A stretch of 37,037 nt of DNA from an uncultured Kiloniellaceae bacterium (lineage in GTDB: Bacteria > Desulfobacterota > Deferrisomatia > Deferrisomatales > BM512). The stretch's first letter is position 1, and every line of letters begins with the position of its first letter. The position numbers were made by a program, and so were the translations under genes. The DNA lies in NCBI GenBank assembly GCA_964195725.1, contig CAXMSR010000001.1, positions 1-37,037 of the forward strand, in the 5' to 3' direction. The notes under the pieces were generated by a model. That model did not search any database and was not told the DNA's origin. It was given only the letters and a program-made list of their open reading frames with translations. Below, one piece after another: positions 1 to 37,037 of the stretch.

Positions 1-231
1 GTGACGCCCCAAAAAAGGGCGATCGAAAGCCGGGCCGCTCACTGCCGACAAATCACCGCACCGCCAGCAGCTGCATAGAGATAGATCGCTACGGCATGGA
101 TCGACTTCAGCGCAGGCGACGACATAGGGATGTCAGTGTTCTCCCTCGACGGCAACGCTTTTGTGCCCCATTAAAAACCAAAACACCGCAAGTCGGGCAC
201 CTCTCCCAAAAACAATAATAGCAAAACAAAA

Positions 232-258
232 GGGGTTACAGCCAACAGGCGTAACCCC
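232..258 (-). terminator. Intrinsic-terminator-type hairpin downstream of the tRNA-like element (possibly bidirectional)
   Basis: Perfect 8-bp stem GGGGTTAC (232-239) / GTAACCCC (251-258) with an 11-nt loop. On the minus strand it is followed by TTTTGTTTT (complement of 222-231); TTTTG follows on the plus strand. Confidence 0.5.
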
Positions 259-269
259 TTTTGTATATT

Positions 270-375
270 TGGTGCTCGGAGCGAGAATCGAAACCCTTAG
301 CTCCGCGAAAAGTTCCTCTACTCTCTGGTAAGCATCGCCGAGGCGATGCTGAAAGTGCGAGTTCTCATCCGCGCC
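270..375 (-). other. tRNA-Leu 3'-end-derived fragment / tRNA-like structured element; not a functional cloverleaf
   Basis: 270-292 (tggtgcTcggagcgagaatcgaa) matches 426-448 of the tRNA-Leu gene at 22/23 positions (CCA, discriminator, acceptor 3' strand, T-stem 3' strand, T-loop). Similarity stops at the T-stem 5' strand, so no T-arm can form. The rest has an 8-bp hairpin (AGCATCGC-CTCG-GCGATGCT, 332-351), and a 5' GCGCGGA could pair with the 3' TCCGAGC with one mismatch. The element lies between two terminator hairpins. Confidence 0.55.
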
Positions 376-394
376 GACAGGATAAATTAAAAAA

Positions 395-413
395 GCCGCC
401 CCTTTGGGACGGC
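395..413 (-). terminator. Intrinsic terminator after tRNA-Leu
   Basis: Stem GCCGCCCC (395-402) / GGGACGGC (406-413) with one mismatch and a TTT loop. On the minus strand it is followed by TTTTTTAA (complement of 388-394). It sits 12 nt after the tRNA 3' end. Confidence 0.6.
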
Positions 414-425
414 ATTTTTAATTTA

Positions 426-511
426 TGGTGCCCGGAGCGAGAATCGAACTCGCACAGCCTAGGGCCGAGGGATTTTAAGTCCCTTGTGTCTACCAGTTCC
501 ACCATCCGGGC
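426..511 (-). tRNA. tRNA-Leu (anticodon UAA)
   Basis: Reverse complement is GCCCGGATGGTGGAACTGGTAGACACAAGGGACTTAAAATCCCTCGGCCCTAGGCTGTGCGAGTTCGATTCTCGCTCCGGGCACCA. It has acceptor stem GCCCGGA/TCCGGGC, anticodon stem AGGGA/TCCCT with loop CTTAAAA, a long variable arm, T-arm GCGAG-TTCGATT-CTCGC and an encoded CCA. Confidence 0.92.
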
Positions 512-608
512 ACACATTTCACTTCTGAGCGCCGAATGATAGCACAGCTATTGGTGTCGGCGAAGTCTTACACGCGGCGCGGCTGAAAAACTCGCCCCGC
601 CTTGCGCC

Positions 609-1079
609 TTACACTCTCACCAGCAGCACGGGGATGGGGGAACGCTGCATCACCCGCTGGGCGGTGGAGCCCAGGATGATCTCGGTCACCTTGGAGTGGG
701 CGTGTGTGCCCATGACGATGACGTCGGCGCTTACCTCGTTGGCGACCCGCAGGATAGCCTCTTCGGGGCGGCCTTCGGTCACCCTCACCTCTGCAATGTG
801 GCTACGGCTCTTGACGTGCTTGGCGCAAAACTCTTCAAGCCTCATCGAGAGAAGCTCGTGGACTTCGCGCTCGGTTTCACGCCGCATCTCTTCGGCCTGG
901 CCTGCCGCCAGGATAGTGTCGATCATGGCGCGCCCGGTGGGGTTCATCGGCTCTATGGCGTTTACCACCGTCACTTCTCCGTCGTAGCGCTCGGCAAGGC
1001 TTAGGGCGTAGCCAAAGACTTTGGGCGCGTTGGGGCCAAGGCCGGTGGCAAAAAGTATCTTCTTCATTTCCGGCAGCAT
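609..1079 (-). CDS. Universal stress protein (UspA family)
   Basis: ORF 609..1127; the start is placed at the ATG at 1079 (MLPEMKKILFATG...), preceded by GAGGAG with a 6-nt spacer. Usp hallmarks are present: KILFATG, DVIVMGTHAHS, GSTAQRVMQRSPIPVLLV. Confidence 0.85.
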   Translation of the reverse strand: MLPEMKKILFATGLGPNAPKVFGYALSLAERYDGEVTVVNAIEPMNPTGRAMIDTILAAGQAEEMRRETEREVHELLSMRLEEFCAKHVKSRSHIAEVRVTEGRPEEAILRVANEVSADVIVMGTHAHSKVTEIILGSTAQRVMQRSPIPVLLVRV

Positions 1080-1201
1080 TGTTTTCTCCTCTGGGTGCAG
1101 ACCGTTGCGGTGTAGTGAGGATACCACACGGGCGAAATATTGCGATTGCTTAACAATACCTGAAATTAATTACCGCTGAATAATGTCCGATGACGGCGGC
1201 G

Positions 1202-2170
1202 CTACTCCACACGGAAGTGAAAGAGCTTTAATCCCCTGTCGGGCTCGCTCTCGGGAAAGTCGTCCGGCGGTGCCCCGAAAGTTCTCACAAGAGCCGCGTC
1301 GGGCAGCTCATTGGCGAAGACCCCCGTTATAAACGATGGCGGCAGAGTTGGAGAGTTCAGGGCGGCCAGGATGTCGCAGCCGGGGGCGGCGAGCGGAGCC
1401 AACTTTCGCACGAGGCGCGGCCAGTCCTTTACCGCGCCAAAGCTTGCGCCCTGCTGTTCGGGGGGGTCTACGATTATAAGGTCGAAAGGGCCCAGGCGCT
1501 GAAGTTTGCCGAAAGATTTGAAGAGATCGTGGGGCAGAAAAGAGGCTCGTCTCAGCTCAAGCGCGTTGAGCTCGTGGTTGACGCGTCCCGACTTTAACGC
1601 GCCCCGGTTCATGTCGAGGTTTACCACATGGTGCGCCCCGCCAATCAGTGCTGTCACCGAAAAAGAGCAGGTGTAGCAAAAAAGGTTCAGCACCCTGCGA
1701 CCGGGGCAGAGCGTGCGCACCAGCGCGCGGCCAAGCGCCATGTCGAGAAAGAACCCCACGTTTTGCGACGCCCCCAGGCGCAGCTCGTACTTCAAGCCTT
1801 CTTCAACGGCGTAGACTTTTTCGGGAAGCACACCCCACACCGTCTCGCTCGGGGCGTTGGGCTGGTAGCGGCGCTGGACGACTACCGCCTCTAGTTTGTC
1901 ACCCAAGACCGAGCAGAGCGTATCGATCAACCCCGCTACCAGCCGCTCGGCCTCTTTATCAAAGAGCACCGCGAGGGCCACCGGAGAGAACCAATCGACG
2001 GTGAGCGATTCGAGCCCGGAAAAGACCTTGCCGCGACCGTGAAAGAGCCGCCGCGACCGGCCTCCTTCAAGAGGTTCACCGGCCCCCAAGCCCGCCCGGC
2101 GGCCAAGCTCTCTTCGCAACGTCGCCGCAAGAGGAGCAGTATCTAGAAGGGGCATATTTGGGGACATCAC
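1202..2170 (-). CDS. Class I SAM-dependent methyltransferase, RlmI/RlmK-like (no PUA domain)
   Basis: 322-aa ORF with VLNLFCYTCSFSV (SAM-binding motif I region) and IIVDPP (catalytic DPP motif), as in RlmI-type rRNA methyltransferases. Its start overlaps the stop of the upstream ACT gene by 4 nt. Confidence 0.7.
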   Translation of the reverse strand: MMSPNMPLLDTAPLAATLRRELGRRAGLGAGEPLEGGRSRRLFHGRGKVFSGLESLTVDWFSPVALAVLFDKEAERLVAGLIDTLCSVLGDKLEAVVVQRRYQPNAPSETVWGVLPEKVYAVEEGLKYELRLGASQNVGFFLDMALGRALVRTLCPGRRVLNLFCYTCSFSVTALIGGAHHVVNLDMNRGALKSGRVNHELNALELRRASFLPHDLFKSFGKLQRLGPFDLIIVDPPEQQGASFGAVKDWPRLVRKLAPLAAPGCDILAALNSPTLPPSFITGVFANELPDAALVRTFGAPPDDFPESEPDRGLKLFHFRVE

Positions 2171-2457
2171 ACCCGGTGCATGTAGCGAAACACCTCGGCG
2201 TCCTGCACCCTCACGTCCAGCCCCATGTCATTTACCGCCGTGCTCAGCCGCTCGGTAAGCCCGGACAGCGGCATCGGACTGGTCACGCGGTCGGCCAGCA
2301 TCGTCATGGCGAAGATCTCGCCACCGAGTATCTTCTGGTTGATGTCCTCGATATTAACGCCCGTCTCGGCCAGCACCGTGGCTATCTTGGCCACAATGCC
2401 CACCTGGTCGCGCCCGATGACGGTGATGACTATCTTCTTGTGCTGCACTTCGCTCAT
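2167..2457 (-). CDS. ACT-domain protein (UPF0237-like)
   Basis: 96 aa. The pattern IVITVIGRDQVGIVAKIATVLAETGVNIEDINQ matches a single-ACT regulatory domain. AAGGAG lies upstream of the ATG. Confidence 0.75.
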   Translation of the reverse strand: MSEVQHKKIVITVIGRDQVGIVAKIATVLAETGVNIEDINQKILGGEIFAMTMLADRVTSPMPLSGLTERLSTAVNDMGLDVRVQDAEVFRYMHRV

Positions 2458-2475
2458 CTGTCTACTCCTTACAGG

Positions 2476-2565
2476 GCTAATTCTTTAAAATCTAATTCTT
2501 TAAAATCTAACCCTTCAGAATCTAACCCCTTGGAATCCAGCCCTTTAGCATCTAACCCTTTTGAT
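2476..2565. repeat. Six degenerate tandem 15-bp repeats (consensus TCTAAyyCTTTaaAA on the plus strand)
   Basis: Units are at 2476, 2491, 2506, 2521, 2536 and 2551: gctaattctttaaaa / tctaattctttaaaa / tctaacccttcagaa / tctaaccccttggaa / tccagccctttagca / tctaacccttttgat. They fill the gap between the cbiH stop (2552) and the ACT gene RBS. Confidence 0.9.
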
Positions 2566-3295
2566 CCAGCGGATAGCCGCGCGGGGTGACCATTCGCGAA
2601 TTTACGCGACGGGTGGCCGAGTTGCCCACGATCACCACGCTCATCATGTCCACCTCGCACTGCGCCGCCTCGGCCAGGGTGGTCAGGATAACCTGTTGCC
2701 CTTCGCGAAGCGCGTTGCGCACTATCCCCACGGGGATATCGCCCGAGCGGTTGCGCCCCAGAATTTCGCAAGCGCGGTTCAAGTGTGTGACCCGCTTTTT
2801 GCTGCGCGGATTGTAGATAGCCACCACAAAGTCACCGTGGGCGGCTCCTTCGAGCCGCTTTTCTATCACCTCCCACGGTGTAAGCAGGTCCGACAGGATT
2901 ATCACGGCGAAATCGGTCATGAGCGGCGCGCCCAGCACCGAGGCCGCAGCCGACGCCGCAGTCACACCGGGCACCACCTCTACCTCCACCGTGCCTTCGG
3001 GGTCGTGTGCCTCCAACAGCTCCAGCACCAGCCCGGCCATCCCGTAGACCCCGGCGTCGCCGGTAGAGACCACCGCGACGTCGCGCCCGGCCAGCGCCAG
3101 CTCTACCGCGCTCTTGCAGCGGTCTATCTCGCGGGTCATGCCGGTGGAGACGATCTCTTTGCCCTCTACCAGCTCCCCCAGAAGGTCGATGTAGTAGGTG
3201 TACCCCACCACCGTATCTGCCCTCTTTATAGCTTCAACCGCGCGGCCGGTGAAATGCTCGCTGCCGCCCGGCCCGATGCCGACTACAAAAATCAT
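2552..3295 (-). CDS. cbiH: Cobalt-factor III / precorrin-3B C17-methyltransferase CbiH
   Basis: ORF 2552..3409; the start is placed at the ATG at 3295 (MIFVVGIGPGG...), which overlaps the cbiG TAA stop by 1 nt. It has tetrapyrrole methylase motifs VGIGPGG and STGDAGVYGMAG and ends in VTPRGY. Confidence 0.9.
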   Translation of the reverse strand: MIFVVGIGPGGSEHFTGRAVEAIKRADTVVGYTYYIDLLGELVEGKEIVSTGMTREIDRCKSAVELALAGRDVAVVSTGDAGVYGMAGLVLELLEAHDPEGTVEVEVVPGVTAASAAASVLGAPLMTDFAVIILSDLLTPWEVIEKRLEGAAHGDFVVAIYNPRSKKRVTHLNRACEILGRNRSGDIPVGIVRNALREGQQVILTTLAEAAQCEVDMMSVVIVGNSATRRVNSRMVTPRGYPLDQKG

Positions 3296-4383
3296 TATTG
3301 CACTCCCGGCGCGATAAGCGCCAAAGCCGCAGTCCAGATTCCCTGCGATTTTTTCTCCATAATAAGCCGCCCACCGCTCCCCGCAGCGACGAGCGCCGAA
3401 GCCTCGCACACGCTCTGGGTGCCCACGGCCAGCGCCACGCGCGCCGAGGGGTTGGGCACCTCTACTTCTTTTAATTTATCGCCGGAGTAGGTGACGAACT
3501 CCACCCCCAGCCTTTTTGACAACTCCAGCAGCGCGGGCTCTTCTGCTTTGGCGTCCACGCTGGCGAGAACCTGCACGCTCTTGGGCGAATACCCCGCCTC
3601 GGCGACGGCCCCCAGCACCCCGGCGCACACACCCTCTACGTCGGCCTCGCGCCTGCACCCCGCCCCCAGCGCCAGCACCTTGGGCCTTATTATCAGCGCG
3701 TCCCCCAGCTCCAACGCGCGCGGCGTCAGGGCGATCCACGTCTGCCCCGCCTGCACCCTTTCGCGCTCGTCGGTGACGAGCGCTAGGTGCGGCAAGAGCG
3801 GCTCAACTTCGGGCCGGGCTCCAAGGAGCGGATCGACCCACAAATTTACCGGCTCACCATCGGCCCAGTTGGCGTTGACCCTGACCACGGCGCGGGGGTT
3901 CTCCAGTTCAAAGCCGCTGTCTCTGGCCCACACCTCGGCGGCGGGCCGCCCGGCGCTGTCGGTGGCGGTGGTTATAACCGCCTCGCCCCCAAGAGCTTTG
4001 GCGCTGCGCTGCGCCAACTCGTTGGCCCCCCCCAGGTGACCGGAGAGGAGCGACACCGCGTAGCGCCCTTCGGGGTCGAAGACCACCACTGCGGGATCCG
4101 TGGTCTTGTCCTCCAGCAGCGGCGCGATAGAGCGCACGGCTATTCCTGCGGCCATCACCAGAAGAAATCCTCCCGCGCCGTCGCCACCCTGCCACAGCTT
4201 TGCGATGATCTCGGCCACCGGGCACTCGAAGAGGTCGGCGTCTGCGACTGCGTCCTCAAGCCGCTTGGGAAGAAGAAGCGTCGCCCCCAACTCCCTGGAG
4301 ACGAGCTGCGCCGTGCGCGCGCCCCGGCGGGTGAGCGCGATGGCGTAGAGGGGCGAGGGCGCTGCGCCCACGCTGCCGGTCAC
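3295..4383 (-). CDS. cbiG: Cobalt-precorrin-5A hydrolase CbiG
   Basis: 362 aa. It carries N- and C-terminal CbiG signatures (VMAAGIAVRSIAPLL, DPAVVVFDPEGRYAVSLLSGHLGGAN, GAGCRR, SVDAKAEEPALLELS) and sits between cbiF and cbiH. Confidence 0.88.
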   Translation of the reverse strand: MTGSVGAAPSPLYAIALTRRGARTAQLVSRELGATLLLPKRLEDAVADADLFECPVAEIIAKLWQGGDGAGGFLLVMAAGIAVRSIAPLLEDKTTDPAVVVFDPEGRYAVSLLSGHLGGANELAQRSAKALGGEAVITTATDSAGRPAAEVWARDSGFELENPRAVVRVNANWADGEPVNLWVDPLLGARPEVEPLLPHLALVTDERERVQAGQTWIALTPRALELGDALIIRPKVLALGAGCRREADVEGVCAGVLGAVAEAGYSPKSVQVLASVDAKAEEPALLELSKRLGVEFVTYSGDKLKEVEVPNPSARVALAVGTQSVCEASALVAAGSGGRLIMEKKSQGIWTAALALIAPGVQ

Positions 4384-5189
4384 TACTGGCCGCCCTCTTT
4401 GGCTTTTTCGCCGCTCGAAGCCTTGCGATAGCCGTGGGAGAATTCAGGGTCGTAGAGCTTGGAGTATTCCGTCATCTTCAGCCCCAGGAGGCTGGGCCCC
4501 AGGGGCTCGCCCACCAGGATCATCGACTGGCGCTCAAAGCCCGCCTCCACCGTCTTGGCGGCGATGTCGGCCAACGTGCCCCCGACATGGCGCTGGTCGG
4601 GCCAGGAGGCGCGACAGACCACGGCGGCGGGGGTAGCGGCCTTGCGTCCGCCCTTAAGGCACGCCGCTACTACCTCGTCGATCCTGCTCACCGAGAGAAA
4701 GATGCAGAGCGTGGCGCCGGTGGCCGCCAACTTCTCGATCGATTCCGATTCGGGCACCGGGGTACGCCCGGCGATGCGGGTAAAGATCACCGTCTGGGTC
4801 TTTCCGGGCAGCGTCAGTTGGGTCTTCAGCGCGGCGGCAGAAGCAAAGGCGCTAGAGACGCCGGGGATGATGCGGCAGGTAACGCCCGCCTCCAAAAGCG
4901 GCTCAAGCTGCTCTTGAATCGCCCCGTAGAGCGCGGGGTCGCCGGTGTGCAGGCGCACCACTTTTTTGCCCGCAAGCGCCATCATGCAGACCTCGGTGGT
5001 CTCGTCGAGGTTCATGTCGGAGGTGTCGCGCACCAGTTCGGCATTGGGCGCGTACTTTATCAGCTCCGGATTTACCAGGCTCCCGGCGTAGAGCACCACG
5101 TCGGCGCTCCCGAGCGCTCTGTGCCCCGCCAGGGTTATCAGCTCCGGGTCGCCGGGGCCCGCCCCCACAAAGATCACTTCACCGCTCAT
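4383..5189 (-). CDS. cbiF: Cobalt-precorrin-4 C11-methyltransferase CbiF
   Basis: 268 aa with VIFVGAGPGDPELITL, VVRLHTGDPALYGAI and IPGVSS motifs. AGGGGA RBS upstream. Confidence 0.9.
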   Translation of the reverse strand: MSGEVIFVGAGPGDPELITLAGHRALGSADVVLYAGSLVNPELIKYAPNAELVRDTSDMNLDETTEVCMMALAGKKVVRLHTGDPALYGAIQEQLEPLLEAGVTCRIIPGVSSAFASAAALKTQLTLPGKTQTVIFTRIAGRTPVPESESIEKLAATGATLCIFLSVSRIDEVVAACLKGGRKAATPAAVVCRASWPDQRHVGGTLADIAAKTVEAGFERQSMILVGEPLGPSLLGLKMTEYSKLYDPEFSHGYRKASSGEKAKEGGQ

Positions 5190-5232
5190 TTTGTTTCCCC
5201 TGTTTCATGTCGAGCCATGCCCGACCTTAACT

Positions 5233-5256
5233 GTTAATTCAACCGTTAATTCAACC
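5233..5256. repeat. Perfect 12-bp tandem duplication (gttaattcaacc x2)
   Basis: Read directly at 5233-5244 and 5245-5256. It spans the cbiET stop codon (5251-5253) and the cbiET-cbiF gap. Confidence 0.9.
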
Positions 5257-6477
5257 GTCAGCTGCGTCGTCTGCATCCCGTTCGATACAGATAATGCTCA
5301 CCGGGTTTTGCGAAATCTTCATCGTGCCGGTGCCCACCTGCTTGGAGCGCGAACTCACTATCTCCGACCACGAGGCGCGCCAATCGCTAGTGGACGCAGC
5401 CCACTTTAGCGCCTCGTCAAAGGTCTCCTGCAAGACGGTAGTGATAACCACCTTGCCACCGGTCTTTAGCCTTCCGGCCACAAGATCCAGCACCTGGGCC
5501 AACATGCCCCCGCTGCCGCCGATAAAAACGCGGTCGGGGTCGGCCAAAGGCTCCAGCGCCTCTGGCGCGCCGCCCTCCACCGGTACCAGATTGGCGACCT
5601 TTAGCCGCTTGCGATTCTCGACGACGTGGCCAAACGCCTCGGCGTCGCGCTCGACGGCGTATACAGTGAGCGCCGGGGCCAAAAGCGCCGCCTCGATACC
5701 CACCGAGCCCGAGCCCGCGCCCACGTCCCACATAACGCCCTCTCGCGGCAGCAACAAGAGCCCCAGCGCCGCCGCCCGCACTTCGCGCTTGGTGATCCTG
5801 CCGCGCGGATGTGCAAAGAGCTCTTCAGGCAATCCCGGCCCTAGCGGGCGCGTGTCGGCGGCGTCATTTATTAGCACCACCACGTTCATCGACGAGCCCG
5901 TCCAAGCGGCAAAGTCCCCCACCGGGCCGCGCTCAACACTCTCGCCCGCCATCCCGATGTCGCTTACCACCGCCATCTCAAGGCTACCCCACCCAGCGTC
6001 GACGAGAAACCTCGCCACCTTTGCCGGGGTGTTCTTCTCGTCGGTCAAGAGCCCTATTTTGGGCGCGCCCAGCACCTTCGCCAATCCCGCAAAAGGTCTG
6101 CCGTGAAGGCTGGCAAAGCGCGCGTCGGACCACGAGACGCCGAGCATGGCGAACGCCGCCTGCATGGAAGAGACTGCGGGAATGACCTCCAGCTCTCCGG
6201 CGGGGAGTTTGCGACTCAGCAGCGTCGCTATACCGAAAAAGCCGGGGTCGCCGGAAGCGAGAAAGATCGCCTTCAGGGTCGGGTCGGCGGCTACACGGTT
6301 TACCGTTTCGCCCACCCTGCGCTCTACCCCCACCACTTCACCGGTGAAATTTTTTGCCAATACCATATGGCGCTTGGCGACGACGAGCAGATCGGCCCCC
6401 TTGAGCAGCGCCTCGGTCTTTGCGTCCAACACCTCGCAGCCGGGGGCCACCCCGGCGACAATTACGCGCGCGCTCAT
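5251..6477 (-). CDS. cbiET: Cobalt-precorrin-6B/7 methyltransferase-decarboxylase, fused CbiE-CbiT (CobL-like)
   Basis: 408 aa. The N-terminal half is a tetrapyrrole methylase (FLASGDPGFFGI). The C-terminal half is a class I SAM methyltransferase (VMWDVGAGSGSVGIEAA) typical of CbiT. Confidence 0.88.
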   Translation of the reverse strand: MSARVIVAGVAPGCEVLDAKTEALLKGADLLVVAKRHMVLAKNFTGEVVGVERRVGETVNRVAADPTLKAIFLASGDPGFFGIATLLSRKLPAGELEVIPAVSSMQAAFAMLGVSWSDARFASLHGRPFAGLAKVLGAPKIGLLTDEKNTPAKVARFLVDAGWGSLEMAVVSDIGMAGESVERGPVGDFAAWTGSSMNVVVLINDAADTRPLGPGLPEELFAHPRGRITKREVRAAALGLLLLPREGVMWDVGAGSGSVGIEAALLAPALTVYAVERDAEAFGHVVENRKRLKVANLVPVEGGAPEALEPLADPDRVFIGGSGGMLAQVLDLVAGRLKTGGKVVITTVLQETFDEALKWAASTSDWRASWSEIVSSRSKQVGTGTMKISQNPVSIICIERDADDAADG

Positions 6478-7685
6478 TTTTTATCCCCTTCGCCTACGTG
6501 AACCACCACCCGCGCAAGGCACTCTCCAGCATAGCCAAAAAGCACCGCCTGCACCTCGGTGCCGGGTTTGACCTTGCCGCGCATCCTCTCGGCTCCGCGC
6601 TCGGCGACCGTATGGGCGAGAAGCCAAAAGAGCCCCCGATCGCCGTCCTTTACGCGCTGGTATATCTCGCGCGCGGTGTTGGCGTCCAGCGCGCTGTCGC
6701 ACTCTTTTGCCGCAAAGCCCGCCTGCAACATCAGCTTGCGCACCACGTTCAGATCGAGCCTGGAGTCGCGCACATGGGTGGCGAAGTGGCCTCCGGCCAG
6801 CTTGCAGAACTTGGCGAACTGGCCGACGATCACCGCGCCGAGTCCCCGCTCGGCGGTGGCGTCCAGCGCGTAGCCTACGTGGTCGCCCATCAACACGGCG
6901 GCGTTGTCGGCTAAATCCTTAAAGAGCTCTTGCCCCGAGCGCTCGCTGGTGCGCCCGAAAGCCAGGAGCGCGCGGGTAGCGCCGGAGATCTTCGCCATGT
7001 CCAGGCAGGCGTCGATGGTGGCAGTCCACGCAGCGGTGCTCATGGGGATGACGACGCCGGTGGTGCCGAGAATCGAGATTCCGCCGAGGATACCCAGCCG
7101 CGCGTTCATCGTCCGCTTGGCGCGCTCGGCCCCTTCGGGGGCGCTTATCACCACGCGAAAGGCACCTGGGCCGGTAAAGCCCGCTTCGCCGAGCGCCGCA
7201 CGCACCGAAGCCTCTATCATCGACAGAGGTACAGGATTTATCGCGGCGGCTCCCACCGACGGGGCGAGGCCGGGCTTTGTCACTCTGCCCACGCCTTCGC
7301 CGCCAGTTATCTCCACAACTACAGGATCATTGATCCCGGTGGGCCGATCCCCGGCGGGCTCGGTGGGCTCGGTGTGGTCGATGTGGCACGCGCCCGGCAC
7401 CTCGTCGAGCCGGGTAACCAAAGCGCGAATCTCCATGCCGTGAGTGGCGTCGGGGTCGTCACCGCCGTCCTTTATTACCCCACAGGAGGCCCAGCCGTCG
7501 CCGCCCTTGGAGCCGACTACCGCGATCGGCACCTCGGCAGCAGCTGCGCTGCCCCAGGGGAGCAGCAGCGTGATCCGTTCGGGAGCGGGGCCGTATAGAG
7601 AGGCCGTCGCCGCCTTTGCAGCGGCAGCCGCGCACGAACCGGTGGAGTAACCGCGACGAAGTTTGCCCTGTGACATTGAAACCAC
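6474..7685 (-). CDS. cbiD: Cobalt-precorrin-5B C1-methyltransferase CbiD
   Basis: 403 aa with LRRGYSTGSCAAAAAKAA near the N-terminus and GGEGVGRVTKPGL, both CbiD hallmarks. The start is either GTG at 7685 (overlaps the cbiC TAG by 1 nt) or ATG at 7676. The stop overlaps cbiET by 4 nt. Confidence 0.88.
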   Translation of the reverse strand: MVSMSQGKLRRGYSTGSCAAAAAKAATASLYGPAPERITLLLPWGSAAAAEVPIAVVGSKGGDGWASCGVIKDGGDDPDATHGMEIRALVTRLDEVPGACHIDHTEPTEPAGDRPTGINDPVVVEITGGEGVGRVTKPGLAPSVGAAAINPVPLSMIEASVRAALGEAGFTGPGAFRVVISAPEGAERAKRTMNARLGILGGISILGTTGVVIPMSTAAWTATIDACLDMAKISGATRALLAFGRTSERSGQELFKDLADNAAVLMGDHVGYALDATAERGLGAVIVGQFAKFCKLAGGHFATHVRDSRLDLNVVRKLMLQAGFAAKECDSALDANTAREIYQRVKDGDRGLFWLLAHTVAERGAERMRGKVKPGTEVQAVLFGYAGECLARVVVHVGEGDKK

Positions 7686-8356
7686 TAAACCTCTCCGGCG
7701 GCACCCTTGAAGAGCGCGTTTACCGAGGCGGCGGCCACGTTGGAGCCGCCTTTGTTGCCCTTGCAGCTTATCCAGTTGACGTCGGTGCGCTGCATGAGCG
7801 CGTCTTTTGATTCCGCCGCGCCGACAAAACCGACCACTACGCCGATTATAAGCTTGGGCTTGGCGACCCCCTCGTCCATCAGCTCCAGAAGGCGAAAGAG
7901 CGCCGTCGGGGCATTACCGAAGGCAAAGACCGCCTCGGGGTCCTGGCGCACTGCGCGCTCGATCGCGACGGCAGAGCGGGTCATCTCGCGCTCGCGCGCC
8001 TCACTGACCACTTCGGGGTCGTTAAGGCGGCACTGCACCTCGCAGCCAAAGCTGGCCGCGCGCACCTTGCTTACACCCGCGCGCACCATCTCGACGTCGG
8101 TGAAGATCGTGGCGCCGCCCTTTATCGCCTCGACCCCACGGGCGACGGCGTCGGGGCTCCACATCACCAGCTCGGAAAAGAGCGGGTCGCCGGTGGCGTG
8201 GATGACGCGCTTAACCAGCGCCACCTCGGCGGGGGTCAGCTGCTCCAGGTCTGCCAAATCTGCAATGAGGCGAAAGCTCTCACCCTCTATCTCTTCGGGA
8301 GCCAGCTCGTAGCCCCAGCGGCCCTTGAGGCCACCTTTTGCGTTGTCGTCTGTCAT
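7685..8356 (-). CDS. cbiC: Cobalt-precorrin-8 methylmutase CbiC
   Basis: 223 aa with VKRVIHATGDP, TDVEMV and FGNAPTAL motifs characteristic of CbiC/CobH. Confidence 0.88.
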   Translation of the reverse strand: MTDDNAKGGLKGRWGYELAPEEIEGESFRLIADLADLEQLTPAEVALVKRVIHATGDPLFSELVMWSPDAVARGVEAIKGGATIFTDVEMVRAGVSKVRAASFGCEVQCRLNDPEVVSEAREREMTRSAVAIERAVRQDPEAVFAFGNAPTALFRLLELMDEGVAKPKLIIGVVVGFVGAAESKDALMQRTDVNWISCKGNKGGSNVAAASVNALFKGAAGEV

Positions 8357-8733
8357 GTTTGATCAACCTTTCCTGCTCGCTCGGCCACGATGTCGGCCAT
8401 CAGGGGATGAACACCCAGATGTTCGGCGAGGTTTATTTTAATCTGTGGATATTCGCTGCGAAGTTTAGCCACCAGCTCGGGGATGTCTTCGCGTACATGC
8501 GCCCCCTGATAGAGGAAGAAGGGCACTACTGTAAGCTGTGTAATCCCGCTCGTCGCCAGCTTCGCCACCGTCTCTTCAAGACCGGGGTCGGCCAATTGCA
8601 GGAAGGCGGGCTCTACCCTGACGCCCTCCATGCGCTCGGCGCACCAGCCAGCCACCGTCGTCAGCGGCGCGTTGGCGCTGACCACCCGGCTGCCGTGGCC
8701 AAGCAGGATAACGGCCTTTGCCTTATCGCTCAT
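8353..8733 (-). CDS. cbiX: Sirohydrochlorin cobaltochelatase, short form (CbiX-S)
   Basis: 126 aa with LLGHGSR and VVPFFLYQGAHV motifs. It is the first gene of the cbi operon and overlaps cbiC by 4 nt. Confidence 0.85.
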   Translation of the reverse strand: MSDKAKAVILLGHGSRVVSANAPLTTVAGWCAERMEGVRVEPAFLQLADPGLEETVAKLATSGITQLTVVPFFLYQGAHVREDIPELVAKLRSEYPQIKINLAEHLGVHPLMADIVAERAGKVDQT

Positions 8734-8858
8734 AATCTGTCTTCCATACGTGAGAGTTTAATCGCACTCTTTGAACCTTACAAAGACAATCTCCTGGATG
8801 CCGAAATATCCGGGCAACCTGACTGAACCGGTAAGATTTACACAGGAGGTTTACGGAG

Positions 8859-11800
8859 TCAAGCGCCAGTGTCGGAGGAAGAGTCTTCCGGCGGCTCCGG
8901 GCTGCGCACCAGCGGCATGGTGAAGTAGAAGGAAGCGCCCTCGCCCGGCGAGCTCTCTACCCAGATGTAGCCGCCAAAGCGTTCCACCAGGTCGCGCGAT
9001 ATCGCCAGCCCCAGGCCGGTGCCCAGCGCCTGCTTTTTGCCGGGCTCGCGAAGCTGCTTGTAGCGGTCAAATATCTGTCTGAGCATCGAACGCTCGATGC
9101 CCTCGCCCTCGTCTACCACCGCGAAGAGCGCAAACCCCCCTCTACGCCTCACGCTTATGGTTATGCGGCTCTTTTCAGGAGCGAACTTGGCGGCGTTGCC
9201 CAAAAGATTGGTCAGTATCTGCTGAAAGCGGTCGGTGTTGCACAATACCGGCGGCAGCCCCGGCTCGACCTCGGTCAAGACCTCCACCGCCTTGTCCACC
9301 ACCAGCGGCGCGGTGGCTTCTATGGCGCGCCCCAGAGAGTCGGCGACGTCCACCGGCTCCAGATTAACCTCCAGCTCGCCCGCCTCTATCTTGGAGAGGT
9401 CGAGTAGCTCGTTGATCATCCTTGTCAACCGCTGGGCTTCGTCGTGGATGATCCCGGCGAATTTCTTGCGCCGCACCTCGTCGTCTACGTCGTAGCGCAG
9501 CAGTATCTCGGAAAAGGACTGGATCGAGGTCAGCGGGGTGCGCAATTCGTGGCTGACGGTGGAGAGAAATTCGGATTTTAGCCGGTCGATCTCGCGCAGC
9601 CTGTCGTTGGCCGCCTCTAGCTGTGCGGTGCGCTTTCGCACCTTCTCTTCCATCGACTGGCTGTAGGCGCGCACCTCTTGATAGAGCTCGGCGTTTACCA
9701 CCGCCATCGCCATCTGGTTGGCCAGAGCGCAAAAGAGCGAGACGAATTCGTCGGTAAAGTGTACCGGCCCGTGGGTAGCGTAGGCCATGAGCACGCCGAT
9801 GGGTTTGCGCTCGTGGATCATCGGCGCGTGGATAAACGCCCCTACCGGTATGAGTTTACGGAGCATCTCGAAGTGCGAAGAGGTGGGGGCGTCTTTCACG
9901 TCGCCCACCACCACCGGCTTGCCGTCGAGAAAGGCCCTGCCAAAGAGGGTGTCGCGGCTGGGGATGAGCCGGGTGGCGTCGGCGTACTCTTCGTCAAGCC
10001 CGATGCTGCTGCGCACCGCCAGCCTGCCCCGTGCGTCAAGCAGCCGCACGCCCAGATGGCTGAGGCCGAATTCGCTCTTTATCAACCGCAGGATCAGGTT
10101 CAGAAAGGCATCTACATCCATCGTGGTGGAAAGCGTGCGGGTGGCTTTGTGCAACACCGAGAGCTCGCGCACGCGGCGCTCCAGGTTCTCGCGGCTCTCG
10201 GCGAGGGTACGCGACACCGAGCCGAAGATGTCGAGGATCTCCACCGAGCGGCCCTTGGTCCAGGAGAGATAGCTCTGCACCAGCGCCCTCGCGTTTACCG
10301 CGCCGACTGCGCCGGAGAGCGCGCGTTCGGCGAGATCCACCATCTGCCGCGCCTCGGCGTTGGGCGGCAGCGTCTCCATCACCTCGGCGGCCTTGTCGGC
10401 CCCGATGAAGCGGGTCAGCAACCGCTCTACCTCTTCGCGCCCGACCCATTCCCTCGTCAATGGCGGCTCCGTGGGTTTCTCCACCGGGTCGCTACCCATC
10501 AGGCTTACCAGGATACAGCCGCCCAGGTTAAAAACGAGGCTCCACACCAGGGCGTGGCTCCAGGGGTCGAGCCCCTCCAGCCCCAGAAGCGCTTCGGGGC
10601 GAAGCCAAGAAAGACCCCACGGGCCGTTCTCCAGGATACCGGTGCCCAGCCAGCCCGACCGGGCGAAGCTTGGCAGCATCAGCGTGTAGCCCCACACCAC
10701 GAACCCGGCGCTTAGCCCGGTTATGGCGCCTCTTCGGCGCATGCCGCTCCAGTACCCCCCCAGCCCCACCGCCGGGGCGAACTGAAAGACCGCGCTAAAG
10801 CTCAAGAGCCCGGTGCTCACCAGGGTGTGCGAGTCGCCTATCCAGCGGTAGGAGGCGTAGCCCAGAAAGATTACAAACGCTATCGCGGCCCGCTTTGTTC
10901 CCAGAAGCGGGCCGCTCAGCTCCTTTTCGCCGAAACGCTTGAATACGCTTGGCACGATCAGGTGGTTGTTGATGACGGTGGAGACCGCCACCGACGAGAC
11001 GATGACCATCGAGGTCGCCGCTGAAAAACCGCCGAGAAAGGCGATGAACGCCATCGTGCGGTTACCCTGCTGGAGCGGAATGTTCAAGAGGAAGTAGTCG
11101 GCTCCCCCGCCCACCCCACCGAGCACCCCCACCAGCGCCACGGGTATGACCAGAAGGTTTATCAAAATGAGATAGAGCGGAAAGCCCCAGGCCGCGCGTT
11201 TGACGTGGCTCTCGGTCTGGTTTTCTACAACGATGACGTGAAACTGGCGGGGCAGGAGCACCACCGCCGAGGCGGAGAGGGTACAAAGGGTCAGCCACTC
11301 GCTCACCGAGGAGCCGCCCGGGCCGCCCAGAACAAAGAGCGAGGCGGTGCGCGGGTCGGCCAGCGCCTCGGTCACCACCTGGGTGAGCCCCCCGCCAACT
11401 CCCCAGGTGATGTAGACACCCAGCACGAGAAAGACGATGAGCTTCACCGCGCTCTCAAACGCCACCGCCACCACCAGCCCCTCGTGGCGCTCGGTCGGTG
11501 ATAGTGAGCGCGCGCCAAAGAGCATGGCGAACGCGCTGAGGAACGCCGCCGCCCAGAACCCGACGTCGCCGGTGATGGTGGCGCCCGACTGCCAACCGGT
11601 TATCAACTCGAAGGTGTGGGCGATCGCCTTTAACTGGAGGCCGATGTAGGGGGTCACCCCCAGCACCAACATCAGCGCTGCGATGCGCCCCAGCGCCTGG
11701 CCGTGCCCTTTTTTCGCGCTGCCAAAAAGGACATCGAGAAGATCGGGGATGTTGGTTACGCCATTTTCGCGGCAGTAGGAGATGAGCTTGGACAAGAGCG

Positions 11801-12056
11801 TGGGAGCCATGAGGAAGATGAGGGTCGGCCCGATGTAGATCGCCAGAAAGTCGACACCGCGCGTCGCAGCGCGGCCCACCGAGCCGTAGAAGGTCCACGT
11901 CGTGCAGTAAACGGCGATGGACAGCGTGTAGACCCAGGGGTTGTCGGCGATGGAGACCGAGCGCTTGCGGCGGATCGATTCCGTTACGTGCGCCAGGGCA
12001 AAGAGCCCCGAGACGTAGAGGAGACAGAAAAATGCCGTCCATAAGACCACGACCAC
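8859..12056 (-). CDS. Hybrid transporter-sensor: SLC5/sodium-solute-symporter-like domain + STAC-like linker + GAF + HisKA/HATPase histidine kinase (CbrA/CrbS-type architecture)
   Basis: 1065 aa. About 520 aa of multi-TM SSF-like sequence is followed by a soluble linker and a GAF-like region. Then come STVSHELRTPLTSI (H-box), NLLGNAAKF (N-box), VVDEGEGI (G1) and GTGLGLAISR (G2). The GTG start has an AAGAGG RBS, 4 nt after the stop of the upstream mini-ORF. Confidence 0.85.
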   Translation of the reverse strand: MVVVLWTAFFCLLYVSGLFALAHVTESIRRKRSVSIADNPWVYTLSIAVYCTTWTFYGSVGRAATRGVDFLAIYIGPTLIFLMAPTLLSKLISYCRENGVTNIPDLLDVLFGSAKKGHGQALGRIAALMLVLGVTPYIGLQLKAIAHTFELITGWQSGATITGDVGFWAAAFLSAFAMLFGARSLSPTERHEGLVVAVAFESAVKLIVFLVLGVYITWGVGGGLTQVVTEALADPRTASLFVLGGPGGSSVSEWLTLCTLSASAVVLLPRQFHVIVVENQTESHVKRAAWGFPLYLILINLLVIPVALVGVLGGVGGGADYFLLNIPLQQGNRTMAFIAFLGGFSAATSMVIVSSVAVSTVINNHLIVPSVFKRFGEKELSGPLLGTKRAAIAFVIFLGYASYRWIGDSHTLVSTGLLSFSAVFQFAPAVGLGGYWSGMRRRGAITGLSAGFVVWGYTLMLPSFARSGWLGTGILENGPWGLSWLRPEALLGLEGLDPWSHALVWSLVFNLGGCILVSLMGSDPVEKPTEPPLTREWVGREEVERLLTRFIGADKAAEVMETLPPNAEARQMVDLAERALSGAVGAVNARALVQSYLSWTKGRSVEILDIFGSVSRTLAESRENLERRVRELSVLHKATRTLSTTMDVDAFLNLILRLIKSEFGLSHLGVRLLDARGRLAVRSSIGLDEEYADATRLIPSRDTLFGRAFLDGKPVVVGDVKDAPTSSHFEMLRKLIPVGAFIHAPMIHERKPIGVLMAYATHGPVHFTDEFVSLFCALANQMAMAVVNAELYQEVRAYSQSMEEKVRKRTAQLEAANDRLREIDRLKSEFLSTVSHELRTPLTSIQSFSEILLRYDVDDEVRRKKFAGIIHDEAQRLTRMINELLDLSKIEAGELEVNLEPVDVADSLGRAIEATAPLVVDKAVEVLTEVEPGLPPVLCNTDRFQQILTNLLGNAAKFAPEKSRITISVRRRGGFALFAVVDEGEGIERSMLRQIFDRYKQLREPGKKQALGTGLGLAISRDLVERFGGYIWVESSPGEGASFYFTMPLVRSPEPPEDSSSDTGA

Positions 12057-12060
12057 GCGA

Positions 12061-12246
12061 CTACCTCTTTACGTCGTTGACAAAGGAGAGGGCCACCACA
12101 AACACCCACACCCCGAAGATGTAGAGCGGCACAAGGGGCCAACCACCCACCGTCTCCTGCCGATTGACGGCGACGATCAGCGGAGGCCCGAAGAGCACTA
12201 GCGAGAGCACCGTCAGCGCGGCAGTGCGCTGTGACTTTCTCTTCAT
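12061..12246 (-). CDS. Small two-TM membrane protein, DUF3311-like (typical partner of SSF transporters)
   Basis: 61 aa: a basic N-terminus, two hydrophobic segments, and GGWPLVPLYIFGVWVF between them. GAGAAGG RBS. It is tightly coupled to the SLC5-kinase gene. Confidence 0.6.
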   Translation of the reverse strand: MKRKSQRTAALTVLSLVLFGPPLIVAVNRQETVGGWPLVPLYIFGVWVFVVALSFVNDVKR

Positions 12247-12351
12247 CGGAGGCCTTCTCTATACAGTGACGGTTAAGCGTTCCCACCTTTTCCGGGAGCT
12301 GCGCCGTTATTTAGATAGCTATGCAAACAAACCTGAGCCTGGAAAAAACCC

Positions 12352-15096
12352 TTAGAACCGGGACGACTGCCACTTCAGAAGAAGCATTTTATCACAAAAA
12401 CGCTTTGCATCCGCCAGCGTCGTCACACCCCTGTTTTCAAGTATCGGGATAAGCCTGACCAGTATCTCGGCGGTGGCGACGGCGTCGCCCAAGGAAGTGT
12501 GCCTGCCCACAATTTCAATCCCCATGCGCTCGGCCAGCGCGTCCAGCGAGTGCCCCACCAGGTCGCGGTGCGCGCCGTAGGAGAGAAAGAGGGTGTCCAG
12601 CACCGGGTTGGTCAGCACCGCAAGCTCCATCCCCTCGGTAGAAACCTCCAGCATCTTCATGTCAAAAGCGGCGTTGTGCGCCACCAGCACCGCGCTGCCC
12701 ACCCACTCGTTGAACTGGGGCAGCACCTGCCGGATGGTGGGGGCGTCGGCGACCATCGATTGCTTTATGCCGTGAATCCTGATCGAGGACTCCGGTATGT
12801 GCATCTGTGGGTTCACCAGCGAGTGGAAGGTGTCCACCTTGAGCACCTTGCCGCCGCGCACCCTGACACCCGAGATGCTGATTATGCGGTCGCCCCCTGA
12901 GGGGTTTAGCCCGGTGGTCTCGGTGTCGAAGACGACCATCTCCAGCTCTCTTATGGGGGTGTCGAGCTGTGTTTGCGCCTCGACTCCCGGATGGGCGGCG
13001 AAGATATCGAAGTCGTAGAACTCTACCTGGTTGTCCACCAGCCTCGGCTCTTCGTTGTGGCCAGGCAGCACCGAGGCCTTGGTCATCGCCAGCCGCACCT
13101 CCAGGCCGTCTTCCACCTGCCGGGCCCAGAGCGCGGCGCGGTTGTTGCGCACCACCACCTTTAACGGCACGCTCTCTTCATTGGTCTGCTCCAGGATGAT
13201 CTTGTCGAGCTCCGAGGGGTCGGCGTCTACTCGGCCGGTGAGCTTGTAGGTGAACACCACCGAGTCTTCCTCGACCTCAAGGCGCACCTCCAGGGGAATG
13301 AAGCCGTCGGATTTCTTTATCACCCACCGCAGCACCGCACAAAGCGCGGTGAGCCAGCCAAACGGCTCTACCGCCACCAGCGGCACCGGGGTATCGGGGA
13401 TGTCTACCTTGCCAAAAAGCCCCGGTTCGAGCTTCAGGGAATCTTCCAGCAGCATCTTTGGGTCTACCGGCTGGATGGGCCAGCGGACAAACTGAAAATC
13501 GGGCGAGGTGCGCTCCAGCTCGTCGAGCACTCCAACGGTGCGTTCGGCCTCTTCGGCCAGCGCCTTCATGAACGCCGCCTGACGGTCGGGGTCGAGATCA
13601 CAGCGGCGAGAGAGGATGTCGATCATCGAGCGGATCGTCGATACCGGCCCCTTTAGCTTGGCTGGCAGCTCGCGCAGGACGTGTTCAGCCTCACGTTCGC
13701 GGTTGGCCTCTTCGGTGATGTCGCGCAGCAGCAGCAGGTACCCGGCGCGCTCCCCCTCGGTGTCGGGGATCGCCGAGATGACGCCGCGAAGCAGCCTCGC
13801 CCCCTCTTTGCAGGGAAAGATTATCCGCTCTACCGCTTCTCCGCCCGCGTCCCACGCTTCGCGCACGCGGCGTATGTAGTAGTCGAGCCGCGTGGCGGGC
13901 AATAGCCTGCCCAGCGGCGCGCCGATGCCCGAGACGGGCCCGGTGGAGAGCATCGTCTTTGCACGGGGGTTCATCAAGAGCACCTTGGTCTCTTCGTTTA
14001 TCAGCACCACGGCGTCGCCCATGGTGCGAAGCAGCATCGCAAGGTGGTTGCGCTCGTCTTCGAGGTCGTGGTTTATCCGCACCACGCGCTCTTCGAGCTC
14101 GCCGTAGGAGTTTTGCAACGATTCGGCCATGTGGTTGAACTCGTGCGCCAGCTGCTCCAGTTCGTCGCCGGTGTCCACGCTCAGCCGGTGCCCAAGATTG
14201 ATGCGGGAGATGATCTCGGCGCCGTTCTTGATCGCCAGGATCGGTTTTGTGATGCCCCCGGTCACGCGCCACGCCAGCGCTATTACCGTGCAGATGAGGG
14301 CGAGGAGCAGCAAGAACACCTTGGTGGCGGCGGAGTTGAAATCGCTGAGAACCTGCTCTTCGCCGAGCAGTATCGCTATGCGCCAGTTGCCCGTGAGGTC
14401 CGGGTCGTTTTTACCGATCGGCACCTCGCCGACAAAGAGGGTGTTCTCCCCATCCTCCACGCGCTCCCAGCCGGCCACCCCCCACGCCGCCGTTGAAGGC
14501 ATCGGCTCGACACCGCGCTCTGAGGTGGCCAGGATGCCTGCGGGCGATTGCAGCGTGGCCGCGCTATAGTGGCCAAGCCGGTAGCCCCTCACCCCCTCGA
14601 AGATGAAGTCGGGGGAGAAGTCTACGCGCAGCACCCCCAACACCTCGCCCCGGGGCGAGCTAATGTGGCGGCGGATGATGATGTTGCCGAAGTCTTCGAG
14701 GGTTATCTCCCGCGCGGCGGGCATCGTCCCCTGCTCTCTTTTTTCGATACTTATCGCCATCGCGAGGGGTTGGTGGCGTAGCGCCGAGGCAAAAAGCCCG
14801 GTCGGGTAGGGCTGGCCGTCGAGCAGATGCACCACTACCTCTTGCTCGCCTGCGATGGACAGAGACCACCGGTCCATGCGCGCAAGCTCGCTCTCGACAG
14901 AGCCGCCCAGGTAGGTGGCCTCTTCCACAAGCGAAGTACCGGCCAGCTCGACGACATCTGTGCGGGCGACGTGGTAGAGCGCTATCATCGAGAGGACGAA
15001 GGGCAGGAGGATCAACGCCGCAAAGGTAGCGGTTACGCGCACCTTGAGGCGCTTAAAAAGCGGGATGGTGGTCGTAGTGATGTCGGGGGTGCTCAA
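12352..15096 (-). CDS. Membrane sensor (Cache-like periplasmic domain, HAMP, PAS, degenerate HisKA/HATPase-like core) fused to a C-terminal DEDDh (DnaQ/RNase T-like) 3'-5' exonuclease domain
   Basis: 914 aa. TM segments are near aa 21-43 and 258-278, and a HAMP-like region is at aa 279-333 (DELEQLAHEFNHMAESL). The exonuclease motifs are VVFDTETTGL (Exo I), LVAHNAAFD (Exo II) and GRHTSLGDA (Exo III, H-x4-D). The TTG start overlaps the TGA of the receiver gene (TTGA). Confidence 0.8.
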   Translation of the reverse strand: MSTPDITTTTIPLFKRLKVRVTATFAALILLPFVLSMIALYHVARTDVVELAGTSLVEEATYLGGSVESELARMDRWSLSIAGEQEVVVHLLDGQPYPTGLFASALRHQPLAMAISIEKREQGTMPAAREITLEDFGNIIIRRHISSPRGEVLGVLRVDFSPDFIFEGVRGYRLGHYSAATLQSPAGILATSERGVEPMPSTAAWGVAGWERVEDGENTLFVGEVPIGKNDPDLTGNWRIAILLGEEQVLSDFNSAATKVFLLLLALICTVIALAWRVTGGITKPILAIKNGAEIISRINLGHRLSVDTGDELEQLAHEFNHMAESLQNSYGELEERVVRINHDLEDERNHLAMLLRTMGDAVVLINEETKVLLMNPRAKTMLSTGPVSGIGAPLGRLLPATRLDYYIRRVREAWDAGGEAVERIIFPCKEGARLLRGVISAIPDTEGERAGYLLLLRDITEEANREREAEHVLRELPAKLKGPVSTIRSMIDILSRRCDLDPDRQAAFMKALAEEAERTVGVLDELERTSPDFQFVRWPIQPVDPKMLLEDSLKLEPGLFGKVDIPDTPVPLVAVEPFGWLTALCAVLRWVIKKSDGFIPLEVRLEVEEDSVVFTYKLTGRVDADPSELDKIILEQTNEESVPLKVVVRNNRAALWARQVEDGLEVRLAMTKASVLPGHNEEPRLVDNQVEFYDFDIFAAHPGVEAQTQLDTPIRELEMVVFDTETTGLNPSGGDRIISISGVRVRGGKVLKVDTFHSLVNPQMHIPESSIRIHGIKQSMVADAPTIRQVLPQFNEWVGSAVLVAHNAAFDMKMLEVSTEGMELAVLTNPVLDTLFLSYGAHRDLVGHSLDALAERMGIEIVGRHTSLGDAVATAEILVRLIPILENRGVTTLADAKRFCDKMLLLKWQSSRF

Positions 15097-15458
15097 TTTT
15101 TCAGGAGTGACCGGATGGCTTCAAAGAGCTCGGCGGTCTGGAAGGGTTTGGTCACGTACGCGTCGGCCCCCGTCTCAAGCCCCTTCTTGCGCTCAAGCGA
15201 CTGGCCCTTGGCGGTCAACATCACCACCTTGGGCGCGTCGGGCTGAGCCTTTAAAATACGGCACACCTCGTAGCCGTCTTTTCGGGGCATCGCCACATCC
15301 AGAAGCACCAGATCGGGCTTAAACTCCTCTGCCACCACCAGAGCTTCTTCGCCGTCCGAGGCCGTACGCACCTCGAAATCCTCCTCTTCGAGAATGAATT
15401 CCAGAGAGAGTAAGATGTTTGGCTCGTCATCCACAGCGAGAATCTTGAACTCGGACAT
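15093..15458 (-). CDS. Stand-alone response regulator receiver (CheY-like)
   Basis: 121 aa with DDEP acidic pocket, LVLLDVAMP (phospho-acceptor Asp), MLTAKG and VTKPF. GAAGAGG RBS. Confidence 0.9.
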   Translation of the reverse strand: MSEFKILAVDDEPNILLSLEFILEEEDFEVRTASDGEEALVVAEEFKPDLVLLDVAMPRKDGYEVCRILKAQPDAPKVVMLTAKGQSLERKKGLETGADAYVTKPFQTAELFEAIRSLLKN

Positions 15459-15654
15459 CTAGCAGACCTCTTCGATTCCCCAGGCAAAAAGCGTTCTACA
15501 CATGCAACGACGCTTTCTGCGGGAATTTAATTTACTCAAGCCAACCCTCGTACAGCACTCTATGAAACCACATTTCGCAGTTAATTTCCAGAAAGCAAAC
15601 CACAACCCCCTCCACCGGTTGACACCCATTAAATAATGCCCGTACCATTGGCCC

Positions 15655-16314
15655 ATGCAAACACCGAGCTATTACGACAGACGACGAAAAACACGGCGCA
15701 TCAACCTCTTCACCAAGCCCCGGCTGGCGCTGTGGGCGGCGGCACTGGTAGCGGCAATAGCGCTGGGGTCTGCCATCTCCGAACGGGCTGAGGAGCGCGC
15801 GCTCATGCAGGGCGAAGAGACCTCCCAAAAAGTAGCCGCGCTCTTGGCTGCCGCCAGAACCGAGACGACAGGCGGGCAAGAGAGCGACGAAGCCGAAAAA
15901 CAGGGCCGCAGAAAGAGCGCACGCGCCAACCTGGAAAAAGCCCTGGGGCTCATGCGCGGCAACGACTTACTGGAGAGTCACCCCGCCTACATCGCCGCCT
16001 TGAGTGACCTGGCCGCCGTCATCCTGGCAGAGACCGGCCCAACCGCAAGCGAGCTGCAAGCCGCGATAAAACTCCTCGACGAAGCCTGGGGAAGAGCCAA
16101 CGACAAGATCGGCGGAGAGGTCCAAATCGTAGCCGCCGACAAAAAGCTCCGCGCCCGCATAGCCCGTGACAGGGGGCTAGCCGAGCTTTTGGCCGACAAC
16201 CCCGCAGAAGCACGAAAGTGGTACGAAACCGCGAAAGAGCTGGGGGCGCAAGACAGGGTCATCATTGAGAGGCTGGAGCTGCTGGACAATCTAGAACGGT
16301 GGAACAAGCAGTAA
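15655..16314 (+). CDS. Hypothetical N-terminally anchored, helix-rich protein
   Basis: 219 aa: a basic N-terminus (RRRKTRR), one hydrophobic segment (LALWAAALVAAIALGSA), then an Ala/Glu/Leu-rich sequence. GC3-rich codons. No SD is visible before the ATG. Confidence 0.55.
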   Translation: MQTPSYYDRRRKTRRINLFTKPRLALWAAALVAAIALGSAISERAEERALMQGEETSQKVAALLAAARTETTGGQESDEAEKQGRRKSARANLEKALGLMRGNDLLESHPAYIAALSDLAAVILAETGPTASELQAAIKLLDEAWGRANDKIGGEVQIVAADKKLRARIARDRGLAELLADNPAEARKWYETAKELGAQDRVIIERLELLDNLERWNKQ

Positions 16315-16372
16315 AAGCGGTGGGACAAGCAGTAAACCTGAAATCAACCAAAGCCACAAAAATGGAGCATAA

Positions 16373-16795
16373 ATGACTAGCGAAACACAGATTAAAGTCC
16401 GTGGTTACCACCTGGACGTCTACGGCCACGTCAACAACGCCAGATATCTGGAATTTCTGGAAGAAGGGCGCTGGCAAGCCTTCGAAGAACAAGGCAGCTT
16501 CGACGCCCTCACAAAAGCAGGGCTGGGTTTCTCCGTCGTCAACATCAACATCAACTACCGGCGCCCGGCGCTTCTGGGCGACGTGCTCGCAATCGAAACC
16601 TCGCTAAAATCAATCAGCAACAAGAGCGCCATAATGCACCAAGTGGTGCGCCTTAGCGACACGACAAAAATCGTCGCCCAAGCCGACGTCACCTTCGTAA
16701 TGGTCTCGTCTCAATCTGGCCGCGCCGTCGAGCTGAATGAGGCGCTTATGGAAAAGCTGGGGTTGGCGGGTATGCACGAAAGTGGCGCTGAATAG
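16373..16795 (+). CDS. Acyl-CoA thioesterase, YbgC/4HBT (hotdog) family
   Basis: 140 aa with YHLDVYGHVNNARYLEFLEE, the catalytic-Asp region typical of YbgC-type thioesterases. GGAG RBS. Confidence 0.8.
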   Translation: MTSETQIKVRGYHLDVYGHVNNARYLEFLEEGRWQAFEEQGSFDALTKAGLGFSVVNININYRRPALLGDVLAIETSLKSISNKSAIMHQVVRLSDTTKIVAQADVTFVMVSSQSGRAVELNEALMEKLGLAGMHESGAE

Positions 16796-17189
16796 CGAAC
16801 AGATTAGATATTAACTCCTTCGAGGAGCGTTAGCTCCGAGCCCGCCTCTGACTTGGCCTTTGACCCACCCTCCCCCGTTAGCACCCGAGTGAGCGAAGGC
16901 GAGCGCGCTTAGGCGCATGCGTGTCTGAGGCCGAAGGCCGAGTTTCATGCGCCTTGCGAGCCGCAGCGAACGCTTGCGCACGGGCGGGCGCTTTCGGGGT
17001 GCGCCCCAGCGGGACTTATTCCCGCGTTACCCGATATTTTTTAGTTTCAGGCACAGCCTGACAACTTCCAAAGGAGGGATCGCGTCATCCCTCCTTGGTC
17101 GCCAAGAGCCTCCGAAGGAGGCGTGGCGAAACGCCTTTGACGTTGATCTCGAATTTGACCCCGACCTTGACTCAAAACAAACAGAAAAA

Positions 17190-17210
17190 GCCCACCTGTA
17201 TAAGGTGGGC
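17190..17210 (-). terminator. Intrinsic terminator of the cobQ/small-ORF transcript
   Basis: Stem GCCCACC / GGTGGGC with loop TGTATAA. On the minus strand it is followed by TTTTTCTGTTTGTTTT. Confidence 0.7.
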
Positions 17211-17269
17211 TTCCGATCATCCTGACCACTTGGGGCAAAGCCCCACCCCAAAAAAGGCGGCAGCCCCCC

Positions 17270-17443
17270 CTAGTCTAACCCCATCGCCTTCTCCAGCCGC
17301 GCAACCTCGACTTCCAGCTCGGCGCGCTCGGCGTCGCCGAGCCCCCCTCTCTCCAGCTTGCGCTTTAGCCCCATCAGCCGCATCTCTTCGCGGTAGTCGG
17401 AGCAGCCGTAGTTTTTGCTGACACCTTTGCTGGAGCCGCTCAT
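17270..17443 (-). CDS. Small conserved-looking hypothetical protein (57 aa), translationally coupled to cobQ
   Basis: Not in the ORF track (under 60 aa). My translation is MSGSSKGVSKNYGCSDYREEMRLMGLKRKLERGGLGDAERAELEVEVARLEKAMGLD. The ATG overlaps the cobQ TGA (ATGA), codons are GC3-rich, and the terminator lies 60 nt downstream. Confidence 0.45.
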   Translation of the reverse strand: MSGSSKGVSKNYGCSDYREEMRLMGLKRKLERGGLGDAERAELEVEVARLEKAMGLD

Positions 17444-18957
17444 GCGCCCTGCTCAATGATCTTCAGGATCGCTTCGATGTCGAGGCACTCTGCCAAGAGC
17501 GCGGCGAGTTTTTCGTAGCCCTCTTCTTTTTTGGCGGCGAACGATTGCGTCTGGACGTGGTGGCCCCGGTGTTTTGCCAAGAGCGCGTGGCGAAAGTTGT
17601 CGTTGTCGAAGATGCCGTGCAGGTAGGTGCCCGCCACCGTGGCGTCGGGGCTCACCGCGCCGTCGCTGTGGAATTCGTCGCCCTCCATGCGACGCAGCTT
17701 CATCAGCGGCGTGGCGCCGCCCCCAAGGGTGGTGCGTCCCATGTGGATCTCGTAGCCATGCAGCTCTTCGCTGTCTTCGCTGTCTGCGCACCAGCCAAGC
17801 GCGCCGCGCTCGATCACGCCTCTGGAGAGCGCGGTGACTTTGTCGGTCTCCATCACCGGCTCGATGTCCAAGAGCCCCAGCCCCGCGATCTCGGGGGTCG
17901 AGCCCTCTACGGCGTCGGGGTCGCGCACTACTTTGCCCCGCATCTGGTAGCCGCCGCATACCCCTACTATGGAAGCGCCTCTCTGGTGCGCCGCCAGCAC
18001 TTGGTCCGCCAGCCCCGCTTCGCGCAACGTCTTTAAGTCGTCGATGGTGTTTTTTGACCCGGGGAGGATGACGATGTCGGCGTCGCCAAGCTTGCCGCCC
18101 GGCCTGACAAAGTCGAGCACTACGCCCTCTTCGCCGAGGAAGGGGTCGAAATCGGTGAAGTTGGACATTCTGCGCGCCACCACCACCGCCACCCGCAGGG
18201 TGCCGGTGCCTTCAGCGTCGCCTGCGCTGTCAAAATGCAGGCCGTCTTCTTCTTGTATGAAGATGTCGGTGTACCACGGCACGGTACCGAGAAAGGGCTT
18301 GCCGGTGCGCTTGGAGATCGCCTCATATGCGGGGTCGAGAAGGGTTGCGTCGCCCCGGAATTTATTGATGATGAAGCCCTTGATTAATCGCGCCTCTTCG
18401 GGGGCGATCAGCTCCAGCGTGCCCACCAGGGAGGCGAAGACGCCGCCCTTGTTGATGTCGCCCACCAAGAGCACCGGCGCTTTGGCCTCCAGCGCAAAGC
18501 CCATGTTGGCGATGTCGCCCTCGCGCAGATTTATCTCGGCCGGGCTGCCCGCGCCCTCTATCAGGATGAGGTCGTGGCGGCTTTTGAGGCGATTGTAGCT
18601 GTCGAAGACGACTTCGCGCGCCTTGTGTTTGAACTCGTGGTACTGCACCGCCTTCATGTTGGAGTGAACCTTGCCCTGGAGGATGACCTGCGCGCCCACG
18701 TCGGTGGTGGGCTTTAAGAGCACCGGGTTCATGTCCACATGGGGGGCCAGCCGCGCGGCCTCGGCCTGCACCACCTGGGCGCGGCCCATCTCAGCCCCCT
18801 CGGCGGTAATGCAGGAGTTTAGCGCCATGTTCTGCGGTTTGAAGGGGGCGACGTCTACGCCGCGATTGGCCAAGAGCCTGCACAACCCCGCCACCAGCAC
18901 CGATTTGCCTACATCGGAGCCGCACCCCTGTATCATTAACGATTGTGCCATAGTCAT
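17440..18957 (-). CDS. cobQ: Cobyric acid synthase CobQ/CbiP
   Basis: 505 aa with LMIQGCGSDVGKS (P-loop-like), APFKPQNMALNS, and a C-terminal GATase domain (VGVCGGYQM, YEIHMG, GTYLHG). Confidence 0.9.
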   Translation of the reverse strand: MTMAQSLMIQGCGSDVGKSVLVAGLCRLLANRGVDVAPFKPQNMALNSCITAEGAEMGRAQVVQAEAARLAPHVDMNPVLLKPTTDVGAQVILQGKVHSNMKAVQYHEFKHKAREVVFDSYNRLKSRHDLILIEGAGSPAEINLREGDIANMGFALEAKAPVLLVGDINKGGVFASLVGTLELIAPEEARLIKGFIINKFRGDATLLDPAYEAISKRTGKPFLGTVPWYTDIFIQEEDGLHFDSAGDAEGTGTLRVAVVVARRMSNFTDFDPFLGEEGVVLDFVRPGGKLGDADIVILPGSKNTIDDLKTLREAGLADQVLAAHQRGASIVGVCGGYQMRGKVVRDPDAVEGSTPEIAGLGLLDIEPVMETDKVTALSRGVIERGALGWCADSEDSEELHGYEIHMGRTTLGGGATPLMKLRRMEGDEFHSDGAVSPDATVAGTYLHGIFDNDNFRHALLAKHRGHHVQTQSFAAKKEEGYEKLAALLAECLDIEAILKIIEQGA

Positions 18958-19057
18958 TTCAGATAATTTCCACTGTCAATACGGACGTTGCCCATTGGCC
19001 TCGCAGACGGCTAGAATGGAGTGATTAACCCACCCCAACCTACAAGAAGGCCGATAA

Positions 19058-19246
19058 ATGGAAGAGAACGGACAGAACCAGCTCGAAGACGAGGCCGCAC
19101 CAAGGCAGAACCCCACCCCCGAAGAGGAGGCACCGCCCCCCTTTAGCCGCAAGAAGAAGCTGGCCCACGCCGCGTTCTGGGTCGCAGCCTGCTACGTCAC
19201 CTGGCTATTGTCGGTGAAGCTGATGATGTGGGTCACGGGTAACTAG
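19058..19246 (+). CDS. Small hypothetical membrane protein
   Basis: 62 aa: an acidic/Pro-rich N-terminus, a KKK motif, then one TM segment (AAFWVAACYVTWLLSV). AGAAGG RBS and GC3-rich codons. Confidence 0.45.
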   Translation: MEENGQNQLEDEAAPRQNPTPEEEAPPPFSRKKKLAHAAFWVAACYVTWLLSVKLMMWVTGN

Positions 19247-19297
19247 CTGATCCGCAGTACTCCGGCCCTCTGCACCCCGGCCCTCCGGGCTACTCCG

Positions 19298-19786
19298 CTA
19301 GAAGGGGAGCGCGACGCCGAAATTTATGCCGAAGAAGCCATCGGAGTTGTCTCCCAGAATCGTACCCAGCTCAACTTCGCCGTAGAGCGCCAGTCCCGGC
19401 TTAATGTAATTTTTGTAGCCCACCACTGCGCTGGTTATCAACTCCAGATCGCTGTCGCTGTCTACCTTTACGATGCCCACCCCTGCCGTCACGCCTGCGT
19501 AGGCGGCGCTTACATCATTGATGGGGAAGAGGTAGATGGCCTCGGCCGCGCCGGTGTGCGCCGTGTCTCCGCCCAGGCCCGACTGGACTCTGGCACCCAG
19601 CAGCAGCAGATCGGTGTAGTAGATGTCGATGCGCCCCGTCAAGACCAACATAGTGTCGGCGTTTTCAAGGAATCTGCCGCCGAGAGACCCCGAAAACTCG
19701 ACGTCGCCCTGCTTGGGCATTGCCGCCCAGGAGGTAACCGAAACGAGGACCAGAGCTGCCGCTACCAGAAGTTTCAAGGTTTTCAT
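19298..19786 (-). CDS. Small outer-membrane beta-barrel protein (OmpX/OmpW/OmpA-TM-like)
   Basis: 162 aa. It has a signal peptide MKTLKLLVAAALVLVSVTSWA, alternating hydrophobic beta-strand pattern, aromatic girdle residues and a C-terminal ...GVALPF (terminal Phe). Confidence 0.7.
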   Translation of the reverse strand: MKTLKLLVAAALVLVSVTSWAAMPKQGDVEFSGSLGGRFLENADTMLVLTGRIDIYYTDLLLLGARVQSGLGGDTAHTGAAEAIYLFPINDVSAAYAGVTAGVGIVKVDSDSDLELITSAVVGYKNYIKPGLALYGEVELGTILGDNSDGFFGINFGVALPF

Positions 19787-19949
19787 CGATCTTGCTCCTT
19801 TATGGTGAGACTTCGTGTGTAATTTCTACACTCAATATATTCCCCGTTGTCGTTGTACGCAAGCGCCTGATGTTCACACCGGGGGCGCCACCGCCTCTTG
19901 CGCTTCCTGCCTAATCACACCCGCAACCCTGCGGGCCCGTATCGACGCT

Positions 19950-21119
19950 TCACGTAAACCCCGGTCGGCGTCGCTGAGACAGATATGCGTAGAGCAGCGC
20001 GCCCACCAACAACGCCGCCGAGACAGTGCCCAAAAGCGCCGTCTCCTCGGCGTTTGCCGTCAGCGCCGCCACGGTGGCGGTCATCTCCAGCGAAGAGTAC
20101 ACCCAGTCGAGCGCCACCCCCATCGCCAGCGCGCTTAACGCAATCGAGGCGAGATAACGAAGCGAAGCACCCAGGCCCAAACTTTTTCCCACCGCTATCA
20201 GGGTGGCTACGTTGGTGGCAGGCCCCACCAGCAAAAAGACGAGCGCAGCACCGGGGCTAAGCCCCTTCAATATCAACGCGGCGGCCACCGGGGTAGACGC
20301 GGTGGCGCAGATATACATGGGAACCCCGGCCACAAGCATCACCAGCATAGCCACAAAGCCGCCGCCGAGCCCCGCTTCTAGCCACCCCTGCGGCACCAGC
20401 GCCGAGATAGCCCCGGCGGCCACGATCCCCACCGCCAGCCAGGGGGCGATCTCCCACAAAAGCTCCACAAAGCCGTATTTCAGACCCGCCGCCAAGCGCG
20501 CCGCCAAGCTCTCTTTATTCTTACCGGAGGAGACTTCTTCCCCGCAGCCCGCTTTTAAATCAGAAGCGGTGCCGATCTTTGAACCAGAATCGGAGGCGCA
20601 GCCGACTTTTAAATCAGAAGCGCAGCCTACCTCTGAAGCAGAATCGCAGGCGCAGCCGACCTTTGAACCGGAGGCGGGCGCCACCTCATCGCGGGTGCCC
20701 ACCACCGTCTCTACCACCCCGGCTACCACCGCCGTTACCAGCGCCGAAAGGGGCCGCCACACCGTCATCAAGGGGTCCATCAGCGCGTAGGTCACCGCGA
20801 TAGAGTCCACCCCCGTTTCCGGTGTGGAGATGAGAAACGACACCGTCGCACCCTTCGTCGCACCCTGCTTGCGAAGCCCCATCGCCGCAGGCAACACCCC
20901 GCACGAGCAGAGCGGCAGGGGTATCCCCCACAGCGCGGCACGCACCACAGGGCCAAACCCCTTGCCCCCCAGATGCGCCCCCACGGCTTCGGTCGAGACA
21001 AAAGCCTGCACCAGCCCGGCGGCGGCAAACCCCAGAATCAACCAGGGCGCGGCCTCCACCAGCACCAGCCACGAGTGGGCCAGAACATTAATCGCTATTT
21101 CAACAACTGCTGCAAACAT
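19950..21119 (-). CDS. UPF0718/DUF318-family permease (ArsP / SO_0444-like putative metal(loid) efflux protein) with a Cys-repeat cytoplasmic loop
   Basis: 389 aa, multi-TM, with PLPLCSCGVLP (vicinal Cys motif of this family). The central loop is GSKVGCACDSASEVGCASDLKVGCASDSGSKIGTASDLKAGCG. The gene is immediately downstream of an ArsR-family gene. Confidence 0.65.
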   Translation of the reverse strand: MFAAVVEIAINVLAHSWLVLVEAAPWLILGFAAAGLVQAFVSTEAVGAHLGGKGFGPVVRAALWGIPLPLCSCGVLPAAMGLRKQGATKGATVSFLISTPETGVDSIAVTYALMDPLMTVWRPLSALVTAVVAGVVETVVGTRDEVAPASGSKVGCACDSASEVGCASDLKVGCASDSGSKIGTASDLKAGCGEEVSSGKNKESLAARLAAGLKYGFVELLWEIAPWLAVGIVAAGAISALVPQGWLEAGLGGGFVAMLVMLVAGVPMYICATASTPVAAALILKGLSPGAALVFLLVGPATNVATLIAVGKSLGLGASLRYLASIALSALAMGVALDWVYSSLEMTATVAALTANAEETALLGTVSAALLVGALLYAYLSQRRRPGFT

Positions 21120-21124
21120 CGCTT

Positions 21125-21517
21125 CTATCGACCGCCTTCCTTGACATGCTCAAATCCCTGGGAGAAGAGCTGGGCTACATGCTCGTCGTCCAGGGCGTAA
21201 AAAACCATCTTCCCCTCGCGGCGCGAGCGCACCAGCCGGTGGGCCTTCAGCAGCCTTAAATGGTGCGAAATAGCGGCAGAGCTGACCCCGAAGAGCTCGG
21301 CCAGATCGCACACGCAGAGCCTGGCCCCGCTGCTGCCTTCGCCCTCGCCCCCGCCATCGGGAACAGTGCTGCCAAGCGCTAGCAAAATCCCGCTCCTCGT
21401 AGGGTCGCCCAGCACCTTGAAGAGCTCGGCCAAGCGCCCTAGCGGCGCGCCCTCAAGTGCCGCTCTCGCCTCACGGAGCGCTTCGGGGTGAAGCGCACTT
21501 TGCGTACAGACATCCAA
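21125..21517 (-). CDS. ArsR/SmtB-family metalloregulator
   Basis: 130 aa with LGDPTR, LCVCDL (CVC metal(loid) site) and ISHHLRLLK (recognition helix). The TTG start lies 5 nt after GAAGGAGGG. Confidence 0.85.
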   Translation of the reverse strand: MDVCTQSALHPEALREARAALEGAPLGRLAELFKVLGDPTRSGILLALGSTVPDGGGEGEGSSGARLCVCDLAELFGVSSAAISHHLRLLKAHRLVRSRREGKMVFYALDDEHVAQLFSQGFEHVKEGGR

Positions 21518-21567
21518 ATCGGCCCTCCTTCGCCCCGAATACCAACCCGCTACCGGAGCACGCTAAT

Positions 21568-21593
21568 AACAATTCAACATGTGTTTAATTGTT
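21568..21593. promoter_or_regulatory. 12-2-12 imperfect inverted repeat, candidate ArsR/SmtB operator
   Basis: AACAATTCAACA-TG-TGTTTAATTGTT, with 11/12 complementary positions, 51-76 bp upstream of the ArsR start. The 12-2-12 geometry matches known ArsR/SmtB operators. Confidence 0.55.
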
Positions 21594-21823
21594 CCAGCTT
21601 TCCACCCTCATGTCAACTACCCGCTAAACCCCTTGGCGGCCCTACGACGGATCACGGTCAGACCAGCGACAGAGATCTAAGCCGGAAGGTGTCCAAACCA
21701 CCGCTGTGGGGTATCATCTATTCCTGTAGGGGTACTATTCAGCTCTCGGCAGGGTATTATCTGGCTAGAAGCAACTGAAAACCGGCTAGAGGCAACTTAA
21801 ACAAACTGTGCGAGGCAAACATC

Positions 21824-22429
21824 TTGCGAATATCCCAGGCTGCGGCGGTTCTGCTCATTGCGCTGACTCTCGTGAGCTGCAAAGCCCTGACTGCAAACGT
21901 CGAGCACGCACCGCTGCCCCCTTCGCAGCCATCCACGGGGCTTAGCGTCCTCTTCGGCTCGGCCGAGCAGGAGCGGTACACCGTCCGCGAGGTTCCATTT
22001 TCGGCCGCTAACGCCTACCCGGCAAACGAGTGGTTCAGAGAAAAGCTGACGCAGTGGAGCGCCACTGCCCCCCTTGCAGCGACGGCAGCCGGGCCAGCCA
22101 CCCTGCGCATAACCGTAAGAAACATCAACACCGACCTCGACGTTCTGGGCGAGGACGGCGTCGGCTCCTCCGGTGGAGTAGCTTTCGGCGCAGCCACCTA
22201 CCCCACCTACGCCTCGATCCACAAAACAGTACACATCCACCTGACCGCTTCGCTGGAAAGACCCGGCACCCCACCCTGCGTACAAAAGTTCACCGGGCGG
22301 GCCACCGAACAGCGCGCGCTCTGGATTCCCCGTCACCCCTTCCACAGCGCCTACGATTTCGAACCGACATTTCACCGGGCCATCGACGACGCCATCAGGC
22401 AACTGGACGAGTGGAACTGCGGGGAGTAA
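21824..22429 (+). CDS. Hypothetical lipoprotein
   Basis: 201 aa. The TTG start is preceded by GAGG. It has a signal peptide with lipobox LTLVSC and GC3-rich codons. It is preferred over the overlapping antisense ORF 21797..22465. Confidence 0.6.
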   Translation: MRISQAAAVLLIALTLVSCKALTANVEHAPLPPSQPSTGLSVLFGSAEQERYTVREVPFSAANAYPANEWFREKLTQWSATAPLAATAAGPATLRITVRNINTDLDVLGEDGVGSSGGVAFGAATYPTYASIHKTVHIHLTASLERPGTPPCVQKFTGRATEQRALWIPRHPFHSAYDFEPTFHRAIDDAIRQLDEWNCGE

Positions 22430-22652
22430 GGGAGAGCAAAAACGGGCCAACAGCCGAAATGCCAAGAGGCACTGCCCCGCATCCAGCCATCCTCTACAGT
22501 ACTCCCCTCCAGTATTGCTCTGACTACCTACTAGAAATCAGGCGACCTCTTTTGTCCTCTCCGGGCATGTGTGATAGAAGGGGGAGGCTTCAAACGCAAA
22601 CTGGCGCGAACCGGCGATTTTGCCGAGATGGCTCCTTACCTCATAGTGACTA

Positions 22653-23258
22653 ATGGACTTACTACTTCAAATCCTGGGGGGCGGCTGCTACCTCCTCAAC
22701 AAAATCTTTTTCGCCCTCGCCGAGGGAAAGCGTGAAGCTGTAAAGAGAAGGCTCAAGCTCGTCGGCTGGGTCGTCTATATCCTCGGAGTACCGGCCTGGG
22801 TGATAATCCTGGTGGGTAAACACAACTGGATCGCCGCCGCTGTAGAGGCGGGCGGAGTGCCCGCCATGGTTTTCGGGCTTTTCAATGTGTACCACCGGGT
22901 AAAAAAGCCTAGAAGAAGCTTCGACATGCTGACGGCGATCTTCACCTATTGCGCGCTGATACTGGGCGTCGCCTACAGCGTCTACGACAACGGCGGAATC
23001 GGCGGCCTGTCCCAACTGTTGGAAATAGGCGTCGTGGTGGGCTTTCTCATGGGGAGCTACCTGCTCGCTAAAAACAACCTCAACGGCTGGCTCTTCTTCA
23101 TGCTGATGAACGCCTCGATGGGGACGCTGATGTTGCATCAGGGCAAACCGCTGTTAGCGGTGCAGCAGCTGGTGTCGCTTGGGTTTGTGCTCTACGGCTT
23201 CAGGATCGCGACTCGGGAGAAGAGCGCGTCAAAACGGCTGGACACCAGAGCTGCTTAA
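22653..23258 (+). CDS. Multi-pass membrane protein, possibly PnuC-like transporter
   Basis: 201 aa with about 6 hydrophobic segments. NGWLFFMLMNASMGTLMLHQG resembles the W-x-x-W/F-x3-N...G pattern of PnuC-family transporters. The family call is weak. Confidence 0.5.
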   Translation: MDLLLQILGGGCYLLNKIFFALAEGKREAVKRRLKLVGWVVYILGVPAWVIILVGKHNWIAAAVEAGGVPAMVFGLFNVYHRVKKPRRSFDMLTAIFTYCALILGVAYSVYDNGGIGGLSQLLEIGVVVGFLMGSYLLAKNNLNGWLFFMLMNASMGTLMLHQGKPLLAVQQLVSLGFVLYGFRIATREKSASKRLDTRAA

Positions 23259-23427
23259 AGCCGCTCTGGCACTTTGGCTCTGTCCCGTATGCCGCCTTTT
23301 GCACTGCCCACGCAGCACTCCCCTCCCCGGTCGATCAAGCCGTAAAGCGGCGAGCAAACGCCTTTGACATTGACCTCGGCTCCAAAACGACTAGAAACCC
23401 CCTCCCCTCTGGGTTATCATCCCCCCC

Positions 23428-23889
23428 ATGACTGACACCGGTAATAAAAAGATCTTCGCTGAATTTTTCGAGTGCCCCTCCAGCCACTGGAAGCGCGACC
23501 TGTGCAAGCGGGTGGCCGAGCAGTACGCCGCAGGCGTCAGGGTCTATGTCTGGGCCGAGTCCCAGGCCGAGGCGTTTGAGCTCGACGAGCTCCTCTGGAC
23601 CTTTGACGAGGGCTCGTTCATACCCCACTGCCTCTGGTCGAGCGAGGGCGGGGGCATCTGCGCCGATGCGGTGGCGGTGGGCTGGCTGCCCCAGAGCCCC
23701 AACGACGCCACGGTGCTGGTGGTAGCAGGCGCGCACGGCGAGGAGGAACTGCTGGAGTTTGGCGGCAGTTTTGGCCGCATACTCGATTTTGTCCCCACCC
23801 TGGACCAGCGGGCCAAGACCGCCGCACGCGCACGCTACAAGGCGCTCAACGGCGGGGGCTTTTCCATGCGCTTTCATCCCTCCGGGTAG
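23428..23889 (+). CDS. holC: DNA polymerase III chi subunit
   Basis: 153 aa with LDELLWTFDEGSFIPH, the HolC signature, at the typical size. Confidence 0.8.
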   Translation: MTDTGNKKIFAEFFECPSSHWKRDLCKRVAEQYAAGVRVYVWAESQAEAFELDELLWTFDEGSFIPHCLWSSEGGGICADAVAVGWLPQSPNDATVLVVAGAHGEEELLEFGGSFGRILDFVPTLDQRAKTAARARYKALNGGGFSMRFHPSG

Positions 23890-23970
23890 CGCCCGAAACC
23901 GGGGTGTTACCTGCCAGACACCCGCCAGACGTTCACCATAAATCCGTCAGCCATCCGCCAGCTGTATCAT

Positions 23971-24014
23971 CAGACGTTCACCAGACGTTCATCAGGCGTT
24001 CGCCAGACGTTCGC
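23971..24014. repeat. Four tandem 11-bp repeats (CAGrCGTTCry) upstream of the ribF promoter
   Basis: cagacgttcac / cagacgttcat / caggcgttcgc / cagacgttcgc, read directly. There is an additional isolated copy at 23926-23936. Confidence 0.9.
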
Positions 24015-24030
24015 CTGATATAGCCCCGCC

Positions 24031-24059
24031 TTGACAGAACCGTAAATCGCCTGTATGTT
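24031..24059 (+). promoter_or_regulatory. Sigma70-type promoter candidate for ribF-aroE
   Basis: TTGACA (24031-24036), a 17-nt spacer, then TATGTT (24054-24059), 60 nt upstream of the ribF ATG. Confidence 0.5.
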
Positions 24060-24119
24060 GGTGAGGTTATTGACTATTTCAAGAACCCGACCCGTGGCGC
24101 TACACCACGACGAGACCCC

Positions 24120-25052
24120 ATGATCATCGTCACCGATACGGAACTGGAAAATGAGTCGTTCGGCAGCTCGGTTGTCACCGTGGGCAACTTCGACGGGGTA
24201 CATCTGGGCCACAAGGCGCTCGTCGCCCAAGCGGTAAAGCGGGCAAAGGAATTTCGCGCCATCGCGGCGGTCTACACTTTCGACCCCCATCCTCTCAGGC
24301 TCTTTAACCCGGCGCAGTGCCCGCCAACACTTACCGACTTTACGCGCAAAGCCGAGCTGCTCGAAGAGCTTGGGGCCGACGTGGTCGTGCGCGCGCGCTT
24401 TGACCGCGACTACGCGATGCGCCCGCCCAGCTGGTTTTCCCGGCATGTTCTGGGCGAGCGGCTTAACGCCGTCGAGGTCTGGATCGGCGAGGACTTCGTC
24501 TTCGGAAAAAACCGCACAGGCGACGTCCACACCCTGGCCGAAGAGGGCAAGGAGCTGGGCTACGGGGTTCACTGGCTGGGCGCGGTGACGATCGACGGCG
24601 AACGCATCTCCTCCACCCGTGTGCGCGAGGCGATCGCCGTAAAGAACTTCGCGCTGGCTAAAAGGCTTCTGGGCCGCTCCTATCTGCTTCACGGGGCGAT
24701 CGTTCACGGCGAGGCGCGCGGACGCGGTCTGGGCTATCCCACCGCCAACCTCCTGGCGCACGAAGAGTGCCTGCCGCCGTCGGGCGTCTACGCAGGCTGG
24801 GCGTCGGTGCGCAATAAACGCTACATCGCCGCTATCAACGTGGGAGCCAACCCCACTTTCGGTGCCGAGAAGGTAACCGTCGAGGCACATCTGCTGGACT
24901 TTTCCGACGACCTCTACGGGCAGGCGATGACACTTGAGTTTGTCAAGCCCATCCGCTCCGAGATCGCCTTTGCCTCGCCCCGGGCGTTGGCAAAACAGAT
25001 CGGGCTGGACGTCGTCGAGCTACGCCGGGTGATGGAGGCGCTGAAAAGATGA
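24120..25052 (+). CDS. ribF: Bifunctional riboflavin kinase / FMN adenylyltransferase
   Basis: 310 aa with VTVGNFDGVHLGHKAL and a C-terminal kinase domain (GRGLGYPTANL, VEAHLLDF). Confidence 0.92.
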   Translation: MIIVTDTELENESFGSSVVTVGNFDGVHLGHKALVAQAVKRAKEFRAIAAVYTFDPHPLRLFNPAQCPPTLTDFTRKAELLEELGADVVVRARFDRDYAMRPPSWFSRHVLGERLNAVEVWIGEDFVFGKNRTGDVHTLAEEGKELGYGVHWLGAVTIDGERISSTRVREAIAVKNFALAKRLLGRSYLLHGAIVHGEARGRGLGYPTANLLAHEECLPPSGVYAGWASVRNKRYIAAINVGANPTFGAEKVTVEAHLLDFSDDLYGQAMTLEFVKPIRSEIAFASPRALAKQIGLDVVELRRVMEALKR

Positions 25053-25924
25053 GCACCGCGACCGCAACTTTCTTGCGCAGCGCCATAAGCGCCAAGACGG
25101 CCCTCTACGGCGTGGTCGGCTCGCCGGTAAAGCACAGCCTTTCGCCCCGAATGCAGACGGCGGCCTTCGCGGCGTGTGGCATCGACGCCGTGTATCTGGC
25201 GTTTGAGGTCGCCCCCGAGGGTCTTGCCGAAGCGCTCGCAGGCGCGCGCGCCCTTGGGTTTGGCGGGCTAAACATCACGGTACCCCACAAAGAGGCGGCT
25301 TGGCGTCTGGCGACGGAGCTAGACGAGAGCGCACGCCTTTCCGGCGCGGCCAACACCCTTGTGCCCATCAAAGGCGGCTGGAGAGGCTACAACACCGACG
25401 CCACCGGCTTTGTCGAGGCGGTGCGCTTTGAGCTGGGCTTTGACCCGGCAGGCGCGCGCGTCGCGCTCATTGGAGCGGGTGGTGCCGCGCGGGCGGCGGT
25501 TGCAGGGATGGCGTTGGCCGGGGCTGGCAAAATACTGGTCGCCAACAGGTCATTTGAGCGCGCTGACGCTCTGGTCGCCGAGCTGTCGCGAGCGCTGGGC
25601 TCTTCGGCGATAGAGGCTGTGCTGCTGGATGAATTGCCGGAAAAACTAGAAGCAGGCGATCTGGTCGCCAGCGCCACGCCTCTGGGGCTCTACCCCGATG
25701 GCAGATGGCCGTGGGAGCTGCGCCGCTTTTCCAAGGGCGTAAAGTTCTACGACATGGCCTACGGCGAGCGCCCGACACCTCTGTGCACCGCAGCGCAGAC
25801 CGCCGGTTTCGAGGCGGCGGCGGGCCAGAGGATGCTTTTGTGTCAGGGCGCGCAGGCCTTTCGCCTCTGGACCGGCCACGAGCCGCCTGTGGATGTGATG
25901 CAAAAAGCGCTCGCAAACGGCTAA
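25049..25924 (+). CDS. aroE: Shikimate dehydrogenase
   Basis: 291 aa with LYGVVGSPVKHSLSPRMQ, NITVPHK, NTD and GAGGAARA motifs. ATGA overlap with ribF. Confidence 0.9.
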   Translation: MSTATATFLRSAISAKTALYGVVGSPVKHSLSPRMQTAAFAACGIDAVYLAFEVAPEGLAEALAGARALGFGGLNITVPHKEAAWRLATELDESARLSGAANTLVPIKGGWRGYNTDATGFVEAVRFELGFDPAGARVALIGAGGAARAAVAGMALAGAGKILVANRSFERADALVAELSRALGSSAIEAVLLDELPEKLEAGDLVASATPLGLYPDGRWPWELRRFSKGVKFYDMAYGERPTPLCTAAQTAGFEAAAGQRMLLCQGAQAFRLWTGHEPPVDVMQKALANG

Positions 25925-26099
25925 AGCCGTTGAAAAAACATACTTTTATCCAAGACGCAGGCCCAGCGTCATGGTAAGCTCGGCGGTACACGGAGCACTA
26001 GATTAGGCGCGGTGTTTTTAATTTTGCACCCCTTGCGCAGAGAGAGCCCGCCTGATACGCGACAGTGAGGCGACGTAAAAACCCTAAAGTGGAGGTGGT

Positions 26100-27794
26100 A
26101 TGTCAAGGAATATCGGGGATATTCTTGTAAGGGAAAAGGTCATCGAGCTGGCCGATCTCCAAAAGGCGCGCGACGACCAGCAGCGCAACGGCGGCCGCCT
26201 GGGCGAAGCCCTGGTGCGCATGAAGCTCATCAAGGAAGAAGACCTGGTCAAGGTTCTCTCGCGCCAGTACGGTGTGCCCCCGGTCGATCTGCCCAGCTAC
26301 GACATAGACCCCGACGTCATCAGCCTCATCCCCGAGGACATGGTGCAAAAGTACCACCTCATACCGATCAACCGTGTAGGCTCCACCCTTATAGTCGCGG
26401 TGGAAGACCCCTCCAACATGTTCGCCATCGACGACATAAAGTTTCTCACCGGCTACAACGTCGAGGTGACGATCGCCTCGCCCTCCGCCATCAAAACCGC
26501 CATCGATAAATACTACGACCAGTCGGCCACGCTTCTGGACGTGATGAGCGATTTCAGTCTGGACGAGCTGGAGGTCGTCGCCGCTGACGAAGACGTCGAC
26601 ATCCGCGACCTGGAGAAAGAGGTCGATGACGCGCCGGTGGTAAAGCTCGTCAACATGATCCTGACCGCCGCCATCAAAAAGGGCGCCAGCGACATCCATC
26701 TCGAGCCCTATGAAAAGTCCTTTCGCGTCCGTTACCGCATCGACGGCGTCTTGTACGAAGAGATGAAGCCGCCGATGAAGCTGAAAAACGCGATCACCAG
26801 CCGCATAAAGATCATGGCCACCCTCGACATCGCCGAGCGGCGCTTGCCCCAGGACGGGCGCATCAAGCTAAAGCTTAGCCGCGACAACGACATGGACTTT
26901 CGCGTGTCGTCGCTGCCCACGCTCTTTGGCGAAAAGATAGTGCTTCGCCTGCTCGACAAATCCAACCTCCAGCTCGACATGACCAAGCTGGGCTTTGAGG
27001 AGAAGGCTCTGGCCGACTTTAAAGAGGCGATCTACCGCCCCTTCGGCATGGTGCTGGTCACCGGCCCCACCGGCTCGGGCAAGACCACCACGCTCTACAG
27101 CGCGCTTAGCGAGCTAAACACCACCGACACCAACATCTCTACCGCCGAAGACCCGGTGGAGTTTAACCTGATGGGCATCAATCAGGTGCAGATGCACGAC
27201 GAGATCGGGCTCAACTTCGCAGCGGCGCTAAGGAGCTTTCTGCGCCAGGACCCCGACATCATCATGGTCGGCGAAATTCGCGACTTCGAGACCGCCGAGA
27301 TAGGCATCAAGGCCGCGCTGACCGGCCACATGGTCCTCTCGACACTGCACACCAACGACGCGCCCAGCACGATCAACCGTCTTTTGAACATGGGTGTAGA
27401 GCCCTTCCTGGTGGCCTCGGCCACCAACCTGATCGTGGCACAGCGCCTGGCACGAAAGATCTGCACCGAGTGCAAGACCAGGGTAGAGGTTTCCGCGCAG
27501 GCGCTGGTAGATATGGGGGTCGATCCCGATCTGGCGACCTCCATGACCTGCTACCATGGCGAGGGGTGCCCGACCTGTAGCAATACCGGCTACAAGGGGC
27601 GCGTGGCCCTCTACGAGGTCATGCCGATAAGCGACGCCATAAAGGAGCTGATCCTCAACGGCGCTTCCTCCATGGAGATCAAGGAACAAGCGATTCGTGA
27701 CGGCGTCAAGACGCTGCGCATGGCGGGCATAACCATGCTGGGCAATGGCGTTACAACGGTCGACGAGGTGGTGCGCGTCACCGCCAAGGATTAG
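26100..27794 (+). CDS. pilB: Type IV pilus assembly ATPase PilB (GspE family) with an MshEN-like N-terminal domain
   Basis: 564 aa with Walker A GPTGSGKTTT, the Asp box, Walker B, the His box and a tetracysteine motif (CTECK...CPTC). GGAGGTGG RBS. Confidence 0.92.
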   Translation: MSRNIGDILVREKVIELADLQKARDDQQRNGGRLGEALVRMKLIKEEDLVKVLSRQYGVPPVDLPSYDIDPDVISLIPEDMVQKYHLIPINRVGSTLIVAVEDPSNMFAIDDIKFLTGYNVEVTIASPSAIKTAIDKYYDQSATLLDVMSDFSLDELEVVAADEDVDIRDLEKEVDDAPVVKLVNMILTAAIKKGASDIHLEPYEKSFRVRYRIDGVLYEEMKPPMKLKNAITSRIKIMATLDIAERRLPQDGRIKLKLSRDNDMDFRVSSLPTLFGEKIVLRLLDKSNLQLDMTKLGFEEKALADFKEAIYRPFGMVLVTGPTGSGKTTTLYSALSELNTTDTNISTAEDPVEFNLMGINQVQMHDEIGLNFAAALRSFLRQDPDIIMVGEIRDFETAEIGIKAALTGHMVLSTLHTNDAPSTINRLLNMGVEPFLVASATNLIVAQRLARKICTECKTRVEVSAQALVDMGVDPDLATSMTCYHGEGCPTCSNTGYKGRVALYEVMPISDAIKELILNGASSMEIKEQAIRDGVKTLRMAGITMLGNGVTTVDEVVRVTAKD

Positions 27795-27901
27795 TAGATA
27801 AAAAGAGAGCTAATTGAGTATAACTTTAACCTTACGCACTTAAACGCCCTGACGTTTCGCCCTTAAGCGGAGAGACTTCAGGTAGGTGCAGGAGGGGTGC
27901 C

Positions 27902-29020
27902 GTGGCCAATCTCCATCAACTACTCAAGACGATGATCGAGCGTGGAGCTTCCGATCTACACATAACCGCAGGCTCGCCACCCCAGGTGCGCATCGACGGC
28001 GTACTGGTTCCCCTCGATCTGCCCGCCATGACGCCACCCGAAACTAAGCTCATGTGCTACTCGGTCTTGACCGACGCGCAAAAGCACAGGTTCGAAGAAG
28101 AGAACGAGCTCGACCTCTCCTTCGGCGTCAAGGACCTCTCGCGTTTTCGCGCCAACATCTTCGTGCAGCGCGGCGCGGTGGCCGGTGCCTTTCGTACGAT
28201 CCCCTTCAAAATCCTCTCTTTTGAAGAGCTGGGGCTGCCCCCCGTGGCTGAAGATCTGTCAAAGCGCCCACGCGGGCTCATCCTGGTCACCGGCCCCACC
28301 GGCTCGGGCAAATCAACGACACTGGCGTCGATCGTCGATAAGATCAACACTACGCGGCACGAGCACATAATCACCATCGAAGACCCGATAGAGTATCTGC
28401 ATCCCCACAAAAAATGCCTGATAAACCAGCGCGAGGTACACGCAGACACCGACAGCTTCAAAACCGCGCTGCGCTACATCCTGCGCCAGGACCCCGACAT
28501 CATCATGGTCGGCGAGATTCGCGACCTTGAGACGATCGAGGCCGCCCTTACCGTCTCTGAGACCGGGCACTTGGCACTGGCCACGCTGCACACCAACAGT
28601 GCTGTGCAGACGATCAACCGTATCATCGACGTCTTCCCCGCCCACCAGCAATCACAGGTGCGCGCGCAGCTCTCCTTTGTGCTGGAGGGGGTAATAAGCC
28701 AGATGCTCTTGCCAAAGGCCAGCGGCAAGGGGCGGGTGATGTGCTGCGAGGTTATGATACCGACCCCGGCTATCCGCAACCTTATACGCGAAGACAAGGT
28801 TCACCAGCTCTACTCGAACATGCAGATGGGCCAGGACAAGTTCCAGATGCAGACGATGAACCAGCACCTGCTGCATCTGCTAAACAAAAAACTGATAACT
28901 ACCGATCTCGCGATGACGCGAAGCCACGACCCCGAAGAGCTTCGCCAGATGCTCAACCGTGGCGTTGTCGATGTAATGCAGGGACGAAAATCGGTTGGCC
29001 AGCGCACAAACGGAATATAA
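27902..29020 (+). CDS. pilT: Twitching-motility (retraction) ATPase PilT
   Basis: 372 aa. The GTG start follows GGAGGGG. Motifs present are MANLHQLL, GASDLHI, GPTGSGKSTT and AIRNLIRE (the PilT signature). Confidence 0.9.
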   Translation: MANLHQLLKTMIERGASDLHITAGSPPQVRIDGVLVPLDLPAMTPPETKLMCYSVLTDAQKHRFEEENELDLSFGVKDLSRFRANIFVQRGAVAGAFRTIPFKILSFEELGLPPVAEDLSKRPRGLILVTGPTGSGKSTTLASIVDKINTTRHEHIITIEDPIEYLHPHKKCLINQREVHADTDSFKTALRYILRQDPDIIMVGEIRDLETIEAALTVSETGHLALATLHTNSAVQTINRIIDVFPAHQQSQVRAQLSFVLEGVISQMLLPKASGKGRVMCCEVMIPTPAIRNLIREDKVHQLYSNMQMGQDKFQMQTMNQHLLHLLNKKLITTDLAMTRSHDPEELRQMLNRGVVDVMQGRKSVGQRTNGI

Positions 29021-29090
29021 CTCAGCACCCCGAAGATTAATCGGGTAACTGTTGACTGGATAAATACCTTTAGGGCAGGAGGAACTTGAA

Positions 29091-30290
29091 ATGCCAAAAT
29101 TTTCCTGGAAAGGGCGCACAAAAAGCGGCGCAATCCAAAAAGGGATTATAGAGGCCGTTGATCAAAACGCGGCCAACGCCCAGCTAACAGGCCAGGGCAT
29201 CAGAGAGATCAAGCTCAACCGCAACTTCGAGATCAACATCCCTGGGCTAAAGCAGAGGGTAACAACCAAGGACATGGTCGTCTTCACCCGTCAGTTCGCC
29301 ACGATGATCGACGCCGGGCTGCCGCTGGTGCAGTGTCTTGACATCCTCTCCAGCCAGCAGGACAACGCTACCTTCAAAGTTGTTTTGCTAAAGGTGAAAG
29401 AGGACGTAGAGTCGGGCTCGACCTTTGCCGACGCCCTGGCAAAGCACCCCAAAATCTTCGACCGTCTCTACGTAAACCTCGTAGCTGCGGGCGAGGTGGG
29501 CGGCATCCTCGACACCATCCTCAACAGATTAGCGGTCTACATTGAAAAAAAGATGGCGCTCGCCAAGAAGGTAAAGGGCGCCATGGTCTACCCCGCCACC
29601 GTCGTGTCCGTGGCCGTCATCGTCATCTCGATCATTCTCATCTGGGTCATCCCGGTCTTTCAACAGATGTTCTCGGGGGCGGGACAAGACCTCCCCATGC
29701 CCACGCAGATAGTAATAGCGCTAAGCGATTTCTTGAAGAGCTACTTTCTCTTCGTCATCCTCGGGTTCGTCGTCTTTGTGGGCATACTGCGCGCCATCTA
29801 CCGGACAAACAAAGGACGCTACCTCTTTGACAAGATGTTCTTGCGGCTGCCGATTTTTGGCCCGCTGATTCGCAAGGTCGCCGTGGCCAAGTTCACCCGC
29901 ACCCTTGGCACCCTGGTCAGCTCGGGCGTCCCCATCCTTGAGGGGCTGGACGTAGTGGCTAAAACCGCCGGCAACGTCATCATCGAAGCAGCTATCATGA
30001 AGACGCGCGAGTCGATCTCCGAGGGCCGCACCATAGCCGAGCCCCTGGCCGAAACAAACGTCTTCCCACCAATGGTAGTGCAGATGATCTCAGTGGGAGA
30101 AGCCACCGGTGCGCTTGACCAGATGCTCAACAAGATCGCCGACTTTTACGACGATGAAGTTGACGACGCGGTGAGCTCACTCACCGCAGCCATCGAACCG
30201 CTCTTGATGGTCGGCCTCGGCGGATCCATCGGTGCCATCATCATCGCCATGTATCTACCGATCTTCAGCATGGCTGGAACGATCGGCTAA
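29091..30290 (+). CDS. pilC: Type IV pilus platform protein PilC (GspF family)
   Basis: 399 aa with two GspF repeats (FTRQFATMIDAGLPL and FTRTLGTLVSSGVPI) and three TM segments. Confidence 0.9.
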   Translation: MPKFSWKGRTKSGAIQKGIIEAVDQNAANAQLTGQGIREIKLNRNFEINIPGLKQRVTTKDMVVFTRQFATMIDAGLPLVQCLDILSSQQDNATFKVVLLKVKEDVESGSTFADALAKHPKIFDRLYVNLVAAGEVGGILDTILNRLAVYIEKKMALAKKVKGAMVYPATVVSVAVIVISIILIWVIPVFQQMFSGAGQDLPMPTQIVIALSDFLKSYFLFVILGFVVFVGILRAIYRTNKGRYLFDKMFLRLPIFGPLIRKVAVAKFTRTLGTLVSSGVPILEGLDVVAKTAGNVIIEAAIMKTRESISEGRTIAEPLAETNVFPPMVVQMISVGEATGALDQMLNKIADFYDDEVDDAVSSLTAAIEPLLMVGLGGSIGAIIIAMYLPIFSMAGTIG

Positions 30291-30365
30291 AGAAAGGCTG
30301 ACGAAATTTCGGCGATATCAGCCCGTCCACGACGGCTAAAGGGATACCTGGCCACCCGCACTGCT

Positions 30366-31889
30366 GTGCTTGTGGCGTTGATGTTCCTGTTAGCACTCTA
30401 CCTCCTGCAATACGGAGGTCTCACGCACCCCTCTTACAAGTGGTTTTTCCTCTTGGCGGGGACGTCATTTGCCTTCACCCTCCTTTCGGCTTACGCCCTG
30501 AAGGCGGCTGTAGACGAGGGTAAGATTGCGCGCGCCCAGCCCCCCTTCGACATCCTCTGCGTAACCGCGCTCGTCTATCTGTCCGGCGGGTGGAGCTCGC
30601 CGCTGGTTTTTTTCTACGAGCTTGTGATCATCGGCGCGGCGGCGACCCTCTTCATGAAGGGCGCGCTGGTCACAGCGACGATAAGCGCCCTTGCCTACGG
30701 GATACTCACGGCTCTACAGTTTAACGGCCTGATCGGACAGATGAACCCCTTTCCGCTGGCCTCTGCGGCCAATACCAACCCATCCCTCAGTCTTGGTCTG
30801 CACATCATGGCGTTCTACGCGGTGGCGTTTCTCTCCTCGGCCCTTGCCGAAGAGGTCAAGCGCACCAGTATCCAGCTGGAAGCTGCGGAAGACGAAATTC
30901 AAGACCTTGAGCACCTGCAAGCTGCCATCCTAAGCTCGATGGGGATGGGGCTGGTGGCGCTGAACACCGAAAACCGCCTCATGTTCCAAAACCCGGTGGC
31001 CAAGGAGCTGCTCTCCAGGATTAACGCCAACGCCTTGGCAGCGGCCGAACTAAAACAAATCTTCGACCTCACCCCCGGGGGGCGGCGCGAAACCCTCGTC
31101 AAAGAGACCGACACGGTACTGGGATATTCCATTTCGCCGCTCTCCTCGCGCCACGGCGAAGAGATCGGGAAGATCCTCGCCTTTCAGGATCTGACCAACA
31201 TCAAGGCGCTGGAAAAAGAGCTGCATCAGGCCGACCAGCTGGCGGCAGTGGGCAGGCTGGCGGCGGGGCTGGCCCATGAGATAAGAAACCCCCTGGCGAG
31301 CCTCTCGGGCTCGGTCCAGATGCTCTCCACTTCGCTAAAACCGGAGGAGTTGGATCGCAAAAAGCTCTTGGCGATCGTCTACCGTGAAACAGAGCGGCTA
31401 AACCACCTCGTGACCGATTTTCTGAGTTACGCCCGCCCCGGCGAGACGCGCAAGAGCCTTTTTGATCTTCACACCCTGATCGAAGAGTCGGGGCTCTTCT
31501 TCATGCAGGGCGAGGGGCGCGAACGCTTCAGCCTTGCAAACAAAATAGCCCCTGAAACGAGGATTGAAGCAGATCGCGAGCAGATCGCGCAGCTCATCTT
31601 GAACCTCTTTCGCAACAGCACCGAAGCAAAGCCGGGCAACGTAACCGTCACCATAAGCGGACGCGCAACAGGCAACGCGTATACCATAAAGATCGCAGAC
31701 GACGGCCCCGGCTTTGCCCCCCAGATAGCGGCACGCGCTTTTGAACCCTTCTTCTCGGGCAAAGAGGGTGGCACAGGGCTGGGGTTGGCTTCGGTTCATC
31801 GCATAGCACAAAACCACCGGGGCACAGTACGCCTCGGTAAATCTTCAGGCGGCGGGGCGTTAATCACGCTTCGCTTGACAGTGGGTTGA
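30366..31889 (+). CDS. pilS: Sensor histidine kinase PilS
   Basis: 507 aa: a multi-TM N-terminus, a PAS-like region, H-box AAGLAHEIRNPLASL and a HATPase domain (DDGPGF, GTGLGLA). The GTG start is the first start codon in frame after the pilC stop, so the exact start is uncertain. Confidence 0.85.
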   Translation: MLVALMFLLALYLLQYGGLTHPSYKWFFLLAGTSFAFTLLSAYALKAAVDEGKIARAQPPFDILCVTALVYLSGGWSSPLVFFYELVIIGAAATLFMKGALVTATISALAYGILTALQFNGLIGQMNPFPLASAANTNPSLSLGLHIMAFYAVAFLSSALAEEVKRTSIQLEAAEDEIQDLEHLQAAILSSMGMGLVALNTENRLMFQNPVAKELLSRINANALAAAELKQIFDLTPGGRRETLVKETDTVLGYSISPLSSRHGEEIGKILAFQDLTNIKALEKELHQADQLAAVGRLAAGLAHEIRNPLASLSGSVQMLSTSLKPEELDRKKLLAIVYRETERLNHLVTDFLSYARPGETRKSLFDLHTLIEESGLFFMQGEGRERFSLANKIAPETRIEADREQIAQLILNLFRNSTEAKPGNVTVTISGRATGNAYTIKIADDGPGFAPQIAARAFEPFFSGKEGGTGLGLASVHRIAQNHRGTVRLGKSSGGGALITLRLTVG

Positions 31890-31891
31890 CC

Positions 31892-33274
31892 ATGGAAAAA
31901 ATCCTCATCATCGACGACGAGCGGAGTATGCGCGAGTTTCTGGAGCTCTTGCTAAAGCAGGAGGGCTATAAAACCGTCTGCTGCGCCAACGTAACCGAAG
32001 CAAAAAAACTCATCCCCACCGAACATTTCGACCTGCTCATCACCGACCTCAAGCTCCCGGACGGCAACGGACTGGAACTTCTGGCAGAGGCAAAAGAGCA
32101 CGACCCCGACACCGAAGTTGTGGTAATCACGGCCTTTGGCACTACCCAGACCGCCGTAGAAGCGATGAAGCTGGGCGCTTATGATTACATCGTCAAGCCC
32201 TTCAAAATAGACCACATCCAGCTGATAGTGCGAAAAGCCCTTGAGAAGGGGGCGCTGGCGCGTGAAAACCGCGAACTCAAGCGCACCATCGAGGCCACGA
32301 CCAGCTCCGGCGGCATCCTGAGCCAGTCGCCTCGCATGCACGAGATGATCAAGCTCATTGAGCGGGTCGCTCCCACGGGGGTGACGGTGCTGATTCAGGG
32401 CGACAGCGGCACAGGCAAAGAGCTGGTGGCCCAGCGCCTGCACAAAATGTCTGGCCGCAAGGGCAGGTTTGTGCCGGTCAACTGCTCGGCCATACCCGAA
32501 GGGTTGATCGAAAGCGAGCTCTTTGGTCATGTAAAGGGCAGCTTCACCGGGGCGTCGGTGGACAAGGCGGGGCTTTTTGAAGAGGCGCAGGGCGGCTCGA
32601 TCTTCCTCGACGAGGTGACAGAGCTTCCCCTGCTGTTGCAGCCCAAACTTTTGCGCGCGCTGCAACAGCTGAAGATCAAGCGCGTCGGCGGCGTTCGCGA
32701 GATCGATCTGGACGTGCTCATCATCTCGGCTACCAACAAAGACATAGCCGAAGAGGTGCGCAAGAACCGCTTTCGCGAAGACCTCTACTATCGGCTAAAC
32801 GTCGTAGTGGTGCAGCTGCCGCCGCTCAAAGAGCGCCGGGAAGACATCGCACTTCTGGCGACACATTTTCTGGAGAAGTACCGCCGCTCGTTTGGGCGCG
32901 ACACAAAGGGGTTCTCGCCGCAGGTGCTAAAGTGCCTGGAGGCGCACGACTACCCCGGCAACGTGCGCGAGCTTGAGAACATCATCGAGCGGGCCGTGGC
33001 GCTGGAAACCTCTGAAGAGCTGACGATCCAGAGCCTGCCCGAACACGTAAGGCGCAACACCCCCTCGCCGACATCGCGCTCCGAAGATCTGACCGCACAG
33101 GGGCTCGATCTCGACGAGGTGTTAAAAAACACCGAGCTCGGCTATATCAACAGGGCTATGGAGTTGTGCGAGGGAAATAAGACCAGGGCGGCCAAGCTGC
33201 TGGGGATGAGCTTTCGCTCTTTTCGCTACCGGCTCGACAAGCTGGAGGGCGCAGAAGATACCGACGAAGGCTAA
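31892..33274 (+). CDS. pilR: Sigma54-dependent response regulator PilR (NtrC family)
   Basis: REC domain (ILIIDDE, LLITDLKLPD), AAA+ domain (GDSGTGKE, GSFTGA variant of GAFTGA, ESELFGH) and a C-terminal Fis-type HTH. The ATG is at 31892, just after the pilS TGA. Confidence 0.9.
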   Translation: MEKILIIDDERSMREFLELLLKQEGYKTVCCANVTEAKKLIPTEHFDLLITDLKLPDGNGLELLAEAKEHDPDTEVVVITAFGTTQTAVEAMKLGAYDYIVKPFKIDHIQLIVRKALEKGALARENRELKRTIEATTSSGGILSQSPRMHEMIKLIERVAPTGVTVLIQGDSGTGKELVAQRLHKMSGRKGRFVPVNCSAIPEGLIESELFGHVKGSFTGASVDKAGLFEEAQGGSIFLDEVTELPLLLQPKLLRALQQLKIKRVGGVREIDLDVLIISATNKDIAEEVRKNRFREDLYYRLNVVVVQLPPLKERREDIALLATHFLEKYRRSFGRDTKGFSPQVLKCLEAHDYPGNVRELENIIERAVALETSEELTIQSLPEHVRRNTPSPTSRSEDLTAQGLDLDEVLKNTELGYINRAMELCEGNKTRAAKLLGMSFRSFRYRLDKLEGAEDTDEG

Positions 33275-33397
33275 GCCGTGCGGCTCGCCAACCCCGGCCT
33301 TTTACATCCATCGGGGCTGTAGATTTTCATCTACGGCCTTTTACGGCAATCGTGTGCGACGCAGACTTCTAGCTAGCTGCCACCCCCGGGGGGAAGG

Positions 33398-34666
33398 TCA
33401 GCGCCGGGGCCTTCTGGAGCGTCGCCTCGGACGCCTTTTGCGCTCCGGAGTATCCGTAACCGTGGTAGTGCTGATGTTTTGCTCCGTAACATATTGCTCC
33501 CAAAAAGCGACGGCCTCGGCCAGCTCGTCACCAGCAGCGGCGCTCCACGCCTTCAACATACCGAGCGAGGCGCCAAATTCCTTCCTGCGAGCAAATTTAC
33601 CCTTTGCGCGATAGCTCTTGCCCTTTGACAGACGATAAACGCCCAGGAGGAGCTCTTTCGCTTCGTGGCGTATGTGGGCGCTTATCTGGTAGCGCGTGCA
33701 CACGCTCTTTACCAGCGGGAAGATCGCGTCTGACGCCTCTTCCAGCCCGGTGTTGGAGCCAAGCGGGCAAACCGAGGTCAGCGTCGGCAGGCAAAACGCT
33801 GCGATGTAGAGGTGCTCAGGGGGCTTTACGCCCTTGCGTGACTGCGCATCCAAAACCTCTACCAGCGTGCCCAGCCGCTCATCGGCGTCCAGCTCGGGGA
33901 AGAGGTATTTGAAGAGCCCCAGATGCTGAGTGCCCGTAAGCACCGCGCCGGTGATGCCGCGCTGCTCCATCTGGCGAAACTCTTCGCGCAGCCTCGCGCT
34001 GGAGGCGTTGGCGATAAGAGCGGCGTTTCGTTCTATCCCCTCCCATGTCAGCTCTTCGATCTCGAAATCGAGGCGCACGGCGAACTCGATCGCGCGCAGC
34101 ATCCGCACCGGGTCTTCTTCAAAACGCTCGTCGGGCTCGCCGATCAGCCGCAGGACGCGATCGTCCAGATCAGCCAGGCCGCCGGTGTAGTCAACGATGG
34201 AAAAATCGGAGAGGTCGTAAAAAAGCGCGTTGAAGGTAAAATCTCGCCGCCAGGCGTCTTCTTCGACGGTGCCGAACGAAGACCCGGTCAGGTCGCGGTC
34301 ATCGGGGTGCAGGTCATCATGATCGCTCTGCTCGCCGGTGCCGCGAAAGGTGGTGACCTCGATGATTTTATCGGGCTGACCTTTTTTGCGGAAATAGACG
34401 TGGGCGATGCGAAAGCGCCGACCGATGAGGCGGGAGTTTCGAAAGACGCGCTTTATCTGGCTGGGGCGCGCGTCGGTGCCGATGTCGAAATCCTTGGGCT
34501 GCCCCCCCAAGAGGATATCGCGCACCGCGCCGCCGACGAGGAAGGCCTGAAACCCTTCCCGTCTGAGCCTGCGTAGAATCCAAAGCGCGTCGGCATCGAT
34601 GAGCGAGCGGCTTACGCAATGCTCGGGACGCTCCAGACGCACTACTTTTTTATCATATTTACTCAT
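33398..34666 (-). CDS. pcnB: Poly(A) polymerase I
   Basis: Contains FLVGGAVRDILLGGQPKDFDIGT and RLIGRRFRIAHVYF (PcnB signature) and a basic C-terminal tail RKRRPRRRSRRPRR. The start is taken as the ATG at 34666 (MSKYDKK); a GTG at 34711 is the alternative. Confidence 0.85.
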   Translation of the reverse strand: MSKYDKKVVRLERPEHCVSRSLIDADALWILRRLRREGFQAFLVGGAVRDILLGGQPKDFDIGTDARPSQIKRVFRNSRLIGRRFRIAHVYFRKKGQPDKIIEVTTFRGTGEQSDHDDLHPDDRDLTGSSFGTVEEDAWRRDFTFNALFYDLSDFSIVDYTGGLADLDDRVLRLIGEPDERFEEDPVRMLRAIEFAVRLDFEIEELTWEGIERNAALIANASSARLREEFRQMEQRGITGAVLTGTQHLGLFKYLFPELDADERLGTLVEVLDAQSRKGVKPPEHLYIAAFCLPTLTSVCPLGSNTGLEEASDAIFPLVKSVCTRYQISAHIRHEAKELLLGVYRLSKGKSYRAKGKFARRKEFGASLGMLKAWSAAAGDELAEAVAFWEQYVTEQNISTTTVTDTPERKRRPRRRSRRPRR

Positions 34667-34777
34667 ATTAGATACTTTCAATAGCCAAGGCGACGGCGTA
34701 ACTTCTATCACGTTGTGAGCTTTTTTCGTAGAAAAAACTTAACATTCCCCCCTTTGGGGCACATCAAACGGAGATTA

Positions 34778-34786
34778 TGTTATAAT
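34778..34786 (+). promoter_or_regulatory. Extended -10 promoter element (TGtTATAAT) for the DsbC-like gene
   Basis: TG at 34778-34779 and a perfect TATAAT at 34781-34786, 40 nt upstream of the ATG at 34827, within the AT-rich divergent region. Confidence 0.5.
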
Positions 34787-34826
34787 TTCCGGGTGACTTG
34801 TATTTCATTTATTGGGAGGAGACCGC

Positions 34827-35633
34827 ATGTTTTCAAAAGTTTTTGCTCTAGTATTGACCGTTATCTTCATGGCGGCAGCGGCGGCGCTGCCCTTCGGCGC
34901 AGAGGGATGCGGCGCAGGCGAGTGCGTCGAGTGCCACTCGCTTTCAAAGGAGCAGGCCTCGCAATCGCTTGAGCCGCTAAAAGCCAACATCAACGTCGCC
35001 AAAGTGGAGATGAGCGAAGTACCGGGGCTGTGGAGCATCATAGTCGAGCGCGCCGACGGAATGAAGTTCCCCATCTTTCTGGACTTTTCGCTGAGCTACA
35101 TAATACAGGGCGAAGCCCTGAAGATCGCCTCGCGCGAAAACATCACCAAGAATCAGATCATCGCCTTGAATCGCGTTGATACCTCGTCGATCCCGCTCGA
35201 CGACGCGCTCGTTATCGGCGACCCAAATGCCAAGCACCGGATCATCGTCTTCGACGACCCGGAGTGCCCCTTCTGCAAAAAAATCCACGAAGCCATGCTG
35301 GAAACGGTGAAAACGCGGCCCGACTACGTCTTTTTCATCAAGATGTTGCCGCTTGAAATTCACCCCACCGCCTACGACAAGGCCAAGGCGATCATCTGCG
35401 AAAAGTCCGTCGAGCTTCTGGAGAAGAGCCTCAACGGCGAAGAGATCCCGGCGCCTACCTGCGAAACCGACCAGATAGAAAAAAACAGAGCGCTCGCCAA
35501 AAAGCTGCGCGTCCGCTCGACTCCTACACTTGTCTTCCCCGACGGGCGCGTCTTCCCCGGCTACAAAGCGCCTGAGAAGATAATTGAGTTGATGGAACAC
35601 GACGACACCCTGAAAAATACCGACGCCAAGTAG
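34827..35633 (+). CDS. Periplasmic DsbC/DsbG-like thiol:disulfide isomerase with an N-terminal Cys-rich CxxCH extension
   Basis: The ATG follows GGGAGGAG. It has a signal peptide MFSKVFALVLTVIFMAAAAALPFGA, a DsbC-type N-terminal domain (VPGLWSIIVE), the thioredoxin-fold active site DDPECPFCKK and a cis-Pro region RSTPTLVFPDG. Confidence 0.8.
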   Translation: MFSKVFALVLTVIFMAAAAALPFGAEGCGAGECVECHSLSKEQASQSLEPLKANINVAKVEMSEVPGLWSIIVERADGMKFPIFLDFSLSYIIQGEALKIASRENITKNQIIALNRVDTSSIPLDDALVIGDPNAKHRIIVFDDPECPFCKKIHEAMLETVKTRPDYVFFIKMLPLEIHPTAYDKAKAIICEKSVELLEKSLNGEEIPAPTCETDQIEKNRALAKKLRVRSTPTLVFPDGRVFPGYKAPEKIIELMEHDDTLKNTDAK

Positions 35634-35683
35634 GCAGCCGGGGCAAATGATCCACAGAGAGCAGTCACCCTGCACCCGGCAAT

Positions 35684-35724
35684 GAGCGTAGCCCTGTGAT
35701 CGCGGTGATCACAGGGCTACGCTC
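35684..35724. repeat. Perfect 18-bp inverted repeat (hairpin) with a 5-nt loop
   Basis: gagcgtagccctgtgatc (35684-35701), gcggt, gatcacagggctacgctc (35707-35724). It lies 50 nt after the DsbC-like stop, with no U-tract. Confidence 0.9.
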
Positions 35725-35725
35725 C

Positions 35726-35749
35726 GGCTGTGACTTGGGCTGTGACTTG
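35726..35749. repeat. Perfect 12-bp tandem duplication (ggctgtgacttg x2)
   Basis: Read directly at 35726-35737 and 35738-35749, immediately 3' of the 18-bp hairpin. Confidence 0.9.
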
Positions 35750-35893
35750 CCCTCTCCCAAAAGCCATCCCCTGACCCCTTGCACGCGCAGAGTAAGGGTG
35801 TATCTTCGTGTTAGGTGCCTCATCCATCCTAAGCCGCATTGAGCGCTACTGATAAGGCACCTTACCCGCACCACCCACAGGGGATCGTTCAAA

Positions 35894-37037
35894 ATGGCAG
35901 ACTACCAATACGACGTGGCGATTCTGGGCGGCGGCGCAGCCGGGCTTACCGTAGCCTCGGGCGCAGCCCAGTTCGGCGCAAAGACGCTGCTAATTGAAAA
36001 GGCAGAGCTCCTCGGCGGCGATTGCCTGCACTACGGCTGCGTGCCCTCCAAGACCCTGATCCAGTCGGCGAAGGTCTGGTCGCTGGCGGCGCGCGCAAGC
36101 GAGTTCGGCCTACCGGGGCTGGAGCTGCCCCCCGTTGACCTGGGTGCGGTGATGGATCGCGTAAAAGAGGCGATCGAGACTATCCAGCCCCATGACTCGC
36201 CCGAGCGATTTTGCGAGCTCGGCGTCGAGGTGCGCTTTGGCGACGCCTCCTTCATCGACCCCCACACCGTAAAGCTCGCAGGCGAGACGATCAGCGCGAA
36301 AAGCTGGGTGATCGCCACCGGCTCGCGCCCGGCGCTGCCCCCGGTTGAAGGGCTGGCCGACACGCCCCACTGGACCAACGAGACGCTCTTTAAGCAGCGC
36401 AAGCTCCCCAAGCGCCTCCTCGTACTGGGGGGCGGGCCCATAGGGCTTGAGATGGCGCAAGCACTTGGGCGGCTGGGCTCCCGGGTGACAGTGGTGGAGT
36501 TTCTCGACCAGATCCTTGGCCCCGAAGACCCCGACATAGCGGCGCTGGTGGCTGAAAGGTTGACCGAAGAGGGCCTCAAACTCTACACCTCCACCAAGGC
36601 GCTTCGCGCGCGCAGCGCAGGGGGCAAAGTCTACCTCACCGTCTCCTCCTCCAGCGACGAGGGGGGCGACGAGCGCGAACTGGAAGCCGACGCGCTGCTG
36701 GTGGCCACGGGCCGACGTCCCAACATAGAGGGGCTGGGGCTGGAAAACGCAGGGGTCACCTTCACCGGCAAGGGGATACCCGCCGACGCGCGCATGCGCA
36801 CCAACGTACGCCACATCTACGCCTGCGGCGACGTGAACGGCCAGCTGCCTTTCACCCACATCGCGGGGTACGAGGGCGGCATCGCGCTTACCAACATCGT
36901 CCTGCACCTGCCGCGAAAAGCCGACTACTCGAAGACCCCCTGGTGTACCTATCTCGACCCCGAGGTGGCGAGCGTAGGGCTAAACGAGAAGCGCGCCAAG
37001 GCGCAAGGTGTGGAGTACACGCTGCTCGAAGAGCACT
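35894..37037 (+). CDS. Class I pyridine nucleotide-disulfide oxidoreductase (dihydrolipoyl dehydrogenase / mercuric reductase-like), 3'-truncated by the window edge
   Basis: Not in the ORF track (no stop in the window). My translation is MADYQYDVAILGGGAAGL... with GGDCLHYGCVPSK (redox-active CxxxxC), a second dinucleotide fold LVLGGGPIGLE and ATGRRPN. AGGGGA RBS. Confidence 0.85.
   Translation, partial: MADYQYDVAILGGGAAGLTVASGAAQFGAKTLLIEKAELLGGDCLHYGCVPSKTLIQSAKVWSLAARASEFGLPGLELPPVDLGAVMDRVKEAIETIQPHDSPERFCELGVEVRFGDASFIDPHTVKLAGETISAKSWVIATGSRPALPPVEGLADTPHWTNETLFKQRKLPKRLLVLGGGPIGLEMAQALGRLGSRVTVVEFLDQILGPEDPDIAALVAERLTEEGLKLYTSTKALRARSAGGKVYLTVSSSSDEGGDERELEADALLVATGRRPNIEGLGLENAGVTFTGKGIPADARMRTNVRHIYACGDVNGQLPFTHIAGYEGGIALTNIVLHLPRKADYSKTPWCTYLDPEVASVGLNEKRAKAQGVEYTLLEEH

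Follow-up and report, generated by a model that had tools for sequence, protein, structure and literature searches.

The 37,037-nucleotide stretch of DNA analysed here (the window) carries a signalling module that is widespread but uncharacterised, here in its Desulfuromonadales version. In it, a predicted membrane pseudokinase is fused to a DEDDh 3'-5' exonuclease and paired with a stand-alone receiver (REC). The locus is most economically read as a chain from kinase to REC to nuclease, and the REC pairing, the SLC5-type kinase and the acetate genes that accompany relatives suggest a pathway ending in a nuclease, not in a transcription factor. The module consists of four genes on the minus strand, at the coordinates and in the arrangement described in an earlier note on this DNA, and is flanked by cobalamin genes, as had also been stated:

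8353-8733: cbiX, flanking the module
8859-12056, minus strand: SLC5(CbrA-like)-GAF-HisKA-HATPase_c sensor histidine kinase, 1065 aa (Pfam; PDB 10ED)
12061-12246, minus strand: 61-aa two-TM hairpin peptide, immediately 5' of the kinase gene (position and topology)
12352-15096, minus strand: sensor pseudokinase-exonuclease, 914 aa, stop codon included (ORF, Pfam, PDB match, orthologue alignment, AF2/Foldseek)
15093-15458, minus strand: REC, stand-alone receiver, 121 aa (Pfam Response_reg, E 2.9e-31)
17440-18957: cobQ, flanking the module on the side opposite to cbiX

The architecture is no isolated oddity: at E<=1e-30, a profile search returned 3,204 clusters (50% identity clusters), which come from Proteobacteria, Desulfobacterota, Nitrospirota and Chloroflexota. 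The sensor-exonuclease is a member of a very large, widespread and uncharacterised family and not a rarity. For the counts given below, the position of REC was scored in 84 loci, the presence of the kinase, DUF294 and SSF in 83 loci, and individual residues in 78 sequences. The four genes are strongly co-conserved: each of the three close orthologue loci inspected has the module, 73/84 loci have REC directly upstream of the exonuclease gene and in the same orientation, and an SLC5 kinase was found within 10 kb in 55/83. The 914-aa protein is organised as follows:

14980-15036, minus strand: TM1, aa 21-39 (hydropathy scan; helix in the AF2 model)
14332-14979, minus strand: periplasmic dCache-like ligand-binding domain, aa 40-255 (AF2 model, Foldseek)
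14275-14331, minus strand: TM2, aa 256-274 (hydropathy scan)
14113-14262, minus strand: HAMP, aa 279-328 (Pfam HAMP, E 3.8e-9)
13705-14046, minus strand: cytoplasmic PAS, aa 351-464 (Pfam PAS_4, PAS_9, PAS)
13507-13716, minus strand: pseudo-DHp two-helix hairpin, aa 461-530 (helices 461-497 and 503-530; Foldseek)
13078-13473, minus strand: pseudo-CA alpha/beta domain, aa 542-673 (AF2/Foldseek; no N, G1, G2 boxes)
13000-13029, minus strand: juxta-exonuclease motif R-P-E-[YF]-Y-D-F-D-L-F, aa 690-699, here QVEFYDFDIF (alignment, n=78)
12355-12942, minus strand: DEDDh 3'-5' exonuclease and conserved C-terminal tail, aa 719-914 (Pfam RNase_T; PDB 2p1j)

The exonuclease domain, described earlier as complete with all catalytic motifs, gave a full-length RNase_T profile match (Pfam, aa 721-879, E 3.2e-36), and its best sequence match in the PDB was the exonuclease domain of T. 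maritima PolC, 2p1j (E 3.5e-26, identity 34-36%). As D724, E726, D812, H866 and D871 are invariant in 11/11 orthologues and in 78/78 family members, the domain is predicted to be catalytically intact. It shares the fold and the Exo I DxE, Exo II NxxFD and Exo III Hx4D motifs with the PolC, DnaQ and DinG-type domains (PDB 2P1J, 1J53, 8ZEF), to which it is closest, and the source annotations read 'DNA polymerase-3 subunit epsilon'. One could therefore suppose that it is a paralogue of DnaQ/DNA polymerase III epsilon which serves replication or repair and became fused to sensor domains by chance. We regard this as very improbable, given that none of the NCBIfam equivalog cutoffs for DnaQ and PolC was reached and the scores fell far below them (TIGR01406, 104.7 bits versus a cutoff of 222.7). 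Moreover, unlike PolC, DnaQ and DinG, the window exonuclease is membrane-tethered with no polymerase or helicase attached, carries a family-specific RPE[YF]YDFDLF motif on its N-terminal side and a conserved C-terminal tail, and belongs to a HAMP-PAS-pseudokinase fusion coupled to REC; its relatives lie in transporter, acs and DUF294 clusters, and replication or repair genes do not recur among their neighbours. The linker motif is near-invariant, with the consensus residue in 61-77 of the 78 sequences per position and the Y/F position split 38/37. It is also present in short two-TM exonucleases, which are 48% identical, adjoin CBS-DUF294 and SSF genes, and retain the exonuclease and the membrane anchor without a pseudokinase. 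Exonuclease-CBS-DUF294 fusion proteins exist as well. A sensor-gated nuclease defending against phages or plasmids would agree with the PADLOC matches to a CRISPR-associated DEDDh model and to PDC-S48; these, however, cover the generic exonuclease domain only, the surrounding genes belong to core metabolism and are conserved from phylum to phylum, and neither other defence genes nor a mobile-element context was found in the window, which makes such a role hardly credible.

The N-terminal half agrees with its earlier description: the hydropathy scan placed two TM segments around a domain of roughly 215 aa, and Pfam recognised the HAMP and PAS domains that follow. The periplasmic domain, for which a dCache fold had been one point to check, was modelled by AF2 with a pLDDT of 88 and matched the dCache domains of PctA/PctC, DctB and TlpC in Foldseek (E about 1e-7, TM about 0.6); the model of the full-length 914-aa protein is of modest confidence (pLDDT 68). 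The PAS domain is conserved across the family. The periplasmic domain is missing in most relatives, the typical family member having none, and it is a lineage-specific insertion confined to the clade of the window.

The region that follows had been read as the core of a classical sensor kinase. The DHp and CA folds stand, with Foldseek matches to VicK, HK853 and YycG, but the catalytic motifs of a kinase do not, and neither HisKA nor HATPase_c was matched by Pfam anywhere in the protein. Where the kinase has 'SHELRTPL', the window protein has 'PAKLKGPV' and the family consensus 'TEGSRAPL'; the H-box position is Ala in the window protein and Glu, or else Asp, in most relatives, and a phospho-acceptor His occurs there in 0/78. 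Neither an HE..T phosphatase motif nor the ATP-binding N, G1 and G2 boxes were found in this region. By its residues and its modelled structure, the DHp/CA part is most probably a pseudokinase, having the kinase fold without kinase chemistry, and a pseudokinase cannot itself serve as a step of a phosphorelay. The first pseudo-DHp helix nevertheless remains closely similar to the HisKA helix of the partner kinase (R+3, P+5, L+6, R+10, E+14).

REC retains its phospho-acceptor residues, with D10, D11, D54, T82 and K104 all present and conserved in 73 orthologous RECs. As noted before, the TTG start of the sensor-exonuclease gene overlaps the REC stop, lying within the AAT-TGA of its end, so that four nucleotides are shared; the same overlap occurs in the close orthologous loci and, spread across phyla, in 43/73 of those in which REC is adjacent. 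Translational coupling of REC to the sensor-exonuclease is thus the likely arrangement. The gene orders seen were K-R-E or R-E-K (kinase, REC, exonuclease), and the linkage of REC to the exonuclease by this overlap is far more consistent than its linkage to the kinase. The window module has no DNA-binding response regulator, in agreement with the earlier observation, the nearest being PilR (31886-33274) within a pilus cluster, and neither the window module nor the representative clusters inspected contained a transcription factor.

These observations bear on the possibility that the pseudokinase-exonuclease is an accessory regulator, its DHp-like domain forming a heterodimer with the SLC5 kinase or titrating REC and thereby tuning phosphorylation, while phosphorylated REC (REC~P) acts on an unlinked partner and the exonuclease is constitutive or a nucleotide-binding sensor. 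The similarity of pseudo-DHp helix 1 to the HisKA helix speaks for it, as does the acidic residue that most relatives have in place of the His, which could mimic the phosphorylated state for binding; single-domain receivers such as CheY and DivK, furthermore, often have several targets. On the other hand, the invariance of the five catalytic residues across phyla argues that the exonuclease domain is used enzymatically, REC is coupled to the exonuclease far more consistently than to the kinase, and the short forms lacking a pseudokinase point to the exonuclease as the ancestral functional core. We therefore consider an accessory role rather unlikely.

The neighbours that recur around family members are a CBS-DUF294 (GlnD/GlnE-like) nucleotidyltransferase, a DUF4212/VC_2705 monocarboxylate symporter and acetyl-CoA synthetase: DUF294 was found in 56/83 loci and SSF in 37/83, Acs and DUF4212 appeared in at least 11 and at least 10 loci, respectively, and the symporter belongs to the VC_2705 family, scoring above the curated TIGR03648 cutoff. 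In the window, cbiX, cbiC, cbiD, cbiET-like and cbiG lie on one flank and cobQ on the other, and one close orthologous locus (L001) retains the downstream cbi genes, so a module that regulates or senses cobalamin biosynthesis might be imagined. This is, however, extremely doubtful in view of the recurrent neighbours and the fact that cobalamin genes were found next to the module neither in the 41-46% orthologues (L002, L004) nor in 80 genome loci; nor was a cobalamin riboswitch detected in the window. The functional context is most likely acetate/monocarboxylate uptake, as the literature already notes (PMC9927547; bioRxiv 10.1101/072470), and the cobalamin neighbourhood incidental. Since the 37-kb window contains no DUF294, symporter or acs genes, the link of this genome to that metabolism is drawn from the orthologous loci L001, L002, L005 and L007.

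Published genetics point in the same direction. In Shewanella and P. stutzeri, DUF4212/symporter genes are cofit with an adjoining RNase T-domain/COG2905 gene (Sama_1525, Psest_0349), which the authors speculated to be needed for symporter expression (Price et al., bioRxiv 10.1101/072470). These data suggest that symporter function depends on the nuclease/NTase gene; the clusters share the neighbourhood of the window's relatives, although the window itself has neither symporter nor DUF294. In Pseudomonas, no genes depend more strongly on MxtR/ErdR, an SLC5-kinase system, than PP_0354/PP_0353 (DUF294/exonuclease); the PP_0354 promoter is bound by ErdR, deletion of PP_0353 or PP_0354 in P. putida gives mild phenotypes only, and the MxtR/ErdR-regulated PA3232-PA3235 cluster includes the acetate permease ActP (PMC9927547; PMC9765439; bioRxiv 10.64898/2026.09.07.749794). 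The MxtR/ErdR (CrbS/CrbR) system with PP_0354/PP_0353 and PA3233/PA3232 thus combines an SLC5-type kinase, DUF294, an RNase_T-type exonuclease and acetate permease/acs, as here, and PP_0353 may, by context, be orthologous to the window exonuclease domain. There the connection runs through transcription, by way of a DNA-binding regulator that the window module lacks, and the exonuclease is a separate protein, whereas the window exonuclease forms part of a membrane pseudokinase that has its own REC.

The kinase of the window gave no Pfam SSF match, yet aa 14-465 match the SLC5 domain of CbrA (PDB 10ED, E 6e-65), followed by GAF (646-786), HisKA (827-893) and HATPase_c (941-1049). Its H-box is intact ('SHELRTPL') and it is not a hybrid kinase. 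MxtR/CrbS belongs to the hybrid kinases and ErdR/CrbR to the LuxR type. An earlier proposal of a phosphorelay that controls, or is controlled by, the nuclease survives as the kinase-to-REC-to-nuclease pathway, without the pseudokinase as a relay step. In the mechanism that we favour, and to which we give roughly even chances, the SLC5 'transceptor' kinase would phosphorylate REC, and REC~P would dock on the DHp-like hairpin by analogy with DivK~P on DivL, a step proposed because the pseudokinase is incapable of autophosphorylation and of phosphatase activity alike. The DivL-DivK mechanism of Caulobacter, which Tsokos et al. in 2011 and Childers et al. in 2014 reportedly described, has REC~P binding a DHp as input ('reverse' signalling). 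DivL carries Tyr in place of the His and lacks an enzymatic output domain; its target is another kinase, CckA, which it modulates. DivL-DivK (PDB 4Q20) thus likewise combines a DHp-CA protein that has lost the phospho-acceptor His with a stand-alone REC; unlike DivL, the window pseudokinase forms one polypeptide with a DEDDh exonuclease, and the start of its gene overlaps the end of the REC gene. Docking, together with HAMP/PAS input (including a periplasmic dCache ligand in the window clade only), would activate or silence the exonuclease at the inner membrane. In the weakest step, the exonuclease might trim 3'-terminal nucleotides added by the DUF294 enzyme, whether to an RNA or to a signal derived from a nucleotide; such a substrate is a guess, as the closest domains, those of PolC, DinG and DnaQ, act on DNA. 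The substrates put forward in the earlier note, among them nanoRNA, pGpG and other nucleotide messengers, are guesses as well. Such trimming could provide post-transcriptional control of the uptake and activation of acetate and short-chain carboxylates with no DNA-binding regulator.

The CbrXA system of Pseudomonas (PDB 10ED; PMC13488458) offers a further comparison. In CbrA, STAC-PAS comes ahead of the kinase core and the signal goes to CbrB, a sigma-54 activator, whereas the window kinase has GAF in that place, with no STAC domain detected, and a REC-only partner. The SLC5-GAF kinase of the earlier note is upheld, but its supposed DUF3311 partner is not: the 61-aa peptide had no Pfam match, DUF3311 being absent even at E<=5, nor did it match any PDB chain, the 10ED entry included, and no sequence similarity to CbrX was detected. 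The gene cbrX encodes a small two-TM peptide immediately upstream of the CbrA kinase (PMC13488458), and the likeness of the 61-aa peptide to CbrX is limited to position and topology. Its homologues lie directly 5' of the SLC5 kinase in nine loci (tblastn; L002, L004, L005, L007, L014, L020, L023, L062 and L067).

The module consists of four co-directional genes on the minus strand of the window:

15093-15458, minus strand: REC, an open reading frame of 121 aa with a Pfam Response_reg match.
12352-15096, minus strand: sensor-exonuclease, an open reading frame of 914 aa with Pfam HAMP, PAS and RNase_T matches.
12061-12246, minus strand: hydrophobic protein of 61 aa, called as an open reading frame.
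8859-12056, minus strand: kinase, an open reading frame of 1065 aa with Pfam GAF, HisKA and HATPase_c matches.

The TTG start codon of the sensor-exonuclease gene sits within ...AAT TGA, giving a 4-nt overlap with the stop codon of REC. Pfam places HAMP at residues 279-328, PAS at 351-464 and RNase_T at 721-879 of the 914-aa protein, and two transmembrane (TM) segments (residues 21-39 and 256-274) bracket an extracytoplasmic stretch of about 215 aa; in all these respects the sequence agrees with the description in the earlier note. A promoter and terminator consensus scan of the 8.5-16.5 kb region found nothing over shuffle expectation between the four genes, a result that is compatible with a single operon and proves nothing. 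The Rfam gathering scan of the window returned a single RNA gene, tRNA-Leu (anticodon TAA; 426-511, minus strand), and no riboswitch or sRNA near the module. The module was also correctly said to contain no DNA-binding response regulator: the only one in the window, and its sole sigma-54 activator, is a PilR-like protein unrelated to the module. It is encoded inside a type IV pilus cluster (26100-33274, plus strand) together with a PilS-like kinase (6TM_PilS), a PilB-like ATPase (T2SSE+MshEN), a PilT-like ATPase and PilC (T2SSF).

The C-terminal domain of the sensor-exonuclease matches the full length of the RNase_T profile (PF00929; residues 721-879, E 3.2e-36, cutoff 24 bits), and the closest solved structure is the exonuclease domain of Thermotoga PolC (E 3.5e-26), followed by DnaQ and DinG. 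The Exo I motif D-x-E is present as D724-T-E726 in VVFDTETTG, Exo II (N-x2-F-D) as H807-N808-A-A-F-D812, and Exo III in its 'h' subtype (H-x4-D) as H866-TSLG-D871. Since D724, E726, D812, H866 and D871 are invariant in all 78 aligned family members, the claim that the catalytic motifs are intact holds both in the profile alignment and across the family. Judged from these residues, the DEDDh domain is catalytically competent, and within this membrane-anchored pseudokinase it is predicted to face the cytoplasm. Directly N-terminal of it stands the motif R-P-E-[YF]-Y-D-F-D-L-F, nearly invariant in the family. Relatives are labelled in databases as 'DNA polymerase III subunit epsilon' or 'exonuclease domain-containing protein', but a DnaQ-type repair function is contradicted by the equivalog scores of the domain, which fall below the DnaQ cutoffs (104.7 vs 222.7 bits for TIGR01406 and 102.1 vs 196 bits for PRK05711). 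Moreover, DnaQ is a stand-alone soluble protein of about 240 aa, whereas here the exonuclease follows HAMP, PAS and pseudokinase regions in a protein of 914 aa with two TM segments. PADLOC matches might suggest a defence nuclease; this reading was rejected because they span the generic DEDDh domain only.

Between PAS and the exonuclease, Pfam detected neither HisKA nor HATPase_c. In the AlphaFold model of the 914-aa protein (pLDDT 68), this region is predicted to fold into a two-helix hairpin at 461-530 and, after it, an alpha/beta domain at 542-673, and Foldseek aligned the model with whole histidine kinases, including the WalK model 9a5d over 720 columns; the DHp-CA region itself matched VicK (4i5s, E 1e-15), HK853 and YycG. 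The modelled protein thus has both the DHp hairpin and the CA alpha/beta fold. The H-box is intact in the partner kinase (SHELRTPL), whereas the window protein has PAKLKGPV and the family consensus TEGSRAPL. At the phospho-acceptor position none of the 78 relatives has His; 48 have Glu, 7 have Asp and 6 have Gln, and the window protein has Ala479. The HisKA phosphatase motif H-E/D-x-x-T/N (H-E-L-R-T in the partner kinase) is likewise missing, being E-G-S-R-A in the consensus and A-K-L-K-G in the window, and the family consensus contains no N-box Asn, no DxGxG and no GxGxG of the ATP-binding N, G1 and G2 boxes. On sequence criteria, then, the 914-aa protein is a pseudokinase, neither a kinase nor a dedicated phosphatase; of the DHp/CA-like core proposed earlier, the fold is supported by modelling and the kinase chemistry is not. 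Helix 1 of the pseudo-DHp retains a HisKA-like surface (R+3, P+5, L+6, R+10, E+14). Position 479 (nt 13660-13662) is Glu or Asp in 55 of the 78 relatives and varies within the clade of the window protein; an acidic residue where the phospho-acceptor was lost might serve the pseudo-DHp as a phosphomimetic. A tblastn search with the pseudokinase segment alone recovered the closest orthologues only, because the segment diverges fast, and the family-wide comparison rests on full-length MAFFT alignments.

The periplasmic domain, modelled alone (pLDDT 88), matched the dCache domains of PctA/B/C, DctB, TlpC and Mlp24 in Foldseek with a TM-score of about 0.6, and almost all of its top 50 matches were dCache/PDC sensor domains. 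The model follows the dCache plan, with a long N-terminal helix and two PAS-like alpha/beta modules between the two TM segments. The check for a dCache domain suggested in the earlier note therefore gave a structural match, despite the lack of any Pfam sequence match to the periplasmic domain.

The neighbourhood of the gene is strongly conserved. The order REC, sensor-exonuclease, small ORF and SLC5-GAF kinase, together with the 4-nt overlap, was kept in all three closer orthologue loci. In 73 of 84 loci the gene immediately upstream on the same strand encodes a REC and nothing else, and in 43 of the 73 the overlap is again exactly 4 nt; three loci without REC (L060, L074, L079) end at a contig edge just upstream of the gene. 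The receivers retain D10, D11, D54, T82 and K104. Of 83 loci, 55 have an SLC5 kinase within 10 kb, 56 have a DUF294 nucleotidyltransferase and 37 have an SSF transporter, all lower bounds because many contigs are short. The genes are arranged as kinase-REC-exonuclease or REC-exonuclease-kinase, with DUF294 and the transporter at the flanks. The proposed co-conservation of the module genes is borne out by these counts: at the level of genetic linkage, the sensor-exonuclease is obligately coupled to a phosphorylatable receiver, and the module is frequently linked to an intact SLC5 kinase and contains no transcription factor. Two loci carry paralogous copies: L017 has two pairs of REC and sensor-exonuclease (9387-11857 and 16905-19433), and L069 has two pairs of DUF294 and sensor-exonuclease (2431-6049 and 11092-14719) with no REC.

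The window itself contains no DUF294, symporter or acs gene, and DUF294 is adjacent in its orthologous loci L001, L002, L005 and L007; in L001 it lies at 7402-9411. A Zoogloea cluster (L022) has, in this order, SLC5 kinase, REC, sensor-exonuclease, CBS-DUF294, a small ORF and a symporter, with no DNA-binding regulator. The symporter belongs to the VC_2705 family (774 bits in L022 and 511 bits in L002, cutoff 321). At least 10 loci encode a DUF4212 small subunit, and at least 11 an acetyl-CoA synthetase (ACAS_N + AMP-binding). Unsupervised clustering of neighbour ORFs, noisy in high-GC loci owing to antisense ORFs and single-linkage merging, was used only to flag Acs, DUF4212 and SSF, which were afterwards checked with Pfam. 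Compared with solved structures, DUF294 proteins matched in their CBS and cNMP-binding domains only.

In the window the module is indeed situated between cobalamin genes, as the earlier note pointed out, and a role in cobalamin regulation was weighed on that ground. It was rejected because the synteny is not conserved: cobalamin genes flank the module in the window and L001 only and are found beside it neither in L002 and L004 nor in the wider family, so that the adjacency is incidental. Divergent from REC, the window (15655-16795, plus strand) encodes a 219-aa protein with a weak TPR_12 match and a 4HBT-type acyl-CoA thioesterase, a position filled in L001 by a divergent cNMP-CBS-DUF294 gene. 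Between the thioesterase gene (16373-16795, plus strand) and the 3' end of cobQ (17440-18957, minus strand), about 640 nt (16796-17439) hold only short ORFs and no Rfam match.

The N-terminal domain of the neighbouring kinase (residues 14-465) matches the SLC5 domain of Pseudomonas CbrA (PDB 10ED, E 5.7e-65), so its SLC5 identity was confirmed through this structure and not through Pfam SSF, which gave no match. The alignment ends at residue 451 of the 10ED chain, before STAC; Pfam gives GAF, not PAS, and the kinase ends after HATPase_c, at residue 1049 of 1065. The DUF3311 label earlier attached to the 61-aa ORF had to be dropped, as this ORF matches neither DUF3311 nor any other Pfam family at E<=0.01 or even at E<=5. 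It is nevertheless, judging from tblastn, a real gene, because homologues lie directly upstream of an SLC5 kinase in nine loci, from Chloroflexaceae, Alphaproteobacteria, Desulfobacterales, Desulfuromonadaceae and Zoogloea. CbrX, a 58-aa two-TM peptide encoded just upstream of CbrA, binds the transporter domain in the cryo-EM structure (PMC13488458). The 61-aa two-TM ORF resembles CbrX by analogy of position and topology only; it has no sequence match among PDB chains, the 10ED entry included. Whereas the CbrA/CbrX system has the NtrC-type CbrB, the window module has only the 121-aa REC. CrbS/CrbR (MxtR/ErdR), which combines a hybrid kinase ending in a REC domain with a DNA-binding regulator of the LuxR type, differs as well, since the window kinase is not hybrid and its module has no DNA-binding regulator.

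The architecture is less singular than the earlier note supposed, because the family is widespread and has already been partly noticed. When genomes were scanned, one for each GTDB species, 80 loci were recovered; relatives of about 30% identity, aligning all the way from HAMP to the C-terminus, occur in Alpha-, Beta- and Gammaproteobacteria, Desulfobacterales, Nitrospirota and Chloroflexota. In an exhaustive search with a profile, 1.84 billion cluster representatives (50% identity) yielded 3,204 proteins at E<=1e-30, a count that takes in fragments and short forms. The best 150 of these all had E<=3e-120, and most were 670-740 aa long and covered profile positions of about 250-900. Nearly all relatives have just two TM helices and a loop of about 20 residues ahead of HAMP. 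The window, L001 and L002 have the long periplasmic domain, L004 has a shorter one and Desulfuromonadaceae relatives at 47% identity have none; only about 8 of the best 150 representatives carry the long domain. Within this very large family, which nobody seems to have characterised, the window protein is a variant with a dCache domain that is specific to its clade. The novelty claimed for the architecture stands insofar as neither the HAMP-PAS-pseudokinase-exonuclease nor its receiver is described in any paper of the literature searched.

Among the closest relatives of residues 685-914 are proteins of 294-325 aa with two TM helices, an RPEFYD(F/H)DL motif and the exonuclease domain. Such short forms (P0079, P0120, P0126 and P0132; L085 8001-8885 and L087 8001-8969) share 48% identity with the window protein over residues 676-914 and adjoin genes for CBS-DUF294 and an SSF or DUF4212-SSF transporter; exonuclease-CBS-DUF294 fusions also occur. 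Membrane tethering appears to be ancestral to the module, because the short forms already have two TM helices beside CBS-DUF294 and SSF/DUF4212. The likely evolutionary series starts with a membrane exonuclease, DUF294 and a symporter, continues with insertion of HAMP, PAS and the pseudokinase and acquisition of REC and the SLC5 kinase, and ends, in the clade of the window, with insertion of dCache and, in the kinase, of GAF.

Parts of this system have surfaced in published work. The P. putida gene PP_0354 (cNMP-CBS-DUF294) shares an operon with PP_0353 (RNase_T exonuclease) (PMC9927547), and deletion of PP_0353/PP_0354 caused only mild defects, on propionate and pyruvate, the authors assigning no function (PMC9927547; bioRxiv 10.64898/2026.09.07.749794). 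The P. aeruginosa homologues of pp_0353/pp_0354 adjoin actP and yjcH (PMC9927547), and the cluster PA3232-PA3235, including the acetate permease ActP (PA3234), is under MxtR/ErdR (PMC9765439). Price et al. found DUF4212/symporter genes to be cofit with a nearby gene for a 'COG2905 (RNase T domain protein)' and speculated that it is needed for expression of the symporter (bioRxiv 10.1101/072470). DUF294 is a GlnD/GlnE-like Pol-beta nucleotidyltransferase with a C-terminal domain of the HEPN clan (PMC3710099). The association of the DUF294/exonuclease pair with SLC5-kinase regulons is therefore already on record and unexplained: three groups have met the pair, as MxtR/ErdR targets in Pseudomonas or through cofitness with DUF4212 symporters.

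The usual end point of a two-component system is a transcription factor, a second-messenger enzyme or a motor switch. To the best of our knowledge, no described one ends in an exonuclease, and our literature search turned up none. Each component is of a familiar kind, namely two-component system, pseudokinase/receiver pair or DEDDh nuclease; what is new is the covalent fusion and the coupling to a receiver, which point to the nuclease as a two-component output. For docking of a phosphorylated receiver on a pseudokinase, a precedent exists in DivK~P, which acts on DivL (PDB 4Q20). The window module resembles that pair in having a DHp-CA protein without a phosphorylatable His and a dedicated single-domain receiver, the latter known here from gene linkage only.

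From these results, the following mechanism is proposed as the most likely: the SLC5 kinase would phosphorylate REC, REC~P would dock on the pseudo-DHp as DivK~P does on DivL, and docking, together with HAMP/PAS and dCache input, would gate the exonuclease. We also considered that the sensor-exonuclease may be an accessory scaffold modulating the kinase. In the proposed mechanism, whose weakest link is the substrate, the nuclease might act with DUF294 in an add/remove cycle on a 3' end or a nucleotide-derived molecule, as suggested by the recurrent DUF294 partner being a Pol-beta-type nucleotidyltransferase; the cycle would then set symporter expression or activity, as the cofitness data suggest. 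We propose only tentatively, and consider somewhat improbable as a whole, that a REC~P-gated membrane exonuclease opposing DUF294 sets acetate/monocarboxylate uptake in thousands of lineages with no transcription factor, the shared substrate being either the 3' end of a specific RNA, such as a small RNA or the symporter or acs transcript, or else a second messenger of a new, nucleotide-derived kind. In at least four phyla, gene order links the family with SLC5 transceptor kinases, symporters of the acetate/lactate type, acetyl-CoA synthetase and DUF294. Geobacter-like bacteria live on acetate, and the module may be a central control point of substrate uptake in them. Its scope is greater than the earlier note supposed, because it makes an open question directly accessible to experiment.

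Two further genes of the window may be mentioned. A PcnB-like poly(A) polymerase with PolyA_pol head, RNA-binding and Arg-rich C-terminal domains is encoded at 33398-34711 (minus strand), and the proximity of this 3'-end nucleotidyltransferase to the sensor-exonuclease, about 18 kb away, is probably coincidental. At 19950-21119 (minus strand) lies a gene for an ArsP_1-family permease with an internal Cys-rich repetitive loop (…SKVGCACDSASEVGCASDLKVGCASDSGSKIGTASDLKAGCG…).
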